In this document: one piece after another, positions 1 to 64,000 of the stretch
How positions within the stretch are numbered: position 1 is the stretch's first letter
How the letters are laid out: the number at the start of each line of letters is the position of its first letter
Virus record (IMG/VR): IMGVR_UViG_3300020048_000136
Strand: one strand, 5' to 3'
Length of the DNA stretch: 64,000 nucleotides
Source of the DNA: a virus
Translations under genes and position numbers: made by a program
The notes under the pieces: generated by a model
What the model was told of the DNA's origin: nothing
The model's database searches: none
The model's input: only the letters and a program-made list of their open reading frames with translations

Positions 1-236
1 TATTCATCCTATTTAATATGGCATAGTATGACGAGTCATACATAGCCATTAGTTAGCCAATAAGCCACTTTCAAGTCGTGTTATAAAACTCAGTCCAATC
101 CAAGACAGCATCGCAACAATTCAGATACAGCAGCAGTGGCCTATTGCTAACAGCAACTATATGGCAATGCTTTGCGGTCGTGTTTGAAACAGTAGTGGTC
201 AGTATCATAATTATTTTTTGGATTGAGTTAACGAGG

Positions 237-410
237 CTACATAAACCTAACTTTGTGTATGGTAAATTCACCGTGAATAATCGGGAACTTTTTAGATTTC
301 AGCGAGTGATACGGCAGTACATCAAATCCCTTCGCTTCGCACAACTTTTTGAAGTTGCCACAAACTTCAATAGTAGGTGCAACTATTACTATTACTGATT
401 GCCGCTTCAT
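237..410 (-). CDS. small hypothetical protein (57 aa, below track cutoff)
   Basis: ATG at 410-408 and TAG at 239-237. Translation MKRQSVIVIVAPTIEVCGNFKKLCEAKGFDVLPYHSLKSKKFPIIHGEFTIHKVRFM. ATGA overlap with the upstream ORF; same strand as the whole left block. Confidence 0.35.
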   Translation of the reverse strand: MKRQSVIVIVAPTIEVCGNFKKLCEAKGFDVLPYHSLKSKKFPIIHGEFTIHKVRFM

Positions 411-556
411 GATTTACAATTTTTTACAATCCATTGCATAATTTCATCAGCCATAGCATCAATATCGTCCGTATCTATCCATGTACCTTCGCGCCCGTCG
501 TTATCGGTTTGCCAAGTTCCGTAATCTGATATAATTTTAATTAATTCGTCCTTCAT
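407..556 (-). CDS. small acidic hypothetical protein (49 aa, below track cutoff)
   Basis: ATG at 556-554 and TGA at 409-407. Translation MKDELIKIISDYGTWQTDNDGREGTWIDTDDIDAMADEIMQWIVKNCKS. Stop overlaps the next start (ATGA). Confidence 0.35.
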   Translation of the reverse strand: MKDELIKIISDYGTWQTDNDGREGTWIDTDDIDAMADEIMQWIVKNCKS

Positions 557-599
557 TTTATTTGCCCGTGTAGCCGATAGCGAAGCTGTTATGTGTGGG

Positions 600-830
600 T
601 TAAAGGTTTTTAATATTTTCTTCTATTTGTTCTTTAGTATAAACATCTGTATTTTTTATAACACCGATATGCCTAAAATCTGATGGGTATTTATCTCTTA
701 ATGATAATGACCCGATTTTAAAATTACCATTTTCAAAATCAATAATAACAGAATCAAATGCGGTTAGTGTAATTAAAACATTTTGTATTAATTCTGATGG
801 TAAAATGTTTAAGATTTCTGCTGCTTTCAT
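600..830 (-). CDS. hypothetical protein (76 aa)
   Basis: Track ORF, co-oriented with the early block. Confidence 0.5.
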   Translation of the reverse strand: MKAAEILNILPSELIQNVLITLTAFDSVIIDFENGNFKIGSLSLRDKYPSDFRHIGVIKNTDVYTKEQIEENIKNL

Positions 831-1076
831 GGCTTTGTGTTTTAAAGAAATAGCTTCGTTGCTGTTTCATGATGTAAAGATACAACATATATTTCTATTT
901 GGTACTCTTATTTGTAATTATTTTCATTATTCTTCTAAATTTATATTGATTCTAAATAAGAGTAGAACGAGCAAGTAAAAAATAATTATTTACTTCAGTA
1001 ATCTTTATTCACTTCGCAGCGTACTTTACGCACTGCATATAGTTGCAGCCGTTACCCTCAATAAATAATTGACGAG

Positions 1077-1463
1077 TTAACGCGAAAGCTCGGCAATCAA
1101 TTCAGTACCATTTAAAACATCCCACAAGTTTTGAAGTTGATGAACAAACTCTGGCTGCACTTTTAACTGTTTCGATTCATACCACCAACCGTGATTTGTA
1201 TTATAGGTTAATGGATATTTCCTATAAACCATAAATCTGTTATTAGGAGAATCAGCATTCATTAATTCGGGTTCAAATCCAATATCAATTAACCACTTTT
1301 CAGTTATAGATATTGGCTCATATCCTTCAAATTTCTTACCTTCTGAATTAGCGAAATCAGCATTAACAAATGTTTGTATTCTGATGTGGTGATATTCCAC
1401 TTCAATGATACTTTCACCGTGTTTTACTAAATTTCCCACTCTCAATTCTTGTACTTTTATCAT
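1077..1463 (-). CDS. hypothetical protein (128 aa)
   Basis: Track ORF with protein-like composition. Confidence 0.6.
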   Translation of the reverse strand: MIKVQELRVGNLVKHGESIIEVEYHHIRIQTFVNADFANSEGKKFEGYEPISITEKWLIDIGFEPELMNADSPNNRFMVYRKYPLTYNTNHGWWYESKQLKVQPEFVHQLQNLWDVLNGTELIAELSR

Positions 1464-1576
1464 GTTTCATCAATTATTAGGTAAAGTGAGTATTAAAGTC
1501 AATTATTAACTGAGGGTAACATTCGCTATGTTGCACTGGTAGAAGCGACAACATAGCTCAGTACCGTTATGTGCCA

Positions 1577-1801
1577 TTAATCGGGCAGAATAATCCCCAT
1601 CGGCATTACGTTTCTTAGCTTCAAAATATATAAAGCTAATTTAGTTCTACCATAGAAACAGTTATCACAAGAACAATCGTGTTTCGATGTTGCAGTATAA
1701 CCTTCTTCTTTGATTTCTTCTTCGGTCATATAACTTTTAACGCCATCAGGATTTCTTGTATCATAGTAGCATAATTTTTCAGCTATTTCGGACATTTTCA
1801 T
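1577..1801 (-). CDS. hypothetical Cys-containing protein (about 74 aa)
   Basis: Track ORF 1577..1849. An internal start (MKMSEIAEK, ATG at 1801 or 1795) is preferred because the N-terminal extension looks non-coding. Contains a CSCDNCFYG motif. Confidence 0.5.
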   Translation of the reverse strand: MKMSEIAEKLCYYDTRNPDGVKSYMTEEEIKEEGYTATSKHDCSCDNCFYGRTKLALYILKLRNVMPMGIILPD

Positions 1802-1920
1802 AATTCTAAATTTAACAGCACATAACAAGGTATATATGTTATACACCAATGAGTGTTGTACTTAATTTTAAAGTTTGTGGATAGGCGTACAACACATATA
1901 CCTAACCGTTATACGCAAGG

Positions 1921-2235
1921 CTAAATTCCTGCTAACTTATAACGTCCGTTGTCCCCATGAGCCAATAAATAATACAACTCAAACCATTCAACAGTGCTTT
2001 CTAAAGCAATAAAAGTTCTTTTTGAACTATGCCACACACGGTAGTAATAGCTTCCAAATGATATTGAAATTCTATCTCTGTCTTTAATGTTTGGTTCAAT
2101 GTAGTAACCGTTTTCTTCTACCCATCCACGTTCAATTAAGTGTTGTGGTGTTAATTGTGTTCCGTGTTTCACAATGTTAATTGCGATAACTTTTTTTGCT
2201 AATTTGAATAGCCATTTGTAAATCTTCTTTTTCAT
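1921..2235 (-). CDS. hypothetical protein (104 aa)
   Basis: Track ORF. Confidence 0.6.
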   Translation of the reverse strand: MKKKIYKWLFKLAKKVIAINIVKHGTQLTPQHLIERGWVEENGYYIEPNIKDRDRISISFGSYYYRVWHSSKRTFIALESTVEWFELYYLLAHGDNGRYKLAGI

Positions 2236-2321
2236 GTTGTATTATTTATTTGTTGTTAATTAAAATTTTCGTTCCTAAACCGCACAGCGTATAACAGCAC
2301 CTTACGGAGGTCTTATAAAAA

Positions 2322-2477
2322 CTACTCCATATATCCCTGTCCATCTCTTTCATAATATTTATGAAATCCTAATAAACAAAGAATACTTTTATTTCTATTT
2401 CTAATATCTCCACTTATTGTTTTTTTAGTCCATTTAAAGTGTCGAGAAATCAGCCAATATTTTACAGTATTTTTCAT
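2322..2477 (-). CDS. small basic hypothetical protein (51 aa, below track cutoff)
   Basis: ATG at 2477-2475 and TAG at 2324-2322. Translation MKNTVKYWLISRHFKWTKKTISGDIRNRNKSILCLLGFHKYYERDGQGYME. Fills an otherwise empty 280-nt gap. Confidence 0.35.
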   Translation of the reverse strand: MKNTVKYWLISRHFKWTKKTISGDIRNRNKSILCLLGFHKYYERDGQGYME

Positions 2478-2512
2478 AATTTTCTAAGTTTAGGTAAAAC
2501 GTGTTTAATTGT

Positions 2513-2824
2513 TTATTTCCCATATTCTTTTCGATTAAATTCTGTGAAAAACTGACTGAACAACTGTCCTGTCGTGTATATGTTCCTTGTTGTTATGATG
2601 CTTGCAAGTTTACGCACCCAATACTTGTGGTTAAAGTCTGTGGGGGATGTAGTGTAAACAAAATGATTAAATTGTAACCACTCAGCAAATGCTATTGATA
2701 CAGCCTCTATCCTTGGAGTAATCTCGCAGAGAGTCTCGTGTATCGTATGTAAGTCATATCCTGTAAGTTCATCTCTACCCTCCATGGCATCATGAACTTT
2801 ATAAATCATATCAGATATCTCCAT
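2513..2824 (-). CDS. hypothetical protein (103 aa)
   Basis: Track ORF 2513..2872. The internal ATG at 2824 (MEISDMIYK) lies 2 nt after the stop of the upstream gene at 2827. Confidence 0.55.
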   Translation of the reverse strand: MEISDMIYKVHDAMEGRDELTGYDLHTIHETLCEITPRIEAVSIAFAEWLQFNHFVYTTSPTDFNHKYWVRKLASIITTRNIYTTGQLFSQFFTEFNRKEYGK

Positions 2825-2826
2825 AA

Positions 2827-3120
2827 CTATTCGTCTAAAATGTTTTTGTATACGCACCCATCTCCATCCCAATCCGATATCTCCACCTCGTCCCCAACTT
2901 TATCATATGCAATCATATACGGACTGTCTATAACCAATAGAAACGCAGTCAATATCTCATCCCTGAAGATTATATAATCCTTGTGTGTGTCAAAGATAAA
3001 CTCCCCCAATATCTCCCACCGTGATGGGAATATGCCCACGGACATATCTCCCTTGTCTTGAACCACCAACTTCTGAATAGTTACAGGTTGGTTCTGCTGT
3101 GATACTCGTATCCTTGCCAT
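2827..3120 (-). CDS. hypothetical protein (97 aa)
   Basis: Track ORF, tightly packed against the helicase gene. Confidence 0.55.
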   Translation of the reverse strand: MARIRVSQQNQPVTIQKLVVQDKGDMSVGIFPSRWEILGEFIFDTHKDYIIFRDEILTAFLLVIDSPYMIAYDKVGDEVEISDWDGDGCVYKNILDE

Positions 3121-3122
3121 GT

Positions 3123-4577
3123 TTATAAATTTAAGGTTAGTAAATCTCTTTTAAAGTGTCTAAGCGTGTAGTCCTTCTTCTTGGTAACAGCCTTGTAAAT
3201 CATTGGCTCAATCCCTCCCTCAGAGAATACCCAATAAACATCATTCTTCAGCCTATCCTTTGTCGTCATCCTGTCCCGTGACTGCCAATAGCTTGTTGCG
3301 CTAAAGTCAATATTAAAATAAACAAGGCAGTCGGCTTGCTTCAGCGATATACCTTCCCTGCCCGAAACAATCTGAAGAGCAATTGATTTGTCCGTGTCTT
3401 CGAAGACATTAAGTTCAGTTGTTAGGTCATCACCGAATACCTTCTTCAGTACATTTAGCTCCTCAATGAACTTATAGAAGATTCCAATCTTCTTTCCGTT
3501 AAAGTAAGAGCGGATGAAGTCAGCCTTGGAGGTATCTATTATCATTGAATTCCCACTCTCAAACTTCACCGTGCCTGAGTACATTTGGTGTAGCTTCATC
3601 ATCAACTTCACAGGAGTATCTCCCAAGATAACCTCCTCCTTGCCTTCAATAACCAAGTCCTTGCGCAGGTTGGCAGTTAACTTATAAGTTAAGTCGCTCA
3701 TGCGAACCTTCAATACAGTCTCAATTGTTTGAACTACAAATCCCGCATCCTTTTGAGAGTACTGAATAGTGTATGGCTTCATCGCCTGTAGGATATCTTC
3801 GCTACCGTGAGAGTAATCCCTCATGAACAATCCATTTATCTTCTTCTCCTTCACATCCACATACCTGTCACAGAATCTGTAGAAATTAGAGAACTCATTG
3901 AATGGATTATTTGGGATGCCATAAACTTGATGATACATCTGAGAGTACGATTCGGGTGTTGGAGTGCCTGACATCAGTATAACCTTGGGTCTGAACCTCT
4001 TGACAATGTCATGGATGCTCTTCGCACGTATACTCGGCTTGGGGAATGCACCCATAGAGTGTGACTCATCGCAAATTACCACATCCCACTTAGTTTGTGG
4101 TATCTTGTGCAAACTTTCATAGTTTACTACGTGCAACTCAAAGGATGGATTTAAGAGGTTGTAATCACTTATGATGGACGACATAGCCTTCTTCTTCGTT
4201 ACGAAGAGAACGTGCGCCACATCCAAGGAATCGCATATCCCAAGACTTGTTAAGGTCTTTCCTGTTCTCACCTCCATGGCAAGGAGCAGAAATCCATGCT
4301 TTCGGATGACCTCTGCTCCACTTTTAATTATCTCCTTCTGATATTCTCGTAGTTCCACGTTGCTTATTTTAGGGTTGCTGCTGTAGTATTCGATGCTATT
4401 TAAAATCCTGTGTGTATACTTTGGCTCATCCACGTACTTCCTATTCTTGGTGATGGTCGTTCCCTTCTTTGTTGTCTTCACGATATCATACTCAGATAGC
4501 ATAACATCACGAAGCAGCTTGCAATACTGAACCATGTCCTCATTTGAGTACCCTATTGTTCTGTTTATTATATCCAT
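3123..4577 (-). CDS. SNF2/DEAD-like superfamily 2 helicase
   Basis: Walker A EVRTGKTLTS, DExH box VICDESH, motif III MSGTPTPES, and C-terminal helicase motifs SGREGISL and QSRDRMTT. Confidence 0.8.
   Translation of the reverse strand: MDIINRTIGYSNEDMVQYCKLLRDVMLSEYDIVKTTKKGTTITKNRKYVDEPKYTHRILNSIEYYSSNPKISNVELREYQKEIIKSGAEVIRKHGFLLLAMEVRTGKTLTSLGICDSLDVAHVLFVTKKKAMSSIISDYNLLNPSFELHVVNYESLHKIPQTKWDVVICDESHSMGAFPKPSIRAKSIHDIVKRFRPKVILMSGTPTPESYSQMYHQVYGIPNNPFNEFSNFYRFCDRYVDVKEKKINGLFMRDYSHGSEDILQAMKPYTIQYSQKDAGFVVQTIETVLKVRMSDLTYKLTANLRKDLVIEGKEEVILGDTPVKLMMKLHQMYSGTVKFESGNSMIIDTSKADFIRSYFNGKKIGIFYKFIEELNVLKKVFGDDLTTELNVFEDTDKSIALQIVSGREGISLKQADCLVYFNIDFSATSYWQSRDRMTTKDRLKNDVYWVFSEGGIEPMIYKAVTKKKDYTLRHFKRDLLTLNL
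3395..3408. repeat. palindrome TGTCTTCGAAGACA (inside the SNF2 helicase ORF; read as VFED)
   Basis: Exact match read from the sequence. Confidence 0.95.
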
Positions 4578-4578
4578 C

Positions 4579-4914
4579 CTATCTCCTTTTTATTTTACCG
4601 TCACAACTTATGCATCGCATATTTTTAGAGTATCCCTTTATTACGGGGTGGTCACATTCACATTCATGACTACTTTTATAATCGCCCTTGAACATATTCT
4701 TATAAGCTACCGTTAACTCAGCGCATATCTCATACATTTCATGGTCACGAAAATATTCTATTATCAACTGAAAGTATTCTTCGTCAATTGGGACATCGGG
4801 GTTATGCCCGAATACAATAATGTCGCTCTCTATTATGTCATCCATGGTTGCCTTATTGGTAAGCAGGTTGTAGGAGTTAATCATTGCCAAGTGCATTGTC
4901 TGAGTCTCGTTCAT
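4579..4914 (-). CDS. hypothetical protein with C-terminal Cys4 zinc-ribbon-like motif (111 aa)
   Basis: Track ORF. C-terminus reads CECDHP...CISCDGK. Confidence 0.55.
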   Translation of the reverse strand: MNETQTMHLAMINSYNLLTNKATMDDIIESDIIVFGHNPDVPIDEEYFQLIIEYFRDHEMYEICAELTVAYKNMFKGDYKSSHECECDHPVIKGYSKNMRCISCDGKIKRR

Positions 4915-4918
4915 AGAT

Positions 4919-7336
4919 TTATGTTTCTGAGGTTATTGAATCTGTATCATGCCTTGTACGAATCTTCATCCACCTTCCTGACATATCTCTACCATCCTCA
5001 GGCATAACACCCTCTTTGAACATAGCATATGAGATAAGCCATTTGTAGAATCGTGTACGGGATATGGTCATCTTTGACCGTGAACCATAGTCGGGGTATT
5101 CGTTTATAAAGTCGTTGAATAGTTCTTGCTTATAAAGTTTAACACCTGCTTCTAACAATCTGTTAGGCTCAGTACCTTCAATAATTCCGCACCATTCAAT
5201 GAATTCATGTGATGACTCTGCTGATAGTTGGCGAATCTTAAGGTTTACAAACTTAGCTTTAACCAAGCCTGTATTAAGGTATCCCTGTAAGCAGCTAATC
5301 ATGTAGTTGTCGAATTCGCACCAATCGTCATCATTCCAATCCCCGAACATCAGTTTCCCGAACTCATCAAGAGGAGTGAACTCCTTTGTGTAATACTGAT
5401 GAAGTTCAAGTTCCCACTTCCTACGTGCAAATGAATTACCTGCACCCTTAATAGCATAGTTGGTTGTGATGGCAATTTTCGGTGATTTGCTGAATGGAAT
5501 CTTGATGGCATCTTTGTTCTTCTTCTCCAATGTCAGCCCCTCGGTGACAACGCTGAACAGACGTTCAAAATCGAAGTGCTTCTTAACGTCATCGAATACA
5601 AGAATCTGAGTGTCTGCCGATACTAACTGATAAGCGAATGACCGCTCAAAAGTAAATGACTTTCCGTCAATAGTTACAACCTTCTTCATGTGACTCAATG
5701 CATTCATAAAGATTCCCTTTCCTGTGCCACCCTCAGGGTTATCACTTATAACCTCATCGTTAAGAATTATAGCAGGGCAGAATGAAAGATTCTTATGTGC
5801 ATGAAGCATAAACCCAATTGTACTATGCATTGAATCTACTCGGCTCTTATCGCCACCACAGATGTTTGATATAAACCTCTTGTAGTCGCAGGACTTTGTA
5901 ACCTTACAGATGTTGAACACCCTGTCAATTACGTGGTCTTTCCAAACATAACCGCCAAGGTCAAGATAGTCTATCGGTATAATCTCATCCTTTGAAACCA
6001 TAACAGCGCAGTTCTTGTAGTAGATGTAAGCCTCGGTAGCCGTATCAGCAATAAAGTAAATGTCGATTGTGGAAAGAAGAGTCAAGAACTCATCCTTAAA
6101 GAACCGTGTTTGGTCAGCGAAGTAGTTGTAAATCCCGACATCGTCTAACTCAATAACGTATGACAGTATGAAGTCTTTAATTTCCTTCTCTGATGTGTGG
6201 TCAATCAAGTTGTTGGTAACCTTTACAAACACATAGTTCTTGCTACCTTCGGGACAGTACTTGTAAAATCCATTGTCCTCAAGGAAGTGCTTGAAAAGTA
6301 TGTGGATTATCTGAATCCTACCCTTATCATTCTTAGACCAAAATATTTGCTTTGAGTTCTCCTCTTCAACTTTTGACAACACGGAATCAATAATATCGCT
6401 ATCCAAATTTGACTCCTGTAATTGGTAGCGAATCTCTTTTTTTGATACACCCCTCCTCAATTTAGTTTTTATAGCGTTAATCCTTTCTTCATCCTCATAG
6501 TACTTAGTTCCAAAGTTGGCTGTATTAAGATATGCTGAGTCAATTGTTCGCTGTATCTCCCGTGACGTGAAGTCTTCAGAAACATACTGCGTTAACACAA
6601 ATGATGCAAGGCTCTTGGCTACTCCAAAATCATTCATTGCCATTGCCAATACATATGTATTCTGATTGCGCTGCCCCGAAACCATTGGATACTTATGTAG
6701 CCACCATTTTGTTAGGATTTCAACAATCTTGTTCTCGTCTGTAATTGGGATTGTAGGAGAATCTCTGTTCTTGCTAACCTCATTATACGATGTTTCTTCT
6801 ATCGTATCCCAAATCGAACTGTTGATATTGACGTGAGTCCTTGGGTCATATGATTCGTAGCATACTCGGCTGATATTCTTGCTCGTCTTATCGAAGTATG
6901 GAGAGTTAAAATAATTCTCCAACGAATTGAAGTAGTTGAGATGATTTTCTACATCGGGTGGAATCTTAACAAGTATCTTTAGTCCATTGCCCGATGGTGA
7001 AATAAAAATTGCAAATACGTATTTGTTTTTTGAAAGAGTCTCCTTGTCTTGAAGAAGTTCCTTCTGAGTTTGATACCCGTCAAAGTCTAAGCAGATAAGC
7101 CCGCTATGGTCAATTATTGAGTTATCATTCCTCTTGGTAAAAGTTCCGCTAAAGCATATGGCAGGTAACTTCTTTTTCAATTCGTTACGCTCAGATTTAT
7201 TCTTCTCTAATCGTATCTTCTTTACAAGGTCTTTAGATGCTCCCTCCTTTATCCTCTCAAGGATTGTCATGACATCCCTATGGAACGGAGTGGCTGTTTC
7301 TTTTATAGTTTGGAATATTGTAACATTTGCTCCCAT
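4919..7336 (-). CDS. primase-helicase (N-terminal AEP/VirE-BT4734-like primase plus D5-like SF3 P-loop helicase)
   Basis: Acidic primase motif LICLDFDGY near the N-terminus. Walker A NPEGGTGKGIF and Walker B-like ILVFDDV in the C-terminal half. 805 aa. Confidence 0.8.
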   Translation of the reverse strand: MGANVTIFQTIKETATPFHRDVMTILERIKEGASKDLVKKIRLEKNKSERNELKKKLPAICFSGTFTKRNDNSIIDHSGLICLDFDGYQTQKELLQDKETLSKNKYVFAIFISPSGNGLKILVKIPPDVENHLNYFNSLENYFNSPYFDKTSKNISRVCYESYDPRTHVNINSSIWDTIEETSYNEVSKNRDSPTIPITDENKIVEILTKWWLHKYPMVSGQRNQNTYVLAMAMNDFGVAKSLASFVLTQYVSEDFTSREIQRTIDSAYLNTANFGTKYYEDEERINAIKTKLRRGVSKKEIRYQLQESNLDSDIIDSVLSKVEEENSKQIFWSKNDKGRIQIIHILFKHFLEDNGFYKYCPEGSKNYVFVKVTNNLIDHTSEKEIKDFILSYVIELDDVGIYNYFADQTRFFKDEFLTLLSTIDIYFIADTATEAYIYYKNCAVMVSKDEIIPIDYLDLGGYVWKDHVIDRVFNICKVTKSCDYKRFISNICGGDKSRVDSMHSTIGFMLHAHKNLSFCPAIILNDEVISDNPEGGTGKGIFMNALSHMKKVVTIDGKSFTFERSFAYQLVSADTQILVFDDVKKHFDFERLFSVVTEGLTLEKKNKDAIKIPFSKSPKIAITTNYAIKGAGNSFARRKWELELHQYYTKEFTPLDEFGKLMFGDWNDDDWCEFDNYMISCLQGYLNTGLVKAKFVNLKIRQLSAESSHEFIEWCGIIEGTEPNRLLEAGVKLYKQELFNDFINEYPDYGSRSKMTISRTRFYKWLISYAMFKEGVMPEDGRDMSGRWMKIRTRHDTDSITSET

Positions 7337-7506
7337 TTTATGTCGATTTTGATGACGTTAATTTAGTTGTAAGTTCCTAATAATCAGTAGCCATGTTAAT
7401 TATGTCGTTTATTTCTTTCTTTTACGTTTAGAAAAAAATAATATAATAGAATTATATATATAGAGAGATAAGGCTCTACTTTTTCGACATAATTGACATT
7501 TATAGG
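7337..7506. repeat. iteron-bearing AT-rich module, copy A
   Basis: ATGTCG(A) boxes at 7340 and 7402, and inverted (T)CGACAT/TGACAT boxes at 7484-7498. The core ATTATATATATAGAGAGATAAGG is about 75 percent identical to 19885-19932. Confidence 0.6.
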
Positions 7507-7511
7507 AGGTT

Positions 7512-7540
7512 AAAAAAGGGGACTATTACATCCCCCTTTT
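7512..7540 (-). terminator. rho-independent terminator after the SSB gene (bidirectional shape)
   Basis: Stem GGGGA/TCCCC with an 8-nt loop. It is followed by a T-run on both strands. Confidence 0.65.
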
Positions 7541-7562
7541 ATATTCCAACTACTGTATTGGT

Positions 7563-7874
7563 TTAGAATGGCAAGTCATCATCAATAGGGGCAGCGTTCC
7601 GAGTGGGTTGTGGAGCAGGAGCAGGTTGACGAGCAGGAGCAGGAGCAGCAGTAGTCTCATCTGCCGATTTAGGAGTGAATGTATCCAACTCCAAGTAGTA
7701 GCTTCCGCCCTTAGATTTGTTGATACTCAGGTTTACCCAACCATTCTTGATGTTTGCATTTAAGAAATCAACTGCATCCTCTACCTTGATTGATAGCTTT
7801 CCTACCACGAAGTCGGGTGCATTGTCTCTACGTTTGAAAGAGAATCCGTTAGCAAAGATTTTTTCTTCTGCCAT
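7563..7874 (-). CDS. ssb: single-stranded DNA-binding protein
   Basis: C-terminal acidic tip DDDLPF preceded by a Pro/Ala/Gln-rich linker, as in bacterial and phage SSBs. Sits among replication genes. Confidence 0.7.
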   Translation of the reverse strand: MAEEKIFANGFSFKRRDNAPDFVVGKLSIKVEDAVDFLNANIKNGWVNLSINKSKGGSYYLELDTFTPKSADETTAAPAPARQPAPAPQPTRNAAPIDDDLPF

Positions 7875-7977
7875 AATTGAAAGTTGTTTTTGTTTTTGTG
7901 TCCCAAATATTTATAATATAGTGCCGAAGATTGGAACGTACTTCGTCATTATATGGAGTGTCGTCAAAGACAAATCG

Positions 7978-8067
7978 TGGTTGGAATGGGAATCGAACCC
8001 ATACTCCGCAGAAGATACCCCACTTTCGTGGCTCGACTACATAGTGCTGCCATTACACTATCCAACC
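7978..8067 (-). tRNA. tRNA-like gene with a non-canonical, expanded anticodon arm (no assignable anticodon)
   Basis: Minus-strand RNA has acceptor stem GGUUGGA/UCCAACC and a D-arm GUG(U)-AAUGGCA-(G)CAC. The T-arm is AUGGG-UUCGAUU-CCCAU, the discriminator is A, and no CCA is encoded. The anticodon position holds stem UGUAG/CUGCG enclosing 25 nt, which include a CCAC-GAAA-GUGG hairpin. Confidence 0.55.
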
Positions 8068-8086
8068 CCCTTTATATTAAAGGGTA

Positions 8087-8827
8087 TTAATTATCAATTA
8101 TCTCGTCAATGTAATAGTTCTCAATGTCCTCAGGATGACCTTGGGCGAAGAACTTATTGAATACCTCAATTGCCCTTGCAACCTTGAACTCGCCATTCTT
8201 AACGAATGCTTCAGTAGGTCTGAAGATTCCAAGCTGTTGAGTCTCTTTATCGATGACAAAGAAGATGAGCGGTTTTCCGAAGAGTATTTGGTAGATGTAT
8301 GCTTGGCTGTCGTAGTTGTACATACGTGCCGACCATTTGAACTTATTGATGTCACTTGTGGTCTTCAAGTCGATTATGCAATTATCGGTTACGATATCCG
8401 CTTTCCCCTTCCACATCATTCCTTGAATCTGACCAACAGCAGGTTCTTCAAACTTGTTGCCAACCTTGTAAATCTCATCAAAGAAATATATGTTTGATTT
8501 CATTACGCTCGCAAGGCTGACAATATTGTCGTACTCCTTCTTCAGCATAACAAAGTCAAGGTTGTTAGTCTCAATGAACGCTTTGTACTCTTTTGTGGTA
8601 CGTGTTGTGACATCTACAAACTGAACCAATTTAGCTTTCTCCTGCTCTATCAGAAGTTGGTGGAAGAATCTCCCCTCGGCAAATGCCTTGGAGTCTTCAC
8701 GCTCAACCCCGAATAATTTAGGGTTTGAAAGTAATATTCCGATATCGGAATTTGATAAGTAATTCTTTCCTACACCCGTGTAGTACTCGGAATCAGTCTT
8801 CAGTAAATCAATTACGGCTTTATCCAT
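8087..8827 (-). CDS. PD-(D/E)XK (RecB/Cas4-like) exonuclease
   Basis: Motifs GKADIV...IIDLKT and QAYIYQ. Immediately adjacent to the annealing-protein gene, forming a recombination pair. Confidence 0.7.
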   Translation of the reverse strand: MDKAVIDLLKTDSEYYTGVGKNYLSNSDIGILLSNPKLFGVEREDSKAFAEGRFFHQLLIEQEKAKLVQFVDVTTRTTKEYKAFIETNNLDFVMLKKEYDNIVSLASVMKSNIYFFDEIYKVGNKFEEPAVGQIQGMMWKGKADIVTDNCIIDLKTTSDINKFKWSARMYNYDSQAYIYQILFGKPLIFFVIDKETQQLGIFRPTEAFVKNGEFKVARAIEVFNKFFAQGHPEDIENYYIDEIIDN

Positions 8828-8829
8828 GG

Positions 8830-9510
8830 TTAGTTTTCGGAATTAACGAGTTTCTCAATAGCTTTCTTTACGGCTGCTTTAACTTTATACTTACGCTGAA
8901 CCTGCTGAAGAATCTTCTCCACCCCAAGCGCTTTGTTAGCGGTTATATACGAGGCGACTTTCACCCATCCATCGGTATCGATGATAAGGTCTGTAATTAC
9001 AGGAACTACAGGCTGCTCAACGGGGACGACAGTAGCTGCTTCTACTACAACCTCAGGCATATCCTCACCTGCATAAATATACAGTCCAAGTCCGAACATT
9101 GCTAAGTTCTTAGTCAAGCATCGCATGATAGTTTTATTGATGTCGAACATCGTAGCAGCCTCAACAGATTTCTCCACATCAGTCTTAACATTGTTTACCC
9201 ACCCTTTTACGAAGTATGTGTATGGGTCAGATTTCATGGCTCTGTTTGCTCCGTCCATTACAGGCAACCACATCTCATGCATTATATCTCCAATCGTAAC
9301 CTCGGTGAATACCATGTACCCCGTGTTCGGGTCATAGAAGTAAGGAAGACCTTCATTGTTCTTTACGATTTGATACCGTGCCTCAGGATAGAGTTTCTTT
9401 ATCTCAGCCCAAGCGTAAGCCCATGACAGGTACGTCAGACCATTCTTCTTTTCGGTCTTGGAGTTTACGTTGATTTCATTTAAAGTCTGAAAGACTAAGT
9501 TGTTGTCCAT
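8830..9510 (-). CDS. single-strand annealing protein (Rad52/Sak-DUF1071-like)
   Basis: N-terminal GLTYLSWAYAWAEIKKLYPEA motif, recalled from Rad52-like phage SSAPs. Paired with the exonuclease gene. Confidence 0.55.
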   Translation of the reverse strand: MDNNLVFQTLNEINVNSKTEKKNGLTYLSWAYAWAEIKKLYPEARYQIVKNNEGLPYFYDPNTGYMVFTEVTIGDIMHEMWLPVMDGANRAMKSDPYTYFVKGWVNNVKTDVEKSVEAATMFDINKTIMRCLTKNLAMFGLGLYIYAGEDMPEVVVEAATVVPVEQPVVPVITDLIIDTDGWVKVASYITANKALGVEKILQQVQRKYKVKAAVKKAIEKLVNSEN

Positions 9511-9923
9511 TTGATTAGATTAGATTGTTTTTTGATAATTTGATTATACTTTAATTTAAGCGACTCCCTGTAGGATAATAGTTCATGTAGTAGTTTCTCG
9601 TTACAGCTTCCACTACAGGATTCGGCATCAATCCTCCGTTGATTTACTAAAAGTTTAGCGTTGCAGTTGTACAAAGCTATGTGTATTACTCCTAACTTCC
9701 ACCCATTTTCTAAAAAAAACAAGTAATCTTCTTTGCTTATTTCTCGGTAGTAATCACCGCCAAGATGCGTATTATAGATGTGGACTTCGTTAGTATTAAT
9801 ATCCTTGGTAATCTTGACCCCTGACCCGATATACCCAATATACTCAATTCCTGTTAGGGGAGCGCTATCGGCATCCTTACCTGCTTGGTTGAATGTGTCC
9901 ATCAACGAGTCTATAGCGTACAT
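9495..9923 (-). CDS. hypothetical protein (142 aa)
   Basis: Track ORF with short overlaps on both neighbours. Confidence 0.5.
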   Translation of the reverse strand: MYAIDSLMDTFNQAGKDADSAPLTGIEYIGYIGSGVKITKDINTNEVHIYNTHLGGDYYREISKEDYLFFLENGWKLGVIHIALYNCNAKLLVNQRRIDAESCSGSCNEKLLHELLSYRESLKLKYNQIIKKQSNLIKWTTT

Positions 9924-10210
9924 CTCTCAACCTCCCTCATTACGTGGATATAGTCATCATCCAACTTCATTCTATCGCTTGATGCCTTTATCCCATGGAT
10001 TATAGACGAGTGACCAATCTTGTAGCCCGATGCAGCCATATATTTTTGAATGTACATTACCTGCATTGGTCGGTGAAAGCATACGTAATATAGTATGTGA
10101 CGAGCATCAACCAATTCCCTACGTTTGCTCTTGCTGAATAATTCCTCCCGTGTTATGCCGAACTTAGATATTATCTTATCGACATAGCTGTTGAATACGT
10201 CCTGTTTCAT
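9911..10210 (-). CDS. DnaA domain IV-like HTH DNA-binding protein
   Basis: SKRRELVDARHILYYVC...IGHSSIIHGIK resembles the DnaA C-terminal pattern R..ARQIAMYL...RDHSTVIHA. The internal ATG at 10210 is preferred: it lies 19 nt after the upstream stop and is preceded by AAACCTTTAAAA. Confidence 0.5.
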   Translation of the reverse strand: MKQDVFNSYVDKIISKFGITREELFSKSKRRELVDARHILYYVCFHRPMQVMYIQKYMAASGYKIGHSSIIHGIKASSDRMKLDDDYIHVMREVERCTL

Positions 10211-10229
10211 GATTTTTAATTTTAAAGGT

Positions 10230-10529
10230 TTAGCCCTTGAGCCACTCAACAATGTAACCGCTCCCATCAAGTTCGTTAATAACCGATATTGGATAGAGCA
10301 ATTTGAATGCATTACGGATTTGATTCCATGTTTCCACATCCCTTATCCCCGTGTAAGCGGAGAGTTCATTTTTTACTTCTTGAAGTTTACTTTCCATTTG
10401 ATTAGATTTAGATTGTTTTAGATTAAATTCCATTTCCAAAGAACTATGGGAGATGACAATGTCTTCGAAGACAATATCATCACCCTCACGCTCTCGCACC
10501 TGCATAAACAGGTCTTTAGTCTTGCCCAT
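10230..10529 (-). CDS. hypothetical acidic protein (99 aa)
   Basis: Track ORF with a promoter box 20 nt upstream. It contains an internal AATCTAATCAAATG leader-like motif at about 10397, so it could be two genes in one frame. Confidence 0.5.
   Translation of the reverse strand: MGKTKDLFMQVREREGDDIVFEDIVISHSSLEMEFNLKQSKSNQMESKLQEVKNELSAYTGIRDVETWNQIRNAFKLLYPISVINELDGSGYIVEWLKG
10460..10473. repeat. palindrome TGTCTTCGAAGACA (inside ORF 10230..10529; read as VFED)
   Basis: Exact match. Confidence 0.95.
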
Positions 10530-10549
10530 AATAAATTAGATTAGCCGAC

Positions 10550-10557
10550 AAAGATAA
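10550..10557 (-). promoter_or_regulatory. Bacteroidota-type -7 box TATCTTTG
   Basis: Minus strand reads GCTTATCTTTGTCGG, ending 20 nt before the ATG at 10529. Confidence 0.55.
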
Positions 10558-10593
10558 GCATTATGTTCATACGATGTACATTCATCGATTAAT

Positions 10594-10998
10594 TTATTTT
10601 AGCGATGGCTGCACCTTTTCTTTCCAATATTTATCCTCTACTTTATTGAGGTTTGAGTTGGATATCAGAGTGCTTGGTTTAGCCATGTCTTCGTGGTCGT
10701 GTAGGTTTACATAGAAGTTCCCATTATTTAGAACCTCAATGAAGAACCCACCAATATATCTGATGACGTGAACACAATCGGGATGAAGGACAGCCACTCT
10801 ATTGTAGTCGTTCTTGAATGTGTTGGCAGGGATATACTTTCCCGTATCTCTGAAAGATTCAAGGGATAGTTCATCCTCCTTGTCCATCAATTTCTGTAGC
10901 TGCATGATATACAACCTGTTGGGTCTGCGCCTCAACTTTTCTGCTAAAATCTCATCAATTACTATCTGCATCTTTATTTTCTTTAGAAGGTTCAACAA
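10594..10998 (-). CDS. hypothetical protein (134 aa; alternative start at 10971)
   Basis: Track ORF. Overlaps the upstream gene by 44 nt, or by 17 nt if the ATG at 10971 is used. Confidence 0.5.
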   Translation of the reverse strand: MLNLLKKIKMQIVIDEILAEKLRRRPNRLYIMQLQKLMDKEDELSLESFRDTGKYIPANTFKNDYNRVAVLHPDCVHVIRYIGGFFIEVLNNGNFYVNLHDHEDMAKPSTLISNSNLNKVEDKYWKEKVQPSLK

Positions 10999-11194
10999 TT
11001 ATGGAATAGATGTATATCCCGCCAAGTCCTAATAGCGTTGACCATATTAAAACTATAGCCAAGGAGTCAAATACTTCGCTCGCTCCATCCGATGTGCTAA
11101 TGAGTCGATACATAACGATAAGGCTATGAACTGTGACAAAAGCATACGAGACACCGAAGAACGCTTTGCTTAAAATGTTCCGTGTTTTTTTCAT
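10955..11194 (-). CDS. small membrane protein (two predicted TM helices)
   Basis: Hydrophobic stretches FFGVSYAFVTVHSLIVMY and LAIVLIWSTLLGLGGIYIYSII. Promoter box upstream. Confidence 0.5.
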   Translation of the reverse strand: MKKTRNILSKAFFGVSYAFVTVHSLIVMYRLISTSDGASEVFDSLAIVLIWSTLLGLGGIYIYSIIVEPSKENKDADSN

Positions 11195-11216
11195 TATTTA
11201 AAGATTAATGGGTGTA

Positions 11217-11224
11217 CAAATATA
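11217..11224 (-). promoter_or_regulatory. Bacteroidota-type -7 box TATATTTG
   Basis: Minus strand reads ACTATATTTGTACACC, ending 22 nt before the ATG at 11194. Confidence 0.5.
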
Positions 11225-11233
11225 GTACATTAG

Positions 11234-11536
11234 TTATAAAAAATTAAGGTCTGCGCACTTTACATACACAAATCCATCAATTGTTTTCTTGGTAGCCTTT
11301 GCCCATGTGGTTTTAGCTGATAACCCCCTATTCATTTTCCCAACTTCGATGTATATTTTAAGGTTCCTATCCATCTCTGCGTTAAGTTCTTTGTAGGATT
11401 TTATCATAATCATTATGTTCTGCCCTAAGATTCGCTCCTTTCGGTATATCTTGAATATCCCGAACACGTATATCTCTGCTGCCTTTGAGGTGACATCCAT
11501 CCATAGAATGTCACCCTTCGTCTTTATCAATGCCAT
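11234..11536 (-). CDS. hypothetical protein (about 100 aa)
   Basis: Track ORF 11234..11596. The internal start MALIKTKGD at 11536 is preferred. Confidence 0.45.
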   Translation of the reverse strand: MALIKTKGDILWMDVTSKAAEIYVFGIFKIYRKERILGQNIMIMIKSYKELNAEMDRNLKIYIEVGKMNRGLSAKTTWAKATKKTIDGFVYVKCADLNFL

Positions 11537-11623
11537 AGTTACGAGTTTAGTATATATAAAACACCTGCTGTTATTATTATTGCAATGGTAACCCATGTCA
11601 CAACCGCCAATACCGAATCATTA

Positions 11624-11851
11624 TTATCCATTTTCATCGGTATCCTTTTTAGTGATTGTGGGAAAGTTTATTAGGTCAATCCTGCGCTGAAATTCAGTCC
11701 CCAAGCATCCACGCTTGAAAGCCATCTGCTCCCATAGCGCTGTGTTCTCAGGAGTTCTCTCTGTTAGCTTGGACATCCGTCTTGAGTAGTGCGACATAAG
11801 AGCCGACAAATCAATCATAGACAGGTCAGATAGTTCGGTCTTCTTAACCAT
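11624..11851 (-). CDS. hypothetical protein (75 aa)
   Basis: Track ORF. Confidence 0.5.
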   Translation of the reverse strand: MVKKTELSDLSMIDLSALMSHYSRRMSKLTERTPENTALWEQMAFKRGCLGTEFQRRIDLINFPTITKKDTDENG

Positions 11852-12242
11852 AAATAACCTCCCCTAAAACTATGTACTGAAAGATAACGTCACTTGACTC
11901 GGCATCTCCATTATCTTCAATCTCGCTAATCAGATATGATATCATATTGTCATCGTCAGCAATCTTCTGTAGTCGCTCCCACATAGTACTCATTGAGATT
12001 GTTCCTAAGCACTCATCCTCTTCTTCCCCATCATGGATATCAATATCAATATTCATGTCGTAGACGGCTTTAAATAGAGCCGTAGATAAGCAAGGGTCTT
12101 CAGTCTTGGGGACAGCAGCCCTAATCTTCTTGATGCTGTGTTCGGGGATGAAGTACCAATAATTACTACCACCCTCAATAGCGGTTATAAAGATGCACTC
12201 CAACACTTCTCGTGTAATCTCTTTCTTTACGGTGATGTTCAT
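11844..12242 (-). CDS. hypothetical acidic protein (132 aa)
   Basis: Track ORF. Confidence 0.55.
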   Translation of the reverse strand: MNITVKKEITREVLECIFITAIEGGSNYWYFIPEHSIKKIRAAVPKTEDPCLSTALFKAVYDMNIDIDIHDGEEEDECLGTISMSTMWERLQKIADDDNMISYLISEIEDNGDAESSDVIFQYIVLGEVIYG

Positions 12243-12583
12243 AACAGATTCAGTTTTAATTGTGTATAATTAGGTAAGTTAATTGGCTGCTCCTTAAATA
12301 CGGATAGCTTGCTCTCGGCTTTCTTCAGCCCCACGTATGGAGGTGAGTGACTGCCTGATGTAGCTACAGAATAGAACTTGAGAACTAAATCATCAGTCCA
12401 TCTGAACCCATCTCCATAGCCCTCAAGATGCAGGGATTTAAAGATTCGAATCTTGTCGGCTACCTTCCTCGCTCCGCAGTACGGAGGTTCATCGGCACAT
12501 CCCGAATGATAGACTCGGATAAATTGCCTCAACAGGTCTTCAGTCCATTGAAACCCATCCGATTCAATTTTTGTTTTTGTCAT
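12239..12583 (-). CDS. hypothetical protein made of two tandem ~45-aa repeats
   Basis: DGFQWTEDLLRQFIRVYHSG...PPYCGARKVADKIRIFKS is followed by DGFRWTDDLVLKFYSVATSG...PPYVGLKKAESKLSVFKE. The start is moved to the ATG at 12583 because 12584-12613 belongs to the conserved hammerhead tail. Confidence 0.55.
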   Translation of the reverse strand: MTKTKIESDGFQWTEDLLRQFIRVYHSGCADEPPYCGARKVADKIRIFKSLHLEGYGDGFRWTDDLVLKFYSVATSGSHSPPYVGLKKAESKLSVFKEQPINLPNYTQLKLNLL

Positions 12584-12603
12584 AGGTTTATTTATTAAGG
12601 GTT

Positions 12604-12654
12604 TCCGTTTCATCGTTTACGAATCATCGGTCAGGATACACATCCCAAGACAGA
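12604..12654 (-). ncRNA. hammerhead ribozyme-like element HHR-3 (type III topology, U4C core variant)
   Basis: Minus RNA reads UCUGU-C | UUGGGAU-GUGU-AUCCUGA | CCGAUGA | UUCG-UAAA-CGAU | GAA-ACGGA. Same architecture as HHR-1 and HHR-2, with compensatory changes in stem I and a G.U pair in stem III. Confidence 0.5.
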
Positions 12655-12683
12655 AGGAGTGTCTTCGACGACACCCCAACCCT

Positions 12684-13844
12684 TTATTCTCTAAATTTAA
12701 CTACCTCCTCTTCTCTGAACCATATCCCGCAAGACTTGCAGTAATAGTTCGCAAACCCATCAAACTCCAAATCAGAATAGCAATCAACGCACATAGCGTT
12801 CTCCTCGGTGATATTGAAATCAGTAGGAGTAGTTCCCGTTATGAAATCCTGCTCGGATAATCCCGACATAAAATCAAGTTCGTACCTTACATCAGCATCT
12901 TGGAATCGGGATGGCTTATAAGTAATTTCGGGACGAGTCTGAGGTGTAGGAGTATATTTCGGAGCATAACCCATAATCCTTTCAGTATATGTGCGAAAAT
13001 CCTGCTTGTATGCTTTGTGGAATGTAGCATTGGCGCTTATCATCTTCGGATTGAAGTATAACCAACATACAAGGACATTCCCGTTAGCCATCTTGATAGG
13101 AATCTGCTGCCTCTGATACCAATTGGGATGACCTTCCAACCTATCCAAATCAGTTAGCTTATCATCGCTGACCTTGAAAACATCAACAGCAACATTATGC
13201 CCGATACCTTTGCGATTCACTACATAAGGTAGCCCCTCTATTATTAACGGATACTTATCCTTGGTGACTCCATTGCCGACATAAGTACTCTTGGTAAGAT
13301 ACGACTGATAGTTATTGTATCCCTTCTTCAGAGTCCCGTATACGGCAACCAAATGCTCTTGGAGGACATTGCCCTTTGAGTACCAAATATCGCCTCTCAT
13401 TGACCATAGCTGTTGATTGTAAATCTCGTATGTTTTAGTCTTTACGTTGACCGTGACAAACCTGCATGGGTATTTTGCAAGTTCTTCTTCCCAACCGCTC
13501 CTCGGAATCAATCCTAACTTTTCAGCCAACACTTTGCTGTCAGTCTTTTTGTGAGTCCCGATACCCTGTATTGTACCGTTCATCATGAGCCATTCATCCG
13601 AATTTGCACCGCATTGGAATGGATGAGTATTGTCTTTCCCAATCTTGCCAACCGTAGCATAGCGGAAGTGCGCTATAAATGGTCGGGCTGTATCAAGAAC
13701 CTTAAATTCTGATGACTTGTGATAACTGATACTGTAGTCATCAAGCCATACAACACCCAACCCGTCAGGATTGATTAAGGATGATGTCTTGGCTATCTCT
13801 GTGGACAGCCTCTCATTCGACTTCTTAATGATTATTACACACAT
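12684..13844 (-). CDS. fusion protein: class II (Ntn) glutamine amidotransferase, gamma-glutamylcyclotransferase (AIG2/GGACT-like) domain, and C-terminal zinc ribbon
   Basis: N-terminus MC(2)VIII with HFRYATVG...NTHPF...MMNGTI (GATase-II pattern). Central AVYGTLKKGYNNY...LDRLEGHPNWYQR (GGCT/AIG2 pattern). C-terminus CVDC...CKSC. Confidence 0.7.
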   Translation of the reverse strand: MCVIIIKKSNERLSTEIAKTSSLINPDGLGVVWLDDYSISYHKSSEFKVLDTARPFIAHFRYATVGKIGKDNTHPFQCGANSDEWLMMNGTIQGIGTHKKTDSKVLAEKLGLIPRSGWEEELAKYPCRFVTVNVKTKTYEIYNQQLWSMRGDIWYSKGNVLQEHLVAVYGTLKKGYNNYQSYLTKSTYVGNGVTKDKYPLIIEGLPYVVNRKGIGHNVAVDVFKVSDDKLTDLDRLEGHPNWYQRQQIPIKMANGNVLVCWLYFNPKMISANATFHKAYKQDFRTYTERIMGYAPKYTPTPQTRPEITYKPSRFQDADVRYELDFMSGLSEQDFITGTTPTDFNITEENAMCVDCYSDLEFDGFANYYCKSCGIWFREEEVVKFRE

Positions 13845-13908
13845 GATTAAATTAAATTATGGACAGCCACACCCGTAGATATGACTGCCCTGTTAAACAA
13901 TGAATCGA

Positions 13909-13916
13909 CAAAGATA
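13909..13916 (-). promoter_or_regulatory. Bacteroidota-type -7 box TATCTTTG upstream of the GATase-GGCT gene
   Basis: Minus strand reads GTTTTATCTTTGTCGATTC, ending 64 nt before the ATG at 13844. Confidence 0.5.
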
Positions 13917-13960
13917 AAACATATAATAGACATATGCAAGCATTTTCTAAAATATATTTT

Positions 13961-14419
13961 TTAACAGTAGTAAGGTCTCCCTTTTGTTTGATTCTCGCCA
14001 AGGATAAACTCGTCAAAGAATGTGTAATAACCGCCCCGACTCATCTGAACACCCTCTTGATGTTTCTCAATAATAGTCCTGTTCTGCTCGGATGTCATAG
14101 TTGGGTATGTGTATGCTGTGTAGTACCAACCACCTTCTTCTGCACCGCCATAACAACGCTCGTAGCAGTACTGAACTGTGATGGCAGGATAAACATCGCC
14201 TCCGCAGGATAATACGAATTTGACGGCTGTATCTATTACGTCATCATCGTGTAGATAGGTATCGGAAATAATTACAGCCTCGGCATCCTCTATTAGCTGC
14301 TCAAGATGTTCGGGAGCATGAGTTGATGCATACAGGCATTTGTCCTGCTCGTAAAAACGAGCAACAAACACAACATCTACAGAGCCTTCATAGCCCCGAA
14401 TTGAATACGTTCTTAGCAT
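13961..14419 (-). CDS. hypothetical protein (152 aa)
   Basis: Track ORF. Confidence 0.55.
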   Translation of the reverse strand: MLRTYSIRGYEGSVDVVFVARFYEQDKCLYASTHAPEHLEQLIEDAEAVIISDTYLHDDDVIDTAVKFVLSCGGDVYPAITVQYCYERCYGGAEEGGWYYTAYTYPTMTSEQNRTIIEKHQEGVQMSRGGYYTFFDEFILGENQTKGRPYYC

Positions 14420-14424
14420 ATTGG

Positions 14425-14673
14425 TTAAGTTAAAATGATTACTATTCTTATGTCATTGTAGATTGTGGATGCAGTTACATATCCGCAAGAATCTACGGTC
14501 ATCTTGGCAACCTCGGCATTTATAACATTTGCTATCTCTGCCTTGTAATGCCCTTGCAGGGTGATTTCTGATTTGCTTACGCTTATTGAGTAGAAATACT
14601 CAAGCGGTAAATCCTTGGGAGACAATAAAGCCTCAACCATTTCTAAGTTCTTTATGATAAGATGGTCTTCCAT
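14425..14673 (-). CDS. hypothetical protein (82 aa)
   Basis: Track ORF. Confidence 0.5.
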   Translation of the reverse strand: MEDHLIIKNLEMVEALLSPKDLPLEYFYSISVSKSEITLQGHYKAEIANVINAEVAKMTVDSCGYVTASTIYNDIRIVIILT

Positions 14674-14697
14674 AATATTTGTCTTTAAAGATATTAT

Positions 14698-14943
14698 TTA
14701 TTTATTTGTGATTTCTTCGGCATCAGTCCATGCTGCCAACAGGCTTGGATATTCGTATCCATCGACTAAATCCAATGCGTTAAACGCATCTTCATCCCAC
14801 TTGGTGATATCTTTGTCCATCTGATACTGACAGAATACCGTGGTATCCTTTGTTGCGCTGACTCCCACAACACTTACGACTGAGGTATCATAGTTGGTTA
14901 CAACCATCCACTTCATCGCCATTAAGAGCAAGAATGTTTTCAT
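14698..14943 (-). CDS. hypothetical protein (81 aa)
   Basis: Track ORF. A one-mismatch copy of the palindrome (TGTCTTTAAAGATA) overlaps its stop at 14689-14702. Confidence 0.5.
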   Translation of the reverse strand: MKTFLLLMAMKWMVVTNYDTSVVSVVGVSATKDTTVFCQYQMDKDITKWDEDAFNALDLVDGYEYPSLLAAWTDAEEITNK

Positions 14944-14991
14944 GATTCTATAAATTAGATTAAATTAAACTGTACGGATTATCCGCACATT

Positions 14992-15026
14992 GCAGCTAAG
15001 AGGGGAATCGAACCCCTCACAAGCAG
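14992..15026 (-). ncRNA. isolated tRNA T-arm/acceptor-like minihelix (or tRNA 3'-half relic)
   Basis: Minus RNA reads GUGAGGGG-UUCGAUU-CCCCUC-UUAGCUGCA, a canonical T-loop sequence on a 6-bp stem. No D or anticodon arm can be built upstream because that region is the 3' end of ORF 15030..15296. A 7-bp hairpin follows at 14969-14985. Confidence 0.4.
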
Positions 15027-15029
15027 AGT

Positions 15030-15296
15030 TTATGACCTTAAGAATGCCAATAACTCATCCATGTAGCTAACCTCATCACCATCGTCATTTGTTCGGGTAT
15101 CCAAATCCTCAAAGTAGAGGTATTCAGCAGCCCATTCCGAAAAACGTCCCTTCTGCTCGGCATCCATTGCCTTCCAAAGGTTTTTAGCTTGCGTATTCTG
15201 CCCGTTTGACCTTGAGTCTATGATGTACTCAAAGTAATCGTTGATGCAATCGAACTCGTATGGCTCATACAAATTCCTGTCTGCGAAGTAGTCCAT
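15030..15296 (-). CDS. hypothetical acidic protein (88 aa)
   Basis: Track ORF. Confidence 0.55.
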   Translation of the reverse strand: MDYFADRNLYEPYEFDCINDYFEYIIDSRSNGQNTQAKNLWKAMDAEQKGRFSEWAAEYLYFEDLDTRTNDDGDEVSYMDELLAFLRS

Positions 15297-15298
15297 GC

Positions 15299-15469
15299 CT
15301 ATTCAGTTTTAGATTGTTTGTCCTCAGGATAATCGACTCCGATTACCTTGCCGTGTTTGCACACCTTATTGTACCACTCCGTGAAGTGCGCATCGTCACG
15401 GAATGTTTTATTGTAGATTGAATACGCTCCATCGTTTGATTTCACGGTGCATACATAAGTGAATTCCAT
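15299..15469 (-). CDS. small hypothetical protein (56 aa, below track cutoff)
   Basis: ATG at 15469-15467 and TAG at 15301-15299. Translation MEFTYVCTVKSNDGAYSIYNKTFRDDAHFTEWYNKVCKHGKVIGVDYPEDKQSKTE. Exactly fills the gap between two track ORFs. Confidence 0.4.
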   Translation of the reverse strand: MEFTYVCTVKSNDGAYSIYNKTFRDDAHFTEWYNKVCKHGKVIGVDYPEDKQSKTE

Positions 15470-15473
15470 ATTG

Positions 15474-15680
15474 TTACAGTTTAGTGATGAAGAAAAGAGT
15501 TGAGAACACCATATAGGTGAAGATGTGCCACTTCAGATTGCTCCATGATTTCGGCTCATCTGATAGGATTATTACAGCTATTGCCAATGCAGATAGCGTT
15601 ACGAATGTATATGTCCTCATCCCGTAGAAGAATGACGGGAGAATTAAGCAATAGCTTAATATTACGTGCTTGATGTTCAT
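15474..15680 (-). CDS. small membrane protein (68 aa)
   Basis: Track ORF, largely hydrophobic, with two or three TM-like segments. Confidence 0.5.
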   Translation of the reverse strand: MNIKHVILSYCLILPSFFYGMRTYTFVTLSALAIAVIILSDEPKSWSNLKWHIFTYMVFSTLFFITKL

Positions 15681-15682
15681 AT

Positions 15683-15973
15683 CTATTTGATATTATATTT
15701 GTCTAACAATACTTTGAATCCGTGGCGCACTGCCTTTACATAAGCATCAGAGAGATGCCCGAATGTAGCAGGATTGCTCATAAGGATAGAGGTGATAGAT
15801 ACGTAGCGCATCTCTATCTCATGGAGCAGAACCTCGTTAGTCTCACCCATTACGATAGCATTGATAATCTCGGGAGCAGTACTACACTTCCTGCAATTGA
15901 AGACTCCCGTCCTTTTGGATTCGATGTGCCGATTGGCAATCTCGCTCTGCAAAGCACTCAATCTGTTGCTCAT
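15683..15973 (-). CDS. hypothetical protein (96 aa)
   Basis: Track ORF. The start lies 21 nt downstream of HHR-1. Confidence 0.55.
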   Translation of the reverse strand: MSNRLSALQSEIANRHIESKRTGVFNCRKCSTAPEIINAIVMGETNEVLLHEIEMRYVSITSILMSNPATFGHLSDAYVKAVRHGFKVLLDKYNIK

Positions 15974-15994
15974 AGCTTTTTGGTTTTAAAGGTT

Positions 15995-16048
15995 TCCGTT
16001 TCGACTGTTTTCAGTCTTCATCAGCGAAGATACACATCTTCGGACGGA
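15995..16048 (-). ncRNA. hammerhead ribozyme HHR-1 (type III topology)
   Basis: Minus RNA reads UCCGU-C | CGAAGAU-GUGU-AUCUUCG | CUGAUGA | A | GACUG-AAAA-CAGUC | GAA-ACGGA. All core residues are present: C3-A9, G12A13A14, A15.1-U16.1 and the GUC cleavage triplet. One extra nt lies between A9 and G10.1. Confidence 0.75.
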
Positions 16049-16072
16049 GGGAATGTCTTTAAAGACAATCCC
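16049..16072 (-). terminator. 12-bp hairpin abutting the HHR-1 5' end (contains the TGTCTTTAAAGACA palindrome)
   Basis: GGGAATGTCTTT/AAAGACAATCCC with one mismatch. Lies 10 nt after the stop of 16083..16379. The T-run is on the plus strand only. Confidence 0.45.
16054..16067. repeat. palindrome TGTCTTTAAAGACA (hairpin upstream of HHR-1)
   Basis: Exact match. Confidence 0.95.
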
Positions 16073-16082
16073 TTTTTGCGTA

Positions 16083-16379
16083 TTATTTTACGTATACTTT
16101 ATACGTTTTGCCCGTTTTCTTCGAAGTGCGCAGGTAATAAACACCGCCCTTGCTCCCTGTATAAAAGGTTTCCCCTCCTATCACTTGATAAACTTTTGAT
16201 GTCTTTGCTGTTGCTTTGCCCGTATCAGCTATTGTGGTAACCTGACCGTTTACCATCTTGTAATGTGGCGGCTTTTGAGCCTTTACCATAACTCCACTAA
16301 GAACCAATACGATGATTCCGATTACTAATGCAACAGAGATGTACCTGTCGCTTGAATTCCTTCTGTCATAATTTGTCAT
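16083..16379 (-). CDS. membrane-anchored basic protein (98 aa)
   Basis: N-terminal TM helix VALVIGIIVLVLSGVMV. The basic C-terminus TGSKGGVYYLRTSKKTGKTYKVYVK resembles viral basic-adaptor-type repeats (low confidence). Confidence 0.55.
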   Translation of the reverse strand: MTNYDRRNSSDRYISVALVIGIIVLVLSGVMVKAQKPPHYKMVNGQVTTIADTGKATAKTSKVYQVIGGETFYTGSKGGVYYLRTSKKTGKTYKVYVK

Positions 16380-16401
16380 AAGACTTAGAATTTAAAAGAT
16401 T

Positions 16402-16455
16402 TCCGTTTCGACTCTTTAGAGTCATCATCAGCGAAAGCACTCACCTTCGGACGGA
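16402..16455 (-). ncRNA. hammerhead ribozyme HHR-2 (type III topology)
   Basis: Minus RNA reads UCCGU-C | CGAAGGU-GAGU-GCUUUCG | CUGAUGA | U | GACUC-UAAA-GAGUC | GAA-ACGGA. The core is identical to HHR-1, and stems I and II carry compensatory differences. Confidence 0.75.
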
Positions 16456-16475
16456 GGGAGAGATTGCGCTCTCCC
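16456..16475 (-). terminator. 7-bp hairpin abutting the HHR-2 5' end
   Basis: GGGAGAG-attgcg-CTCTCCC, 10 nt after the amidoligase stop. Confidence 0.45.
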
Positions 16476-16485
16476 GTGATTTAGT

Positions 16486-17487
16486 TTAGAAATTTATGTC
16501 AGCTAACTCATCGACAATACCTTCGATTGAATTTCGCCTTGCAGCATTGCTGACTCCTCGCTCGTAAAGACTCCTCATCTGCATACGTGGGTCAACAAAC
16601 TTTTGCACCTCTGTTCCGATTTTGCCCGTCTTAATCATCCTGTGGAATGCCTTGGACAATTCCATGATTTTCTCGGCTTTGTCAACATTGCCATTATACA
16701 TGGAGATAATGATAGGCTTTATGACCTTCAAAAATGATGCATAGGATGTCCGTGGTTTATTGACGGATATATTTACAATCTCGTACATCAATTCGTATCT
16801 GCGCATCATCTGCTTTACAGACTCGAATCGGGAGATGACTCTAAATTCAACTCCGCTTGTCCCGTCAGGGAATCTGACGTACTTTGCGAGATTGTATTTG
16901 GTATGGTATCCGTTGAACCATTGCGCCCTGTCAGATATTGGCAGCATAGTAAGGTTATGGCTGCAATAGCTGTTTGTCAGACGATTGCGAAACAATGCGA
17001 GGAGAATAGCTGAGTTTAAGCGAATCTTGCTGAGTAACTCTTCCCCGTCCATACCTACGCAAGTAATTGTGGCATGACCTCCGCAGTTATTACTGCTTGG
17101 GCTGAATCTGTCATCAATAATACGCTCTGCTTTGTGCATCATGTCGTAAACTTTATTCCTCCATAAACCCGACGGGAGCAAAGGTAAAACGTGAGTTACT
17201 GCCTCGTATCCGCAGCTATTATCTTGCTCAAATCCGCAAAATAATTCATATTCACGAATCGCATCCCTATGAAGTTGATTCTTTTCAACTTCGAATCCGA
17301 TTGTAAATTTGGATGTCACTTCGTCACCCAAAACAGTCACAGCATTTGCTTGTATTACAGGTTTTAGGCTTTCGACATCAGCCCTATAGGCTTTATTCAA
17401 TTTGAACGGTGACGGTTTCGCGTGATAGGAACACACTCTTCCTCGTGCTCTCTCGCCTGAGGTGAGATAAACCACTTCTTTTTTCAT
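16486..17487 (-). CDS. putative amidoligase (glutamine synthetase-like COOH-NH2 ligase family)
   Basis: Motifs IGFEVEKN, GYEAVTHVLP, CGGHATI and GVEFRVISRF match, as recalled, the GxExE / E..T / H.H / EFR pattern of the phage and plasmid amidoligase family. Confidence 0.6.
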   Translation of the reverse strand: MKKEVVYLTSGERARGRVCSYHAKPSPFKLNKAYRADVESLKPVIQANAVTVLGDEVTSKFTIGFEVEKNQLHRDAIREYELFCGFEQDNSCGYEAVTHVLPLLPSGLWRNKVYDMMHKAERIIDDRFSPSSNNCGGHATITCVGMDGEELLSKIRLNSAILLALFRNRLTNSYCSHNLTMLPISDRAQWFNGYHTKYNLAKYVRFPDGTSGVEFRVISRFESVKQMMRRYELMYEIVNISVNKPRTSYASFLKVIKPIIISMYNGNVDKAEKIMELSKAFHRMIKTGKIGTEVQKFVDPRMQMRSLYERGVSNAARRNSIEGIVDELADINF

Positions 17488-17491
17488 AGTG

Positions 17492-17515
17492 TTAAAGGTT
17501 AAAGGTTAAAGGTTA
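17492..17515 (-). repeat. three tandem copies of the AACCTTTAA leader motif
   Basis: Minus strand reads TAACCTTTAACCTTTAACCTTTAA, ending 4 nt before the amidoligase ATG. Confidence 0.7.
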
Positions 17516-17523
17516 GTAAATTG

Positions 17524-17566
17524 TGGGAGTGAGATGAATCGAACATCTCACTTGCACCTTGCTCCC
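17524..17566 (-). ncRNA. tRNA acceptor/T-arm-like minihelix
   Basis: Minus RNA reads GGGAG-CAAGGUGCAA-GUGAGAUG-UUCGAUU-CAUCUCAC-UCCCA. It has a T-loop sequence, a 3' part resembling an acceptor strand plus discriminator A, and GGGA/UCCC closure. It has no D or anticodon arms. Confidence 0.4.
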
Positions 17567-17572
17567 TGATTT

Positions 17573-17586
17573 TGTCTTCAAAGACA
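17573..17586. repeat. palindrome TGTCTTCAAAGACA (3 nt after the stop of 17589..18224)
   Basis: Exact match. Confidence 0.95.
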
Positions 17587-17588
17587 TT

Positions 17589-18224
17589 TTACAAAAATCC
17601 TTGTAGGAATTCAATCGCTGCCTGTATTTCGGATGCATTGTTTGTTGTTTTCAATTCCCCTGACTCTGTCACTCTTACAGCGACATTCTTAACATCATTT
17701 TTCCAAGTGAGGACAAATATCGCCTTCTCCCTCGTAACTGAGGGTGTTCCTTCTCCCTCTTCTCCCTCTTCTCCTTCTCCCTCCTCTGCCTGCGCTGCTT
17801 GCTGCTCCAAGGCTTTAGCGTATCTCAGCAGTCCTTCAATTGTGCGCTCTGCATCATCACCGTTATTCTCGGCAATAGTGCAGTCACGTTTAAATTTGGT
17901 GATAACCTCAGGTTTCACTTCCTGTAGCTTACCAACTTTCAGCATCTTATAGGCAAACGATTTCTGCCATCCGAATACCTTATTGAAGATGTCTTCCGAT
18001 GTCCAAGCTATTCCCTCAGTTGTCAATGTGTTAACTCCCTCCTCTGAGGTGAACCAAAGCATCGCTTTCAATACTAACTCGCTCAACTCAACCGATTTGT
18101 CGAATTTCTGCTTCTTGGCATTCTTTATGCCTGTGTTCAATATTTCAATTGCACTCAGGTTAATTGCCTGACGTACTGTTGCATTCTGTAGGAATGCTGA
18201 TTCAATTGCTAATAAATTGCTCAT
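17589..18224 (-). CDS. hypothetical protein with a Glu/Gly-rich linker (211 aa)
   Basis: Track ORF. Contains a possible HTH (FGWQKSFAYKMLKVGK) and the acidic low-complexity tract EEGEGEEGEEGEG. Confidence 0.55.
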   Translation of the reverse strand: MSNLLAIESAFLQNATVRQAINLSAIEILNTGIKNAKKQKFDKSVELSELVLKAMLWFTSEEGVNTLTTEGIAWTSEDIFNKVFGWQKSFAYKMLKVGKLQEVKPEVITKFKRDCTIAENNGDDAERTIEGLLRYAKALEQQAAQAEEGEGEEGEEGEGTPSVTREKAIFVLTWKNDVKNVAVRVTESGELKTTNNASEIQAAIEFLQGFL

Positions 18225-18312
18225 ATTATTTAAAGGTTAAAGGTTAATGTTAGCGAATCAGAGAGGTAGCGAATCTCATAACAACTTAATGTTTCTGACT
18301 CAGTCAAGCGCA

Positions 18313-18534
18313 CTATCGAATCACAACTCTGTTCTCACATTCATCTCTCTCGGCAAGTATTGGCGATTTGCTATACCTTTTGTTCCAATCGATTGCGATA
18401 AACATTGTTACAGTAAAAAGAGTTATTCTTAACTCTAACTCCTTACGGATGTATGTCACTGCTACTGCTACAGCTGATTTCCATGTCTTGCCAAATCCGA
18501 CGGCAAGATGTCCTTTGATTTCGTAAACTCTCAT
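18313..18534 (-). CDS. hypothetical protein (73 aa)
   Basis: Track ORF 18313..18696. The internal ATG at 18534 is preferred because 18544-18586 duplicates the non-coding element found upstream of gene 17589..18224. Confidence 0.45.
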   Translation of the reverse strand: MRVYEIKGHLAVGFGKTWKSAVAVAVTYIRKELELRITLFTVTMFIAIDWNKRYSKSPILAERDECENRVVIR

Positions 18535-18777
18535 TGCTATTGTTTTAAAGGTTAATGTTAGCGAGACAGAGGAAGAAACGAATTCCTTATACATCTGCTG
18601 TTCTGTCTCAGCACTACTTCCAAATGCTGTTTCCCCTCGCAGCATTCCATTCAATCTGTCAATGTACTTGTGTTCCCCTCCTCCGCATTTCTTCACCTCT
18701 GACTCTTCAGAAATGTCATCTAACTGATAATCAAGGAGTTAGTGTCCTGTAGGCTGATTCACTGTCGAATCATGGAG

Positions 18778-18785
18778 CAAATATA
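18778..18785 (-). promoter_or_regulatory. Bacteroidota-type -7 box TATATTTG, candidate leftward early promoter
   Basis: Minus strand reads AAGACTATATTTGCTCC. This is the first such box at the right edge of the leftward block. Confidence 0.45.
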
Positions 18786-18901
18786 GTCTTTTTATTGTTC
18801 ATTCCTAATATTAAATGCATTTATTTTTAATTATTTTTAAAAGATGCAGTTAACGTGCTGAATCACAGCGATAAAAAGTTATGAACAACAGTAAAATAAT
18901 T

Positions 18902-18915
18902 TGTCTTTGAAGACA
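18902..18915. repeat. palindrome TGTCTTTGAAGACA (control region)
   Basis: Exact match. Confidence 0.95.
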
Positions 18916-19154
18916 TCGAGAGGAGGGAACGCCCTGTCTCCATGCTTGCATCTTATTGTATTACAGATAGTTACATCTGCTTACTTAAAGTGTTACTTTA
19001 AGTGATTTATCGATATGCTGCGGATATTTATGGTATGAGTGCAGCACAATAGCAGTATAAAGCATAGGAGAAACAGTTAGTTGATTGATTATTAATCTGA
19101 TGCACATATACGCTATTCATCTGCTCGTTATCTATGGCATTGTGTATTAGTTAC

Positions 19155-19286
19155 TTACATTCCATGTAAGCAACAGCAGCAGCAGCAGCAGTAACAAGGT
19201 AAGCAGCAGCAGGAGCAGCAGCAGCAGCAGCAGAGACAGCAGCAGCAGGAGCAGAGACAGCAGGAGCAGGAGCAGGTGCAGCCCAT
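19155..19286 (-). CDS. speculative Cys-rich micro-ORF (43 aa, 27 Cys) across the trinucleotide repeat
   Basis: ATG at 19286-19284 and TAA at 19157-19155. Translation MGCTCSCSCCLCSCCCCLCCCCCCSCCCLPCYCCCCCCCLHGM. No recognisable promoter or leader motif upstream. Confidence 0.15.
   Translation of the reverse strand: MGCTCSCSCCLCSCCCCLCCCCCCSCCCLPCYCCCCCCCLHGM
19168..19280. repeat. imperfect (GCA)n / (CAG)n trinucleotide repeat tract (about 37 units)
   Basis: Runs of GCA units interrupted by GGA, GAG ACA, and GTA ACA AGG TAA. GC-rich island inside an AT-rich non-coding region. Confidence 0.9.
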
Positions 19287-19423
19287 GTATGGAAAGCCTA
19301 AAAATCCTGCAAGAAAATTTGGAATCGTAACCCCACCCCTTCGAATTAAAATCGGTTTCGGTTATGGGTAATGGCTCGCAAAACGCTATAGAACCTAAAT
19401 ACTCTGACCATCTGAATATTTTT

Positions 19424-19431
19424 TATCTTTG
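19424..19431 (+). promoter_or_regulatory. Bacteroidota-type -7 box TATCTTTG
   Basis: TTTTATCTTTGTCTG, ending 27 nt before the ATG at 19459. Confidence 0.55.
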
Positions 19432-19458
19432 TCTGTCCAACAACTTAAAATTTGAGAT

Positions 19459-19656
19459 ATGAAAAACCTATTAGGATTGCGAATGCGTAGTGGCAGAATT
19501 AATGGAGACATTGACTCGGGCATGACGGGAATACAGAAGGCTACTGTTATGAAAAAAGCCGTGAAGAGAGCGAATAAAATCGACATGATATCCAAAGGAA
19601 TTCGTCATGCAGAGATGATGGATGATATGAATGAGGGCAAAATCGACATGGATTAG
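19459..19656 (+). CDS. small basic/acidic hypothetical protein (65 aa)
   Basis: Track ORF with its own promoter box and a strong terminator. Preferred over the overlapping minus ORF 19395..19595. Confidence 0.5.
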   Translation: MKNLLGLRMRSGRINGDIDSGMTGIQKATVMKKAVKRANKIDMISKGIRHAEMMDDMNEGKIDMD

Positions 19657-19711
19657 AACTTTTTTAGAATTTTATTCACAGTCATCCCGACTAATTGTTG
19701 TTTAAATCAAG

Positions 19712-19741
19712 GAGAGTGATTCTTATCATTCTCTTTTTTTT
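19712..19741 (+). terminator. rho-independent terminator
   Basis: Stem GAGAGTGAT/ATCATTCTC with loop TCTT, followed by T8. Confidence 0.75.
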
Positions 19742-19761
19742 ATATTAAATGATAGTTTCTT

Positions 19762-19932
19762 GACATTTTAATGTCGTTTTTATGTCGATAATAGTTATAT
19801 AACTAATTGATTATTAACTTTATGTCGATTATGTCGATTTTAAATAGAAAATAGAATAATAAAATAGTAGTAGTAGTAATAGTAATTATATAGAGAGATA
19901 GGGGTAAAACTTTTGACATTTACGACATAGCG
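19762..19932. repeat. iteron-bearing AT-rich module, copy B
   Basis: Palindrome GACATTTTAATGTC at 19762-19775. ATGTCG(A) boxes at 19771, 19782, 19822 and 19831, the last two within a tandem TATGTCGAT x2. TGACAT/CGACAT boxes at 19914-19927. The core AATTATATAGAGAGATAGGGG is homologous to 7451-7473. Confidence 0.6.
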
Positions 19933-19948
19933 TATAAATAATGAGTTG

Positions 19949-19956
19949 TATATTTG
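19949..19956 (+). promoter_or_regulatory. Bacteroidota-type -7 box TATATTTG upstream of the chaperonin gene
   Basis: GTTGTATATTTGCATAAACTAAATCTAAT, ending 23 nt before the ATG at 19980. Confidence 0.55.
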
Positions 19957-19979
19957 CATAAACTAAATCTAATTTAATC

Positions 19980-21578
19980 ATGGAAAACTTAGGATATTCT
20001 CCTAAAGATTTGAAGTTTGGGGAAGAAGGTCGCAAGAAGTTAATCGTTGGAATCACGAAGATAGCTACTGCGGTGAAGAGTACCCTCGGCTCGCACGGGA
20101 ACACGGTGTTGATAGAGTCTCCACAGCACACACACGGAATCACGGTAACAAAGGATGGAGTAACGGTAGCTAATGCTATACAGTTGCTTGACCCGATTGA
20201 GAACCTTGCGGTACAGATGATGAAGGAGGCGGCGGAGCGCACATCCACTTCTGCGGGTGATGGGACGACAACGGCAATTGTACTAACGGAGGCATTAGTC
20301 CTCGGTGGTGATGAGTTAATGAGACCACACCATAACAGGGTTGAGGTTCTGCGCAATATGAGCGATATCACTAAGGTTATCATCGATGAACTTAGGAGCA
20401 AACGCAAGCTGCTCACTAAAAAGATGCTCCACGATATCGCAAGCATATCATCCAATAATGACAAGACCGTTGGCAAGGTCATCGCTGACGTATATCGTGG
20501 TATCGGTAAGCATGGGATTGTGACGGTTGAGAAGAGTCAGACTATTGACACGTACTTTGAGACCACAACAGGACTCAAGATTGACCGTGGGTATACAAGC
20601 CCACTATTTATTAATGACCAAAGTAAAGACGAGTGTGTCTTTGAAGACACACATATATTGGTATCAGATGCCGAGATATCAAGTATACTTCAGATTGACC
20701 GACTCGTTAAGCCTTTAGTGGACGGAAACCACAAGCTACTAATTATTGCGCCATGTAGCACAAATGTTGTCAACACATTGGCTTCCAATGTTATTAAGAA
20801 CAACCTGAAGTTATGTAATATTATGCCACCGTCATTCGGCTATAGGCAACACGAACTAATGCAGGATATTGCGATTTCTATAGGCGCTAAGTACTTCTCC
20901 GATAAGACAGGTGATGACCTAAGTCTGATGACATTTGCTGACTTAGGGTTCGCTCCGAAGGTTATCGTTGGTGGAGAGTCCACTATTATTATCAACTCAG
21001 TAGAAGAGCCAAAGCCTCAGGTGACAGAACGTGTTGCTCAGTTGTGGAACGCTCATAAGTTGGCTAAACGTAAGCATGACAAAGACTTCATCTTGCAACG
21101 GATTGCATCCCTGACAGGTGGAATTGGAGTAATCTATGTTGGTGGACATACCGACCTTGAACAGAAAGAACTTTATGACCGTGTTGAGGATGCAGTATGC
21201 GCAGTTCGCTCGGCAATGGAGGAAGGAATTCTTGAAGGAGGAGGTAAAGCCCTTTGGGATATTGACCTATCACGGGTTGTTACCCACAGCGAAGAAGAAG
21301 AGGTAGCCCTTGAGATTATAGCACGGGCATTACGTGCGCCACTCACTCAGATTCTGACAAATGCAGGGCTTAAAGTTAAGGATATCTACTATGCAGGGAT
21401 ACCACAAGATATGGGATTCGATGTAAAGAACCATAAGTATGGCAACATGATAACCATGGGAGTTATCGACCCCTTAAAAGTCACACGGAGCGCTCTACAG
21501 AACGCAGTCTCTGTGGCGATGACAATCCTTAGTACTAACGCAATTATTACAATGGCGAGGACTTATGAGACAAAATGA
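19980..21578 (+). CDS. groEL: phage-encoded GroEL-type chaperonin (Cpn60)
   Basis: AVKSTLGSHGNTVLI, TVTKDGVTVANAIQL, SAGDGTTTAIVLTEAL and a C-terminal GVIDPLKVTRSALQNA all align with conserved GroEL blocks. 532 aa. Confidence 0.9.
   Translation: MENLGYSPKDLKFGEEGRKKLIVGITKIATAVKSTLGSHGNTVLIESPQHTHGITVTKDGVTVANAIQLLDPIENLAVQMMKEAAERTSTSAGDGTTTAIVLTEALVLGGDELMRPHHNRVEVLRNMSDITKVIIDELRSKRKLLTKKMLHDIASISSNNDKTVGKVIADVYRGIGKHGIVTVEKSQTIDTYFETTTGLKIDRGYTSPLFINDQSKDECVFEDTHILVSDAEISSILQIDRLVKPLVDGNHKLLIIAPCSTNVVNTLASNVIKNNLKLCNIMPPSFGYRQHELMQDIAISIGAKYFSDKTGDDLSLMTFADLGFAPKVIVGGESTIIINSVEEPKPQVTERVAQLWNAHKLAKRKHDKDFILQRIASLTGGIGVIYVGGHTDLEQKELYDRVEDAVCAVRSAMEEGILEGGGKALWDIDLSRVVTHSEEEEVALEIIARALRAPLTQILTNAGLKVKDIYYAGIPQDMGFDVKNHKYGNMITMGVIDPLKVTRSALQNAVSVAMTILSTNAIITMARTYETK
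20636..20649. repeat. palindrome TGTCTTTGAAGACA (inside groEL; read as VFED)
   Basis: Exact match. Confidence 0.95.
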
Positions 21579-21614
21579 CGACATTATAATCATACACTAA
21601 TAACCCCATATACA

Positions 21615-21953
21615 ATGAGACACGTAGAGATTGCGTTAGAGAAGTACATGAAGGAGAGCGATTCTCCTGCAAATGAATATGTTCAGTTGGTAAATACTGA
21701 GGATATCAAGGGAATTGCTCCTATTGTCAGCTTCATAGTTCAGAGTGACCCCATCGGAGAGGTAGGAATTAATGGATGCCAAGCATTAGATATGCTAAAG
21801 TATACCAAGTGCCTGTTCCAAAGTCTGAATGAAGTGTTCCCATGTCGTGAGAATGCTATCACAATAACAAAACTTGAAGAGGCTATCCATTGGCAGGATG
21901 CAAGGACAAAGGATAGGATGAGAAGGAATGTTGAAGGCGCTAATAAATCGTAA
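21615..21953 (+). CDS. hypothetical protein (112 aa)
   Basis: Track ORF. Confidence 0.55.
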   Translation: MRHVEIALEKYMKESDSPANEYVQLVNTEDIKGIAPIVSFIVQSDPIGEVGINGCQALDMLKYTKCLFQSLNEVFPCRENAITITKLEEAIHWQDARTKDRMRRNVEGANKS

Positions 21954-21955
21954 CC

Positions 21956-22285
21956 ATGACAGCCGAGGAACAAGAGAAACACTTAGCATCTTTTGTCAAT
22001 AAGATGGCTCACCTACTTATCCGAAAGGGTAACGACTACGCCAATGATGATAGGTTATCAAACTTTAAGAAGGTCGCAATAGTTTGTGGTCTATCTGAGG
22101 AGCAGGTAATACTTGTGATGTTAGCCACTAAGATTGTTAGGTTATCAAACTTAATCGGCAATGATGTAGTTGTTATGAATGAATCGATAAGTGATACCAC
22201 GGTAGACCTGTCTAACTATTCAGCACTACTTGATATGATGATTTCAGAGAACAATAACCTTAAAGTAAAAACAAGTCATGACTGA
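21956..22285 (+). CDS. hypothetical protein (109 aa)
   Basis: Track ORF. Confidence 0.55.
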   Translation: MTAEEQEKHLASFVNKMAHLLIRKGNDYANDDRLSNFKKVAIVCGLSEEQVILVMLATKIVRLSNLIGNDVVVMNESISDTTVDLSNYSALLDMMISENNNLKVKTSHD

Positions 22286-22505
22286 TAAGAAATCAAAAAG
22301 GGTTGGTGATATAATCACCGTTGAGAATACAGAGCGGAAGTTCGGAAGTGCAAATGAATATATGTACATGATGACTCAGCTTGAGGATGGGACAGAGATT
22401 CCAATCCTATTTACCATTGACGAGTTCAATGTAATGATGGCACGGGCAGAGAAGAATACAGAGGACTTGCCCAAAGTGGGTTGGTTGCGAAACATTTTAA
22501 CATAA
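22278..22505 (+). CDS. hypothetical protein (75 aa)
   Basis: Track ORF. Confidence 0.5.
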   Translation: MTDKKSKRVGDIITVENTERKFGSANEYMYMMTQLEDGTEIPILFTIDEFNVMMARAEKNTEDLPKVGWLRNILT

Positions 22506-22509
22506 TAAG

Positions 22510-22767
22510 ATGAAGCCAATAGGTAAATACATAGCTATCAAATCCATTGAGGAGGAGATAAAGACTGAATCGGGAATACTTTTGTCAGCCGATGATGCCG
22601 AATCGATGAGGTATAAGCATGGGAAGGTAATAAAGGCAGGGACTGAGGTTGCTAATATCCATGATGGTGACGAAATCTATTACGAAAAGCGCAATAGTTT
22701 CACAATGCTTATCAATGATGAGCAGTTTACTATCATTCGGGAGGCTGATGTCGTTGTTGTTTTATAA
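22510..22767 (+). CDS. groES: GroES-type co-chaperonin (Cpn10)
   Basis: MKPIGKYIAIKSIEEEIKTESGILL...HGKVIKAG...HDGDEIYY...IIREADVVVVL follows the GroES pattern. 85 aa. Confidence 0.75.
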   Translation: MKPIGKYIAIKSIEEEIKTESGILLSADDAESMRYKHGKVIKAGTEVANIHDGDEIYYEKRNSFTMLINDEQFTIIREADVVVVL

Positions 22768-23188
22768 ATGCATTCATCTCTTTAATCATGTTCCGATAAA
22801 TCTTATCTGAATATTTCACATTCTTTGCGAACATCGTATTATTTGCTTGACTGACGGGGATTTCTTCCCCGTTTAGTTTTTTATACATAGATGCTATCAT
22901 GCGCCTACCCTTAAGAGATATCTGATAGATGGACTTTACGTTCTGATAGTGCGCTCTGAATAGGTCAATCCATCCTTCCCGAACTAATCTCTCAAACCTC
23001 TTCACGTCCCAACTTAAAAGTTCGTTGAACTCTTGGAACTTCTGCCGAGAAAAGTATCTTTCGGAGTATAAGAATAGCAGCATATCCAAGTCGGTTGTGC
23101 TGAGTCCATACTTGGCTCTTATAAAGTATCTGATGACACGGTAATATTTTAGATAGTCGTATGGTTCGGGTTTTGGTGATTCTATCAT
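22733..23188 (-). CDS. putative winged-helix DNA-binding regulator (151 aa), the only minus-strand gene inside the rightward block
   Basis: Track ORF with its own -7 box. Helix-rich basic sequence (YYRVIRYFIRAKYGLSTTDLDMLLFLY...). The fold assignment is inference only. Confidence 0.45.
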   Translation of the reverse strand: MIESPKPEPYDYLKYYRVIRYFIRAKYGLSTTDLDMLLFLYSERYFSRQKFQEFNELLSWDVKRFERLVREGWIDLFRAHYQNVKSIYQISLKGRRMIASMYKKLNGEEIPVSQANNTMFAKNVKYSDKIYRNMIKEMNAFIKQQRHQPPE

Positions 23189-23204
23189 TGAATTAAATTT
23201 TGAT

Positions 23205-23212
23205 TAACTTTG
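23205..23212 (+). promoter_or_regulatory. -7 box TAACTTTG (rightward member of a divergent pair)
   Basis: Ends 21 nt before the ATG at 23234. Confidence 0.5.
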
Positions 23213-23218
23213 CATCTA

Positions 23219-23226
23219 CAAAATTA
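23219..23226 (-). promoter_or_regulatory. -7 box TAATTTTG (leftward member of a divergent pair)
   Basis: Plus strand reads CAAAATTA; ends 30 nt before the ATG at 23188. Confidence 0.5.
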
Positions 23227-23233
23227 ACATAAA

Positions 23234-23509
23234 ATGGCTGACGAAAAACAATCAACCCCGACAACTGCTGCCACAGAGACTCCTGCAAAGGCATCGACAG
23301 AGAAAGTTACAATGACTGCCGAGGAATCAACATTCAGGAATAAGGCTTATGATACCATATCTAAGTTAGCCAACGAGAATGCTAAACTGAAGAATATGGC
23401 TATGTCTAATCGGAAATCATCATTGGCAAAGCGAAGAACCGAGTCGTCTTCTATGAAGATAGCGGGTTTGCAGACACTTAACCCTCAGTTGGGTAACCAA
23501 AAAGTGTAA
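23234..23509 (+). CDS. hypothetical protein (91 aa)
   Basis: Track ORF. Confidence 0.5.
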   Translation: MADEKQSTPTTAATETPAKASTEKVTMTAEESTFRNKAYDTISKLANENAKLKNMAMSNRKSSLAKRRTESSSMKIAGLQTLNPQLGNQKV

Positions 23510-23610
23510 CTACAGGAAGGATATAGTCCTTATCAACGGCAGAGAAGCTGAGAACAAACACATCTGATGAGCGTGAGGCACTCATTAATCCTGTACAATA
23601 AAAATATTAT

Positions 23611-23618
23611 TATCTTTG
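23611..23618 (+). promoter_or_regulatory. -7 box TATCTTTG
   Basis: ATTATTATCTTTGTGACC, ending 34 nt before the ATG at 23653. Confidence 0.55.
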
Positions 23619-23652
23619 TGACCTTAGTCATACACAATTAAAACCTATAGCA

Positions 23653-23814
23653 ATGAAAAATTCAACATCTAATCTTCCTATTAACACTAATGCAGGTGGT
23701 AAAAGCCTGTTGTTAAAGAAAGTAAAAAAAGGCAACCCCATGGGTGGAACTACTCCTGAGTGTTTAGCAATGGGTGGTGTAAAAAGCAAACTCACATCAC
23801 TTATCGGAAAGTAA
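23653..23814 (+). CDS. small basic protein (53 aa, below track cutoff)
   Basis: Translation MKNSTSNLPINTNAGGKSLLLKKVKKGNPMGGTTPECLAMGGVKSKLTSLIGK. Promoter box upstream. Replaces the antisense track ORF 23628..23843. Confidence 0.4.
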   Translation: MKNSTSNLPINTNAGGKSLLLKKVKKGNPMGGTTPECLAMGGVKSKLTSLIGK

Positions 23815-23815
23815 T

Positions 23816-23977
23816 ATGGAAAGCAAGGGTCTTGGTGATACAATAGAGAAGATTACCACCGTAACAGGAATAAAGAAGGTGGTTACTATAGTAACAAAGG
23901 CTGTTGGGATAGATGATTGTGGCTGTGAAAAGCGCAAAGAAAAACTAAATGAAATATTTCCATACGATAAAAAATAG
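23816..23977 (+). CDS. small protein (53 aa, below track cutoff)
   Basis: Translation MESKGLGDTIEKITTVTGIKKVVTIVTKAVGIDDCGCEKRKEKLNEIFPYDKK. Starts 1 nt after the previous stop. Replaces the antisense ORF 23797..24003. Confidence 0.4.
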   Translation: MESKGLGDTIEKITTVTGIKKVVTIVTKAVGIDDCGCEKRKEKLNEIFPYDKK

Positions 23978-23982
23978 AAATC

Positions 23983-24246
23983 ATGGCATATCAAAAACTT
24001 CAAGGGTATCGTGCTACATTAGTAGTCCCAAGTGATACAGATAATATACTATCGGGCAATGGCGCTACTGACCCAACTGCTGAGTGCGTTCTTTATATAG
24101 GGGTGGGTGGTATATTGCGTGTTCTTACAGCAGGTAATGATGACGTTACATTTATAAATGTAATCGCAGGTTCATTCTTCCCTATAAATGTAAAGAGAGT
24201 ATTTGCTACTGATACAACTGCAACAGACATAGTTGCTATATGGTAA
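23983..24246 (+). CDS. hypothetical (possibly virion) protein (87 aa)
   Basis: Track ORF. Confidence 0.55.
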   Translation: MAYQKLQGYRATLVVPSDTDNILSGNGATDPTAECVLYIGVGGILRVLTAGNDDVTFINVIAGSFFPINVKRVFATDTTATDIVAIW

Positions 24247-24269
24247 TTTAATTCGTCAATATAGGATAT

Positions 24270-24428
24270 ATGAACGGCATATTGATAGTCATTGCTAATA
24301 TGATAGGGGTGCAGTACATACAGAGTATTGTGCCACCTCCTATTGGAGAGCAGTTATATACTCTTGAGAATCCTGAAAAAATTTACACACTTGAAGATTT
24401 TCTTCCAATACACGTATTGGAGGTTTAG
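24270..24428 (+). CDS. small hypothetical protein (52 aa, below track cutoff)
   Basis: Translation MNGILIVIANMIGVQYIQSIVPPPIGEQLYTLENPEKIYTLEDFLPIHVLEV. Fills the gap before the fiber gene. Confidence 0.3.
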   Translation: MNGILIVIANMIGVQYIQSIVPPPIGEQLYTLENPEKIYTLEDFLPIHVLEV

Positions 24429-24453
24429 GCATATAATAGTTAAAAAACATATC

Positions 24454-27400
24454 ATGATAACGATAACAACCGAGGTAACATACTCAGAACTTATAGCCCT
24501 AATAGCAGCAAGTGGACTGAAGTCAGGGCTTCAGTATAGGATAACTGACTATCAGACTGTCCATACAATACCCTACACAACAGATACAAATACTGCTCCG
24601 ATTGAGCAGATTGTTGTTACGGCAATATCACCAACTCAGTTAGCACCTGAGGCAAGTTCGTTGTCATATCCACAAGATATTATCTACTATAATCATCTTA
24701 ATGATGAAGTTGTTGTACAAGGATGCACTAAAGGTTATATCTACAGGCGTATTGACACGTTGCAGAATAACGACCTTGGGTTTGACTTCAGGAACGTTAA
24801 ATTTCGTAGGTGGCAGATTGACGTTACTACGGTATCACCACTTGGTGATGATGGAACTTATTTAAAAGGGGCTGTTGTTAGGAAGGACTTTACTGATAAA
24901 ATTTATATTAAGTTAACCAATAATCCTAATGTTCCATTTACGAATGTATCAGATTGGAAATTGTTTGAGTGGGACAACCTATCATATGTATCTCCATATT
25001 CAGGGTCATGGACATTATCAGATAATGAATTTTCAATTTCAATCCCATGCACGTTATTGTATGAAGACTATACTATATTTGCTACATCTGTTTATTACTT
25101 TTCAATGTATAATAATACCATTGGGAGTAGTATAACTGATATAATTGTAACTAATAATACAGTAATATTGGGAAATTACTTTAGTGATAATAATATAGAT
25201 TCATTATTTCGCGATAACACTATTAATAATAGCTTTCAATATAATACTATTGGATTTAATTTTGTAAATAATAGTATTGGGAATCATTTTACAAATAACA
25301 CCATTAGTAATAATTTCTACTCCAACACCATTGGGGATAGCTTCGTCGCCAACATCATTGGGTATGGTTTCAACTCCAACACCATTGGGGATAATTCCAA
25401 CACCAACACCATTAGTAATAATTTCAACGCCAACACCATTGGGAATAATTTCAACGCCAACACCATTGGATATGATTTCTCCATCAACATCATTGGGTAT
25501 GGTTTCAACTCCAATACCATTGGGGATAATTTCTACATCAACATCATTGGATATAGTTTCAACGCCAACACCATTGGGAATAATTTCAACGTCAACACCA
25601 TCGGGTACAATTTTACAAACAACACCATTGGGGATAATTTCTCCAACAACACCATTGGGGATAGTTTCAACACCAACACTATCAAAATAGGATTCAATAA
25701 CAATTTAATCCAAGAATACTTCCAATACAATGACATAGGAACAGACTTCAATAGTAACATTATTGCGAGTAACTTTGGTGGAGATGGTGATGGATTTTCA
25801 AGAGGGAATATTATCGGGAACTACTTCTGTGGTAATACGACATTGGGGTTTTTTATAAATAATACAATAGGATTATTCTGTGGGGGGCATCCTGAGGAGG
25901 GTTTAATGCCTAACACATTTGGGGATAACTTCAACTCCAATACCATTGGGAATAATTTTAGAAACAACACCATTGGGTACAGTTTCTACAACAACACCAT
26001 TGGGGAATATTTCTCCATCAACACCATTGGGAATAATTTCAACTCCAACACCATTGGGGATATTTTCTCCAACAACACCATTGGGAATATTTTCTCCAAC
26101 AACACCATTGGGAATCTTTTCTACACCAACACCATTGGGGATTATTTTAGAAACAACACTATCAAAATAGGATTCAATAACAATTCCATCCAAGACTACT
26201 TCCAATACAATGACATAGGAACAGACTTCAATAGGAACATTATTGCGAGTAACTTTGGTGGAGATGGTGATGGATTTTCAAGAGGGAATATTATCGGGAA
26301 CTACTTCTGTGGTAATACTACATTGGGTATTTTTAGAAATAATACAATAGGATTATTCTGTGGAGGGAATCCTGAGGAAGGTTTAAATCCTAACACATTT
26401 GGTAATGGCTTCGACTCCAATACCATTGGAAATTATTTCTACAACAACACCATTGGGGATAACTTCAGTTCCAACACTATTGGTATTAATTCCAACGCCA
26501 ACACCATTGGTATTAATTCCAACTCCAACACCATTGGGGATAACTTCAACACCAACACATTTGGGGATAATTTCTCCTCCAACACCATTAGTAATAATTT
26601 CTACTCCAACACCATTGGGGAGAATTTCAACTCCAACACCATTGGGAATAACTTCGACTCCAACACCATTGGGGATAATTCCAACTACAACACCATTGGA
26701 AATTATTTATACTTCAATACTATTGGGAATAACTTCAACTCCAATACTATCAAAATAGGATTCAATAACAATTTAATCCAAGACTACTTCCAATACAATG
26801 ACATAGGAACAGACTTCAATAGGAACATTATTGCGAGTAACTTTGGTGGAGATGGTAGTGGATTTTCAAGAGGGAATATTATCGGTAACTACTTCTATGG
26901 TAATACGACATTGGGTATTTTTACAAGTAATACAATAGGATTATTCTGTGGAGGGAATCCCGATATGGGTTTAATGCCTAACACATTTGGGGATAACTTC
27001 AACTCCAATACCATTGGAAATTATTCCAACTCCAACACCATTGGGGATAACTTCAACACCAACACATTTGGGGATAATTTCTCCTCCAACGCCATTGGAT
27101 ATAATTTCTACAATAACACTATTGGGGCTGACTTCAACGCCAACACCATTGGGGCTGACTTCATCGCCAACACCATTAGTAATAATTTCTACTCCAACAC
27201 CATTGGGGATAGTTTCTACAACAACATCATTGGGGGTTATTTCAACAACAACACCATTGGGGGTTATTTCAACAACAACACCATTGGATATAATTTCTAC
27301 TACAACACCATTGGGAATTTATTTAGGGGTAATAGTGGGACTATATTAGGTACTGATTTTACATCAGCAACGTATGTATACCTAAGCTATTCCAAAACGT

Positions 27401-27483
27401 TTTCCAAAAAACCAAATGGGACTTTCATCTTATCGTACATTAACAACTCAAATGTGTTAACCTTTGTCTTACCAACAGCTTAA
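24454..27483 (+). CDS. nonapeptide-repeat (NTIGxxFxx) beta-solenoid-like fiber or appendage protein
   Basis: Track ORF 24328..27483 starts at TTG; the ATG at 24454 (MITITTEV) is preferred. A ~240-aa unique N-terminal domain is followed by about 70 nine-residue repeats. These are interrupted by three near-identical ~90-aa inserts. Confidence 0.7.
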   Translation: MITITTEVTYSELIALIAASGLKSGLQYRITDYQTVHTIPYTTDTNTAPIEQIVVTAISPTQLAPEASSLSYPQDIIYYNHLNDEVVVQGCTKGYIYRRIDTLQNNDLGFDFRNVKFRRWQIDVTTVSPLGDDGTYLKGAVVRKDFTDKIYIKLTNNPNVPFTNVSDWKLFEWDNLSYVSPYSGSWTLSDNEFSISIPCTLLYEDYTIFATSVYYFSMYNNTIGSSITDIIVTNNTVILGNYFSDNNIDSLFRDNTINNSFQYNTIGFNFVNNSIGNHFTNNTISNNFYSNTIGDSFVANIIGYGFNSNTIGDNSNTNTISNNFNANTIGNNFNANTIGYDFSINIIGYGFNSNTIGDNFYINIIGYSFNANTIGNNFNVNTIGYNFTNNTIGDNFSNNTIGDSFNTNTIKIGFNNNLIQEYFQYNDIGTDFNSNIIASNFGGDGDGFSRGNIIGNYFCGNTTLGFFINNTIGLFCGGHPEEGLMPNTFGDNFNSNTIGNNFRNNTIGYSFYNNTIGEYFSINTIGNNFNSNTIGDIFSNNTIGNIFSNNTIGNLFYTNTIGDYFRNNTIKIGFNNNSIQDYFQYNDIGTDFNRNIIASNFGGDGDGFSRGNIIGNYFCGNTTLGIFRNNTIGLFCGGNPEEGLNPNTFGNGFDSNTIGNYFYNNTIGDNFSSNTIGINSNANTIGINSNSNTIGDNFNTNTFGDNFSSNTISNNFYSNTIGENFNSNTIGNNFDSNTIGDNSNYNTIGNYLYFNTIGNNFNSNTIKIGFNNNLIQDYFQYNDIGTDFNRNIIASNFGGDGSGFSRGNIIGNYFYGNTTLGIFTSNTIGLFCGGNPDMGLMPNTFGDNFNSNTIGNYSNSNTIGDNFNTNTFGDNFSSNAIGYNFYNNTIGADFNANTIGADFIANTISNNFYSNTIGDSFYNNIIGGYFNNNTIGGYFNNNTIGYNFYYNTIGNLFRGNSGTILGTDFTSATYVYLSYSKTFSKKPNGTFILSYINNSNVLTFVLPTA
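25681..25950 (+). repeat. large intragenic repeat, copy 1 (about 270 nt)
   Basis: ATCAAAATAGGATTCAATAACAAT...CCTAACACATTTGG, more than 90 percent identical by eye to copies 2 and 3. Confidence 0.85.
26161..26430 (+). repeat. large intragenic repeat, copy 2
   Basis: Same block, 480 nt after copy 1. Confidence 0.85.
26749..27018 (+). repeat. large intragenic repeat, copy 3
   Basis: Same block, 588 nt after copy 2. Confidence 0.85.
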
Positions 27484-27494
27484 TAAATAAAAAT

Positions 27495-27824
27495 ATGAAG
27501 AACCTGAAAAAAGAAAAAAATGGAACATGGATTGAAACAAAACTTATCTCCATGACAGAAGAGCAGAAGATTTTATTCTACTCAAAAGACGAATCCCTTA
27601 AAGCTGAGAAGTTATCCATGATGAACCAAGTATCGGCTGATGCCAATGCTCCTGCTACAGCAGAAGATATAGCCATCGTACAACCAATACTTGATGCTAA
27701 CAGCCCTGAGGGTGAATTTGTATTCTGTGGCATCAGTATAGCAGAAGATAAGATTAGCGGAACTATTCACTATATATTTGAAGAGAAATTTAAAACTAAA
27801 AATTTTAGTGTGCCTATAGTATAG
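27495..27824 (+). CDS. hypothetical protein (109 aa)
   Basis: Track ORF. Confidence 0.55.
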   Translation: MKNLKKEKNGTWIETKLISMTEEQKILFYSKDESLKAEKLSMMNQVSADANAPATAEDIAIVQPILDANSPEGEFVFCGISIAEDKISGTIHYIFEEKFKTKNFSVPIV

Positions 27825-27862
27825 TACGTTTATAATTCTTGAATAACTAATCTATTACTTGG

Positions 27863-28162
27863 ATGAATACTATTAGCGACAAAACACAACTAAACTTGAC
27901 TATAAAGGATTTTGCAGGATTAGCATTAGTTATAGCAAGCATTATTGGGATGTACTTTGCGTTGCAGGCTGATATTGCTTTAGCAAAGGAACTTCCAAAG
28001 CCTACTATTACTCAAGAGGAGTTTAAGTATAAAGATGAACTAATTCGTGCATCTATATTACATACTCAGGAGGATATAGGAACTGTAAAGTCTGACATAG
28101 CGGAGATAAAAGGTAGCTTGAAAGTTTTAGAAGAAAGACTATACGAACTAAAAAAGAAATGA
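27863..28162 (+). CDS. single-TM coiled-coil protein (lysis-cassette associated; holin- or spanin-like)
   Basis: TM segment FAGLALVIASIIGMYFAL followed by a charged helical tail. Sits upstream of the endolysin. Confidence 0.45.
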   Translation: MNTISDKTQLNLTIKDFAGLALVIASIIGMYFALQADIALAKELPKPTITQEEFKYKDELIRASILHTQEDIGTVKSDIAEIKGSLKVLEERLYELKKK

Positions 28163-28506
28163 AAACGTTTGTTGGAATAGCCCTCTTATGTAGTTCAATT
28201 ATGTTTATTTGTCATAATGTATTTGAGTTATACAAGAGGAATACTAAGAGTGATGTGACAGTTATTCAGATAAACTCAAATTGGAACATAAAAAATAGTT
28301 TAGACTTGAGTAAACTAAATGGATGTGATGTAAGTAGTATATCATGTATGGATACTGATTCAAAAAAACGTATTTGCTTTACTAACGTTCCTACTATAAT
28401 TGTATACCACAAAGATTTAATTATCTCTGTATTCGGTGGTGATATTACGCTTAAACCAACAGTAGCAATAGATTCCTTGCAAAAATTAGTAAATAAATTA
28501 AATTGA
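28159..28506 (+). CDS. protein with N-terminal signal or TM segment (115 aa)
   Basis: N-terminus MKTFVGIALLCSSIMFIC. Overlaps the previous gene by 4 nt. Confidence 0.5.
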   Translation: MKTFVGIALLCSSIMFICHNVFELYKRNTKSDVTVIQINSNWNIKNSLDLSKLNGCDVSSISCMDTDSKKRICFTNVPTIIVYHKDLIISVFGGDITLKPTVAIDSLQKLVNKLN

Positions 28507-28507
28507 T

Positions 28508-28645
28508 ATGGCAAAGATTCAAGCAAGTGTTAAGTTCGTAAAGAAGGCGAAGGTGAATAATGCAGGAATACACTCCAAGAATAACGCAAGTAACTCAAAG
28601 AGTAGCAAGAATTACCTTAAGTCTTATAGGGGGCAGGGACGATGA
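28508..28645 (+). CDS. very basic micro-protein (45 aa, below track cutoff)
   Basis: Translation MAKIQASVKFVKKAKVNNAGIHSKNNASNSKSSKNYLKSYRGQGR. ATGA overlap with the endolysin start. Confidence 0.35.
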   Translation: MAKIQASVKFVKKAKVNNAGIHSKNNASNSKSSKNYLKSYRGQGR

Positions 28646-29091
28646 ATCTATCAAAGAACTTTTCATTAACCGAGTTGACGTTTAGTGCCAATGGTACTAA
28701 GGCGGGTATTGATAATACTCCCGATGCAGCAGGAATAGAGCGGTTAAAGGCTCTATGTGATAATGTGCTTCAGCCTGTTCGGGATTTCTTAGGAGAGTCT
28801 CTTACTGTGTCAAGTGGATATCGTAGTCCTGCGTTAAATGTCATAACCCCCAACTCTTCAAATACGAGTCAACATACCAAGTGTGAAGCTGCGGATATAG
28901 TTTGTTATCACCGCAATAAAGAGGTATTTGAGTTCATTAAGAACATGCTTGTATTCGACCAACTTATATGGGAGTATGGAGATGATTCAAGTCCTAAGTG
29001 GATACACGTATCATTCTCAAAAAAGCGGAACAGGCAGCAAATATTACGGGCATATATCGTAAATGGTAAACCAAAATACGTAGCATTATGA
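28642..29091 (+). CDS. endolysin, peptidase M15 (L-alanyl-D-glutamate / DD-peptidase fold)
   Basis: SGYRSPALN...SQHTKCEAADI...WIHVSF matches the SxHxxGxAxD and terminal His pattern of M15-type phage lysins. Confidence 0.75.
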   Translation: MNLSKNFSLTELTFSANGTKAGIDNTPDAAGIERLKALCDNVLQPVRDFLGESLTVSSGYRSPALNVITPNSSNTSQHTKCEAADIVCYHRNKEVFEFIKNMLVFDQLIWEYGDDSSPKWIHVSFSKKRNRQQILRAYIVNGKPKYVAL

Positions 29092-29555
29092 GTGAAGAGA
29101 AGAAAAAATTCAGAGATACCAAGGTCGGGGAGTGGCTTAAGACTGCATCTCCAAAAATCTTGGGGGTTGTTGGCGACCTATTGCCCGACCAAGGTATGTT
29201 AGGAGTCGTTAAAAACCTTATTGATGGCGATAAAGACCTGACACCCGAACAGAAGGCTGAGGCTACTGCGCAGCTTAATAGAATGATTGAGTTGGAGAAT
29301 GCAGATAGGGCATCCGCAAGGAATCGTGAGATTGAAATTGCTAAACTTAAGGGAACAGATTATATGTTTAACATCACGGGGATAATTGGTCTCGGAGTGT
29401 TTGTGTTTATCGTATATGCAATTATCTTCCTTCAGATTCCAAAGGATAACCAAGAGGTATGGATTCATCTTATCGGTATTTGCGAGGGGATTGTAATTTC
29501 CATCTTCGGATATTTCTATGGAAGTGCCGTTAAAAAGAATATTGGAGAAAAGTAG
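29088..29555 (+). CDS. holin-like membrane protein
   Basis: The C-terminal half has two TM helices (ITGIIGLGVFVFIVYAIIFL and IHLIGICEGIVISIFGYFYG). Overlaps the endolysin stop. Confidence 0.5.
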   Translation: MSEEKKKFRDTKVGEWLKTASPKILGVVGDLLPDQGMLGVVKNLIDGDKDLTPEQKAEATAQLNRMIELENADRASARNREIEIAKLKGTDYMFNITGIIGLGVFVFIVYAIIFLQIPKDNQEVWIHLIGICEGIVISIFGYFYGSAVKKNIGEK

Positions 29556-29563
29556 TATATTTG
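29556..29563 (+). promoter_or_regulatory. -7 box TATATTTG
   Basis: AGTAGTATATTTGCATAAATTAAATCTAATC, nearly identical to the groEL promoter region. Ends 20 nt before the ATG at 29584. Confidence 0.55.
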
Positions 29564-29583
29564 CATAAATTAAATCTAATCAA

Positions 29584-29847
29584 ATGGGAAAAGTACTTGG
29601 AATGAATCAGACAATCAAATTGACAGAAGAAGAACTTAGTGCAGTTCAGAAAATGAACTCTGATTTCAGTAAAGCTAAAATGGCACTTGGAGACTTGGAA
29701 CTACGTAGACATGAATTATTACTTGGAATCGATTCGCTTAAAATAACATTCAGCGAAAATGAGAAGATGCTTATCGATAAGTATGGCATCGATTCGGTTA
29801 TAAACATACAAACAGGAGAAGTCACACAAAAACCCCCAACACCATGA
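29584..29847 (+). CDS. hypothetical coiled-coil protein (87 aa)
   Basis: Track ORF. Confidence 0.55.
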   Translation: MGKVLGMNQTIKLTEEELSAVQKMNSDFSKAKMALGDLELRRHELLLGIDSLKITFSENEKMLIDKYGIDSVINIQTGEVTQKPPTP

Positions 29848-30185
29848 TAACGGGTAAATTCTTAGGAATGTTATTTCAGTCAAGAGATATTATGCACTTG
29901 GCTCATCTGAACACATCGTCATTTGCCGAGCATAAGGCATTGAATGGATACTATGACTGTATCCTTGACCTTACGGACAAGTTTGCAGAGGCGTATTTCG
30001 GACGATTTAAACGTGTTGAGATTATCGTTCCTGAGTCTAAAATCCTTGGCGCTGTTGAGCATCTAAAAGAGATACAGCAACTGCTTGATGGGGAGCGAAA
30101 CAACTACCCAAGTGAACTCCAAAACATAATTGACGAGATGCTTTGTCTTGTCAATAAAACTCTGTATTTACTCACATTAGTATAA
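29844..30185 (+). CDS. hypothetical helical protein (113 aa)
   Basis: Track ORF. Confidence 0.55.
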   Translation: MITGKFLGMLFQSRDIMHLAHLNTSSFAEHKALNGYYDCILDLTDKFAEAYFGRFKRVEIIVPESKILGAVEHLKEIQQLLDGERNNYPSELQNIIDEMLCLVNKTLYLLTLV

Positions 30186-30193
30186 ATAGAATA

Positions 30194-31012
30194 ATGGGAA
30201 AGATAGTAAATTACCCAATAGATACAATCCCTGCCTTAAATGATAAGGTTATTGGGACTGACGTTAGTGATGGTAATAAAACCAAAAACTTTCTCGTAAG
30301 TGATATATTAGATTTGGCAAGTGGAGGAACATCGATATCGATACCAAAGTTACTACTACAAGGATTTAATGTAAAGAACACAAGTATTGGGACAGATTTA
30401 TATTCTTTGAGAGATACCCTACGTGCTAAGTGGACAGGAACAGATACCGAGTTCTTAAGTTTAAATCCTGAAATATGGATGTTTAACTATAACTCATATG
30501 CTCAAAGGAAAAACTATAATGGTAACACGTACCATATATCGAAGAGGAATAAAAAGTGGAAACATGAACCACATCTAAAGGGCATTAAGTTCCCTAATGG
30601 AGCGTTCTATTCAGGTCAAGTTGTTGGTCACTTTGCTCAATTTGTAAATGACTATGGAAGGCATACTGAGTTTCCTTTTAGCGATACTCCCGATACGTGG
30701 TTTAATGTAGATGTGGATATCTATGAATGGGTATTTGGTAAGTTAATCCCTACAGAAGATTTCATAAAAATGGATGATTATTCTGTAATAAACAACCTAT
30801 TTTCAAGTATACAATGTAGGCGGCATATGGTATCTGAGGTGTTTAGGTTTGCTATAGTTATAGATAATCCTGACACTCAAGCTATAAATCCTAAGATAAT
30901 AGGAGTTCTATCTGATGAGATATGTATTAAATATGTAAACACGCCATGGAGTAATTTACAAAGATTTATATACTGCGCTAAAAATATATTTGTAAAGAAT
31001 GTAGGCGTATAA
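30194..31012 (+). CDS. tail fiber/receptor-binding protein paralog 1
   Basis: The N-terminal ~40 aa (MGKIVNYPIDTIPALNDKVIGTDVSDGNKTKNFLVSDILDL) are shared with the next fiber gene. The C-terminus is unrelated. Confidence 0.55.
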   Translation: MGKIVNYPIDTIPALNDKVIGTDVSDGNKTKNFLVSDILDLASGGTSISIPKLLLQGFNVKNTSIGTDLYSLRDTLRAKWTGTDTEFLSLNPEIWMFNYNSYAQRKNYNGNTYHISKRNKKWKHEPHLKGIKFPNGAFYSGQVVGHFAQFVNDYGRHTEFPFSDTPDTWFNVDVDIYEWVFGKLIPTEDFIKMDDYSVINNLFSSIQCRRHMVSEVFRFAIVIDNPDTQAINPKIIGVLSDEICIKYVNTPWSNLQRFIYCAKNIFVKNVGV

Positions 31013-31016
31013 AGAC

Positions 31017-31160
31017 ATGGGATGCGCGTATAAGTGTTTTCCTTTATATGGGAGGCATAATTGGCTAATTCCTACGGGAGTTGTTAATAAACGTATTCCT
31101 AATCTCTTCAGAAATGGAGGGATTTTATCGGTCTTATTTTTTGGGGTGACAGCCACTTAA
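31017..31160 (+). CDS. speculative small ORF (47 aa) in the inter-fiber spacer
   Basis: Translation MGCAYKCFPLYGRHNWLIPTGVVNKRIPNLFRNGGILSVLFFGVTAT. No supporting motif. Confidence 0.2.
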   Translation: MGCAYKCFPLYGRHNWLIPTGVVNKRIPNLFRNGGILSVLFFGVTAT

Positions 31161-31292
31161 TGTATGGTCGGTAAAGCAAAAACGTATCTATCTTCGGGTA
31201 GGTGCGTTAGGAAGTAATCCCTCAAGGTTGCAGATTAGTCATCTGTAATAACTTTGGGGGGTTGCAACCTTAATCTTTAAAACTATATAGCA

Positions 31293-32207
31293 ATGGGAAA
31301 GATAGTAAATTACCCTGTAAATTCAATGCCTTCACTAAGTGACAGACTTATCGGGACTGACGTTGATTCAAATAACGAAACAAAGAACTTCCTTATAAGC
31401 GATGTGCTATCATTAGTGGGTGGTGTATTAGGATACGTCCCATATACAGGAGCAATAGCAGATGTAAACCTTGGTGTATATAAGATTACTGCTGATAAGT
31501 TTATTAAGTCAGGAGGGACATCATCACAATTTCTAAAGGCTGATGGTAGTATTGACTCATCTATATACCTAACAACTACATCCATTTTAGGATATATACC
31601 GTACTCAGGGGCAACAGATAATGTGCATCTTGGAGCGTATACGATTACAGCCAACAAAATTATAAAATCGGGTGGACTTACATCTCAGTTCTTAAAAGCT
31701 AACGGAGATATCGATTCCACGGTATATCTTCCTGCATCATCAGCATACGTGCCAAAGTATGCCTCTTATTATGATACAACAACTCAAACTGTTGTGTCGG
31801 GGGCGTCAAAGGCAATGCAGTTTAATACTTCTAACTTCTATGCGGGAATAACAATTACAAATGATTTACTTGGTAAGCCTACAAGGATAACTGTTGATGA
31901 AACAGGAACATATAATATACAATTTTCTGCTCAAATAGTCAGAACCTCAGGTGGGTCTTCAAAAAGAATAGTAATATGGGTTAAGGTTAATGGGGTTAAC
32001 GTTCCTTGGTCATCTACATACGCAACTGTAGAGGCTAATTCTGACCATACTGTTATCGGTTGGAATTTCTTTATCTATATGACAAATGCTCAGTATGCAG
32101 AACTGTGGTGGACTCAAGATGATGATATCACTTTTGGTGCTGAGCCTACGGGTGTAGTATATCCCGATGTCCCTTCCGTTATATTGACAGTTAGCAAAGT
32201 GTCATAA
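31293..32207 (+). CDS. tail fiber/receptor-binding protein paralog 2
   Basis: Shares the N-terminal anchor with paralog 1. Contains an internal tandem ~47-aa repeat (GYVPYTGAIADVNLGVYKITADKFIKSGGTSSQFLKADGSIDSSIYL, then GYIPYSGATDNVHLGAYTITANKIIKSGGLTSQFLKANGDIDSTVYL). Confidence 0.6.
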   Translation: MGKIVNYPVNSMPSLSDRLIGTDVDSNNETKNFLISDVLSLVGGVLGYVPYTGAIADVNLGVYKITADKFIKSGGTSSQFLKADGSIDSSIYLTTTSILGYIPYSGATDNVHLGAYTITANKIIKSGGLTSQFLKANGDIDSTVYLPASSAYVPKYASYYDTTTQTVVSGASKAMQFNTSNFYAGITITNDLLGKPTRITVDETGTYNIQFSAQIVRTSGGSSKRIVIWVKVNGVNVPWSSTYATVEANSDHTVIGWNFFIYMTNAQYAELWWTQDDDITFGAEPTGVVYPDVPSVILTVSKVS

Positions 32208-32428
32208 TGGATATACGCAAGCTATCAATCGGAGCAGACTTCAAAAATAATGCAATGCATTATATTGTGGGTCAAGAGGTATTAGGTGGATATAAAATTC
32301 ACCTTATCAAAAAGGATATAGAGTCACAGTCGATAAAAATATGGGTTGAACAGAAGGATGAAATATTCCTTTGGAAGGAGTTCAATTTCACAATGCCAAT
32401 CGCAATCGAATTTAATATAAACTTCTAA
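32207..32428 (+). CDS. hypothetical protein (73 aa)
   Basis: Track ORF. Start overlaps the previous stop. Confidence 0.5.
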   Translation: MDIRKLSIGADFKNNAMHYIVGQEVLGGYKIHLIKKDIESQSIKIWVEQKDEIFLWKEFNFTMPIAIEFNINF

Positions 32429-32991
32429 TGCAGTCACCATTCTATTTTATAGCTACTCCTGTAATGGGTAGGCGCTACGACAATACAAAAAAAATAGCAG
32501 GAATTGAATTTATAACAAGCACGTCAGAGGAAGACCATCGGTTCTCAAATAGACAAGCTATTGTCATGGAAGTACCGTTAGGATATGACGGAGCGATTAC
32601 CAAGGGTGATATTCTTCTCGTACACCACAACGCATTCAAATTTTATAACGATATCAAGGGTAGGCAGAAGAGTGGAAAGAGTTTCTTTAAGGATAATCTG
32701 TTCTTTATAGAGGTTGACCAATTCTTCATGTATAAGCATAATGACGTATGGTATGCATATGACAGATATTGTTTCGTTAAACCAATACCTCCTGAGAAAT
32801 CTATAATTGGGAAGCCAATAAAAGAAGAGCCACTTATGGGGATAATGAAATATCCTAATGAGTTCTTGATAAAGATGGGTGTTAAGTCGGGGGATAAGAT
32901 TTGCTTTAAACCTGACAGCGAATATGAATTCATGGTAGATGGGGAGAAACTCTACAGAATGTTTGACCATCAAATAACCATGGTATTATGA
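32428..32991 (+). CDS. hypothetical protein (187 aa) with a possible Cpn10-like C-terminal segment
   Basis: GVKSGDKICFKPDSEYEFMVDGEKLYRMFDHQITMVL resembles the GroES C-terminal pattern. Weak, by eye only. Confidence 0.5.
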   Translation: MQSPFYFIATPVMGRRYDNTKKIAGIEFITSTSEEDHRFSNRQAIVMEVPLGYDGAITKGDILLVHHNAFKFYNDIKGRQKSGKSFFKDNLFFIEVDQFFMYKHNDVWYAYDRYCFVKPIPPEKSIIGKPIKEEPLMGIMKYPNEFLIKMGVKSGDKICFKPDSEYEFMVDGEKLYRMFDHQITMVL

Positions 32992-33290
32992 AGACCTCCG
33001 CTCAGATAAAAAGAGAAATCATAGATGCAGGGTACGAAGCTATTCAGCAGCTTATCAAGGTGGCAAAAGAGAATATCTTAAAGCCTACTGTCGTGAATTC
33101 AGAGGATGATAATGGTGAGTTATCTGCCGATAGATTAAAGAATGCAGCAGCAACTAAAAAATTAGCCATCTTTGATGCGTTTGAAATATTGAGCAGAATA
33201 GAATTAGAGAAGTCAAATTTAGAAACTGAAGAGCGTGGAGTACAGCGAACAGATACAAAAGAAGGATTTGCAGAACGAAGGTCTAAGTAG
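32988..33290 (+). CDS. hypothetical protein (100 aa), positional candidate for the small terminase subunit
   Basis: Track ORF immediately upstream of, and overlapping, the large terminase gene. Helical and charged. Confidence 0.4.
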   Translation: MKTSAQIKREIIDAGYEAIQQLIKVAKENILKPTVVNSEDDNGELSADRLKNAAATKKLAIFDAFEILSRIELEKSNLETEERGVQRTDTKEGFAERRSK

Positions 33291-35514
33291 TCTATATCGG
33301 GTTGTTGATGACTATATACCAAAGACTGTAATTACCCGAAAGAATGCATCTCGTTCATGGATATACGGGCATAATGCTCAGTATGATGTTATCGTAATTT
33401 CAAAAACAGGTAAGGTAGGAGAGATAATTTATATCTATGGGCTATATATCGCATTACCTGCAATAGAAAATGAGTGTCTTCGAAGACACCCAAAGTCTTC
33501 AGAGCAATATTGGGAGAGAACAGAACTCCCAAAGGAATTAAAAAAAATCAACTCAATCTTCCAATGGAACGAAATGCCATCCCCATTTAAGGATAGGTGG
33601 ATTGATTATATCGAATCAGAATTTGATAGAAGAGAGTTAGGGATTTGGTTCATGAATAATGGATACCCTACTTATATTACAGGCTCTCACTATATGTACC
33701 TACAATGGTCTGCAATCGATGTTGGATATCCCGACTACCGTGAAGCCAATAGAATACTATATCTCTTTTGGGAGGCTTGCAAAGCAGATTCTCGGTCATT
33801 TGGGATGATATATCTAAAGATACGCAGGTCAGGATTTTCATTTATGGAGTCATCTGAGTGTATCAATATCGGAACGTTGGCAAAAGATGCTCGGATAGGA
33901 ATACTTTCCAAGACAGGTGCGGATGCAAAGAAGATGTTTACAGATAAGGTTGTACCTATCCTTACACGGTTGCCATTCTTCTTTAAACCGATTCAAGATG
34001 GTATGGATAAGCCTAAGATGGAGTTAGCATTTAGGATTCCTGCATCTAAGATTACGAAAAAGAATATGTACGATATCGTCCAAAACGAGATAAGTGGTTT
34101 GGATACTACTATCGATTGGAAGAACACGGATGATAACTCATATGACGGAGAGAAGTTATTGCTATTAGCGCATGACGAGAGTGGTAAATGGCTAAAGCCT
34201 GTGGATATATTAAACAATTGGCGAGTCACAAAGACCTGTTTGCGTTTGGGAAATAAGATTGTTGGAAAGTGTATGATGGGGTCTACCTCAAATGCATTGA
34301 GCAAAGGAGGGGCTAACTACAAGAAGTTATTCGAAGAGTCATATTGCAAGACCCGAAATAAGAACGGTCAGACTAAAAGTGGGATGTATTCATTGTTTAT
34401 CCCGATGGAGTTTAATATGGAGGGATTCATTGACCGATACGGAATGCCTGTTCTACGTAAACCGTCTTCTCCCGTGTTAGGAATTGATAATATTCCTATC
34501 ACTAATGGCGCTATAGATTATTGGGAGGCTGAAGTAGATTCCTTAAAGGCTGACTCCGATGCGCTGAATGAGTTTTACCGTCAGTTCCCAAGAACAGAGT
34601 CCCATGCCTTTAGAGATGAGAGCAAGCAATCCTTATTCAATCTTACGAAAATATATCAGCAGATTGATTACAATGACTCAATGATTAAGGCTCATAATAT
34701 TACACGGGGCAGTTTCTTTTGGGAGGATGGAATCAAGGATACTAAGGTAGTTTGGAGACCCGACAATAATGGCAGATTCCTTATTAGTTGGTTGCCGAGT
34801 GCAGCTTTGCAGAACAGATTTCATGAGAAGGGTGGAGTCAAATACCCATCCAATGAACACATTGGGGCTTTTGGCTGTGACTCATATGACATCTCAGGAG
34901 TAGTAGGGGGGAAGGGGTCTAATGGGTCTCTCCATGGTATGACTAAATCCCATATTGATGATGCCCCTACGAATGAGTTCTTCTTGGAATATATTGCTCG
35001 TCCTCAGACTGCGGAAATATTCTTTGAGGAAGTTCTTATGGCTTGCGTATTCTGCGGGATGCCTATTCTTATTGAGAATAATAAGCCACGACTATTGTAC
35101 CATTTTAAGAATAGGGGGTATCGTGGATTCTGTTTGAATAGACCTGACAAAACAACAAACAATTTATCTAAAACGGAACGTGAACTTGGAGGTATACCAA
35201 ACTCATCTGAGGATATAAAACAGGCTCATGCATCTGCAATTGAATCGTATATAGAGAAGTACGTTGGTATTGATTTTGAAGGAATATATAGGGACTCGGA
35301 CGATATGGGGTCAATGCCATTCCAAAGAACGTTAGAGGATTGGGCTAAATTTGATATAAGTGATAGGACTAAATTTGATGCAAGTATAAGTTCGGGATTG
35401 GCTATTATGGCTAATCAGAGACACTTGTATTTGACTGAAAAGAAACAATCCAAAATAAATATTAACTTTGCAAGGTATACTAATAATGGAACTCTAAGCG
35501 AAATAATTAGATGA
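33235..35514 (+). CDS. terL: terminase large subunit
   Basis: 759-aa ORF directly upstream of the portal gene (ATGA overlap). Walker B-like LLLLAHDESGKW. The track start at 33235 is GTG, and there is no in-frame ATG for the first 112 codons. Confidence 0.65.
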   Translation: MEYSEQIQKKDLQNEGLSSLYRVVDDYIPKTVITRKNASRSWIYGHNAQYDVIVISKTGKVGEIIYIYGLYIALPAIENECLRRHPKSSEQYWERTELPKELKKINSIFQWNEMPSPFKDRWIDYIESEFDRRELGIWFMNNGYPTYITGSHYMYLQWSAIDVGYPDYREANRILYLFWEACKADSRSFGMIYLKIRRSGFSFMESSECINIGTLAKDARIGILSKTGADAKKMFTDKVVPILTRLPFFFKPIQDGMDKPKMELAFRIPASKITKKNMYDIVQNEISGLDTTIDWKNTDDNSYDGEKLLLLAHDESGKWLKPVDILNNWRVTKTCLRLGNKIVGKCMMGSTSNALSKGGANYKKLFEESYCKTRNKNGQTKSGMYSLFIPMEFNMEGFIDRYGMPVLRKPSSPVLGIDNIPITNGAIDYWEAEVDSLKADSDALNEFYRQFPRTESHAFRDESKQSLFNLTKIYQQIDYNDSMIKAHNITRGSFFWEDGIKDTKVVWRPDNNGRFLISWLPSAALQNRFHEKGGVKYPSNEHIGAFGCDSYDISGVVGGKGSNGSLHGMTKSHIDDAPTNEFFLEYIARPQTAEIFFEEVLMACVFCGMPILIENNKPRLLYHFKNRGYRGFCLNRPDKTTNNLSKTERELGGIPNSSEDIKQAHASAIESYIEKYVGIDFEGIYRDSDDMGSMPFQRTLEDWAKFDISDRTKFDASISSGLAIMANQRHLYLTEKKQSKININFARYTNNGTLSEIIR
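33475..33488. repeat. palindrome TGTCTTCGAAGACA (inside terL; read as CLRRH)
   Basis: Exact match. Confidence 0.95.
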
Positions 35515-37946
35515 AAGACGTAAAGGTAAATATAGCATCTACTGCATTCCCAAGTCAATTCGTTCCCGATGCTGTAAAGCAGACGGATGAGTTCGGACTT
35601 CAGATAGGTCAAGCTATTCAATACGAGTGGTTTAGAAAAGACGGTAATCAATGTAGATATTATAACCAATGGAGAGATTTCCATAAACTAAGGCTATATG
35701 CACGGGGAGAACAATCTATCCAAAAGTACAAGGATGAGGTTGCTGTCGATGGCGATTTATCATATATGAATTTGGATTGGACTCCCGTACCGATACTACC
35801 AAAGTTTGTTGATATTGTTGTGAATGGAATGTCCGAGCGGATGTTCAAGGTTAAGGCTTATGCACAGGATGCAATGTCTCAGCAGAAGAGGGGCAGCTAC
35901 CAAGATAATATTGAAGGGCAGATGGCAGCAAAAGATATCCTATTGAAAATAAAGGATGCTACAGGTGCTGACCCATTTACCACAAACCCTGATGACCTTC
36001 CTGCGAATGACGAGGAACTTAGCTTATTCATGCAGTTAAATTATAAACCTGCAATCGAAATAGCGCAAGAGGAAGCCATCAACACAATGCTTGATGAGAA
36101 TAACTACATTGAATTACGGAAAAGACTTGATTATGACCTTACTGTAATTGGTATAGCTGTAGCTAAACATGAGTTCCTGCAAGGTGCAGGTGTTGAACTT
36201 AGTTATGTCGACCCTGCGAATGTTGTTTATAGTTATACAGAAGACCCATACTTCAGAGATGTATTCTATTGGGGCGAAATAAAGACTGTTCCCGTAACCG
36301 AACTGATGAAGATTGACCAAAAATTAACTCCCGATGATTTGGAGGAGATTTCAAAGTACAGTCAAAGTTGGTATAACTACTACAATGTTGCTCAGTTCTA
36401 TCAGAATAGCATATTCTACAGGGATACCTGCACACTACTTTACTTCAACTATAAGACTACTAAAAAGGTTGTCTATAAGAAGAAGATACTTGAAGGTGGA
36501 GGCGCACGTATCATTGAAAAAGATGACACATTTAACCCACCCGAAGAAATGATGAAGGAGGGGAGCTTCGAAAAGATTGAAAAGACAATTGATGTGTGGT
36601 ATAATGGCATTATGGTCATGGGTACTAATATTATGCTGAAGTGGGAGGTTGCCGAGAATATGGTCAGACCCAAATCGGCTACCCAACACGCTATACCTAA
36701 CTATGTTTGCGTTGCGCCTCGGATGTATAAAGGGGTTATAGAATCATTAGTTCGAAGGATGATACCGTTTGCCGACCTTATTCAGTTAACCCATTTGAAA
36801 TTGCAGCAGGTTATTGCCCGTGTTGTTCCCGATGGAGTATTCATTGATGCAGATGGTATAAACGAAGTTGACTTGGGAACGGGAGCAGCTTACAATCCGC
36901 AGGATGCATTAAGACTATACTTCCAAACGGGTAGCGTTATCGGAAGAAGTTATACTCAGGATGGAGAGTTTAATAATGCCCGTGTCCCTATTACGCAGTT
37001 AACGTCAAATTCGGGCTTGTCAAAGACTCAGATGCTTATAGCTAACTACAATCATTACCTTGATATGATAAGGTCTGTGACGGGAGTTAATGAAGCGAGA
37101 GACGGTAGTAGTCCTGACCCCAATTCTTTAGTTGGTCTTCAGAAATTAGCAGCATTGAATTCAAATACAGCAACTCGGCATATTCTTGATGCAGGATTGT
37201 ATATGTTTAAAACTTTATCTGAAGGGCTTACATATAGAATTGCAGACATACTGCAATATGCAGACTTCAAGGAAGAGTTTGCTAATAAGATTGGGAAGTA
37301 TAATGTATCTATACTTGAGGAAACAAAAGAACTATATGTCTATGACTTCGGAATCTTTATTGAAGTATCGCCTGACGAAGAGGATAAGGCAAAACTTGAA
37401 GCCAATATACAGGTAGCCCTTGCAAAGGGGGATATCTATCTTGAGGATGCCATTGATATAAGGGAACTCAGGAATACAAAACTTGCGAATCAACTTCTTA
37501 AGATTAAGCGAGTCAAGAAACAAGACCGTGAAGAGAAGATGAAGATGCAACAGCAAGCTATGATATCTCAACAGCAACTTAAGTCTCAAGAAATGGCAGG
37601 ACAGACTGCCATGCAAACCATACAGGCAGAGACTCAGAGTAAAATGCAGATTAAACAAGCCGAAGTTGCATTTGACATAGAGCGTATGAATAATGAGGCT
37701 AAGTTAAAGAGTCAATTAATGCGTGAAGAGTTTGATTATAATATGCAATTAAAAGGTATTGCTGAATCGTCATTAGCTAATAGAGACCAAATGAAAGAGG
37801 ATTCTAAATCTAAGCGAATCAGTCAACAAAATACAGAGCAATCTAAGTTAATCAACCAAAGAAAGAATAACCTGCCTCCTCAGAATTTTGAATCTAATGA
37901 GGATAGCTTAGACGGATTTGACCTTGCTGAGTTTGAACCACGATAA
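35511..37946 (+). CDS. portal protein
   Basis: 811 aa, positioned between TerL and the scaffold/capsid genes. Gln/Lys-rich C-terminal extension. Confidence 0.6.
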   Translation: MKDVKVNIASTAFPSQFVPDAVKQTDEFGLQIGQAIQYEWFRKDGNQCRYYNQWRDFHKLRLYARGEQSIQKYKDEVAVDGDLSYMNLDWTPVPILPKFVDIVVNGMSERMFKVKAYAQDAMSQQKRGSYQDNIEGQMAAKDILLKIKDATGADPFTTNPDDLPANDEELSLFMQLNYKPAIEIAQEEAINTMLDENNYIELRKRLDYDLTVIGIAVAKHEFLQGAGVELSYVDPANVVYSYTEDPYFRDVFYWGEIKTVPVTELMKIDQKLTPDDLEEISKYSQSWYNYYNVAQFYQNSIFYRDTCTLLYFNYKTTKKVVYKKKILEGGGARIIEKDDTFNPPEEMMKEGSFEKIEKTIDVWYNGIMVMGTNIMLKWEVAENMVRPKSATQHAIPNYVCVAPRMYKGVIESLVRRMIPFADLIQLTHLKLQQVIARVVPDGVFIDADGINEVDLGTGAAYNPQDALRLYFQTGSVIGRSYTQDGEFNNARVPITQLTSNSGLSKTQMLIANYNHYLDMIRSVTGVNEARDGSSPDPNSLVGLQKLAALNSNTATRHILDAGLYMFKTLSEGLTYRIADILQYADFKEEFANKIGKYNVSILEETKELYVYDFGIFIEVSPDEEDKAKLEANIQVALAKGDIYLEDAIDIRELRNTKLANQLLKIKRVKKQDREEKMKMQQQAMISQQQLKSQEMAGQTAMQTIQAETQSKMQIKQAEVAFDIERMNNEAKLKSQLMREEFDYNMQLKGIAESSLANRDQMKEDSKSKRISQQNTEQSKLINQRKNNLPPQNFESNEDSLDGFDLAEFEPR

Positions 37947-37970
37947 AAAATGAGCATTTAAAAAAAATAC

Positions 37971-37978
37971 TATCTTTG
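37971..37978 (+). promoter_or_regulatory. -7 box TATCTTTG
   Basis: ATACTATCTTTGTAAAAAATTAAATCTAATC, ending 21 nt before the ATG at 38000. Confidence 0.55.
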
Positions 37979-37999
37979 TAAAAAATTAAATCTAATCAA

Positions 38000-39067
38000 A
38001 TGGAATTCACAGTAAAAGCATTGGACTCTGTTGAGCCGAAATCAATTCAGCAAATAGAGTCAACTCTATTGCAAAAAAAGGAAGAAGAAAATGCAGGGAT
38101 TCCTGCTGTAGTAACACCGCCTGCTGTCGTTCCATTGGAATTAAAAGAAGAAGACGTTCTTTCATATATTGGAAAGAGATACAATAAAGAGATTAAGTCC
38201 TTTGACGAGTTACTCGCAGAGAGGAAAGAATCCGAACCATTGCCTGAGGATGTTGCTGCATACTTCAATTTTAAGAAGGAAACGGGACGAGGCATTGAAG
38301 ATTTTGTTAGGCTCAGAAAAGATTTTGATACAATGAATCAAGATGAGATGCTGATGGAATACTTCTCTGCTACCGAGAAAGGGCTTGATAAGGATGACAT
38401 CCAAACAATGATGGAGCAGTACTCATATGATGAGGATATTGATGACGACTCGGTTATTAAAAAAGCCAAGTTGGAAAAGAAAAAGATTGTTGCTAAAGCT
38501 AAATTGTTTTTCAACGAACAGAAGGAGAAATACAAACAGCCCCTTGAGTCAAGCGTGGTTGGACGTTCTTCAGAAGACGATGAAGATTTTAAGGCTTACA
38601 AACAATATATTAAAGAGGCAAGTACCGAGTTAGAATCTGCTAACCGTAAACGTGATTGGTTCTTGCAAAAGACCGATGAGGTGTTTAATACTGAGTTCAA
38701 AGGTTTTGAGTTCAATATAGACAACAAAAAACTAACGTATACACCCGCAGATGCATCTGAACTAAAAAAGAACCAAGTATCACCAACTAACTTTATTAAT
38801 AAGTTCTTGGATGAGAACGGTCTCATGAAGGATGCAGTAGGATATCATCGGGCTTTGTCTATTGCAATGCATCCTGAGCGGTTTGCCAAGTTCTTTTATG
38901 AGCAAGGAATCGCAGAGGCTACAGAGGGAACTATGAAAAGTATCAAGAACATTAAGATGTCTGAACATCGGTCACCCGAAATAACCAACAAGGGAGGGAT
39001 GCAAGTGAAAGTCGTAAATCCCGATGCAGGTCGTGGACTAAGGATTTCAAGTGCCAAGAAAAAATAA
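38000..39067 (+). CDS. scaffolding protein
   Basis: 355 aa, highly charged (Glu/Lys/Asp-rich) and helical. Lies between the portal and major capsid genes. Confidence 0.55.
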   Translation: MEFTVKALDSVEPKSIQQIESTLLQKKEEENAGIPAVVTPPAVVPLELKEEDVLSYIGKRYNKEIKSFDELLAERKESEPLPEDVAAYFNFKKETGRGIEDFVRLRKDFDTMNQDEMLMEYFSATEKGLDKDDIQTMMEQYSYDEDIDDDSVIKKAKLEKKKIVAKAKLFFNEQKEKYKQPLESSVVGRSSEDDEDFKAYKQYIKEASTELESANRKRDWFLQKTDEVFNTEFKGFEFNIDNKKLTYTPADASELKKNQVSPTNFINKFLDENGLMKDAVGYHRALSIAMHPERFAKFFYEQGIAEATEGTMKSIKNIKMSEHRSPEITNKGGMQVKVVNPDAGRGLRISSAKKK

Positions 39068-39095
39068 AGTATTCACTCTAAAAAAATTAACCATC

Positions 39096-40541
39096 ATGCC
39101 CGCAGGATTTGTAAGCAACTCAATCACAGGAGGATATCAGTTAAGTCCATCTTCCGAACAGGTAGCATTATCTACCAATTATATCACCAACTTCGACTTC
39201 TTTAATCAGTATCTTCCCGATACATATGAGAAAGAATTTGAACGTTATGGTAATCGTACCGTAGCATCGTTCCTACGCTTGGTAGGCGCTGAACTCCCTT
39301 CAATCTCTGACCTTATCAAATGGACAGAGCAGGGTAGACTCCATACCAAATATACGAATGTTGCATCCCCCTCAGCTCTTCACGCAACTACAGGTGTGTT
39401 TACTGTTAGTGACGTTTTAGTTCCCGTAGCAGCAGCTATTGCTATCCGCAAAGGTCAGACTGTTATGATTACCCCTAACAATGGCTTGTCAAAAGCAAAT
39501 AAGGGAATCGTTATTGCCGTTACCGCAACTACATTTACTGTAGCTTACTACGAAGCAGGTGGACAGAATTTCGCTGCCAATACCGTTTGTACTGTTTTTA
39601 TCTATGGTTCTGAATTCAAAAAAGGAACTGAAGGCATGATTGGCTCACTTGAAGCTGATAGCCAAATCTTCTCAAACTCACCGATTATCATAAAAGATAA
39701 ATATGCTGTTAGCGGTTCGCAGATGGCTCAGATTGGATGGGTTGAAGTAACTACCGAGAATGGCGCAACAGGCTACCTATGGTATCTGAAATCAGAACAT
39801 GAGACCCGTCTCCGTTTTGAAGATTATCTTGAAACATCCATGATTGAAGCAGTTCCTGCCGAACCAAACTCGGGTGTTGTAACTCAGGCTACCTATACCG
39901 ATGCAGGTAATAAAGGTTCTGAAGGTATCTTCTATGTTGTTAAAAACCGTGGTAATGTTTGGGGTGGTGGAAACCCAACCTCACTTCTTGACTTCGACAA
40001 CGTTGTTTCCCGTCTTGACAAACAAGGCTCAATCGAAGAAAATGTAATCTTCGTTAACCGTGACTTCAGTTTTGATATCGATGATATGTTGGCTCAGTTA
40101 AACGGCTACGTATCGGGTGGTTCAGCAGGTGGAGCATCATTCGGCTTATTCGATAACGATGTTGAGATGGCATTGAACCTTGGATTCTCAGGATTCCGTA
40201 GGGGTTATGACTTCTACAAATCGGATTGGAAATATCTGAATGACCCAACAATGCGTGGCGGTCTTTCTTCAGTTGCCTCTTCAGAAATGGTAAGCGGTCT
40301 TCTTGTTCCCGCAGGTTCAACAACCGTGTATGACCAAATCCTTGGTAAGAATGCAAAACGTCCTTTCCTCCATGTCCGTTACCGTGCTTCAGAAACTGAA
40401 GACAGGCGCTACAAAACTTGGATTACAGGGTCAGCAGGTGGTGCTACCACAAGTTCTCTTGATGCAATGGAAGTTCACTTCTTGTCAGAAAGAGCAGTAT
40501 GTACCCTTGGCGCAAACAACTTCGTTCTGTTCCAATACTAA
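39096..40541 (+). CDS. major capsid protein
   Basis: Track ORF 39051..40541 starts at GTG inside the scaffold gene; the ATG at 39096 is preferred. Position after the scaffold gene and a strong terminator downstream fit a highly expressed capsid gene. Confidence 0.6.
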   Translation: MPAGFVSNSITGGYQLSPSSEQVALSTNYITNFDFFNQYLPDTYEKEFERYGNRTVASFLRLVGAELPSISDLIKWTEQGRLHTKYTNVASPSALHATTGVFTVSDVLVPVAAAIAIRKGQTVMITPNNGLSKANKGIVIAVTATTFTVAYYEAGGQNFAANTVCTVFIYGSEFKKGTEGMIGSLEADSQIFSNSPIIIKDKYAVSGSQMAQIGWVEVTTENGATGYLWYLKSEHETRLRFEDYLETSMIEAVPAEPNSGVVTQATYTDAGNKGSEGIFYVVKNRGNVWGGGNPTSLLDFDNVVSRLDKQGSIEENVIFVNRDFSFDIDDMLAQLNGYVSGGSAGGASFGLFDNDVEMALNLGFSGFRRGYDFYKSDWKYLNDPTMRGGLSSVASSEMVSGLLVPAGSTTVYDQILGKNAKRPFLHVRYRASETEDRRYKTWITGSAGGATTSSLDAMEVHFLSERAVCTLGANNFVLFQY

Positions 40542-40560
40542 TTTTCCATTGCCGAATTAA

Positions 40561-40600
40561 GGGATGTGGTGTCTTCAAAGACACTACTCCCTTCTTTTTT
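40561..40600 (+). terminator. rho-independent terminator after the capsid gene (embeds TGTCTTCAAAGACA)
   Basis: GGGA-tgt-GGTGTCTT-ca-AAGACAC-tac-TCCC followed by TTCTTTTTT. Confidence 0.75.
40570..40583. repeat. palindrome TGTCTTCAAAGACA (capsid terminator)
   Basis: Exact match. Confidence 0.95.
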
Positions 40601-40624
40601 AAAATCTAATCTAATCTGAATCAA

Positions 40625-41377
40625 ATGAATGCTCAACAGCCACAATCAGACGTAGTCTATCGACTAACATCAAATGCAGCGCCACTTTCGTATATGCTGC
40701 CAACACGTAATACAAAGAGGTATCCTCTACTGTGGTACGATGAAAAAAATAATGTTAATAGGTCATTGCGATATGCAAGAAATCAGAAGTCCCCATTTGA
40801 AGATGAGCAGGACGGGAATGCTATCCTTGAACCTATCATATTTGAGAACGGATTCTTAACCGTTCCGAGAACAAACCCCGCCTTACAAAAATTCCTTTAT
40901 TACCATCCGCTCAACGGAATCGTTTTCAACGAGGTCGATGAAGAAAAAGAAGCTAAAATTTCTCTTGACTCCATGAACCTTGAGGTTGATGCCTTAATTG
41001 AGGCTCGGAAGTTAAGTGTTGAACAACTTGAGATGGTTGCAAGGGTTCTATTCGGGAAAGACCCATCATTGGTTACCACATCCGAACTCAGGAGAGATAC
41101 ACTTATATTCGCCAAAAGAGAACCTGCTGCGCTACTCAATATCCTTTCTGACCCTACATTACAGTTACAATCAAAGACTCAGTCACTATTTGATAATAAG
41201 TTGCTTGCATTCAGAAATAACCAAAAGGAGGTATGGATTAATACAACAGCTAATAAGCGTAAACTTCTTATTGTCCCATTTGGCGATGACCCAATGGTAG
41301 CTGTATCCGCATACCTTCAAACAGATGAGGGAATAGAGGTTCTAAAGGTCTTGGAACGGATATCGGAGACAGTATAA
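40625..41377 (+). CDS. hypothetical virion-module protein (250 aa)
   Basis: Track ORF flanked by terminators. Confidence 0.55.
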   Translation: MNAQQPQSDVVYRLTSNAAPLSYMLPTRNTKRYPLLWYDEKNNVNRSLRYARNQKSPFEDEQDGNAILEPIIFENGFLTVPRTNPALQKFLYYHPLNGIVFNEVDEEKEAKISLDSMNLEVDALIEARKLSVEQLEMVARVLFGKDPSLVTTSELRRDTLIFAKREPAALLNILSDPTLQLQSKTQSLFDNKLLAFRNNQKEVWINTTANKRKLLIVPFGDDPMVAVSAYLQTDEGIEVLKVLERISETV

Positions 41378-41405
41378 TGCTAATCTAATCAACTATAATT
41401 GAATA

Positions 41406-41437
41406 GGGGATGCAAATTGTATCCCCTTTTCTTTTTT
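41406..41437 (+). terminator. rho-independent terminator
   Basis: GGGGAT-gcaaattgt-ATCCCC followed by TTTTCTTTTTT. Confidence 0.75.
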
Positions 41438-41440
41438 ATT

Positions 41441-41448
41441 TATCTTTG
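41441..41448 (+). promoter_or_regulatory. -7 box TATCTTTG
   Basis: TTATTTATCTTTGTAAAAAAG, ending 14 nt before the ATG at 41463. Confidence 0.55.
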
Positions 41449-41462
41449 TAAAAAAGATTCAG

Positions 41463-42206
41463 ATGATAAACATGGTTAGGAACACAGTACTATCTATACT
41501 GAACAAAAATAATTACGGATACTTATCCCCATCTGACTTCAACTTATTCGCTCAACAAGCTCAAGTTGAAATCTTCGAAAATTATTTTTCTGAGTATAAT
41601 AATGCTATAAATAAAGAGAATGCTCGCTTATCGGGGACTGATTTTGCAGACCTAAAGCAGAAGGTACAAGAGGATATTGAAGCCTTTTATGTTACAAAGA
41701 ATCTTACTCAATTTCTTGATAATCAATTCTATCTACCATCGATATCAACGACAGGAGATGAGTTTATTCGTATCATAAAAGTATTGTGCTATATTGCAGG
41801 AGTTCCACGCATTTTCAAAGGAGAAGCCGAGAAGGTAAATCAGAGGTATATTACTATGCTTGTAAATTCCAATACAACTAAACCTACTGTTGCATTCCCA
41901 TCATATGTAATTTCAGAAGATAAGTTAACTGTATATCCTGAAGGAACATTCAATGCTCCTACATCTGTAGAATGTCAATATATAAGATACCCTAAGATAC
42001 CAAAGTGGACTTACGTATCTCTATTTAATGGCTCACCTATGTTTGACCAAACACAGTCAGACTACCAAGACTTTGAACTTCCTCAAGAAGATGCGCCAAA
42101 GCTTATTACGAAGATTCTTCAGTACGCAGGAGTATCTATAAGGGAGTCAGAGGTAATTAATTTCGCTCAGGTAGAAGAGCAAAAAGATAAACAACAACAA
42201 GCATAA
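41463..42206 (+). CDS. hypothetical virion protein (247 aa; head-tail adaptor position)
   Basis: Track ORF; function inferred from gene order only. Confidence 0.5.
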   Translation: MINMVRNTVLSILNKNNYGYLSPSDFNLFAQQAQVEIFENYFSEYNNAINKENARLSGTDFADLKQKVQEDIEAFYVTKNLTQFLDNQFYLPSISTTGDEFIRIIKVLCYIAGVPRIFKGEAEKVNQRYITMLVNSNTTKPTVAFPSYVISEDKLTVYPEGTFNAPTSVECQYIRYPKIPKWTYVSLFNGSPMFDQTQSDYQDFELPQEDAPKLITKILQYAGVSIRESEVINFAQVEEQKDKQQQA

Positions 42207-42209
42207 GCT

Positions 42210-43133
42210 ATGTCATATATCACTCAGTATCAGTACTACGAGAATGGAGGAAGCGCTCCTGAGAATATTAATTGGGGGTCGTACCAATATGTAAGCTTGT
42301 TTGATATCGTTAACAACTTCATGTTAATGCATACAGGTAACCACTCCCTTGTAAACAACGAGGAGCGATATAAGATTCTGTTCCATGCGAAGATGGCTAT
42401 CAAGTATCTTAACTATGATGCGTTTAAAGCTATAAAGGTATTAGAGTTGAACGTTTGTAACGGGTTAAGGTATGTGCTACCATCAGATTATGTGAATTGG
42501 GTACGGATATCATTGTATAAGGATGGTGTATTAAGACCTCTAACGGAGAATATACAAGAGATGTCCTCTTCAGCATACCTACAAGCGCACGATTGCCGTA
42601 TACTTTTTGACATAGATGGGAATGCCCTTGAGCCTGAACACTCCAATCTTGATTATGATAGGATAACGGGTCAGAGCAAGAGCATATACCTCAATGAAAG
42701 TAATCAGTTCAATGGCGCTGAAGGTTGGTTATATGAGGGAAGATGGTTCTTCGACTATACTATTGGGGCAAGATATGGTCTCAATACCGAGACCGCCAAT
42801 GTAAACCCTGTATTCAAGATAGATAAACAAGCAGGAGTTATAAACTTCAGTTCAGATATGGCTGACGAACTCTGTGTCCTTGAGTATGTGTCTGATGGGA
42901 TGGAGAATGGCGATGACTCTAAGGTATGCGTAAACAAGTTGTTTGAGAAGTATGTCTACTCTTATATTAAGCATGAGATTTTATGCGACAAGTTAGGAGT
43001 GCAGGAATACATTGTCACACGGGCAAGGAAAGAAAAGATATCTGAATTGCGTAACTCAAAGATAAGACTTAGCGATATTCACCCATCAAGACTCCTTATG
43101 AACTTACGGGGTATGGATAAGATTATAAAATAG
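42210..43133 (+). CDS. hypothetical virion protein (307 aa; tail tubular A-like position)
   Basis: Track ORF; function inferred from gene order only. Confidence 0.5.
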   Translation: MSYITQYQYYENGGSAPENINWGSYQYVSLFDIVNNFMLMHTGNHSLVNNEERYKILFHAKMAIKYLNYDAFKAIKVLELNVCNGLRYVLPSDYVNWVRISLYKDGVLRPLTENIQEMSSSAYLQAHDCRILFDIDGNALEPEHSNLDYDRITGQSKSIYLNESNQFNGAEGWLYEGRWFFDYTIGARYGLNTETANVNPVFKIDKQAGVINFSSDMADELCVLEYVSDGMENGDDSKVCVNKLFEKYVYSYIKHEILCDKLGVQEYIVTRARKEKISELRNSKIRLSDIHPSRLLMNLRGMDKIIK

Positions 43134-43134
43134 T

Positions 43135-46100
43135 ATGACCAATATAACGAGAACATTCATTACAGGCAGAATGAATAAGGTTGTCGATGACCGCCTTATC
43201 CCCAATGGAGAGTATATTGATGCCCTTAATATTCGTATGGGTTCTGCCGAGAAGTCAGATATAGGAGTGGTATCTAATACTCTTGGGAATACAAAGCTCT
43301 CATTCTTAATGTTTGAGGGAATCCCATTAAGTGATGATGCACGTTGTATTGGTTCTAAAGGTAACGGGAGCAAGGAGACTATCTATTGGTTTGTGCATGA
43401 CCCATCATTCCCTCTTGGGGCTACAGGTAAACTTGACATGGTGGTGTCACTAAACACGACTACATCAATACTGACATACCATCTCATAACAATTGATGAT
43501 GGGGGTGGCATAAACACTACATTGAATTTTAATCCACTATACACAATTACAGGTATTGACTTACTTGATGATATGCTATTTTGGACTGATGACTATAATC
43601 CTCCACGAAAGATAAATATTACAAAAGCGTATCCTATTGGTGGGATAGGGACAGACCCATTAGAGGCTGAGGAAATTCTTGTTATAAAGAAACCGCCTAT
43701 TGAGTCCCCACCTGTACAAGTACTATATACAGGAAATGAAGATAATTTTCTACAGGAACGATTGATATGCTTTGCATATAGGTATCTGTACGAAGATGAT
43801 GAGTACTCTGCTATCTCTCAGTTTAGCGCACCTGCATTTATCCCAAAAGCATTTAATTTTAGTGTAGACAGCTATCTGAATGAGGGGATGGTAAACTATG
43901 GCAATGCAGCTATTATATCATACAATACAGGGAGTAAGTATGTTAAGGGAATAGACATCCTATTTAAGGAAGCGGATAGCAATATTATAAATGTAATAGA
44001 GAAGCTCAACAAGAAGAACATGGGTCTTGTAGATAATACAGTATATACATACTCATTTGCAAATAGCAAGATATTTACCATACTGCCTGACTACGAGTTA
44101 TTAAGACTATTTGATAGTGTTCCATTATTGGCAAAGGCGCAGACAATTATGGGCAACAGAATTATGTTTGGTAACTATGTTGAGGGATATGATTTGATTG
44201 ATAAGTATGGGAATCCTTCAAGGTTAGATTACTTTACAGACCCAATCTCTGAGGAGATAGGCGTAACATCATTCTCAAATACATTTGATGAAGGGAGCTA
44301 TAGTATTGATGGAGTTAAATTAATAACTAACTCAATTATAAGCATTGACCTTACAGGATATGAACTTAAATCTAATTCGTCAATTACAATTGACTTAAGA
44401 TTTGAGCATAGCGATTGGTCAGGTATAGTGCCACCTCCATACCCAACTGATGTAACTGCAAATACAGACTTAACGTTCCCATTTATTTTGCCAAGGGATT
44501 ATTCCTCTGTACATGAAATGGTTACAAGTGATGAGTTCCTATCTGTGGTAGGTACTGTCGCTAACATAAAACCGATGTCACTTGCTTGTAATGGGGGGAC
44601 TTGGACTGACTTCTTTAATTGCAACCTTCCAAATAATCTTGGAGGATTATATAAATCAGATAGTGGAATAGATGGACTTACCCAACCAATAAAGATTACA
44701 TCATCTACATCAAGTAGCATAATAGAGATACAGCTTTTAGCAGCAGTATATGTTGATGACTTAGTTTCTCCGACTGTTACTAAGTATGAATATTATAAAG
44801 CAAACTATGCTAATACGACATTCCAAGAGATTTCAACTCCAAGAAGCCTTCACAGTAATAGGGGATATGAGGTTGCTATCGTATATATGGATGATTTCTT
44901 ACGCTCATCCACAGCATTAGTTAGTTCCGACAATACGGTTTCATTCCCTTGTAGTGCATCTGATACCAAGAACAGTATCCGTGTTACTATACCAACAACG
45001 CAGATTGCGCCTTATTGGGCAACACGATATAAGTTTGTTATAAAGCCCGATGAGCATACGTATGAAACTATATATAGCAACATATTCTTTAATGACCCCA
45101 AAACAAATTCATCATTCTTTTTATTAGATGGTGAAAATTCTCAAAAGGTAGAGAAGGGGGATAGGTTAATTGTAAAGGCTGATACTGAAGGAGCTACTAC
45201 ATCATGTGTGTACGCTACAGTACTTGATAAGGAGGCACAAATAGAGGGGTTTATAGAACCTGTAGATGGGGAAGGTAATGTTATAGTTGTCCCTTCAGGT
45301 GTTTATATGAAGTTAAATGCCAATGACTTTAATACAGTAAAGGGCGATAATGCTATAATAGACCTGCATGAGAAAAGTGCTGTAGCAGATTATGATTCTT
45401 GGTTTTATGAGGGTAGAAATTATCCTATACTTCATTATCCTGTTAGTTTTCTTTCAGGGTCAACTGTAATCCCCATAGCGATACCACAGGGTAGTATTAT
45501 AAAGCTATCATATAAGTTTGAGCGTAAGGGTACAGGTGGTGGTGATAATGCGTGTGAAAGGCGTAACTATACATTAGATAAGACACTTGTCGCATCAGCT
45601 CCATATTTAAGTTTTAAGGCTTGGTGGGATGGGGATAATGTACAGAACATATTAAATACAGGTACTGCTGATATTGGAGGAGGTGAATGCCCTCCCGATA
45701 ACTCATATGATATTACAATAGCAACAAATCCTAATGATATTAATACTTCATTATGCACTAACTATTGGAGATTCTTTGAAGACCCAATAGACGGTCGGAT
45801 GTATCTAATGACTACAGGGACTAAGAGATGTACAGGAGATATACTTATAATAAATGCCAAGAAAAGGAAGTCTTATGTAACGGCTCACATAATTATCTTC
45901 ACTTCAAGCGGAACTGTTATATTTGAAACAGAGCCACAAGATGCATCCCCTGACATATTTTTTGAGAATGAAGAGTCATTTGCTATCTCATCAGATGGAG
46001 AGCATATGGGTAATGTACAGAATCAAGACTTCTTACTTAATCAGAACGGGATAGTAGATACGGGATTCTTTAATTGCTATGCATTTGGCAATGGAACAGA

Positions 46101-47760
46101 GAGTTACAAGATTCGTGACTCAATTGTTGGGAAGGGATTCAACTTTGGAAACCGTGTAACGGCAGTATCTGTCCAAGACTATAAGAGTACAAGGCGATTT
46201 GCAGACATCACATATAGTGGTATATTTAATAACGAGTCTAATGTAAATAAGCTAAATGAGTTCAATGCAGGTCTCTTAAACTATAAGAGGTTAGAAAATT
46301 CATTTGGGTTAATACAGATAATGGATGGACGTGAGACAGATGTCCTTGTAATCCAAGAGGATAAAATATCATATGTTCTTTCGGGTAAGAACTTACTCTC
46401 TGATGCAGCAGCAGGTGGGACTATCACGTCAATCCCCGAGGTATTGGGGACTCAACTTGCACGGATAGAGAACTATGGAATCAGTCACAATCCTGAAAGT
46501 TATGTATCATGGGGATACGATAAGTACTTCACAGATGCAAAGAGGGGTGTTGTCCTACAGTTAAAGGGAGGTTCGTACAATAGCGATAAGCTAACGATTG
46601 TATCTGAATTTGGTATGAGGACATGGTTTCGTGACTTATTCCATGACTCCTTTGATACGCAAAAGCTTGGTGGATATGACCCATATTTAGGAGAGTATGT
46701 ACTATCATCAAATAACATAAAGACTCCGTCATCATTAGATTGCGCTCCTTGCGGAACAAGACTTAGGATGACGATATCTGAGGGGTCTCCATTTACAACG
46801 TGCGTAAACCTTGGGAGTGTTGTTGGTCATGCATTTATTCAGTATACACTTGTATCTGCGGAAAACACATTCCAAATAGATGTCTCCTACAATAGTGTTA
46901 TAACGTCCACAGGAGAGGTTAGTGATTCAGGCTATCTCAATTATGATAAGAACGAGATAGAGGTTCAGGTGGCTTATATAACCATAACTTCGCAAAGTGG
47001 TGATGTAGTATTAGATTTGAATATTGCTTGTGTTGAGCCTAATGAGATAACAATCTTTCAAGTTGTAGTTACAAACTCATATGAAGCCTTTAAATACTCT
47101 CATATTCAGTACAGATTTCAGGATGGGATGTATACGTCTCCCATACAGTCTACGCTAATACAGTTTGCAGCAGGGTCTACTAACCCTCTTGTCACGTATT
47201 GGTTGGCTACATTAGGATTTCAAGGGTTTGGGGCTTTCCCTACCAATGGTAGTACTGTCAGCATAATATCCAATAAATATGGATTCGATAACTTTATATT
47301 TGACCCATTAAAGTATAAGTTTAGGTACTTAAGGACTGATACATTCTATGGAGAGACTCCCCCTGAAGTTGCAGATTTAATTGCTGCATCATCACTTGCC
47401 ACCCCAAATGTAACAGATAGCCCTAATCAGTACCATGCTACATTCGTTATGCCTTCAACAGGAGATAACCTATATCTTATATGGGACTTAAGAGATGCTG
47501 TTCTTACCAATCTTTGCAGGTCTACAGAGAGTATATTAGATGTATGTTGCTCTTGCTGTAATGAGCCATGTAATAAGTGGTCAATAGAGAATACAATAGG
47601 GGCAGCGCTATCATTTACGTATGCCGATTGTGGGGGAGAGATAGCCACAGGTGAAATAAATCCATACGATACTATCATGATTTGCTCTATGGTAGAACCA
47701 CACATAAACACAGGTGTAGGCATAGTAACATTCGCAGAGTGCGGATGCGGAGGGGATTAA
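43135..47760 (+). CDS. large tail structural protein (1541 aa; tail tubular B / nozzle-like position) with a Cys-rich C-terminus
   Basis: Track ORF. C-terminal cluster CRSTESILDVCCSCCNEPCNKW...ECGCGG. Confidence 0.5.
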   Translation: MTNITRTFITGRMNKVVDDRLIPNGEYIDALNIRMGSAEKSDIGVVSNTLGNTKLSFLMFEGIPLSDDARCIGSKGNGSKETIYWFVHDPSFPLGATGKLDMVVSLNTTTSILTYHLITIDDGGGINTTLNFNPLYTITGIDLLDDMLFWTDDYNPPRKINITKAYPIGGIGTDPLEAEEILVIKKPPIESPPVQVLYTGNEDNFLQERLICFAYRYLYEDDEYSAISQFSAPAFIPKAFNFSVDSYLNEGMVNYGNAAIISYNTGSKYVKGIDILFKEADSNIINVIEKLNKKNMGLVDNTVYTYSFANSKIFTILPDYELLRLFDSVPLLAKAQTIMGNRIMFGNYVEGYDLIDKYGNPSRLDYFTDPISEEIGVTSFSNTFDEGSYSIDGVKLITNSIISIDLTGYELKSNSSITIDLRFEHSDWSGIVPPPYPTDVTANTDLTFPFILPRDYSSVHEMVTSDEFLSVVGTVANIKPMSLACNGGTWTDFFNCNLPNNLGGLYKSDSGIDGLTQPIKITSSTSSSIIEIQLLAAVYVDDLVSPTVTKYEYYKANYANTTFQEISTPRSLHSNRGYEVAIVYMDDFLRSSTALVSSDNTVSFPCSASDTKNSIRVTIPTTQIAPYWATRYKFVIKPDEHTYETIYSNIFFNDPKTNSSFFLLDGENSQKVEKGDRLIVKADTEGATTSCVYATVLDKEAQIEGFIEPVDGEGNVIVVPSGVYMKLNANDFNTVKGDNAIIDLHEKSAVADYDSWFYEGRNYPILHYPVSFLSGSTVIPIAIPQGSIIKLSYKFERKGTGGGDNACERRNYTLDKTLVASAPYLSFKAWWDGDNVQNILNTGTADIGGGECPPDNSYDITIATNPNDINTSLCTNYWRFFEDPIDGRMYLMTTGTKRCTGDILIINAKKRKSYVTAHIIIFTSSGTVIFETEPQDASPDIFFENEESFAISSDGEHMGNVQNQDFLLNQNGIVDTGFFNCYAFGNGTESYKIRDSIVGKGFNFGNRVTAVSVQDYKSTRRFADITYSGIFNNESNVNKLNEFNAGLLNYKRLENSFGLIQIMDGRETDVLVIQEDKISYVLSGKNLLSDAAAGGTITSIPEVLGTQLARIENYGISHNPESYVSWGYDKYFTDAKRGVVLQLKGGSYNSDKLTIVSEFGMRTWFRDLFHDSFDTQKLGGYDPYLGEYVLSSNNIKTPSSLDCAPCGTRLRMTISEGSPFTTCVNLGSVVGHAFIQYTLVSAENTFQIDVSYNSVITSTGEVSDSGYLNYDKNEIEVQVAYITITSQSGDVVLDLNIACVEPNEITIFQVVVTNSYEAFKYSHIQYRFQDGMYTSPIQSTLIQFAAGSTNPLVTYWLATLGFQGFGAFPTNGSTVSIISNKYGFDNFIFDPLKYKFRYLRTDTFYGETPPEVADLIAASSLATPNVTDSPNQYHATFVMPSTGDNLYLIWDLRDAVLTNLCRSTESILDVCCSCCNEPCNKWSIENTIGAALSFTYADCGGEIATGEINPYDTIMICSMVEPHINTGVGIVTFAECGCGGD

Positions 47761-47792
47761 AAAGCTAAAAGCATAAATTAAACAATAAAACT

Positions 47793-48710
47793 ATGGCATT
47801 CCACGGATTATATTATCTAAATGCACCAACACTACTTCAAGCAACAGCAGTATTTTATGATGTTGAGCTAACGTTATACGCCCCCGATGGGTTCTATTCT
47901 GATAGCACTATAGCAAGGGAGCAGGTAAGTGGACATCTTCTTGCCCCTAATGCTTGCCCTTCATGCTCTCCCCCATGTGGAGGGACTATAAGCGTAACGG
48001 GGAATGAAGGGGTATACCTTATGAATATAAACACGGGTAATTCAACGGGAGCTATAATAATTAGATTTGACCCATTTAGCATTCCCGATGGGATAATGGC
48101 TACATATAATGGTTCAATTTATAATAAACTTAGTTCCCCGTCATATGGATTATTGACGAGTACAGTAATAAATTCACCTACATATATTGGCAAGGTATCG
48201 GGGGATTGTGGATTAGCAGGCAATTCGTTTATTCTGAATGAGTACAATTATAACGGGTCATCATTTGTCCCTACGGGTAATACACAGTCTATACCTATAT
48301 TGCTGAATCAAGTAAAGACAACTGCTGATATACCACACCAATCAGTAATGGTAATCCCAAAATTTAACACATATCCTGAGGATATACTTGTTACAATTAT
48401 TGGAGCTTGCCCATCTACAGCATTTGATATAGAGATATCATGCCCTACATTGCTTACGCAATTTGTTGGAAGCCTAAGATATAATTTAAACTCGGAGGCT
48501 TGTGCTGCCGAGGATAATGAGGCTGTATACTACAATGTACCTGTTAATGGGTCGTTTGGTACTGTAGGGTTATATGACTTTGTATTTCATGATAGGTATG
48601 GTATAAATAAATTATCAGCAGGATGGTATAAGGTTGGAATTTACCCATTATATTATAGATTTAACGTTGATAATAATGGAATCGTTGTCGCATTAGAGGT
48701 TTGCCCTTAA
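47793..48710 (+). CDS. hypothetical virion protein (305 aa)
   Basis: Track ORF. Contains a CPSCSPPCGG motif. Confidence 0.55.
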   Translation: MAFHGLYYLNAPTLLQATAVFYDVELTLYAPDGFYSDSTIAREQVSGHLLAPNACPSCSPPCGGTISVTGNEGVYLMNINTGNSTGAIIIRFDPFSIPDGIMATYNGSIYNKLSSPSYGLLTSTVINSPTYIGKVSGDCGLAGNSFILNEYNYNGSSFVPTGNTQSIPILLNQVKTTADIPHQSVMVIPKFNTYPEDILVTIIGACPSTAFDIEISCPTLLTQFVGSLRYNLNSEACAAEDNEAVYYNVPVNGSFGTVGLYDFVFHDRYGINKLSAGWYKVGIYPLYYRFNVDNNGIVVALEVCP

Positions 48711-48720
48711 CAATAAGAAT

Positions 48721-49515
48721 ATGGAATATACACTAACATTTAGCGAGGGAGCGCAAGGATGGGCTTCATTTTATTCTTACATCCCCGATTGGATGATTGG
48801 GATGAATAATAATTTCTACTCATTTAATAATGGCAACCTGTACAAGCATAACTCACATCCAATCCGTAATAACTTTTATGGACAGCAATACACATCAAAG
48901 ATTCGTAGCGTGTTTAATGATGAGCCTCTTGTAAACAAACTCTTTAAGGCATTAAACTTAGAGGGAGATGCTGCATGGGGAGCATCATTGACTACTGACA
49001 TACAGAACACGGGGTACATTGATGAGGCATGGTTTGAGAAGAAGGAGCAGTCGTTCTTTGCATTTGTAAGAAACTCAGGTTCAATCCCTGCATCATCAGA
49101 TGAGTATGTGTTAAGGTCGATAAATGGTATCGGAAGGGGAGAGTCATTAGTTACGTTACTTCCTTCGTTGGTAGAGGTAAACTTCTCCATATCACCACTT
49201 GTATCAATAGGAAACATCATAAGCTGTGGGGATACTCTTTATTACGCTATTCCCCCATATACTACTCCTATCTATGCAGGGGAGGTTTATCTCGTTACAG
49301 TAGATATTCCTAATGGCATAAATAAGATTACCGTTCAGAACCTACCACTTGTAACTATACCAATTGGAGATGCCTACTTTATGTTCGTAAAGAACTCGGT
49401 TGCTGAATCGCATGGGGTATTAGGACACTACTGTGTATTTGAATTGGAGAATGACTCAACATCACATATAGAGCTGTTTGCAGTAGAATCATCCGTTATG
49501 AAAAGTTATCCGTAA
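48721..49515 (+). CDS. hypothetical virion protein (264 aa)
   Basis: Track ORF. Confidence 0.55.
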   Translation: MEYTLTFSEGAQGWASFYSYIPDWMIGMNNNFYSFNNGNLYKHNSHPIRNNFYGQQYTSKIRSVFNDEPLVNKLFKALNLEGDAAWGASLTTDIQNTGYIDEAWFEKKEQSFFAFVRNSGSIPASSDEYVLRSINGIGRGESLVTLLPSLVEVNFSISPLVSIGNIISCGDTLYYAIPPYTTPIYAGEVYLVTVDIPNGINKITVQNLPLVTIPIGDAYFMFVKNSVAESHGVLGHYCVFELENDSTSHIELFAVESSVMKSYP

Positions 49516-49523
49516 AAAATTAA

Positions 49524-49531
49524 TATCTTTG
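49524..49531 (+). promoter_or_regulatory. -7 box TATCTTTG only 7 nt before the GNAT start (near-leaderless)
   Basis: TTAATATCTTTGTACCACCATG. Confidence 0.5.
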
Positions 49532-49538
49532 TACCACC

Positions 49539-49949
49539 ATGGACTTTGAAATTAGACCACTCGTAGAAACTGATTATGATGCTATCCTTGTCGGGTGGTG
49601 GGCTGATTGGGGCATGAAAGCCCCTATAAGGGATATACTTCCTGAAAATGGTAGTGGAGGAGTCATGGTACTTGATGGGGAAACACCTGTCTGTGCAGGG
49701 TTCTTATACGCTAACAATTCTAATACAGCGTGGATAAATTGGATAGTATCAAACAAAGGGTACAATAAAAAGCCCGAAAGACGGGATGCATTAAGTATTC
49801 TAATTGATACACTTACTAATATAAGCAGGAACTTAGGGTATAAATATGCATATGCGTTGATAAGCAATAACTCCCTAAGCAACATTCTTATCAACTTAGG
49901 ATTTATAGAAGGAATCACATATAACTCAGAACATTTTAAGAAACTATAA
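49539..49949 (+). CDS. GNAT-family N-acetyltransferase-like protein
   Basis: 136 aa. The pattern VCAGFLY...WINWIVSN...RRDALSILIDTL...LGYKYAYALI...LGFIEG is compatible with the GNAT fold. Confidence 0.5.
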   Translation: MDFEIRPLVETDYDAILVGWWADWGMKAPIRDILPENGSGGVMVLDGETPVCAGFLYANNSNTAWINWIVSNKGYNKKPERRDALSILIDTLTNISRNLGYKYAYALISNNSLSNILINLGFIEGITYNSEHFKKL

Positions 49950-49950
49950 T

Positions 49951-50742
49951 ATGGCAATTGGGACAGTATTAGCTGTGGCAGGATTAGCAATGTCAGCAGC
50001 AACAACGACAACATCATTTATCCAAGCAGGTAAGCAGAGGAATCTTCAACTTGCTGCTGAGCATGATGCTGAGATGGCAATGAAGGAGGCAAGAAAGAAA
50101 CTTGACGTAAACTTCTATAAGCAGTTAGCTATTGCTAAAGAGCCATACGACTTAGAGAGGCAAGCGTTATTAGCAGCAGGAGCGCAGGCAACCGAGGCAG
50201 GTCGTGAGTCTGAGCGTGGTGCTGCATCTACGGCAGGTCGTATTCAGATGGCTGAGCAGGAAGGTCAAGGTCAGATTCGTTCAGCTATGACAAAAGAGCA
50301 AGATGCATTGAATAAACAGGTAGTGGCAGAAGACAGTAGGTTACGTGACATAAATGTTCAGTTGGACTTAGAGACAGTTGCAGGAGCGCAACAAGCTGCT
50401 GCACAAGCTGCTGAGGCACAGCAAGCTGACCTTACACAAGGATTCCAAGGGCTTACTAATATGGCACAGCAGGGGGTTGGAATGTTGCCATTGTATATGA
50501 AGGATGCTACTGCTCGTCAAGTATCTAAGTTTCAAAAACAGTTTGATGCTACCAATAAGACAGTCGGTAAAACATTAGGAGATGTTCTTGTTGGAACGAG
50601 TTTACCCGCAGGGTATGTAGGAGACATTAAGTCAGGGAATACAAGTGATTGGCTAATGAAGCAATCTCCTGAATATCTAAAATTACTTTATGGAACGGTA
50701 TTCCCTAATATTACAACAGAAGTTACTACACCGACCCCCTAA
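49951..50742 (+). CDS. internal virion/ejection protein candidate (263 aa)
   Basis: N-terminal TM segment AIGTVLAVAGLAMSAA followed by an Ala/Gln/Glu-rich coiled coil. Confidence 0.45.
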   Translation: MAIGTVLAVAGLAMSAATTTTSFIQAGKQRNLQLAAEHDAEMAMKEARKKLDVNFYKQLAIAKEPYDLERQALLAAGAQATEAGRESERGAASTAGRIQMAEQEGQGQIRSAMTKEQDALNKQVVAEDSRLRDINVQLDLETVAGAQQAAAQAAEAQQADLTQGFQGLTNMAQQGVGMLPLYMKDATARQVSKFQKQFDATNKTVGKTLGDVLVGTSLPAGYVGDIKSGNTSDWLMKQSPEYLKLLYGTVFPNITTEVTTPTP

Positions 50743-50795
50743 TATGGTGTTACCGCAGTTAAGGCTAAGCTTTGGGAGTAGAATAGTTACGACAA

Positions 50796-50803
50796 TACAT
50801 TTG
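50796..50803 (+). promoter_or_regulatory. -7 box TACATTTG
   Basis: Ends 22 nt before the ATG at 50826. Confidence 0.45.
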
Positions 50804-50825
50804 GGAAATAATAAACGATACTACG

Positions 50826-52685
50826 ATGGCTACATATTACAAATACGCTGAGCGCAATATACAGAACGATGTCAATTGGGCAGAGATTGGTAAGAACCTT
50901 ACCGATATGCTCCAAGAGCAGAATAAGTTACGTGAAGATAAGAAGGCTGCAATTGATGAAGCGAGTCGTCAGTATGGACAAGTGTTGGAGTCAAATCCTA
51001 TCGGTGAGAATGACAACCTAAACAAGTGGTCTTTAGACTATGCCTCAAACGCAAAGGAGGCAAGGCTTCTGCAAGACAGACTTCTCAAGCGTGGTATCCT
51101 TAGCGTTAAGGACTATACTGTTATGCGCCAGAACATAACTGACGGCACGAACAATGCATTTGGATTACTTACTGAGTGGAATACGCTGTACAAAGAAAAG
51201 ATGGACAGATACGCTAAAGGCGAGTCTGCTTTCCAAGAGCAGTTTGAGATGGAGATAAACGATGGTCTCAGCAACTTCTCAAAGACAGCTTTGTATATCA
51301 GTCCGACAGATTATACTGTTAGTGTCGGGAATAAAATCAAAGACCCTAATACGGGGCAGATGATATTAGACCCCGATAGGTCTAAGTACTCAACCATCTC
51401 AAGCTTAAAGGCAAGGATGAATGAGAAGATTAATAAGTTTGATGTTGTCGGAAAGCTAACTGCCATATCGGGGACATTGGGCGAGTACATAACTACAGCA
51501 AAAGCAGCGGGTGTTGCAGGCGCATCAACCGTTGAGAGCGTACTATTGAGTCCCGAGTATCAAAAGACTGAGGGGAATATTATAGAAAGCCTCATGGTTG
51601 ACCCAAGAAATGTAGGAAGTATTCTTACTGATTTTGTTAAGACCGCTCCTAATGGTCAGACGTACACGTTTACGTTAGACCCAAAGGCAGTTGATGCCAA
51701 CCATATTCTGCTTAAAGAAGACCCCAACCAACCGTCATCTGGAAGGCTTGTTCCTTCACTTACTCCCGAGCAGGAGAAGGATGCCAAGGATAGGGTTCAG
51801 TCAAGGCTTCGTACCATGCTTGACTACAAGGTAACTCCCGAGCAGAAGTTTGCTCCTCACGCTCCTTATCGTCCTACAGAGGGTGATTATGCCCGTGGTG
51901 ATGCTAAAAGGGTAGAGAAAACTGTTGTTACCATGTTGGGACAGTTCTATAGTGGGGATGCCTCGGGAATTGATGCTGCTTCTCGGTACTTTAAAGGATT
52001 TGATAAAGGTATTCAGTCTATAAATAAAGGAGATAAAGGGCTTGTTATAACATATAATGATGGTAGACCGCAGGATATCTTGGGATTCAAAACTGCTAAT
52101 GGCACATTAATGAAATCGACAGATTGGATTCAAGGCGCAACAGTATTATCTAAGATGCCAAATATAACAGATGCCATGAAAGCTGCGGGATTAACAGGCA
52201 ATGAAGCGTATTCTACTGCACAAGGGGGATATTCAACAGCAGCTACTACTCCTAAATATACTGAGGCTATTATTCCTGTTACTGACGATAAAGGTAATAT
52301 TGCCCCTAAAGGGCTTGATGACTATTTTAATTCAACCTTTAAGAGGGGTACAAATTATAAGTTTTTTAGTGAAGTTGAGACAGCTAAGAATGCTGCTGCT
52401 GTAACAACAACTATCCTTGGGACATTACCTTCCGATGCTACAAAACAAATGTCTATAAAATCAGAAGAGGTAGGAGGTGTAACTAACTTAACCATAAGAC
52501 TTCCGAAGATAATGAAGGGAGTTGTAAAAATACCTATGGCTAAAAGTGCAAATTTAGAGGCTGAAATAAAACGGATAGTAAAGAATATATATGATTTGGC
52601 AGCTACGGGAGAAGAGTTCTTATCATCTGATGCTCTTCAAGACAAGGATACATCGGGTAAAAAGGATATGAGTAAATACGATTAA
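50826..52685 (+). CDS. internal virion/ejection protein candidate (619 aa)
   Basis: Track ORF; function inferred from gene order only. Confidence 0.45.
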   Translation: MATYYKYAERNIQNDVNWAEIGKNLTDMLQEQNKLREDKKAAIDEASRQYGQVLESNPIGENDNLNKWSLDYASNAKEARLLQDRLLKRGILSVKDYTVMRQNITDGTNNAFGLLTEWNTLYKEKMDRYAKGESAFQEQFEMEINDGLSNFSKTALYISPTDYTVSVGNKIKDPNTGQMILDPDRSKYSTISSLKARMNEKINKFDVVGKLTAISGTLGEYITTAKAAGVAGASTVESVLLSPEYQKTEGNIIESLMVDPRNVGSILTDFVKTAPNGQTYTFTLDPKAVDANHILLKEDPNQPSSGRLVPSLTPEQEKDAKDRVQSRLRTMLDYKVTPEQKFAPHAPYRPTEGDYARGDAKRVEKTVVTMLGQFYSGDASGIDAASRYFKGFDKGIQSINKGDKGLVITYNDGRPQDILGFKTANGTLMKSTDWIQGATVLSKMPNITDAMKAAGLTGNEAYSTAQGGYSTAATTPKYTEAIIPVTDDKGNIAPKGLDDYFNSTFKRGTNYKFFSEVETAKNAAAVTTTILGTLPSDATKQMSIKSEEVGGVTNLTIRLPKIMKGVVKIPMAKSANLEAEIKRIVKNIYDLAATGEEFLSSDALQDKDTSGKKDMSKYD

Positions 52686-52705
52686 TAAGCAAATAAAACC
52701 ACCAC

Positions 52706-55700
52706 ATGAACGAGCAAGCAATCAAGGATTCCTACGAATTATTTGTTGCAAATGGGTATGGAAAATCTATTGATGACTACAAGACCCTCATTGCATCAAA
52801 TCCAAATGCTCTTAAGGATTCATACGACCTATTTGTTGAGAATGGGTACGGAAGAACTATTGATGATTACAAGACACTCATGGGGGTTGGTATTTCTGCT
52901 GAGCCTACTGTAAAAAAAAAAGAAGTTTCCTCTCAGCCTGTTACTACCGATTTGCGAATTTCTTCAAATCCTCAGGCAATGGAGGCTATCGGGAACAGGA
53001 TAGAGCAGATAGACCCACTATCTCAGCATAATCTAAATAAAGAACAGTCGATATCTAACGCATATAAGGCAGCTGAAAATCCTCCAAACGAGGAGAAGAA
53101 GGAAGGGAACTTCCTTACCAAGGCAGCCTCATTAATCTTCAAAGGTCTTCTGTTCCAAAAGGAAATTGAGAGCCAAGTTGAGTCGGGGACAACTAAGCTT
53201 GTCTCGGGCGCATTAGGTGTACCCGAGATTGCTTGGGATGTTGCAAGTTCAGCGCCAAGGGCATTAGGCATTCCCGTTCAACATTGGAGAGATACTCCTT
53301 GGGTACAATCTGCCGATGTTGCGGGTGTTGAGTTGAACCCTATTGCTCATATGGAGAACACCAAGAACTATTTGTTTGAGCGTGGTAAGGAGATAGACAA
53401 GTATGTCAGAACCATAAATCCCGAATTGGACAAGGGCGCTTTAACTGCATTTTCAGAAGGTGATGTTGGATTAGGTTTCAGAAATCTTATTAGCGGTACG
53501 GCTCAGTCTCTGCCAACTACCGTGGCTATTGCTGCCTCGGGAGGTACTGCTGCGCCTGCTATGGTAGGGTTTCAAGTAGGTACATTTGCCGAGCAGTCAT
53601 ATCAGCAGTCATTGGATGATAATGACTATGAGAAGATAGGTCAAGACAGACTTGCTCTTGTGAGCCTTTTGTCGGGGTCTATGGAGTACACATTTGAAAG
53701 CGTATTGGGAGCAGGAGCAACGGCAGCAGCAATAAGGAAACTAATTGAGCGGGAAGGTAAGGATGTTGCAGAGGGTGTTGTACGCAAAGGAATCAAGAAC
53801 GGGTTCGTTGATATGCTTATCACTAACCCTTGGCTTGCGCCTTTAGGTGATTCTTTCGAGGAGGGAGCGACTCAGCTTTCTCAGAACGTCATCAATAAAT
53901 ATTCGGGATACAAACCCGACATTAAGATAATGGATGGTGTCGGAGAGAGTATGCTCCAAGGCTCATTCATGGGTATCGCAATGGGAGGCACATTGAAGGC
54001 TGTAGCTATGTCTCAGAAAGAAAAGCTTCCATCGCAGAAAGAGGCTGATGAGAAGATAAGAGGTATCGCTGATAGGCTTATGAACCCCGAGAATCTCCCG
54101 CTTGTCAGCACATCTATGGAGCGGGTAGTTAAGTGGAGTGAGATGATGAATAGCTTGGGCAGGATTGATGAGCAGACTTACAATCGAATCCAAGAGAACG
54201 TATCGAACTATCGTGCTGCCACAGACCTATTAAGTGTCGGTAAAGGGGAAAAGACTACCCCGAAACCCGAGACTGTAACCCGTCTGATGGATTTATTGGC
54301 AGCAAAGAAAGACTTGACATCCACCAAGGATAGGGCAGAGTACTACTCTGATGAGATTAGGCGCATCAATGATGAGATTCTGAACGTAACTCAGAACAAA
54401 GAAGTTCCCGAGGGAAACAATCGTGAGTACATCAATCAGTTAGTCAACGATATCGTGGCTCATACCCGTGTTGGTGTTCCCTCATATACCATTGATGGTG
54501 TTGAGTATGCCAAGGATAAGTTCACCGAGATTATAAGTGGCATGACTGCCAATGATTTCAAGGCGCACAAGATTGGTGTGTCGAATGATAAAGAAACATC
54601 TAACCTTTTAATCGAAAGAAGCAATGCCATTCAAGAGCCAAGCACAGAGGAGAGCCTGCCACGCAGCGAACAACCCGAAGTGGGACTGCCAAAAGTGGGA
54701 GAAGGAGACACCCAAGAACAAACCGCTCCCGAAGTACTTCAAGCCAAACAAGAAGAAGTAACCGCTGAGGTAGCAACGGAGGCTTCTCCTGCTGCCGAAA
54801 CAGTTACCGCTGCCGAGACTGCCACCGAGCAAGAGCCTGCCGTAGAGGTCACCGCAGAGCCTGCTGTAACAGAAACTACTGAGGTGGTATCTGAGGCGGG
54901 TGAGACTGCCGTGAGGGAAGTGTCTTCAAAGACACTTGAAGGAACTAAGTATGACTTGTCGGATGTGGATAAGTCCACAAGCACAATCGCTACCTTGGCA
55001 AGCACAGCAAGGGAGGAGAAGAGAGCATTCTTGACTGAAAGGAAAGCTGAACTGTTAAATACAGTAGAGACAGCGCCTTCCGAGAACCCGTCAACCGCTC
55101 GGGCATTAGAAGAACTTCAGTCTGTAGAGAAGAGGATAGAGTCATTGGCTATAGCTGACAAGATTGACGAGGTGAAAGCTAAGCTTGCCGCTGCAACAAA
55201 CGCAAAGGACAAGGCTAAGTGGGACAAGGAGAATACTAACCTTCAGAACAGATTCCGTGAGTTGAATGGTAACTTCTCATACAGTGGATACGAACTGATA
55301 TCGCATACAAACCGTGATATTGTTAAGGCTAAGTCGTATAAAGACCTTGCTGAGAAGTACCATGCTGCCAAGCAGGACGGCACAAATCCTGCATTGGTGA
55401 AAGCTGTTGAGGAGTTGGCTTATAAAGGGGCGGGTATCCCTGCTCCCGAGGCTGTTGTTCAGACCGAAGCGCCTGCACAAGAGACAGCGCCCGTTCAAGC
55501 TGAGACCACACAAGTAGCGCCTGCACAAGAGACAGTCGTAGAGGCTGCTCCTGCCAAGCCTGCTAAAGCTGCCAAGCCTGCTGTTAAAAGCGAGGTAGAG
55601 GCTATTGAGGAGGATATACAGTTCTACGAGATGAAGGTAGAGGATTTCATTGAAGACAATAAGTCATCTCTCTCTGAGTTAAAGGAGGACATCGCCAATC

Positions 55701-58700
55701 TGAAGAAGAAGAAGGATGGAGTTCGCTCATCAAATATGACTCGGGCAGAAAAGGCTGAGGCGATAGAGGAGATTGACTCCGACATAGAAGAACTTAAGGA
55801 CAACTACGATGCTGTTGTTGAGTCTAATAACAATGACATCAGAGAGCATAAATCAGAATTAAATAAACTAAAAAAGAAATTAGCAAAGGCTCAGCTTAAA
55901 GCAAAAGCCTCCACCACATCACAAACAACCAAGGCAAATGGACAAGAAAACACAGAATCAGCAAGTGGCACTAACCAAGGAGCAGGAGAAGGAACTTCTA
56001 AGTTATCCCGACTATTGGAGACCATCACTCAGAGAAGCAGCGTTAAGAGGGGAATCAATAAAAAAGACGTACGAAGAGAACAAACAGTTAGAGGCTTTCA
56101 TGTAAACATCATAAGTGAGATAACCTTTGACAAATCACTATCGTCTAAACTCAAAAAAGCATTCTCGGGGTTCAAGGGAACTCAGAAGGTTTACGAGATA
56201 ACGAATGGTGATTCGTTCTTGGCATTGCAGAAGAAAGCTTTAGAGAACAACAAGTTCGGCACATCGGTCACATACAAATCCGCAGAGGATTACAATAGTA
56301 CACGAATGTTTATTACTGAGGACGGGTCAACGGGATTAGTCCTAACTAAGGACGGTGAACTCTCGGCAGGATTCTCAGATGGGACACGACCAAACAATAT
56401 CTCTCAGCTTCTTATCCTTGGTATCAAAGAAGGCGCTCAGCATATAGAGTGCTTCGATACCGTGCTTCCTCACTACTATTCTAAGTTCGGGTTCAAAATC
56501 AAATCAAGACTTGAGTTCAACGATGAGATGAAACCCGAGGGGTGGGACTATGAGACGTACAAGAACTTCAACAATGGCAAACCCGATGTCCTTTTTGGCA
56601 TATATGAGGGTGGTGATAGGAACACCATTGAGGATAGGATAGGCACATTAGGTGACTACAATAAGGACGAGGCAAAGAAATTTGATAAGGATAGTTATCA
56701 GCAGGCACACGATTTCAACCTTAACGAAGACGTAAAGGTTCGTAAGGCAGAGGGTGTATATGAAGAAACAGTTGCTGATGAGGCTTCTCGGTTAGAGTCA
56801 TTGCTTGACGATGGCGCTCAGTTCCAACTTGAGACCGAGCCGTCAGATGTGCAGGAGAGCATGATTGCTGAGGCTGAGAAGATGATGGCTGAAGCTGAGG
56901 CGCAAGGATTCTCTGAGAATGCTTTTGATGCCACTAATCCCGAGCCTGCCGTGGTTCAGATTCCTATAGTGATAAGGGAGAACTCAAAGCTTGCCGATAA
57001 GGTAAAGCGCATGGGGTTATCTGAACTTATAGGGAAGAAGGTAAACCTTGTCATGGCTGACCAACTAAAGGTTGGTAGTGTGATGGTTGGTAAGAAGAGG
57101 CTCAATAGAATGGGAGGTCACCTATTCCCTCTCATCGACAAGCTGTTCGGGAAGGTTGCTTGGGCATCAATAGATAGAGCTGCTGCTAAGAAAATTGTTA
57201 TCGGTGCTATAAAATCAGACTATACTGTGGTTTACAACATGGATACCAAAGCTATAGATTCTAATAAAGCAATGAGAGAGACGTTCTTGGGGATGATAGA
57301 GGCGCTTCCAAAGGAGCAGAGCGATGTTATTCTCAAGCAAATACTATCACACCTTGACGGGAAGAAGTTCGCAAAGGCAACTGCTGCTGTGCATAAGGCA
57401 CTTGATAATGTTAAAACATTCAAGGAGTTTGAAGATGCCCTCTCTACTTTAAATGTTGATGCTAAAGCAAAAATAGTAAACTTACTAATACCTTCTGATA
57501 AAGTAAAGGCTGCTTCTGATTTAGGGAAGACCTTACAGAGTTTAGACATCTCTGTTGAATCAATTCGCAGGCAGAACATAGAGCAGTTCGTATCTGAGCT
57601 GCCAATGGGTGCTATGACGATGGTTCTTGAAGTTCACGATAAGAATGGAAATCGTGTGACCGCAGAAACATTGGATGAGGCTATTATGACAAGGGAGCAG
57701 CAAGAAGCTGAGGGTCTGCCTACGCATGATAACTATCCGTTCTATGTTAGAGGTAAAGCAGTAGCTATCTTAAAAGAGACTGTCCCCTTTTGGCATATGC
57801 TAAAGCAAAGCTTGGATAAAATAAATAAAAAAACTGCCAAGATATTAAGGGATAAAAACGATAATATAATAACAGCTAATACTGCGTTACTGAATGAGAT
57901 GTATATGGCTCAAAGGTCTGCAACAAATGCAAAAGAACTTACAGACCCAAATACCACACACTATCAGAAGTTTGTTGCGTTATTGTCAAGGTCATTCCCT
58001 ACAGTAAAGGTTGCAACAGAAGCTGAGTTCAATAACTTGATAGATAACCTTGGCGCTCAGACTCTTTTAGTTAAGAAACAAAAGGTATATGGCGCAGTAT
58101 ACGGAGGTAAGGTCTATCTTAACCCTACTCTTGAGAACTACAACACACCTATCCATGAGTTTGGGCACATATGGACTAACGTTACAAAGGCATCCAATCC
58201 AAAGCTATACGAGAAGGGAATCTCTCTTGTAAAAGGCTCATCTTATGAGAGCAGAGTCCTTAACAGTCCCGACTACAAGAGGATTGTAAGGAAGATGCGT
58301 GAGAGTGGCTCTACTGTTCAGCAGATAAACGAGTATGTGGCTGAGGAGGCTCTCGCTATGGCTATCGGTGACAAGGGTGAGTCATTCATAATAGCCTCAC
58401 AGAGGGCATCGTTTAATGATTGGCTGAACAAGATGTACTCGGCATTCAAGAACATGATGGGTATCTCAAAGTATACCACCGAGCAGCTTGAGAATATAAC
58501 CCTTGATGAGTTCACTAAGGCTATCGCTGTTGACCTTCTGTCGGGAGGTCAGCTATTCTCCAATGAGGAGGTTGACAATGCTGCCAAGAAGCTACAGTTG
58601 GATACAGCAGGACGTAGTGCCGAGGCAATAGTTAAGAAGGCTCGGGAGAATGGATTCTCTGAGGAGTCAATCAGAGTGGTTCTCAACAAGAGAGGCTACT

Positions 58701-61700
58701 CTCCTGCCGAGATTACCGAGGCAATGTCCAATATTGCTCCAACCGCTACGCTGTCAGAAGATATTCTTGAGGGATACGATGCCCTTATGAAGAAGGTTGA
58801 TGACAAGATTCGCACACAAATCGCCAACAAGGTTGATGTGAAAGCCATCGCCAAGTACTTGGATAAGATGCTTGCCAAGAGTGAGGTGTACAATAATGCC
58901 ACCGATGCTCAGAAGAAACGGTTGGAACTTGAGGTTAAGAACAAGCTGAATGTAAGGGAGAATCGGACGGCTACCTTGGGTCGCTTCTTTGGTGCTATCA
59001 AGGATGTGACGGGAATGTCTAACTCCGACAAGAAGAAGATTGTTCGCAGTATCAGAGACTTGTCACAAGACTCGGCAAAGCACATCACTCAAGAACTGAG
59101 GATGTTGGCAGAGACGGGGAAGGTTACCTTAAACCAAGTAAATAATATCATATCGAAGTTCGGCAAGACGAATCTGAATAGCGAGACATCCGTGTCTCAC
59201 TTTGTTGACTACATGTCCAAGGTATTTAAGGATGCTGAGTACTCAGCTAAGCTTAGTGATGCCAACAAGATGATGAAGTCAATCAAGAAGCTGTCCAAGA
59301 ACAAGGACAAGGATGCCAATTTAAGGGCATTAGCGAGCGCCTTTATAAAAATCAACCCTGCTACCGTTGATGACATAGATATGTACAACAGCGTGGCTGC
59401 AAAGATAAACGAGGCTATAAAAGGGTCAACCATGCGTGGGCAGAATGTTACGTTTGCCGAGTCGGTAAACATAGCTGAGGCATCCGAGTACATACGGGAG
59501 ACCATTGATGCGCAGAACGATAAGATTCGCAAGGATAGGATAGCTGAGATTCAGCAGCTTATGGGTGTTGATGTCTCTGACTTGAGTGCTGAGGATATGT
59601 TGGAGTTCTTATCCAACGATGAGCCTATCACCAAGTACAACGAGGGGATAGTGAGAAGCACAATCAACAAGATGTTCAATATCTACTCTACGCTTATAAG
59701 CGAATCATTCTCTACGGGCAAGGATGTCTTTACTGATGAGGATGTCAGCTTTACGCAGGAGCAGATGGAACTTGTCAATAAGTTCATGTCTATGGACTTG
59801 AAGTTGCTCAGTCCCAAGAATGCTCTCAAGGCGGTGGATGCTCTATCAAACTTCCTACAGAACAAATCGACTGCCAAGATGCAGGCGGTGGTATCTGAGT
59901 ATGCAGGAGAGTATAACGCACAAGCATTGGTTCGCAAGGGTGTTAAGTCAAGGGTTCTTCGTAAGTATTACTTTAAGAACATTGGTCGATTCTTGACAGA
60001 GCAAACATATAATCTGAACATGGTATTTGAGCGCATGTTCGGTGGTGTAAACAGCGGAGCGTTGGTCAAAAGACTTTCGGGAATGGCTGATGTCATTAAC
60101 AATAAGGCTCTTGCTCAGAGGATGTCATCAGATATTACTAAGCGATATGTAGATAGGTTCTATCATAGGACTACAAATGGTCAACCTTTCAACTCAGAGT
60201 ACAATGAGGTTGAGCGTGGTGTGTATGCCTTTATGACGAGGAATGTCATAGGAACTGAGGCTGAGATGAAAGCTGAGTTCGGGCGCAGGAAGACGTTACT
60301 TGAGGAGACAATTGATGCATTATCCAAAGGAGACTCAAAGGAGCAGGCTATAGCTGCTCTATACCAAAGCGCATACATAGGCATAGTAGCTGAAGCTAAG
60401 ACCATAAAAGACATATATGACAATACGAGTTCAACAAATGTTGATGCTGTTGAGTTTTGGGTGTCGGAGTGGGCAGATAACTTTGAGCAGATGTCAGATG
60501 TTGCGTTAAATGTATACAACAAGGTGTTGGATAGAGACTTAAACTACACTCCCGATAGGTACTCAAGGCTTAGTGCTGACTCGGGAACGGTAGAACTTAG
60601 CAACGATGAGTCTGCATTCTTAAACAATACTGATGGTGTTATCTACAAGAAAGAAACGGGTGTGTTGATGACTGCAATAAAGCCTAAGACACTCCCAAAG
60701 AATCGGTATATCAATCTGTCATTCGATACCAACAACTCTAACTCAATGTACGATGCGCTTGTGGATATCAATACCGCATCAGCTATACGTCAAGTGGAGT
60801 CGTTCTTCAATTCAGATAGCTACAGTAAGATTGTCCAAAGCGGTGATGATGCTAAGCTTCTGAAGAATCGTGTAGCCTTATATGTTCAGAACATAAGGAG
60901 GAAGTCACCGTTCTCAAATGACGAGATGTCGGCAATGGTGCGAAACTTAAACAAGCTTGCCACAATCGGTGTCGGTCAAGCATTAGGTGGCGTAACTCAG
61001 CCACTAAAGCAGGTCATCTCCGTGGGAACAAATACCCTTGTAAATGCAGGGGGATTAGATGTATTATCTACATTTAATGCGGCTAAGAAATCATTTATTG
61101 ATAGATGCGGGTACGCTATTGCAAACCGTGGGATTGAGTCTCAGGCTCACGTTGAGTCTATAAATAAGTTGATTGAAGAAGCTTCAAAATCAACAGGAGA
61201 GAAAGCCCTGAAACTCATTGAGAAGGCTAACAAGAAATGGTTGGAAGTCTTCTTGGTAAATCCCGATGTATACATAGCAAGAATGTCTTGGATGACATAC
61301 TACGAGAAGGCATTGCGGGCAGACGGAATAGACCCAAGCAGGATAGACTACAACACGGCTGAGGTTAATACCAAGGCAGCTGACTACGCACAAGAGATGG
61401 TGGATAGGCAGCAGAACGTGTCAGATACTGACATGGCAGGCAAGGTATTCAGCAATAAAGAGCCGTCCAATCAGATTCTTGTTAAGACTTTGCTCCCGTT
61501 TGCAAGCTTTAGGATGAACCAATCCGCTCGTTTAGGTACGGACATATCTGTTCTGACATCTAAGACATCTACTGTTGAGGATAAGATAATAGCGGGTAGG
61601 TCTGTAGCAGGGTTCGGGGTCGAGATGGTTGTGTTCCATGCTTTAGGTGTGGGTATTGCACTCACGTTGGGAAGTATAGCTAAGGCGCTGTTGGGCAAAG

Positions 61701-62362
61701 ATGAGGATGACGAAGAATATGCAAAGAGGAAGAAGAATATTATGAAGGGTAGAGGCTCTTCTGTGGTAGCCGACATGTTCTCACCAATACCCATTGCTGA
61801 TAAGTTGGTTCAGATGGCAGCAAGCTATGCGTTGAATGAGGCTCAAGATATGATGGATGTAAGTGAGGAGGATAAGTTAGCTATCTATAGCAGCAACAAG
61901 CAGGACTTTGTTCAAGCCATGGGGACTTTTGGAATAGCATATGATAGGGCAAAGCAGCTGTATGACCTTGTATCTCTTTCGGCTACGGGTGAATACAAAG
62001 ATGACTTTGGTGTTGAGAAGAAGATAACTGAAGCCAACCAAGATAAGCTTAAGTACTTTATCCCTGCTGCCGTCATGGTAAACATGGGGTTAGCGCCATC
62101 GGAGACGAGTTCAGTTATACGCTACTCAATAAAGTATGCCAAGGAGAAGAGCAAGAAGGTTGGAGGTGAGTCATCAGAGGGAGGCATGACCAAGGAGGAC
62201 ATGAAGACCTACATGCCCAAGACATATGAGAGGATGTACGGGAAGAACTCTGCTGATGCAAAGATGAAGGAGAAGATTAAGGCGCATACAAAGCCTTATG
62301 ATGACAAGATGAAGGCTTATAAAGCTAAGATGAAGTTGATGGGAAAGAGAAGTGGATTATAG
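52706..62362 (+). CDS. giant multidomain (polyvalent-type) virion protein, 3218 aa, with a GNAT-like domain, a zincin HExxH motif and a C-terminal TM region
   Basis: N-terminal tandem repeat DSYELFVANGYGKSIDDYKTL / DSYDLFVENGYGRTIDDYKTL. Acidic Thr/Glu/Ala/Pro linker around 54600-55600. GNAT-like segment around 56085-56530 (...ECFDTVLPHYYSKFGFK). HEFGH at 58154-58168. TM helices near 61600-61700. Confidence 0.7.
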   Translation: MNEQAIKDSYELFVANGYGKSIDDYKTLIASNPNALKDSYDLFVENGYGRTIDDYKTLMGVGISAEPTVKKKEVSSQPVTTDLRISSNPQAMEAIGNRIEQIDPLSQHNLNKEQSISNAYKAAENPPNEEKKEGNFLTKAASLIFKGLLFQKEIESQVESGTTKLVSGALGVPEIAWDVASSAPRALGIPVQHWRDTPWVQSADVAGVELNPIAHMENTKNYLFERGKEIDKYVRTINPELDKGALTAFSEGDVGLGFRNLISGTAQSLPTTVAIAASGGTAAPAMVGFQVGTFAEQSYQQSLDDNDYEKIGQDRLALVSLLSGSMEYTFESVLGAGATAAAIRKLIEREGKDVAEGVVRKGIKNGFVDMLITNPWLAPLGDSFEEGATQLSQNVINKYSGYKPDIKIMDGVGESMLQGSFMGIAMGGTLKAVAMSQKEKLPSQKEADEKIRGIADRLMNPENLPLVSTSMERVVKWSEMMNSLGRIDEQTYNRIQENVSNYRAATDLLSVGKGEKTTPKPETVTRLMDLLAAKKDLTSTKDRAEYYSDEIRRINDEILNVTQNKEVPEGNNREYINQLVNDIVAHTRVGVPSYTIDGVEYAKDKFTEIISGMTANDFKAHKIGVSNDKETSNLLIERSNAIQEPSTEESLPRSEQPEVGLPKVGEGDTQEQTAPEVLQAKQEEVTAEVATEASPAAETVTAAETATEQEPAVEVTAEPAVTETTEVVSEAGETAVREVSSKTLEGTKYDLSDVDKSTSTIATLASTAREEKRAFLTERKAELLNTVETAPSENPSTARALEELQSVEKRIESLAIADKIDEVKAKLAAATNAKDKAKWDKENTNLQNRFRELNGNFSYSGYELISHTNRDIVKAKSYKDLAEKYHAAKQDGTNPALVKAVEELAYKGAGIPAPEAVVQTEAPAQETAPVQAETTQVAPAQETVVEAAPAKPAKAAKPAVKSEVEAIEEDIQFYEMKVEDFIEDNKSSLSELKEDIANLKKKKDGVRSSNMTRAEKAEAIEEIDSDIEELKDNYDAVVESNNNDIREHKSELNKLKKKLAKAQLKAKASTTSQTTKANGQENTESASGTNQGAGEGTSKLSRLLETITQRSSVKRGINKKDVRREQTVRGFHVNIISEITFDKSLSSKLKKAFSGFKGTQKVYEITNGDSFLALQKKALENNKFGTSVTYKSAEDYNSTRMFITEDGSTGLVLTKDGELSAGFSDGTRPNNISQLLILGIKEGAQHIECFDTVLPHYYSKFGFKIKSRLEFNDEMKPEGWDYETYKNFNNGKPDVLFGIYEGGDRNTIEDRIGTLGDYNKDEAKKFDKDSYQQAHDFNLNEDVKVRKAEGVYEETVADEASRLESLLDDGAQFQLETEPSDVQESMIAEAEKMMAEAEAQGFSENAFDATNPEPAVVQIPIVIRENSKLADKVKRMGLSELIGKKVNLVMADQLKVGSVMVGKKRLNRMGGHLFPLIDKLFGKVAWASIDRAAAKKIVIGAIKSDYTVVYNMDTKAIDSNKAMRETFLGMIEALPKEQSDVILKQILSHLDGKKFAKATAAVHKALDNVKTFKEFEDALSTLNVDAKAKIVNLLIPSDKVKAASDLGKTLQSLDISVESIRRQNIEQFVSELPMGAMTMVLEVHDKNGNRVTAETLDEAIMTREQQEAEGLPTHDNYPFYVRGKAVAILKETVPFWHMLKQSLDKINKKTAKILRDKNDNIITANTALLNEMYMAQRSATNAKELTDPNTTHYQKFVALLSRSFPTVKVATEAEFNNLIDNLGAQTLLVKKQKVYGAVYGGKVYLNPTLENYNTPIHEFGHIWTNVTKASNPKLYEKGISLVKGSSYESRVLNSPDYKRIVRKMRESGSTVQQINEYVAEEALAMAIGDKGESFIIASQRASFNDWLNKMYSAFKNMMGISKYTTEQLENITLDEFTKAIAVDLLSGGQLFSNEEVDNAAKKLQLDTAGRSAEAIVKKARENGFSEESIRVVLNKRGYSPAEITEAMSNIAPTATLSEDILEGYDALMKKVDDKIRTQIANKVDVKAIAKYLDKMLAKSEVYNNATDAQKKRLELEVKNKLNVRENRTATLGRFFGAIKDVTGMSNSDKKKIVRSIRDLSQDSAKHITQELRMLAETGKVTLNQVNNIISKFGKTNLNSETSVSHFVDYMSKVFKDAEYSAKLSDANKMMKSIKKLSKNKDKDANLRALASAFIKINPATVDDIDMYNSVAAKINEAIKGSTMRGQNVTFAESVNIAEASEYIRETIDAQNDKIRKDRIAEIQQLMGVDVSDLSAEDMLEFLSNDEPITKYNEGIVRSTINKMFNIYSTLISESFSTGKDVFTDEDVSFTQEQMELVNKFMSMDLKLLSPKNALKAVDALSNFLQNKSTAKMQAVVSEYAGEYNAQALVRKGVKSRVLRKYYFKNIGRFLTEQTYNLNMVFERMFGGVNSGALVKRLSGMADVINNKALAQRMSSDITKRYVDRFYHRTTNGQPFNSEYNEVERGVYAFMTRNVIGTEAEMKAEFGRRKTLLEETIDALSKGDSKEQAIAALYQSAYIGIVAEAKTIKDIYDNTSSTNVDAVEFWVSEWADNFEQMSDVALNVYNKVLDRDLNYTPDRYSRLSADSGTVELSNDESAFLNNTDGVIYKKETGVLMTAIKPKTLPKNRYINLSFDTNNSNSMYDALVDINTASAIRQVESFFNSDSYSKIVQSGDDAKLLKNRVALYVQNIRRKSPFSNDEMSAMVRNLNKLATIGVGQALGGVTQPLKQVISVGTNTLVNAGGLDVLSTFNAAKKSFIDRCGYAIANRGIESQAHVESINKLIEEASKSTGEKALKLIEKANKKWLEVFLVNPDVYIARMSWMTYYEKALRADGIDPSRIDYNTAEVNTKAADYAQEMVDRQQNVSDTDMAGKVFSNKEPSNQILVKTLLPFASFRMNQSARLGTDISVLTSKTSTVEDKIIAGRSVAGFGVEMVVFHALGVGIALTLGSIAKALLGKDEDDEEYAKRKKNIMKGRGSSVVADMFSPIPIADKLVQMAASYALNEAQDMMDVSEEDKLAIYSSNKQDFVQAMGTFGIAYDRAKQLYDLVSLSATGEYKDDFGVEKKITEANQDKLKYFIPAAVMVNMGLAPSETSSVIRYSIKYAKEKSKKVGGESSEGGMTKEDMKTYMPKTYERMYGKNSADAKMKEKIKAHTKPYDDKMKAYKAKMKLMGKRSGL
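54921..54934. repeat. palindrome TGTCTTCAAAGACA (inside the giant ORF; read as VSSKT)
   Basis: Exact match. Confidence 0.95.
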
Positions 62363-62376
62363 TGTCTTCAAAGACA
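62363..62376. repeat. palindrome TGTCTTCAAAGACA (begins 1 nt after the giant ORF stop)
   Basis: Exact match. Confidence 0.95.
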
Positions 62377-62380
62377 TTGC

Positions 62381-62425
62381 AAAAAAAATACCCAATAACT
62401 AAGGATTATCTCCATGGTTATTGGG
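62381..62425 (-). terminator. rho-independent terminator of the right-hand leftward operon (convergent junction)
   Basis: On the minus strand, CCCAATAAC-17 nt-GTTATTGGG is followed by TA and T8. Confidence 0.65.
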
Positions 62426-62430
62426 CATTC

Positions 62431-62622
62431 TTATACCTCATCTTCCAACGATTCAAGTATTGCTCGCATAGTTTTTATTAGGCGCTTCAATTCTTTCTTA
62501 AGTTCATCGCTATCGTTGTCAATCATACATTCATAGACGGTATTAACGGATGAGTGTATGTCATCCATCACGAAATTGACGTGCGCTATTCTTTCGGTAT
62601 CTATTGCGGTGATAATAGTCAT
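62431..62622 (-). CDS. hypothetical acidic protein (63 aa)
   Basis: Track ORF. Confidence 0.5.
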   Translation of the reverse strand: MTIITAIDTERIAHVNFVMDDIHSSVNTVYECMIDNDSDELKKELKRLIKTMRAILESLEDEV

Positions 62623-62623
62623 C

Positions 62624-63169
62624 TCATATTCGTATACGTGTAGCGTACAAGCTGTTAAACATGGCAGTTAATTTCAGTTCAATATCCTCCTCCATACCAT
62701 AAGGAGTCCTCGCTTTTATTATCCGAAATATCTTAGCAAACCTTTCGCTTACAGCCAACTTGCTAACCAAATCTTCTTGGGACAAAGTTAGCGATTTTAT
62801 CCTCTCCCTTAAAGCGTATACTTCTTCGGTCAGACTCTCTACATTTGCCTCTGATTCCTCCTTATGGGTATCGTCATTAGCGTGGAATTTATCTCGGCAC
62901 TCAGTATACTTATCCTTCAAATCTTCATCATACTTCAACTGCCAATCGATATCCCTAAGGTAGTGCATGATAGTTGCGTGGTCTTTAAGGATGCCTTCTC
63001 CAATCTTTTGGAATGGGTATCCATCCTCCCTGAGAATCATTGAGTATACCTTTCTCCCGTTAACAACCTCTCTCTTCCTTGTATCCCGTGATATATCTGT
63101 CATGAACACTCCGTTCACAATCTCAAATAGCATCTTTGCTTTTGCTTCACTTTTAATTTTCTTATTCAT
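62624..63169 (-). CDS. DnaA domain IV-like HTH protein (second paralog) with a coiled-coil tail
   Basis: RKREVVNGRKVYSMILREDGYPFQKIGEGILKDHATIMHYLRDI follows the DnaA C-terminal pattern. Confidence 0.5.
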   Translation of the reverse strand: MNKKIKSEAKAKMLFEIVNGVFMTDISRDTRKREVVNGRKVYSMILREDGYPFQKIGEGILKDHATIMHYLRDIDWQLKYDEDLKDKYTECRDKFHANDDTHKEESEANVESLTEEVYALRERIKSLTLSQEDLVSKLAVSERFAKIFRIIKARTPYGMEEDIELKLTAMFNSLYATRIRI

Positions 63170-63395
63170 GGCTTAGTTTTATAATGTGAAATTCATCAAG
63201 ATAAAGTTCGAACACATCTACGCAGAACTGCCTGTTCTTCATTTGCGAGCGACTCCCGTTACAGCTTATAGAGAACTCCGTTTCCTTACAGGTCAAAGTT
63301 GAACCTGCATTTATAATCCCGCAGGATTGTCCTCCATGTTGTTCTTTAGGGAATTGCTCCCATACCATTAGCTTCTTTATTTCTTCGGTTATCAT
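63162..63395 (-). CDS. hypothetical protein (77 aa)
   Basis: Track ORF. Confidence 0.5.
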   Translation of the reverse strand: MITEEIKKLMVWEQFPKEQHGGQSCGIINAGSTLTCKETEFSISCNGSRSQMKNRQFCVDVFELYLDEFHIIKLSHE

Positions 63396-63694
63396 TCTAT
63401 ATCGCTATTAAAAAGTTCGTATAATTCTGATGTAGTAAATACCGTCCCCTCTTTTACACGGGGATTATCTATATTGAACCAAGCCCCCGACACCCCGTAT
63501 TGCCTGTAGGATGGCTCAAGCCACTCCGCAAATAACAATGACTGCTCTTTCGCATAGTTCATGATGTCAGATGCAAGTTTGTGTTTTTCTTGTAGCATCA
63601 GCCCACCCGACTTTCCAAATCCTTCTACCCACGAAATAGCTATCAGCCGTGGGGTTTTCTTTATCCCGCTGATTGGTACGAGTTCGTAGTCCAT
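63392..63694 (-). CDS. hypothetical protein (about 100 aa)
   Basis: Track ORF 63392..63748. The internal ATG at 63694 (MDYELVP) abuts the upstream stop at 63696. Confidence 0.5.
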   Translation of the reverse strand: MDYELVPISGIKKTPRLIAISWVEGFGKSGGLMLQEKHKLASDIMNYAKEQSLLFAEWLEPSYRQYGVSGAWFNIDNPRVKEGTVFTTSELYELFNSDIE

Positions 63695-63695
63695 A

Positions 63696-63941
63696 TTATT
63701 TTGGTGGCATTTTAGATTCAACCATAAGTCTGAACTTCCGATATGCATTCTTCTTGTTTATCGCAATAATGTAAAATGACCTCGCATCATGCATAGTCTT
63801 TGTCTTCTTATCCCCGATATCCTTCTTATGTTGGGCGGCATCTGTATAGTTTGCCGTATCGATAGGAGTCCTTACGACCTCCTTCATTTCCTGCGTGTCA
63901 ATGTTAAAAGCGAACAACTTCATGCCCCTTGGGATTCTCAT
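63696..63941 (-). CDS. hypothetical basic protein (81 aa)
   Basis: Track ORF near the window edge. Confidence 0.45.
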   Translation of the reverse strand: MRIPRGMKLFAFNIDTQEMKEVVRTPIDTANYTDAAQHKKDIGDKKTKTMHDARSFYIIAINKKNAYRKFRLMVESKMPPK

Positions 63942-64000
63942 GCTCCCGATTAGCTTGTACTCTTGCTTCTGCTCGGCTTTAGTTTCTACAACCGTTTTGG

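Follow-up and report, generated by a model that had tools for sequence, protein, structure and literature searches.

By comparative sequence analysis, HHR-3, an element on the minus strand at 12603-12655 of the 64-kb viral DNA analysed here (the window), is a true homologue of a widespread family of hammerhead ribozymes and not a look-alike. It can be folded on paper as a type III hammerhead with the core CCGAUGA, in which C replaces U at position 4 (U4C). We consider HHR-3 to be, on balance, probably an attenuated but working mRNA-processing ribozyme, which would be co-transcribed and would cleave itself more slowly than HHR-1 and HHR-2, its two canonical sister copies in the window. Each of the three is on the coding strand within the leftward gene block (~1-19.8 kb).

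Read along the minus strand from 12690 to 12581, the stop codon of the GATase-GGCT gene is followed by a GC hairpin, the hammerhead, an A/U-rich leader and ATG 12583. The intergenic space between the GATase-GGCT gene and the gene for a 114-aa protein holds this hairpin-hammerhead-leader cassette and nothing else. The features are as follows.

12684-13844, minus strand: GATase-GGCT gene (PF06094, PF13230), upstream of HHR-3
12686-12684, minus strand: stop codon TAA of the GATase-GGCT gene
12656-12677, minus strand: GC-rich hairpin GGGGUGUC-GUCGAA-GACACUCC, directly adjoining the hammerhead; one of the genome-wide copies of the palindrome GTGTC-N6-GACAC
12650-12655, minus strand: stem III, 5' strand UUCUGU, with U16.1 at 12650 and one U.G wobble (sequence and family model)
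12648-12649, minus strand: predicted cleavage site, C17 (12649) / U1.1 (12648), placed by position in the hammerhead consensus
12631-12648, minus strand: stem-loop I, UUGGGAU-GUGU-AUCCUGA, 7 bp including two G.U pairs (sequence and family model)
12624-12630, minus strand: catalytic core strand CCGAUGA, with C4 at 12629 (G on the plus strand) (sequence)
12612-12623, minus strand: stem-loop II, U-UCG-UAAA-CGA-U, with a U10.1.U11.1 mismatch, 3 bp and loop UAAA (sequence)
12603-12611, minus strand: G12 A13 A14 (12611-12609) and stem III, 3' strand ACGGAA (12608-12603) (sequence and family model)
12584-12602, minus strand: A/U-rich leader of 19 nt, without a Shine-Dalgarno sequence, up to the ATG (sequence)
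12239-12583, minus strand: downstream gene, 114 aa, start ATG 12583 (homologue gene calls and AUG analysis)
15995-16048, minus strand: HHR-1, canonical sister copy (family model, 53.3 bits)
16402-16455, minus strand: HHR-2, canonical sister copy (family model, 50.3 bits; RF00008, 31.8 bits, E=1.4e-5)

HHR-3 has the three helices of a type III hammerhead, with 6 bp in stem III, 7 bp in stem I and 3 bp plus the U.U mismatch in stem II. Within the invariant core (C3 U4 G5 A6 N7 G8 A9 / G12 A13 A14 / A15.1-U16.1 / H17), position 4 alone deviates. A preliminary description of the element had given its minus-strand RNA, and that reading proved exact at every base, including the core CCGAUGA with U4C. 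The four stem I pair differences that it listed between HHR-3 and HHR-1 and the G.U pair within stem III are also correct, and its cleavage site at 12649/12648 stands as a predicted placement that matches the hammerhead consensus. The 20-nt spacing to the start codon was recovered as 12603-12584, between 12604 (the last base of the 5-bp stem III element) and ATG 12583. The tail GAAACGGAAACC, described as conserved in all copies, matches exactly in HHR-1 and with one mismatch in HHR-2.

Homology of HHR-3 to a hammerhead family

When IMG/VR was scanned with a pattern and the matches were passed through a structural descriptor, dozens of similarly built type III hammerheads emerged, frequently with 3-5 on one contig. 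Alignment A1 comprised 57 unique hammerheads of identical geometry from other phage contigs, with the sequences of the window left out, and covariance model R1 was built from it. Run over the 64-kb window with filters off, R1 returned exactly three matches. HHR-3 was the best of these (12604-12654, full length 1-51, 55.9 bits, E=3.5e-14), followed by HHR-1 (53.3 bits) and HHR-2 (50.3 bits); the next match scored 8.5 bits. The initial identification of HHR-3 as hammerhead-like is thus borne out by a model that contains no sequence from the window.

In A1, 95.7% of cells were paired, a figure set partly by construction because the sequences were chosen with a pairing descriptor, and 13 of the 16 pairs had changed on both sides. 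The covariation score was 0.737, against 0.245 in shuffled alignments (0/500 reached it) and at most 0.12 in slid controls. The members also have loops, hairpin and leader in common, which the descriptor did not demand, and are therefore related. Two loop positions of A1 are invariant, T13 (the U closing stem I on its 5' side) and A39 (the last base of loop 2), and HHR-3 keeps both, as U12642 and A12616. Its loop 1, GUGU, is the commonest loop 1 among family hammerheads.

The Rfam models recovered little of this. At gathering thresholds, the whole 64-kb window gave no hammerhead match, and a 161-nt search gave none for HHR-3 even at E<=10. HHR-1 had no hammerhead match at either gathering or E-value thresholds. 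HHR-2 was the sole copy in the window to match Rfam Hammerhead_3 (31.8 bits, E=1.4e-5; gathering score 48.5), and none of the three copies reached the RF00008 gathering score of 48.5 bits. Canonical family members scored 32.5-44.1 bits against Hammerhead_3, with E down to 1.8e-6, likewise below the gathering score of 48.5. The assignment of HHR-3 to the hammerheads rests on its R1 match, on the covariation in A1 and on these family matches to Hammerhead_3. Searches of INPHARED phage DNA and proteins found no close cultured relative of the window, and the exact HHR-3 stem II/tail pattern was absent from JGI metagenomes.

Stem II of HHR-3 had been singled out as unusually short, a view that did not hold: it has the standard 12-nt family geometry with a U10.1.U11.1 mismatch, as seen in 16/57 members. 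The atypical stem II belongs to HHR-1 and HHR-2, which carry a 1-nt insertion and a 5-bp stem II. The U10.1.U11.1 mismatch is the best tolerated at that pair in natural hammerheads (PMC3088659). Mismatches at 10.1/11.1 were found in 5/7 C4 hammerheads vs 18/57, an enrichment that was not significant (p=0.09).

Across A1, the base at the cleavage site covaries with the first pair of stem II: GUC occurs with G10.1-C11.1 in 29/29 cases, and U.U or A.A at 10.1/11.1 occurs with GUA or GUU in 18/18. Descent within subfamilies or a structural link may account for this. The rule is broken by HHR-3 (12649; 12623/12612) and by the C4 hammerhead of contig L266, which both combine GUC with U.U, a combination absent from the 57 U4 members.

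The core substitution and the probable activity of HHR-3

Among 79 unique R1 hits on other contigs, the core was CUGAUGA in 65, CUGACGA in 9 and CCGAUGA in 5. The CUGACGA form differs at N7, a free position, and the conserved core of the 79 hits otherwise varies only at U4C. A C4 hammerhead at 2547-2596 of L037 was found without the seed pattern, and a compensatory change in stem I distinguishes the C4 hammerheads of L096 and L119 from each other. When IMG/VR was scanned for CCGAUGA at fixed geometry, 17 matches were obtained. Six of them (L266, L274, L276, L278, L279 and L280) were perfect hammerheads of the family type, each with a hairpin upstream, a stem I of 7 bp and a leader. Matched IMG/VR scans gave 28 matches with A or G at position 4 and 25 with any base but G at position 5, and neither set held a well-formed hammerhead. 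U4C was found in at least 11 other well-formed phage hammerheads and, judged by the matched controls, is the specific substitution that the family keeps at positions 4 and 5. This retention fits the behaviour of the viroid U4C variant which, according to the passage on it in PMC3088659, has much lower activity in vitro and is still infectious and functional in vivo.

To trace C4 at this site, we compared 13 full-length relatives of the GATase-GGCT protein (~50% identity), which are encoded on phage contigs of ~40-70 kb. In four of them (L239, L240, L246 and L250), a hairpin and a hammerhead directly follow the orthologous gene, and the core is CUGAUGA in all four; C4 is therefore probably the derived state. 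The element was absent from the site in the remaining 9/13. The loop 2 of HHR-3, UAAA, is a minority form in the family and is common to L239, L240 and L250. In the five positional orthologues, HHR-3 included, 92.5% of cells were paired and 6 pairs had changed on both sides, with compensatory changes in stem I; 0/500 shuffles reached the covariation score and slid controls gave at most 0.075. Structure-consistent conservation in relatives, the lack of which had been named as evidence against the element, is thus present.

The identical HHR-3, C4 included, was found in all seven other assemblies that cover it (L258-L263 and L265, independent ENA assemblies), which ruled out C4 as an assembly error. 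Over 7.6 kb, L258 and the window are collinear, with ~81-82% identity. Between the two, the intergenic region is identical at 98/100 positions and HHR-3 at 51/51; in the adjoining 300 nt of coding sequence, identity is 72% at the end of the upstream gene and 85% at the start of the downstream gene. This suggests constraint on the element. The identity is not decisive because both genomes are mosaics: stretches of 98-155 nt match perfectly in other places, and 7% of 100-nt windows are at least 98% identical. In HHR-1, stems I and II each carry one compensatory double substitution relative to L258.

HHR-3 is also an outlier of its family. With its hammerhead fold at -6.6 kcal/mol, it ranks lowest in predicted stability among 58 members of the same geometry, for which the medians were -13.1 kcal/mol in the mismatch class and -17.5 kcal/mol in the paired class. 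The ensemble probability of the fold was 0.002, against a family median of 0.31, and in the minimum-free-energy structure of the isolated 51-mer, stem III is missing and C3-C4-G5 pair with C15.2-G15.3-G15.4 instead. These thermodynamic predictions leave out tertiary contacts and therefore rank the members without deciding activity. C4 was rejected as the cause of the misfolding: the C4U back-mutation raised the probability of the hammerhead fold only from 0.007 to 0.012, and the effect of C4 on secondary structure is therefore minor. HHR-3 has three G.U pairs (the loop-closing pair excluded), compared with at most one in every other member, including six other C4 hammerheads.

The weak fold with its competing pairing, the three wobbles, the change at a conserved core position, the U4 state of every positional orthologue and the loss of the element at the site in most relatives would all be expected of a catalytically dead relic, persisting through slow decay or because the folded RNA serves the 114-aa gene only as a structured leader or spacer on its 5' side. 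In deep mutagenesis, moreover, mutations of the CUGA turn generally had low activity, according to a qualitative statement (PMC9901934). We nevertheless regard a relic as unlikely. All 16 helix positions of HHR-3 pair except for the family-typical U.U, its other core bases are intact, and it is preserved without a difference in a lineage whose flanking genes have diverged to 72-85% identity. Neutral decay would also predict other changes at positions 4 and 5, which were never seen, whereas C4 recurs in hammerheads with perfect stems. Because U4C is recurrent and specifically tolerated, the comparison favours a slow but active HHR-3 over a dead one, in spite of the weakest fold of the family.

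The wobble pairs bear on a further explanation, in which a leaky terminator overlies a weakened ribozyme. The hairpin followed by UUCUGUCUU would terminate part of the transcripts, only read-through RNAs would carry the hammerhead, and selection for a U-tract would have favoured C-to-U changes at the cost of weaker stems III and I. A consensus scan flagged 12677-12656 with the tail TTCTGTCTTG as terminator-like. Among 71 members, the sequence that follows the hairpin has its highest U content in HHR-3 (UUCUGUCUUG; 5 T in 8, compared with 2-3 for most). U's within this tail form two of the three wobble pairs, and at 40569 a gene ends in the same palindromic hairpin with a true T-run. The tract in HHR-3 is, however, interrupted (UUCUGUCUU) and satisfies only a simple consensus rule. 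The hairpins of other members abut a stem III that is not U-rich and cannot be efficient terminators, since the hammerhead downstream must be transcribed. As the principal account of HHR-3 we find partial termination improbable; it is also compatible with an attenuated ribozyme rather than exclusive of it.

If HHR-3 acts as an attenuated processing ribozyme, the leftward polycistronic RNA would carry the GATase-GGCT gene together with HHR-3, which would fold and cut itself between C12649 and U12648. The upstream mRNA would then end in the protective hairpin and UUCUGUC with a 2',3'-cyclic phosphate, and the mRNA of the downstream 114-aa gene would begin with a 5'-OH base buried in stem I, with a presumed effect on mRNA stability. 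U4C, the three G.U pairs and the U.U-type stem II would probably slow HHR-3 relative to HHR-1 and HHR-2, not kill it. It is conceivable, though improbable, that these features form a tuned kinetic gate, in which C4, GUC with U.U, the three wobbles and the U-rich tail set the split between termination, slow cleavage and read-through. If so, C4 hammerheads would be a distinct, selected subclass of slow or conditional phage hammerheads.

The cassette, the palindrome and the downstream start codon

The arrangement around HHR-3 is that of the family. A GC-rich hairpin lies upstream of the ribozyme in 70 of 81 unique family hammerheads and abuts stem III with zero gap in 59, and the first ATG follows the hammerhead at a median distance of 21 nt (IQR 19-23; 81 unique members). 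HHR-3 has all parts of the cassette on the coding strand, namely the abutting GC hairpin, the ~20-nt A/U-rich leader (20 nt to the ATG) and the ATG itself; 1 nt separates its hairpin (12656-12677) from the 5-bp stem III as modelled in R1.

The family hairpin often contains the palindrome GTGTCTTCAAAGACAC. In the window, the palindrome GTGTC-N6-GACAC (typically GTGTCTTCAAAGACAC) occurs at 8 sites vs 0.85 expected, with 16-bp copies at 3394, 7958, 12659, 20635, 33474, 40569, 54920 and 62362. Copies fall both within coding regions and at the ends of genes, as at 40569, where a true T-run follows. Exact copies were found in >120 IMG/VR contigs, with up to 9 per locus. Use of the palindrome as an unbiased sampler of hammerheads was rejected, because the palindrome is an independent and far more widespread element and a hammerhead follows only ~5% of copies. 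Besides an RNA hairpin, the palindrome may also be a site at the DNA level. The copy at 7958 adjoins a tRNA-Ser(CGA) with a long variable arm (window 7977-8067, minus strand; ARAGORN), which scores 42.9 bits in Rfam E-value mode, above its gathering score of 29, yet is unlisted in gathering mode. In the rightward gene block, one ORF of 3218 aa (window 52706-62362, plus strand) ends at another copy.

A 7-bp complement, AAGGGUU (12684-12678) and AACCCUU (12603-12597) on the minus strand, brackets the hairpin and hammerhead and is present in the minimum-free-energy structure of the 101-nt region. By way of a three-way junction, this helix would extend stem III of HHR-3. Its sequence is unchanged in L258, which leaves no covariation to judge it by. 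As a feature of the family, such a flank helix was rejected (mean longest complement 3.87 vs 3.74 permuted, p about 0.02).

The gene downstream of the positionally conserved hammerhead differs among L239, L240, L246, L250 and the window (12239-12583). The cassette therefore sits at a mosaic junction, and its site could be a recombination boundary. The 6-kb contig L037 (IMGVR_UViG_3300037574_000272) carries five hammerheads, two of them with a C4 core, and its leaders contain Shine-Dalgarno-like AGAGGA/GAGG motifs, unlike those of the window. Many MAGs (L336-L377) also contain hammerheads with the geometry of the family, in which a GUGU-type loop caps a 7-bp stem I and an AAAA loop a 4-bp stem II; these are MAGs notably of Saccharibacteria, Nomurabacteria, Paceibacteria and other Patescibacteria, and also of Polynucleobacter and Daejeonella rubra. 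On bacterial genome contigs, 20 of 42 pattern matches were well-formed hammerheads.

The ORF called downstream of HHR-3 begins at 12613, inside the ribozyme. If this start were real, the element could be a chance motif in coding sequence, the N-terminus of a 124-aa protein with a coincidental fold, and the reading frame from 12613 is in fact open and in frame with ATG 12583. The AUG at 12613, however, is built from ribozyme bases, A11.2-U11.1-G12. The same AUG is formed by 18 of 81 family members and is in frame and open to the real start in 3/18, roughly the chance expectation, and out of frame or stop-blocked in the other 15/18. The downstream protein has only two homologues among 5.8 billion sequences, and both, from other assemblies, were called at 114 aa. 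Together with the match to an independent family model (E=3.5e-14), this makes a coding origin of the motif extremely improbable. The preliminary description had suspected that the start at 12613 was wrong, and on these grounds (ribozyme bases, 3/18 in frame, homologues of 114 aa) its correction to ATG 12583 stands. No relatives of the 114-aa protein were found in IMG/VR or JGI metagenomes. The protein is an internal tandem duplication (DGFQWTEDLLRQF... and DGFRWTDDLVLKF...) without a Pfam domain on record.

Known hammerheads and significance

Like the type III hammerheads of RF00008 (clan CL00010), HHR-3 is a three-way junction in which loops close stems I and II and stem III is open, and it has C3, G5, A6, N7, G8, A9, G12, A13, A14, A15.1-U16.1 and the GUC triplet in common with them. 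Its conserved loop positions suggest contacts between loop 1 and loop 2, as in RF00008. It differs in having C instead of U at position 4 and U.U at 10.1/11.1.

Clustered hammerheads that flank single genes have been described in polycistronic transcripts of prophages and phages, and some of them cleave in vitro and in vivo (PMC3088659). The clusters of Perreault et al. 2011 (PMC3088659) resemble those described here in that a few kb of the coding strand hold several hammerheads, placed between short genes that vary in identity. Their proposed role, the cutting of long phage transcripts into gene-length mRNAs, matches the role proposed for HHR-3. Their examples are mostly type II or mixed and come from prophages of cultured bacteria, whereas here a uniform type III cassette with a GC hairpin and a fixed ~21-nt leader is found in ~60-kb uncultured phages. 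In their final hammerhead alignments, a core change was a disqualifier (PMC3088659).

Two natural core variants are closest to HHR-3. The viroid U4C hammerhead (Ambros and Flores 1998), as far as it is described where PMC3088659 cites it, has the same core substitution; it is a sequence variant of a replication ribozyme, whereas the U4C of HHR-3 is fixed in a DNA phage lineage. Like HHR-3, HHphage of the haloviruses HF1/HF2 (PMC3088659) is a core-variant hammerhead situated shortly before a start codon; the early transcript that contains it is polycistronic. The hammerhead lies 13 nt upstream of the start codon, and a 5' end has been mapped to its cleavage site (PMC3088659). Unlike HHR-3, it has insertions near C3 and belongs to an archaeal virus at high salt (PMC3088659).

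Gene-flanking phage hammerheads, U4C and U10.1.U11.1 as natural variants, and core-variant hammerheads near start codons are thus already known. As judged from the sequence comparisons, what is added here is a defined cassette family in ~60-kb aquatic phages that Rfam thresholds miss, and its hammerheads are also present in bacterial MAGs, especially of Patescibacteria. The matched scans add evidence that the family retains U4C in particular. For the window itself, the analysis of HHR-3 corrects a gene start and accounts for an intergenic region. More generally, curated Rfam thresholds miss a large phage hammerhead family, and ribozyme searches that discard all core variants would lose the U4C hammerheads. 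The hairpin-ribozyme-leader cassette would be a compact natural design for turning operon RNAs into messages with protected ends. Since U4C is the only change at core positions 4 and 5 in the family and occurs in many independent phage lineages, its variants may be working, possibly slower, ribozymes rather than dead ones.

Follow-up and report, generated by a model that had tools for sequence, protein, structure and literature searches.

Two early genes in a 64,000-nt stretch of viral DNA (IMG/VR record IMGVR_UViG_3300020048_000136; hereafter the window) raise the question of whether they form one enzyme system and which bond it would make or break. A sequence-only reading took the 333-aa product for an amidoligase and the 386-aa product for a fusion of a class-II glutamine amidotransferase (GAT-II), a GGCT-type cyclotransferase and a zinc ribbon, and proposed Pfam searches for Amidoligase_2, class-II GATase and GGACT/AIG2 as a check. 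It also called the amide-bond system uncharacterised, and our literature search found no experimental study. The features are listed in Table 1.

Table 1. Features of the ligase/fusion locus, with positions in the window.
Feature	Position	Strand	Basis or remark
GAT-II / GGACT / Zn-ribbon fusion gene, 386 aa	12684..13844	(-)	ORF
Class-II (Ntn) glutamine amidotransferase/amidohydrolase domain, aa 1-160	13365..13844	(-)	Pfam GATase_4, invariant residues
GGACT/AIG2-type gamma-glutamylamine cyclotransferase domain, aa 163-269	13038..13358	(-)	Pfam GGACT, PHROG 2520, PDB
Tyr/Gly/Pro-rich variable linker, aa 270-345	12810..13037	(-)	alignment
C-terminal Cys4 zinc ribbon, aa 346-386	12687..12809	(-)	invariant Cys, distant homologs
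TATCTTTG promoter-like motif	13909..13916	(-)	65 nt upstream of fusion ATG
Ligase gene, 333 aa	16486..17487	(-)	ORF; predicted divergent glutamine-synthetase-fold carboxylate-amine ligase, amidoligase-like
Ligase catalytic core, aa 60-243	16759..17310	(-)	aligns with Amidoligase_2 protein tf_21
p211 gene, directly upstream of ligase	17589..18224	(-)	invariable synteny; putative system member
HH-c, type III hammerhead after ligase gene	16398..16459	(-)	54.6 bits
HH-b, type III hammerhead after 98-aa ORF	15991..16052	(-)	58.1 bits
HH-a, type III hammerhead-like element after fusion gene	12600..12658	(-)	56.7 bits
GC-rich hairpin abutting HH-c	16456..16475	(-)	sequence
Equivalent GC hairpin before HH-b	16049-16072		sequence
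Equivalent GC hairpin before HH-a	12656-12677		sequence

Domain organization of the fusion protein

Every domain call made for the fusion was right. We found more than 857 clusters of fusion homologs, with conservation spanning the full length. In an alignment of 41 homologs all catalytic residues are invariant, as are the motifs MC.., HFRYAT, NTHPF, NG, YGTLKKGYNNY, LEGHP and CxxC...CxxC. Both Pfam families proposed for this protein score above their cut-offs: GATase_4 (PF13230) with 24.2 bits (cut-off 23, residues 54-96) and GGACT (PF06094) with 75.7 bits (cut-off 22.8, residues 166-267). In the GAT-II domain C2, R61, N72-F76, N89-G90 and D102 are invariant in the 41 homologs, and the GAT-II protein tf_22 of phage tf matches the domain at nt 13614-13739 (E=5e-4). 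The domain resembles the stand-alone class-II (Ntn) amidohydrolases EgtC and YafJ, which use an N-terminal Cys as nucleophile and lack a synthase domain, but at about 160 aa it is shorter than either; the matches to EgtC (TIGR03442, E=0.19) and the YafJ-like 1te5 are weak and far under the family cut-offs. The middle domain (Y169-K173 and E237 invariant) also matches PHROG 2520. Its nearest solved relatives are GGACT/A2LD1 structures (PDB 1vkb, 2kl2, 3jub, E~1e-14), whose YGTL motif and catalytic Glu are kept. GGACT and BtrG are single-domain proteins, whereas the window domain is fused to the Ntn amidohydrolase and the zinc ribbon. The linker has no conserved column in the alignment and varies widely in length. 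The ribbon cysteines C352, C355, C369 and C372 are invariant in the 41 homologs; a weak DZR_2 match falls under the Pfam cut-off, and distant fusion homologs retain two CxxC motifs. Sequence comparison thus shows the 386-aa protein to be a fusion of an Ntn class-II amidohydrolase domain (Cys2), a GGACT-type domain (YGTL, Glu237) and a Cys4 ribbon.

A divergent ligase of the glutamine-synthetase fold

The motifs GFEVE, EAVTH, GGHATI and GVEFR, by which the second protein had been recognized, are all found in its ORF, and across 40 homologs residues E66, E68, E95, H138, E214 and R216 never vary. None of the homolog clusters, more than 849 in number, carries a Pfam domain. The proposed Pfam check failed here: Amidoligase_2 was not matched directly by the ligase or by its 39 close and 10 distant relatives. 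No Pfam, PHROG or NCBIfam model matched the ligase, which is a separate family outside the coverage of these collections.

As a statement on fold and remote homology, the amidoligase call holds. Nearly all of the best 50 PDB matches in a fold search were GS/YbdK, with low TM-scores (about 0.3), and phage models named 'Amidoligase enzyme' were matched with a probability of about 1.0. By hhalign, the catalytic core aligned with tf_21, itself a PF12224 protein in Pfam, over 172 columns (Prob 76.6%, P=2.2e-5), with the motifs in register (GFEVE/GFEVE, CGGHATI/CSTHLHM, KY/KY and VEFR/VEFR). In a specificity control against 42 tf ORFs, the two GS-like ligases gave the two best scores. Because of the fold searches and the profile comparison with a bona fide Amidoligase_2 protein, it was concluded from sequence and structural models that the 333-aa protein is a predicted divergent GS-fold carboxylate-amine ligase and a distant Amidoligase_2 homolog. 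It is homologous to Amidoligase_2 (PF12224) over about 170 residues with four motifs in register, and the predicted structures are alike, but the Pfam model is unmatched and the ligase family adds a conserved N-terminal extension of about 60 aa. Distant relatives carry N-terminal domains of 150-500 aa without a recognized family.

Linkage of the ligase and fusion genes

Among 80 related loci, practically all of those with sufficient flank have the fusion downstream of the ligase and on its strand. Most of the 80 come from one phage family, with about five independent lineages in all, and within the family the linkage could be plain synteny. The two genes are adjacent in MW202828 (59 bp apart) and in L077/L078 (193 bp), and in three distant lineages (P0300, P0370 and P0375) the ligase is 45-58 bp from a neighbour that starts with MC.II and ends with two CxxC motifs. 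One lineage (P0322) shows no fusion in the 2.8 kb available downstream of the ligase. L072 has the ligase/GAT-II pairing without GGACT, and a JAB-domain protein lies between the GAT-II gene and the ligase. The pair is retained in phages with differing replication and packaging modules. Direct adjacency across deeply divergent phages leads to the prediction that the ligase and the fusion form one functional pair. It is scarcely credible that they are independent early genes sharing a conserved neighbourhood, their co-occurrence having no functional meaning. Such independence would suit the dominance of one phage family among the 80 loci and the 2.6 kb, nine small ORFs and two hammerheads between the genes in the window, but not their direct adjacency in several deeply divergent lineages or the clustering of the same three enzyme families in unrelated LUZ24-type phages.

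The 2.6-kb spacing is correct for the window but is a derived state, the genes being adjacent in divergent phages. Likewise, the two enzymes do bracket a 98-aa membrane protein, which lies between them with eight other small ORFs, but the arrangement is not conserved; this protein was detected in none of the 80 related loci and is therefore variable cargo outside the enzyme system. The p211 gene is present in about 79 of the 80, with a hammerhead between it and the ligase in 5 of 79. The p211 predicted model is confident (pLDDT 87), yet it gave no fold or sequence match, and p211 was not detected within the MW202828 ligase protein. The pair is restricted to phages and linked to Bacteroidota, which are probably the hosts of the window's phage.

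Comparison with the podovirus cassette

Iyer et al. reportedly predicted in 2009 a cassette of amidoligase, GAT-II, GGCT and ATP-grasp enzymes, and the sequence-only reading had connected the locus with that prediction. The connection is borne out through phage tf, in which Amidoligase_2, GAT-II and AIG2/GGACT are encoded by neighbouring genes, and through later papers that cite Iyer et al. 2009 for the podovirus cassette. This cassette is carried by phiEco32, LUZ24, tf, PaP3, RIO-1 and CW02 and is named a 'putative peptidoglycan modification module' (PMC5498523, PMC11945000). It shares with the window pair the GS-like amidoligase, class-II GATase and AIG2/GGACT cyclotransferase superfamilies, and both sit in lytic phages, surrounded by early or replication genes. 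Proteins tf_22 and tf_25 directly match two domains of the fusion, and the ligase core is a homolog of tf_21. The cassette consists of five separate genes, whereas the window has two, with GAT-II and GGACT fused and carrying a zinc ribbon, and with a ligase whose family is missing from Pfam, PHROGs and NCBIfam. The cassette's ATP-grasp enzyme and second ligase are missing from the pair; no ATP-grasp, COOH-NH2_lig, second amidoligase or MazG was detected anywhere in the window. The host phyla also differ (probably Bacteroidota for the window phage, Proteobacteria for the cassette). Gene by gene, the window pair is a putative minimal two-gene variant of the podovirus cassette.

Proposed function and alternatives

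We propose with moderate confidence that, as such a variant, the pair encodes phage-specific makers and processors of gamma-glutamyl-type amide bonds. The enzyme set was predicted long ago; the making and breaking of glutamate-type amide bonds remains a prediction. The ligase would activate a carboxylate with ATP, most likely glutamate's gamma-carboxyl, the group used by GS, GCL and PuuA (the choice of glutamate comes solely from the partner domains), and would couple this carboxylate to the amine of a substrate from host or phage. The fusion would bind the free alpha-amino-acid end of glutamine or of a gamma-glutamyl group. Its GAT-II domain would hydrolyse the amide to Glu and NH3 or a free amine and its GGACT domain would release the amine while forming 5-oxoproline, so that the gamma-glutamyl mark or intermediate would be transient, as with BtrJ/BtrG (butirosin) and EgtA/EgtC (ergothioneine). 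In butirosin biosynthesis BtrG strips a transient gamma-glutamyl protecting group put on by an ATP-dependent ligase, the logic proposed for the window pair, although the partner ligase of BtrG has an ATP-grasp fold and that of the window a GS fold. EgtC removes a gamma-glutamyl group added by the GS-fold ligase EgtA, and the GGACT enzyme is specific for gamma-glutamylamines. Docking of the fusion on a macromolecular partner is the probable task of the zinc ribbon and flexible linker. The candidate target favoured in the literature is cytoplasmic peptidoglycan precursors. Two domains that break gamma-glutamyl amides look redundant, which counts against this reading, and the amidotransferase paradigm, with GAT-II as the classical ammonia donor, is at least as good a fit.

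A less probable but serious alternative is glutamine-dependent amidation, modelled on AsnB, LtsA/AsnB1 (mDAP amidation) and MurT/GatD (iso-Glu amidation of lipid II). GAT-II would be a true amidotransferase passing ammonia from glutamine to an ATP-activated carboxylate on the ligase (R-COOH to R-CONH2), and GGACT an accessory clean-up activity; the target would likely be a peptidoglycan precursor, the altered wall blocking superinfection or changing lysis. Known peptidoglycan amidation systems use this same logic. The invariant glutamine-binding and catalytic residues of GAT-II (41 homologs), the persistence of ligase and GAT-II without GGACT in L072 and the published name of the podovirus cassette all agree with it, but an accessory role fails to explain why GGACT is conserved equally with GAT-II and fused to it in nearly all lineages, and the short GAT-II domain also speaks against amidation.

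Protein tagging is clearly unlikely. Like PafA, the ligase would put glutamate or the C-terminal Glu of a peptide on lysine side chains, marking proteins of host or phage, and the fusion would erase or mature the mark, GAT-II deamidating Gln to Glu like Dop and GGACT removing its canonical substrate, epsilon-(gamma-glutamyl)-lysine. PafA, the GS-fold Pup ligase, forms a gamma-glutamyl-lysine isopeptide, and Dop deamidates Gln to Glu. The common GS-like fold and deamidation step are an analogy only; the window pair lacks a Pup-like tag and a proteasome context and shows no detectable sequence relation to PafA/Dop. A macromolecular docking role would suit the zinc ribbon and the disordered linker, the JAB-domain protein of L072 is in keeping with tagging, and the Iyer et al. 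paper of 2009 has a title pointing to peptide modifications of proteins. However, a tag protein or target was not found, and the sole constant neighbour, p211, has neither a recognizable fold nor a fusion to the ligase elsewhere. GGACT also requires a free alpha-amine, and therefore only mono-glutamyl marks would be erasable.

A role on nucleotides or DNA bases, another candidate of the earlier reading, is very unlikely. On this view the enzymes would add an amino-acid or polyamine group to a modified base, or trim such a group. Viral contigs do contain amidoligase and glutamine amidotransferase Pfam genes beside thymidine-hypermodification genes (Lee et al., 2021), but the window ligase is not the Pfam Amidoligase_2 family meant there, and the pair is retained across phages with different replication and packaging modules. 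Gene content gives no support either: the 49 window ORFs scanned include no dUMP hydroxymethylase, 5-hmU kinase, aGPT-Pplase, TET/JBP or other base-modifying enzyme.

Hammerhead RNAs and a promoter-like motif

Neither at the gathering score nor at E<=10 did Rfam detect a hammerhead in the window. A covariance model trained only on three hammerheads that Rfam confirmed in a relative of 55% identity gave exactly three window matches (54.6-58.1 bits; next best 7.5 bits). The family has a three-stem structure with strong covariation, and hammerheads of relatives reach the Rfam gathering score. HH-c and HH-b have the canonical core with an extra base (U between A9 and G10.1, and A after A9, respectively) and predicted cleavage after C at 16450 and 16043. 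The core of HH-a reads CCGAUGA, with C in place of U4, and contains a U10.1/U11.1 mismatch, cleavage being predicted after C at 12649; of 150 family members, 26 have the U.U variant and 2 have U4C, and the mismatch is conserved in relatives at the HH-a genomic position. Across the family, the hairpins upstream of the hammerheads have a mean MFE of -13.2 (random -3.4, shuffled -5.0), and 98% form at least 6 pairs. Perreault et al. (2011, PMC3088659) described, in phages and prophages, several coding-strand hammerheads flanking single genes or short blocks, as here. Unlike Rfam Hammerhead_3 (RF00008), the window copies escape Rfam, two having the extra base after A9 and one the U4C change plus the U10.1/U11.1 mismatch, and all three have a GC hairpin fused on the upstream side, which sets them apart from known phage hammerheads. 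A hammerhead does follow each enzyme gene, as had been noticed, but as a feature of the lineage not tied to the pair; hammerheads are absent in distant lineages that retain the ligase and fusion. They belong to the early transcript of the phage lineage, not to the enzyme system, and their sole role would be to divide the polycistronic early RNA into gene-length pieces, each keeping a protective 3' hairpin.

The promoter ascribed to one of the enzyme genes corresponds to the TATCTTTG copy before the fusion. This candidate promoter motif occurs 11 times against 4.2 expected (none of 100 shuffles reached 11) and fits the Bacteroidota -7 consensus TAnnTTTG.

The fusion and ligase proteins

The two enzyme genes proposed in the sequence-only reading were both found on the minus strand (see the table of features). 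The 386-aa product (the fusion) had been read as a class II amidotransferase (GAT-II), a GGACT/AIG2-type cyclotransferase and a Cys4 ribbon in one chain, and Pfam, PHROGs and invariant residues agree with this reading. GGACT (PF06094) matches residues 166 to 267 at 75.7 bits (cut-off 22.8) over profile positions 1 to 104 of 120. Among solved structures, those closest to this middle domain are mammalian gamma-glutamylamine cyclotransferases (1vkb, 2kl2 and 3jub; E ~1e-14), and PHROG 2520 matches the fusion with E=3e-19. GATase_4 (PF13230) scored 24.2 bits against a cut-off of 23, over residues 54 to 96 only; fusion homologs match GATase_6 as well. Among known proteins the GAT-II part shows only weak matches to YafJ-like 1te5, GFAT and EgtC, and tf_22, a protein of the LUZ24-like phage tf, matches it with E=5e-4. 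A double zinc ribbon lies at residues 346 to 380, where Pfam DZR_2 scored below its cut-off. Residues 270 to 345 form a variable linker rich in Tyr, Gly and Pro.

Coordinates of features in the window
Feature	Position	Strand	Remarks
HH-a (hammerhead after fusion gene)	12600-12658	-	C at position 4 (U4C), U10.1/U11.1 mismatch
GC hairpin of HH-a	12656-12677	-	abuts HH-a upstream
Fusion gene	12684-13844	-	386 aa
HH-b (after 98-aa ORF)	15991-16052	-	full core, GUC site; extra base between A9 and G10.1
GC hairpin of HH-b	16049-16072	-	abuts HH-b upstream
HH-c (after ligase gene)	16398-16459	-	full core, GUC site; extra base between A9 and G10.1
GC hairpin of HH-c	16456-16475	-	abuts HH-c upstream
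Ligase gene	16486-17487	-	333 aa
p211 gene	17589-18224	-	directly upstream of ligase
GCT/GCA triplet-repeat run	19104-19290		between minus- and plus-strand blocks
GroEL (Cpn60) gene	19980-21578	+	phage-encoded
Giant ORF	43135-47760	+	1541 aa, no Pfam match
crAss-virus muzzle C-terminal domain protein	48721-49515		adjoins giant ORFs
Giant ORF	52706-62362	+	3218 aa, no Pfam match

An alignment of 41 fusion homologs (49 to 98% identical) revealed invariant residues in all three parts: Cys2, Arg61 (HFRYAT), NTHPF, Asn89-Gly90 and Asp102 in the GAT-II part, Tyr169 to Lys173 (YGTLK) and Glu237 (in LEGHP) in the cyclotransferase part, and Cys352, Cys355, Cys369 and Cys372, forming two CxxC pairs, in the ribbon. 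From what we know of GlmS and PurF, we take Cys2 to be the nucleophile and the Arg, Asn-Gly and Asp residues to form the glutamine site. YGTLK and Glu237 align to the three GGACT structures. Cys2 and both CxxC pairs are retained in distant homologs. A search of 185,579 species genomes with conserved peptide patterns, which detects close relatives of the fusion only, returned just three contigs, which come from Bacteroidota MAGs and are phage-like in size. The fusion is essentially phage-restricted.

The motif TATCTTTG occurs 11 times in the window (4.2 expected), at 10549, 13909, 19424, 37971, 41441 and 49524 among other sites, mostly in gene orientation and often 15 to 65 nt ahead of start codons. 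It matches the -7 consensus of Bacteroidota, TAnnTTTG, and is a putative promoter element; this fit agrees with the Bacteroidota MAG matches of the fusion. One enzyme gene had been proposed to carry its own promoter. The motif itself is present, 65 nt upstream of the fusion start, and the paired -33/-7 pattern did not hold up: TTTG-N17-23-TAnnTTTG is not enriched in the window.

The 333-aa ligase contains the predicted amidoligase motifs GFEVE, EAVTH, GGHATI and GVEFR. All 40 homologs examined retain Glu66, Glu68, Glu95, His138, Glu214 and Arg216; these residues represent the metal/ATP-binding ExE strand, His motif and ExR motif of the GS-like superfamily and align with counterparts in tf_21, a phage tf protein that belongs to Pfam Amidoligase_2 (PF12224, 24.9 bits). 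The expected Pfam assignment failed. The ligase has no Amidoligase_2 match at E<=0.1, nor do 40 family members at E<=10 or 10 distant relatives. No match was found in PHROGs, NCBIfam or PADLOC, or in PDB sequence searches with the family profiles. The AlphaFold (AF2) model (pLDDT 74, pTM 0.80) was compared with solved structures; GS and YbdK/GCS2 proteins account for nearly all of the 50 best PDB matches, with weak scores (E 2e-3 to 8e-2, TM ~0.3). Against a viral structure library, the matches following its own unnamed homologs are mostly named 'Amidoligase enzyme' (E 3e-4 to 1e-1).

Profile alignment (hhalign) of the ligase family to tf_21 gave a probability of 76.6% and P=2.2e-5 over 172 columns, with GFEVE, CGGHxTI/CSTHLHM, KY and VEFR in register. 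The profile used was built from 124 diverse sequences (Neff 4.7); a first, shallow profile (Neff 2.3) gave no significant alignment, and significance was reached only after widening. When the profile was run against 42 large tf ORFs, tf_21 ranked first and the two best scores belonged to the two GS-like ligases. The alignment to COOH-NH2_lig (tf_19) was not significant (P=0.03). Fold matches and profile alignment place the ligase among predicted GS-fold amidoligases, with ATP-dependent amide formation as its predicted activity. Given the tf_21 alignment and the fold matches without a Pfam match, it is a distant relative of Amidoligase_2 that falls below the threshold for membership. The ligase family comprises over 849 clusters at 90% identity and at least 692 representative clusters at 50% identity; current protein-family databases miss this family, and the system is consequently under-counted in viromes. 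Distant members (P0242-P0390, e.g., P0300, P0370 and P0388; also L084 6314-8038) carry N-terminal extensions of 150 to 500 aa with no Pfam match, which could be substrate-recognition domains.

Linkage of the ligase and fusion genes

In 80 ligase-bearing viral contigs the fusion gene is located downstream on the same strand, at a distance of 0.2 to 4.9 kb, wherever the flank suffices. Most of these contigs come from one phage family, so linkage among them could be plain synteny. Divergent lineages are more informative. In the divergent phage MW202828 the gap between the two genes is 59 bp. For the distant ligases P0300, P0370 and P0375, a gene 45 to 58 bp downstream encodes a 367- to 426-aa protein that has MC.II at its start and two CxxC motifs at its end, and whose alignment to the fusion begins at residue 1; the replication and packaging genes on these contigs differ from those of the window. 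No partner gene was found within the short contig of P0322. In one divergent lineage (L072, 8251-10897) a gene for a GAT-II/zinc-finger protein that lacks GGACT is followed by one for a RadC-like JAB protein and then by the ligase gene, which hints at an isopeptidase-type partner.

Since the genes are adjacent in divergent lineages, adjacency seems to be the norm and the 2.6-kb spacing in the window derived. This spacing is as previously described; the 98-aa membrane protein encoded between the two genes, also pointed out then, is not conserved (0 of 80 related loci). The intervening ORFs differ among relatives, and the membrane protein was rejected as a system member. The p211 gene is always found directly upstream of the ligase gene. 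Its product was modeled with confidence (pLDDT 87) as a helical N-terminal domain that an acidic Glu/Gly linker connects to a small C-terminal domain of beta-alpha type, and it matched no family, PDB sequence or solved fold. MW202828 has a longer ligase protein whose N-terminal half is not p211, so there is no Rosetta-stone fusion, and p211 was rejected as a third component.

Comparison with the podovirus cassette

The neighboring early genes of phage tf encode COOH-NH2_lig, Amidoligase_2, a 531-aa class-II GATase, ATP-grasp, GGACT and MazG. The tf GATase and GGACT proteins match the two domains of the window fusion. The full cassette consists of Amidoligase_2, COOH-NH2_lig, ATP-grasp, GAT-II and GGCT, whereas the window has one divergent ligase and a fused GAT-II/GGACT protein; ATP-grasp, COOH-NH2_lig and MazG were not found among 49 scanned window ORFs or in a six-frame search with the tf proteins. 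With its fused domains, its divergent ligase and these three genes missing, the window pair is a new and minimal variant of the known phage cassette. The kinship with the phage enzyme set of Iyer et al. (2009) proposed in the sequence-only reading is borne out by the neighboring tf genes, and later cassette papers cite that work and Hardies et al. (2013) (PMC5498523, PMC11945000). In these papers the cassette is named a 'putative peptidoglycan modification module', action on peptidoglycan being a hypothesis of the literature (PMC5498523, PMC11945000). The system had been called uncharacterised, and no experimental study was found in the literature. The amidoligase/GATase/GGCT set has been seen in many phage genomes since 2009 and is routinely annotated as a cell-wall or 'auxiliary metabolic' module. 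The two-protein variant, whose genes stay linked in phages that have diverged widely, pinpoints the core of the pathway and offers a far simpler system to reconstitute in vitro.

Proposed chemistry

The analysis shows the domain identities and the linkage, whereas any chemistry and target are inferred. The group usually activated by GS-fold ligases is the gamma-carboxyl of glutamate. In the simplest model, the ligase would form a gamma-glutamyl-amine bond at the expense of ATP. Both enzymatic domains of the fusion would recognise an L-glutamyl group that is bonded via its gamma-carbonyl and whose alpha-amino-acid end is free: the GAT-II domain would hydrolyse the gamma-glutamyl-amine bond, or the GGACT domain would free the amine and yield 5-oxoproline. 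As the bond made by the ligase would then be broken by the fusion, the gamma-glutamyl group would be transient. Transient gamma-glutamyl groups occur in the biosynthesis of butirosin (BtrJ/BtrG) and ergothioneine (EgtA/EgtC), and the proposal for the window pair resembles these pathways in this respect.

The main rival explanation is that the pair may carry out glutamine-dependent amidation of a ligase-activated carboxylate, comparable to peptidoglycan amidation. No synthase (ammonia-acceptor) domain was found in the fusion, whose C-terminal partners are GGACT and the zinc ribbon. A further, rather improbable reading is that the two proteins act as a self-contained writer/eraser system that adds single gamma-glutamyl groups to amines of host macromolecules (mono-gamma-glutamylation), such as lysines of host proteins, and removes them. 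The ligase would write, and the GAT-II/GGACT/Zn-ribbon protein would be a targeted eraser or maturase. If true, the pair would be a phage-encoded, pupylation-like modification serving host takeover. Protein tagging by the pair is a less probable alternative than amidation. DNA modification, listed earlier as a candidate role together with nucleotides, lacks support: a scan of 49 window ORFs found no partner gene for it.

Predicted hammerhead ribozymes

Hammerheads had been claimed after both enzyme genes. Rfam Hammerhead_3 (RF00008) found no match in the window, even when E-values up to 10 were allowed. The homologous sites in L001, a 55%-identical relative, score 49.6, 44.7 and 43.9 bits against the Rfam gathering score of 48.5. 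A covariance model (R1) built solely from these three L001 sites matched HH-a, HH-b and HH-c at 54.6 to 58.1 bits, in support of the claim, and no other window site exceeded 7.5 bits. By direct reading, the RNA downstream of each gene is laid out as hairpin, NNNGUC, stem I, CUGAUGA, stem II, GAAAC, NNN. R1 detected 165 sites in 82 sources, all on the coding strand. In 128 distinct hammerheads, 97.2% of cells are paired (slid controls <=59%); compensatory double changes occur in 13 of 15 pairs, with 507 doubly changed cells versus 140 in shuffles. Covariation supports the predicted three-stem fold of type III, in which stems I and II are closed. The ligase gene has a hammerhead after it in 64 of 80 loci, the fusion gene in 40 of 69 and the p211 gene in only 5 of 79.

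The inserted base of HH-b and HH-c (A or U) is found in none of 148 other aligned family members, and their stem II is also longer. Rfam misses both because the inserted base suffices to hide them. U4C, seen in HH-a, is present in 2 of 150 hammerheads. The U10.1/U11.1 mismatch, at the base of stem II, is present in 26 of 150, mostly at the post-fusion site (L006, L007, L009, L013, L014, L022, L026, L029, L040, L060 and others). Its recurrence at one site suggests that the variant is conserved, and possibly slower or regulated as a ribozyme, and does not reflect decay. The array adds over 160 covarying natural examples, and the position-specific core variants among them could help to explain how changes in the core tune cleavage.

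A GC-rich hairpin, often GTGTCTTCAAAGACAC, abuts each hammerhead upstream; the mean MFE of 126 distinct upstream flanks from related loci is -13.2, compared with -3.4 for random sequence. Hairpin and hammerhead behave as one repeated element bracketing a variable cargo of small genes, and the element may also be a recombination site for gene shuffling. No hammerheads were found in the distant lineages that keep the enzyme pair or in phage tf, and they were rejected as part of the enzyme system. The array is lineage-specific and contains core variants. Clusters of hammerheads flanking phage genes have been reported, with processing of long transcripts as the proposed role (Perreault et al., 2011, PMC3088659). 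The window hammerheads, as predicted ribozymes, likely process long transcripts in the same manner.

Genome setting

With a parent sequence of 64,556 bp, the window covers the genome almost entirely. No DNA-level match to known phages was found. Besides the two enzymes, the minus-strand block codes for an SNF2 helicase, a BT4734-type primase, a PDDEXK protein, a Sak annealing protein and DnaA-like HTH proteins. In the plus-strand block lie genes for GroEL and a protein with a crAss 'muzzle' domain, as well as the 3218-aa ORF. Because the two giant ORFs adjoin the muzzle-domain protein, the arrangement suggests a crAss-related podovirus of only ~64.5 kb. GroEL is also encoded in L001, L084 and L091; its position next to the early block is kept in this phage group, and relatives also have GroES. 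The divergent region between the two blocks contains the GCT/GCA repeat run, which yields a 43-aa ORF composed entirely of Cys, Ser and Leu and a spurious isrG match.

Follow-up and report, generated by a model that had tools for sequence, protein, structure and literature searches.

A type III hammerhead motif between genes of a crAss-like phage operon: a likely self-cleaving element with an abutting hairpin and an extra core nucleotide

HHR-1, an intergenic element of the window (the whole 64,000-nucleotide stretch of viral DNA analysed here), is almost certainly a genuine self-cutting hammerhead RNA, judging from its sequence. We estimate at roughly three in four the probability that it is a type III self-cleaving hammerhead, of a variant with an extra A or U and a 5-bp stem II, that processes a polycistronic leftward mRNA independently of the host. 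The window holds three units of hairpin and hammerhead, all on the minus strand between minus-strand genes. Their sense is that of the leftward, replication-side operon, home also to the primase and helicase genes, of a crAss-like phage whose host probably belongs to the Bacteroidota. The three units probably cut the long mRNA of the phage into gene-sized pieces. Gene-flanking phage hammerheads have been known since 2011, and HHR-1 is a well-supported further example with some new details, namely the hairpin module, the variants of stem II, the occurrence of a family member in a cultured phage, and modules within which recombination breakpoints fall.

Read on the minus strand, HHR-1 presents its elements in type III order: 5' strand of stem III, H17, stem I, CUGANGA, stem II, GAA and 3' strand of stem III, with stem III open (Table 1). 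This agrees exactly with the initial annotation, which had recognized all type III elements together with one extra nucleotide after A9, and whose description of the layout as sTRSV-type is apt. HHR-1 and its paralog HHR-2 keep every one of the 13 conserved core positions, which are invariant across the extra-base subfamily although its stems vary freely. The core of HHR-1 contains a single insertion, the extra A. Both closing pairs, A15.1-U16.1 (A15999-U16044) and G10.1-C11.1 (G16016-C16003), are invariant in alignment A1. The minimum-free-energy fold of the isolated 54-mer is the exact three-way junction (-15.8 kcal/mol, z = -2.4). When 146 nt of native context are folded, the complete hammerhead lies at most 0.1 kcal/mol from the minimum for both HHR-1 and HHR-2. 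The native-context minimum of HHR-1 exchanges stem III for a CGUC/GAUG pairing, so some molecules may misfold. Loop 1 (UGUGUA) and loop 2 (AAAA) fit, at the level of sequence only, the UNmYN and RNnA halves of the loop 1-loop 2 tertiary motif of natural fast hammerheads (defined in PMC2632901).

Table 1. Positions of the hammerheads, their parts, the adjoining hairpins and the neighbouring genes in the window.
Feature	Position	Strand	Remarks
333-aa gene	16486..17487	minus	no family match; 3' end followed by hairpin-2 and HHR-2
Hairpin-2, GGGAGAG-CGCAAU-CUCUCCC	16456..16475	minus	7 bp; adjoins HHR-2
HHR-2, paralogous type III hammerhead with extra U	16402..16455	minus	predicted cleavage 16450/16449; 74.0 bits with the family model
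98-aa gene	16083..16379	minus	N-terminal hydrophobic segment, phrog_16207; between HHR-2 and HHR-1
Hairpin-1, GGGAUUGUC-UUUA-AAGACAUUCCC region	16049..16072	minus	upstream of HHR-1; 9 bp, internal U.U mismatch, 4-nt loop
HHR-1, type III hammerhead, 54 bases	15995..16048	minus	sequence, fold, descriptor, family model, covariation
HHR-1 stem III, UCCGU/ACGGA	16048-16044 with 15999-15995	minus	
HHR-1 C17 of the GUC site	16043	minus	predicted cleavage between 16043 and 16042
HHR-1 stem I, CGAAGAU/AUCUUCG	16042-16036 with 16031-16025	minus	loop GUGU, 16035-16032
HHR-1 CUGAUGA core	16024-16018	minus	
HHR-1 extra A between A9 and G10.1	16017	minus	
HHR-1 stem II, GACUG/CAGUC	16016-16012 with 16007-16003	minus	loop AAAA, 16011-16008
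HHR-1 GAA	16002-16000	minus	
A/U-rich leader, AACCUUUAAAACCAAAAAGCU	15974..15994	minus	21 nt, from HHR-1 to the ATG (15973-15971) of the 96-aa gene
96-aa gene	15683..15973	minus	HHR-1 in its leader; homolog directly after the post-333-aa hammerhead in L055
Hairpin-3, GGGGUGUC-GUCGAA-GACACUCC	12656..12677	minus	8 bp including one G.U; 1 nt before HHR-3
HHR-3, third copy, after the GGCT gene	12604..12654	minus	43.7 bits with the family model

As a chance control, the hammerhead descriptor was run on 200 dinucleotide shuffles and matches were counted per 64-kb window. The shuffles produced 0.095 matches per window when the stems had to reach 4/3/3 bp and 0.005 when this minimum was raised to 5/4/4 bp, against two matches in the real window, with stems of 7/5/5 bp. 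A family-specific covariance model gave HHR-1 a score of 78.6 bits (E = 3e-20), the top background match in the window reaching 9.2 bits. Loose descriptors for the other topologies (type I and type II) returned weak short-stem matches in the window, consistent with chance, and a scan for sigma-70 promoters and terminators revealed nothing specific at the HHR-1 locus.

The Rfam Hammerhead_3 model (RF00008) yielded no hammerhead match in the whole window at its gathering threshold, and no match in a permissive search of 251 nt (E<=10). On a 64-nt slice it aligned to HHR-1 over the full length, treating the extra A as inserted, at 31.7 bits, the gathering score being 48.5. The initial annotation had named a covariance-model score below the family threshold as evidence against its reading, and the score is indeed below it. 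However, just 1 of about 25 clear family members (12 loci) reaches 48.5 bits; the threshold misses nearly the whole family and is therefore not diagnostic for HHR-1. Since most of the phage subfamily escapes this curated threshold, ribozyme counts in viromes are probably underestimated.

HHR-1 belongs to a large and uniform family present in viral contigs, a compact sTRSV-like phage subfamily. Pairing within it was assessed by a non-circular test, in which the pattern GTGT-N7-CTGATGA-N12-16-GAAAC was searched with no pairing demanded. Among the 136 matches obtained, stem I pairs at all seven positions in 111 (chance about 0.001) and stem III at four or more of its five positions in 112. In alignment A1, 99.7% of the cells are paired and double changes are seen at 14 of the 17 pairs, compared with 32-49% of paired cells in register-slide controls; alignment A3, made of 41 hammerheads from relatives of this phage, is 98% paired. 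Stem II was mis-registered by MAFFT in the combined alignment of both subfamilies (A2), which was kept out of the pair counts and of model building. Stem III is nearly constant in the family (NCUGU or NCCGU). Of 135 members, 133 have a loop 1 (read as UGUGUR) that fits UN3YN, and of 76 loop 2 sequences 74 end in A.

The extra base after A9 is found in 24 family members, where it is U (19 cases) or A (5 cases) and never C or G. In CChMVd(+), an extra A10 at the same position leaves the ribozyme active with a moderate loss of rate, A10U is faster, and A10C or A10G is detrimental (PMC3705267, PMC1636495), so that the initial annotation was right that this viroid tolerates such a nucleotide. U and A, the only extra bases of the family, are also the two that experiments showed CChMVd to tolerate. 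Across the subfamily it is coupled to a lengthening of stem II from 4 to 5 bp, and in roughly 40% of family members a U.U or A.A replaces the G10.1-C11.1 pair. We found no published description of either architecture, that is, of an extra U or A with a 5-bp stem II or of a U.U or A.A in place of that pair. Family members are also present in Patescibacteria genome bins. In a scan of the genome collection, real family members stood at 21 of 120 loci among the matches listed, the rest being mostly chance. A single hammerhead is present in a cultured elemo phage, within the leader of an operon's first gene.

The two other copies of the window differ in their state. HHR-2 departs from HHR-1 at nine positions, none of them in the core: all are loop, extra-base or pair-preserving differences, and they include two double compensatory changes (in stem I, A-U is replaced by G-C; in stem II, G-C is replaced by C-G). 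HHR-3 has the core CCGAUGA, with a private change of U4 to C at position 12623, and a stem II made of a U.U followed by UCG/CGA; this copy is probably impaired. Its orthologs behind the GGCT gene of eight related contigs have the same U.U and 3-bp stem II, and all carry CUGAUGA.

The conserved unit consists of a stop codon, an abutting hairpin, the ribozyme, an A/U leader of about 21 nt and an ATG. At HHR-1, 10 nt separate the stop of the 98-aa gene (16085-16083) from hairpin-1, whose 3' arm ends right at the first nucleotide of stem III. The initial annotation had placed there a 12-bp hairpin, after the stop of the upstream gene and without spacer to the ribozyme; its location is upheld, but it has 9 bp with a U.U mismatch rather than 12. 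The distance of 21 nt given for the interval from HHR-1 to the start codon is correct. Family members likewise lie between genes and on the same strand as these, at a median of 34 nt from the previous stop and 23 nt from the next ATG, which falls at 10-40 nt in 76 of 86 cases. The 32 nt upstream of the ribozymes have an average folding energy of -10.9 kcal/mol (controls, -3.3), and the upstream hairpin ends at most 1 nt from the ribozyme in 60 of 89 family members and in 40 of 44 of this phage lineage.

At least 16 related phages have hammerheads at these gene junctions as well. One follows the homolog of the 333-aa gene, the syntenic position of HHR-2, in 16 related contigs, and one follows GGCT in eight. 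A hammerhead is missing from the syntenic region of MW202828, the closest relative in GenBank, indicating that the element is dispensable for this type of phage; neither the insert nor a hammerhead is present there between the 333-aa gene and GGCT, and this region is variable across relatives. Searches of cultured phages with the HHR-1 locus (megablast and blastn) returned nothing relevant, apart from one chance match of 24 nt in a Proteus phage, and the single match in the first 50 kb of Cellulophaga phage phi14:2 (20.8 bits, inside coding sequence) was judged to be due to chance. No relatives of the 98-aa protein were found among viral contigs, and the distant homologs recovered by protein search have no hammerheads nearby, for which reason we rejected the idea that the ribozymes travel with the 98-aa gene. 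Purifying selection as a reading of the 54/54 identity of HHR-1 in the related contig L258 was also dropped, because the whole flank is 100% identical and the identity is not evidence of constraint.

In the mRNA-processing reading that we favour, the ribozyme would fold during synthesis of the polycistronic RNA and cut 3' of C17. The upstream RNA, with the 98-aa gene, would be left with a hairpin-UCCGUC end carrying a 2',3'-cyclic phosphate, hairpin-1 becoming its 3'-terminal structure once cleaved. The downstream RNA, with the 96-aa gene first, would start with a 5'-OH, followed by the folded ribozyme body and, 21 nt further on, the start codon. The cistrons would be uncoupled, insulated from upstream sequence and furnished with defined, protected ends, without a host nuclease. 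Double cleavage at HHR-2 and HHR-1 would release an RNA of 407 nt (16449 to 16043). By analogy, the hairpin and the 5'-OH may have a stabilising role, and HHR-1 activity may affect both stability and translation of the RNAs. The self-cleavage reading is strengthened by the two additional copies, the covarying family, the synteny and the conserved hairpin-ribozyme-leader module. Against it stand the Rfam score below threshold, the slowing of the CChMVd ribozyme by an extra A, the alternative native fold and the lack of the element in MW202828.

More tentatively, the whole module of about 120 nt, from stop through hairpin, hammerhead and A/U leader to start, may act as a punctuation mark independent of host nucleases, giving a hairpin-protected 3' end with 2',3'-cyclic phosphate upstream and a structured 5'-OH leader downstream. 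The modules being dispersed repeats, they may also serve as joints for the gain, loss and swap of cassettes between related phages. We consider this combined role possible rather than probable.

It seems unlikely that the modules are mainly recombination linkers, in which repeats provide joints for insertion, deletion and swap of small gene cassettes and RNA cleavage is secondary. T4-type phages have promoter-stem-loop cassettes to which such modules can be likened. Aligned with L258, the window shows 96-100% identity as far as the 3' end of HHR-2 and once more starting at hairpin-1; in the interval, identity of the 98-aa gene drops to 64%, and L258 possesses an additional unit of leader, 73-aa gene, hairpin and hammerhead. 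An extra unit of about 0.5 kb distinguishes the loci L079 and L104, with breakpoints within the hammerhead repeats, and in L055 the 333-aa gene is followed by a hammerhead and the 96-aa homolog, without the 98-aa gene and the second hammerhead. The variability between the 333-aa gene and GGCT, with MW202828 devoid of insert and hammerhead, points the same way. However, recombination is expected as a by-product of any dispersed repeat, and linkers would leave unexplained the strict catalytic core amid freely covarying stems, the loop motifs for tertiary docking, the extra base that is always U or A and the fixed spacing to the start codon. The distant homologs of the 98-aa protein without hammerheads further indicate that the ribozyme is not carried with the gene in general. 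Recombination at the modules is compatible with mRNA processing, and the two are not exclusive.

We think it improbable that HHR-1 is a catalytically dead or very slow relic, kept as a 5' leader, a 3' end structure or a protein-binding element. The lowered activity of CChMVd with an extra core nucleotide, the low Rfam score and the competing fold of equal energy are in line with such a relic, as are the slowness of some core-variant phage hammerheads and the U4 to C change of HHR-3, which is probably disabling and suggests that copies can decay. Nevertheless, an element kept for its structure only could do without CUGAUGA, GAA, the H17 rule and docking loops, whereas HHR-1 and HHR-2 retain all 13 core positions, which are invariant in the extra-base subfamily while the stems vary, and the extra base is confined to the two nucleotides that permit activity.

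Circularization of the excised 407-nt RNA is still less probable. Ligation would turn it into a circular mRNA, as in viroids and retrozymes: its 3' UCCGUC>p end would pair again with ACGGA of HHR-2, and either a reverse hammerhead reaction or an RtcB-type ligase would seal the joint. The stems III of HHR-1 and HHR-2 are identical (UCCGU/ACGGA), so that the excised RNA can rebuild a complete nicked hammerhead, and hammerheads of the family frequently come in pairs with a spacing of about 0.5 kb (L009, L114, L089, L258). Perreault et al. had raised this possibility, but they looked for circular or spliced products of tandem phage hammerheads and detected none (PMC3088659). With a stem III nearly constant throughout the family, compatible ends arise automatically and are not evidence for circles. 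Moreover, many family members are single, as in the cultured elemo phage, and the 407-nt RNA contains a stop codon and has a length that is not a multiple of three, so that no obvious gain from circular translation results. Finally, a chance resemblance in an A/T-rich intergenic region can be set aside: CUGANGA does occur 76 times in the window and loose descriptors find a few weak matches elsewhere in it, but this reading is refuted by the shuffles, the 136-match pairing test, the covariation and the family-model score, and the module is kept in more than 100 loci.

For the mRNA-processing reading, the family yields concrete predictions on the role that gene-flanking hammerheads, known since 2011, may have for phages. 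The fixed module of hairpin, ribozyme and leader of about 21 nt predicts specific RNA ends, and natural 'mutants' are at hand for comparison (the U4 to C change of HHR-3, extra-base versus canonical forms, and forms with U.U in stem II). In the cultured pair Flavobacterium phage elemoE 6-9C (NC_055854.1) and Flavobacterium sp. BAL314, where a family member with predicted cleavage between 18146 and 18145 (minus strand) lies in the leader of the first gene of a leftward operon, 5'-OH mapping and ribozyme-dead mutants are feasible. The modules also mark mosaic breakpoints, which bears on the movement of small accessory genes between phages, and for synthetic biology they are natural counterparts of ribozyme insulators.

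The role proposed for HHR-1 can be likened to that of the RNase III sites of phage T7 early mRNA and of the RiboJ insulator in engineered operons. In T7, these sites are intercistronic hairpins at which the polycistronic mRNA is cut, and the resulting units end in a stable 3' hairpin. There, a host enzyme cuts within the hairpin, whereas the predicted cut of HHR-1 is autocatalytic, lies 6 nt past the hairpin and would produce a 2',3'-cyclic phosphate and a 5'-OH. RiboJ combines an sTRSV-derived hammerhead with a hairpin and raises transcript abundance about 2-fold (PMC6206723). Like HHR-1, it is an sTRSV-like type III hammerhead just before a translation start, and it trims upstream RNA and leaves a structured 5'-OH leader. 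RiboJ is engineered, with its hairpin downstream of the ribozyme, where it exposes the RBS, in contrast to hairpin-1, which lies upstream and would stay on the upstream cleavage product.

In architecture, HHR-1 has the same permutation as the sTRSV(+)/CChMVd-like type III hammerheads (RF00008), with stem III open and stems I and II capped, and the same core (C3-A9, G12-A14, the GUC site, A15.1-U16.1 and G10.1-C11.1). Its loop 1 resembles UGUGCUU of sTRSV, and CChMVd(+) shares the extra nucleotide between A9 and G10.1. Unlike these, HHR-1 resides in a dsDNA phage, within an mRNA and not in a circular RNA replicon, and its capped stems are very short (6-7 bp and 5 bp); across the subfamily, the extra base is coupled to the change of stem II from 4 to 5 bp.

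The hammerhead clusters described by Perreault et al. in 2011 in prophages and phages flank genes, showed cleavage both in vitro and in E. coli, and have been suggested to cut long phage transcripts into gene-length mRNAs; in haloviruses HF1 and HF2, a hammerhead lies 13 nt before a start codon of a polycistronic early transcript for which a 5' end has been mapped close by (PMC3088659). As in those clusters, where several hammerheads on one strand surround single genes or short blocks of varying identity, the window has three minus-strand intergenic copies, of which HHR-2 and HHR-1 flank the 98-aa gene, and relatives show the same arrangement. The 2011 examples are largely type II, with pseudoknot tertiary contacts, and come from Clostridium, Agrobacterium and Azorhizobium prophages. 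In contrast, the HHR-1 family is uniformly type III, with loop-loop motifs, an abutting upstream hairpin and a fixed leader of about 21 nt, and it occurs in a crAss-like, Elemovirus-related lineage and in Patescibacteria genome bins.

The minus-strand sequence of HHR-1, a type III hammerhead motif, was re-read as UCCGU-C-CGAAGAU-GUGU-AUCUUCG-CUGAUGA-A-GACUG-AAAA-CAGUC-GAA-ACGGA, identical to that of the initial annotation. The latter had described the full set of conserved hammerhead positions in type III order, with one extra A (16017) between A9 and G10.1 as the sole deviation and a spacing of 21 nt to the ATG of the downstream 96-aa gene, all of which held. The hairpin described as abutting the 5' end of the motif (hairpin-1) is indeed present and contiguous with it, but its stem has 9 bp rather than 12, with a single U.U mismatch, and is capped by a loop of 4 nt; the 98-aa gene terminates with its stop codon 10 nt before this hairpin. 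Folded alone, the 54-mer gave exactly the three-way junction as its minimum free energy (MFE) structure (-15.8 kcal/mol, z = -2.4). When 146 nt of native context was folded, the MFE structure exchanged stem III for a CGUC/GAUG pairing, the complete hammerhead fold lying +0.1 kcal/mol above it for HHR-1 and for a second copy, HHR-2, and +2.6 kcal/mol for a third, HHR-3, in an energy model that takes no account of tertiary contacts. On the opposite strand, a 172-aa ORF starting with GTG overlaps the 96-aa and 98-aa genes in antisense and runs across HHR-1; since the genes on the other strand leave this region intergenic and a conserved RNA module occupies it, the ORF is most likely spurious. Also in plus-strand reading, hairpin-1 is followed by TTTTT (GGGAATGTCTTTAAAGACAATCCC-TTTTTGCG) and resembles an intrinsic terminator for antisense transcription; a terminator scan did not report it, and no such run is present at hairpin-2 or hairpin-3.

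Coordinates of the features discussed (L-numbers, related viral or metagenome loci)
Feature	Sequence	Position	Strand	Remark
HHR-1	window	16048..15995	minus	
HHR-2	window	16455..16402	minus	intact; extra U
HHR-3	window	12654..12604	minus	core CCGAUGA (U4 to C); U.U-closed stem II
Hairpin-1	window	16072-16049	minus	abutting
Hairpin-2	window	16475-16456	minus	
Hairpin-3	window	12677-12656	minus	abutting
Abutting hairpin	L035	565-593		
Abutting hairpin	L025	4000-4028		
Abutting hairpin	L056	3222-3250		
Hammerhead with replaced G10.1-C11.1	L053	12286-12336		
Hammerhead with replaced G10.1-C11.1	L056	3171-3221		
Hammerhead with replaced G10.1-C11.1	L096	2353-2403		
Hairpin-1 with TTTTT	window	16049-16080	plus	
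172-aa ORF	window	15722-16240	plus	
tRNA-Ser(CGA)	window	7977-8067	minus	
3218-aa ORF	window	52706-62362	plus	
1541-aa ORF	window	43135-47760	plus	
333-aa to GGCT region	window	12684-17487		compared with MW202828.1
333-aa to GGCT region	MW202828.1 (L133)	45925-48925		
elemoE 6-9C hammerhead	NC_055854.1 (L254)	18099-18151	minus	
Six hammerheads	L143 (JBBTTC010000003.1)	3339-6410	one strand	
Cassette boundaries	window	16380-16401, 16049-16085		compared with L258
Cassette boundaries	L258	940-1300, 1590-1625		
Cassette boundaries	L079	11270-11867		compared with L104
Cassette boundaries	L104	11466-11516		
Further Patescibacteria-bin loci	L156, L157, L159, L166, L173, L190, L191, L197, L217, L220, L222, L228, L231, L253			
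Viral loci tested with RF00008	L009, L014, L071, L079, L089, L055, L113, L036, L048, L118, L112, L132			

A descriptor combining CUGANGA, GAA, H17 and three stems matched the window twice, both times on the minus strand with stems of 7/5/5 bp, while 200 dinucleotide-preserving shuffles gave 0.095 matches per window with stems of at least 4/3/3 bp and 0.005 with at least 5/4/4 bp. We also built a family covariance model from A1, in which 18 members of the subfamily carrying the extra base are aligned without gaps. It scored HHR-1 at 78.6 bits, HHR-2 at 74.0 bits and HHR-3 at 43.7 bits, the best background in the window reaching 9.2 bits. Chance resemblance was excluded. Rfam gave no hammerhead match at gathering thresholds over the whole window, nor at E<=10 in a 251-nt stretch. 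The initial annotation had named a covariance-model score below the family threshold as a refutation; Hammerhead_3 scored 31.7 bits on a 64-nt slice, below its 48.5-bit threshold, in an end-to-end alignment that handled the extra A as an insertion. We did not accept this score as a refutation, since of about 25 clear family members in 12 viral loci a single one passes the threshold. Pipelines that annotate at the RF00008 gathering threshold would overlook the subfamily.

Scans of viral contigs with core-based patterns recovered over 130 loci. Base pairing plays no part in the second pattern, GTGT-N7-CTGATGA-N12-16-GAAAC; among its 136 matches, all seven positions around GUGU were complementary in 111 (chance ~0.001) and at least four of five stem III pairs were formed in 112. 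In A1, 99.7% of cells were paired, 14 of 17 pairs had changed on both sides and the invariant columns were those of the catalytic core; sliding the register reduced pairing to 32-49%. The base preceding GUGU was always U and the following one always a purine, so that stem I can be read as 6 bp closed by a UGUGUR hexaloop. This loop 1 fits the UNmYN motif in 133 of 135 members, and 74 of 76 loop 2 sequences, in most cases AAAA or GAAA, have a final A; in sTRSV, CChMVd and most natural hammerheads these features make the tertiary contact between the two loops (PMC2632901). Stem II occurs as a canonical 4-bp form (51 members), with an extra base ahead of 5 bp (19 members; in 5 others, ahead of 4 bp), and with U.U or A.A replacing G10.1-C11.1 before 3 bp (about 55 members). 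The last form makes up about 40% of the family; C.A is also found at this quasi-conserved pair, only 3 bp and a tetraloop follow, and the putative cleavage-site base of these variants is often A or U rather than C.

The three window copies share one layout: stop codon, about 10 nt, G/C-rich hairpin, ribozyme, A/U-rich leader of 20-22 nt and ATG, with the hairpin ending 0 or at most 1 nt from stem III. The ribozymes of 89 non-redundant family members are on the coding strand, with median distances of 34 nt from the preceding stop and 23 nt to the following ATG (10-40 nt in 76/86). The 32 nt upstream had a mean folding energy of -10.9 kcal/mol, compared with -3.3 for random 32-mers, and the 3' arm of the hairpin came within 1 nt of the ribozyme in 60 of the 89. 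In the lineage of the window phage, the hairpin accompanies 40 of 44 hammerheads, often with the core GUGUC-UUCAAA-GACAC. This near-palindromic core, set between G-rich and C-rich arms, is found in many abutting hairpins. Such conservation exceeds the need of a purely structural hairpin, and the core may be a protein-binding or polymerase signal.

Judged by its genes, the window belongs to a crAss-like podophage: it encodes a BT4734-type primase, a SNF2-family helicase, and a terminase and portal of PHROG families 6681 and 6547. The terminase is 76% identical to that of the uncultured phage MW202828 and 45% to those of Flavobacterium elemo phages, with weaker matches, below 60%, to Cellulophaga phages. 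The tRNA-Ser(CGA) gene in the replication block and the giant ORFs in the structural block are typical of crAss-like phages. Genes from 1 to ~23 kb lie on the minus strand and structural genes on the plus strand; all three ribozymes are on the sense strand of the minus-strand operon, and scanning the late region with the A1 model revealed none. At least 20 of the viral contigs that carry ribozymes are related to the window and share its gene order: 211 aa, 333 aa, variable region, GGCT, ..., primase, helicase. In 16 of them a hammerhead comes immediately after the 333-aa homolog, at the position of HHR-2, and in 8 one comes after GGCT, at the position of HHR-3. Their stem sequences are unrelated to those of the window, and A3, an alignment of 41 hammerheads from relatives, is 98% paired with 6 of 7 stem I pairs covarying. 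In MW202828, the closest relative in GenBank, the 333-aa gene lies next to GGCT with no ribozyme between them, indicating that the hammerhead is not essential to this phage type. There the 333-aa homolog is fused into a 574-aa protein with the GGCT gene directly after it; the window has between these genes an insert of ~2.6 kb with small ORFs and two hammerheads. The cultured Flavobacterium phage vB_FspP_elemoE_6-9C carries one canonical family-type hammerhead, unannotated in its record, which ends 15 nt before the ATG of gp59, the first gene of the leftward operon, in the divergent control region. As no upstream cistron has to be separated there, this location supports a function of the hammerhead in forming the 5' end of the mRNA downstream. 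This compact type III family is also frequent in Patescibacteria/CPR genome bins (Saccharibacteria, Paceibacterota, Kaiserbacteria and others), whose hammerhead-bearing contigs may be phage or prophage DNA; one such bin contig has six copies within 3 kb. The analysis establishes sequence, structure, covariation, module and synteny.

Comparison of close relatives revealed mosaic boundaries. L258, a 1.8-kb metagenome contig with three hammerheads within 800 nt, encodes a homolog of the 98-aa protein (61% identical). It is 96-100% identical to the window over the 3' end of the 333-aa gene, hairpin-2 and HHR-2, then carries an additional unit of leader, 73-aa gene, hairpin and hammerhead absent from the window, shows only 64% nucleotide identity over the 98-aa gene, and is 100% identical from hairpin-1 and HHR-1 onward. 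Between two further related loci, L079 has an additional unit of ~0.5 kb relative to L104, with breakpoints inside hammerhead repeats. The compared pairs are otherwise 90-100% identical, and where a cassette diverges or is inserted, its limits are at or within hairpin-hammerhead modules. In another locus, L055, the 96-aa gene homolog comes directly after the hammerhead that follows the 333-aa gene. More distant homologs of the 98-aa gene are without hammerheads, so the ribozymes belong to the phage lineage and region rather than to this gene. The modules coincide with joints of cassette gain, loss and exchange, a pattern which suggests recombination between dispersed hairpin-hammerhead repeats. 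That the modules are recombination linkers, as the breakpoints support, is nevertheless an unlikely full account, leaving the conservation of the core and docking loops unexplained; we regard it as a by-product or second role.

Self-cleavage of the transcript by HHR-1 remains the best-supported reading. Nine positions distinguish HHR-2 from HHR-1; each is in a loop, is the extra base (U for A) or preserves pairing, and the changes include A-U to G-C in stem I and G-C to C-G in stem II. Across the family the extra base is U in 19 members and A in 5, never C or G. The tolerance of an extra core nucleotide in CChMVd, mentioned in the initial annotation, is borne out by published A10 data: according to De la Pena and Flores (2001), as cited in PMC3705267 and PMC1636495, the natural extra A10 of CChMVd(+) moderately slows the rate, A10U raises it 3-4-fold, and A10C or A10G is strongly detrimental. 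The extra bases of the phage family are exactly those tolerated in CChMVd, which argues for selection on catalysis. With intact cores and an extra base restricted to U or A, HHR-1 and HHR-2 are very unlikely to be dead relics. For HHR-3 this is plausible. Its orthologs after GGCT in 8 related contigs share the U.U and 3-bp stem II, but all keep CUGAUGA, indicating that U4 to C is a private change, which probably impairs this copy.

Among the papers that could be searched, none mentions hammerheads together with Flavobacterium, Cellulophaga or crAss-like phages. The element type and its genomic arrangement are already known; new at the family level are the module with its abutting hairpin, the link between the extra base and a 5-bp stem II, the form of stem II with U.U or A.A, the under-detection by Rfam, the mosaic breakpoints and the presence in Patescibacteria genome bins. 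The result is solid and will not surprise a specialist, and the old open question of the purpose of phage hammerheads is now more testable.

From these data we infer cleavage, its end chemistry and effects on stability and translation. HHR-1 would cleave co- or post-transcriptionally 3' of C17, between 16043 and 16042, and HHR-2 would likewise cut at 16450/16449. The upstream product would end in hairpin-UCCGUC>p, and the downstream product would carry a 5'-OH on the folded ribozyme body, which ends 21 nt ahead of the ATG. Cutting at both sites would yield a 407-nt monocistronic RNA for the 98-aa gene. Its circularisation, made possible by the stem III common to HHR-1 and HHR-2, is highly improbable, since stem III is shared throughout the family and circles were sought in published work without success (PMC3088659). 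The proposed mechanism matches that put forward for clustered prophage hammerheads, which cleave in vitro and in E. coli and for which neither circular nor spliced products were found when sought (Perreault et al. 2011, PMC3088659). It also matches RiboJ, an engineered insulator that raises transcript abundance ~2-fold (PMC6206723).
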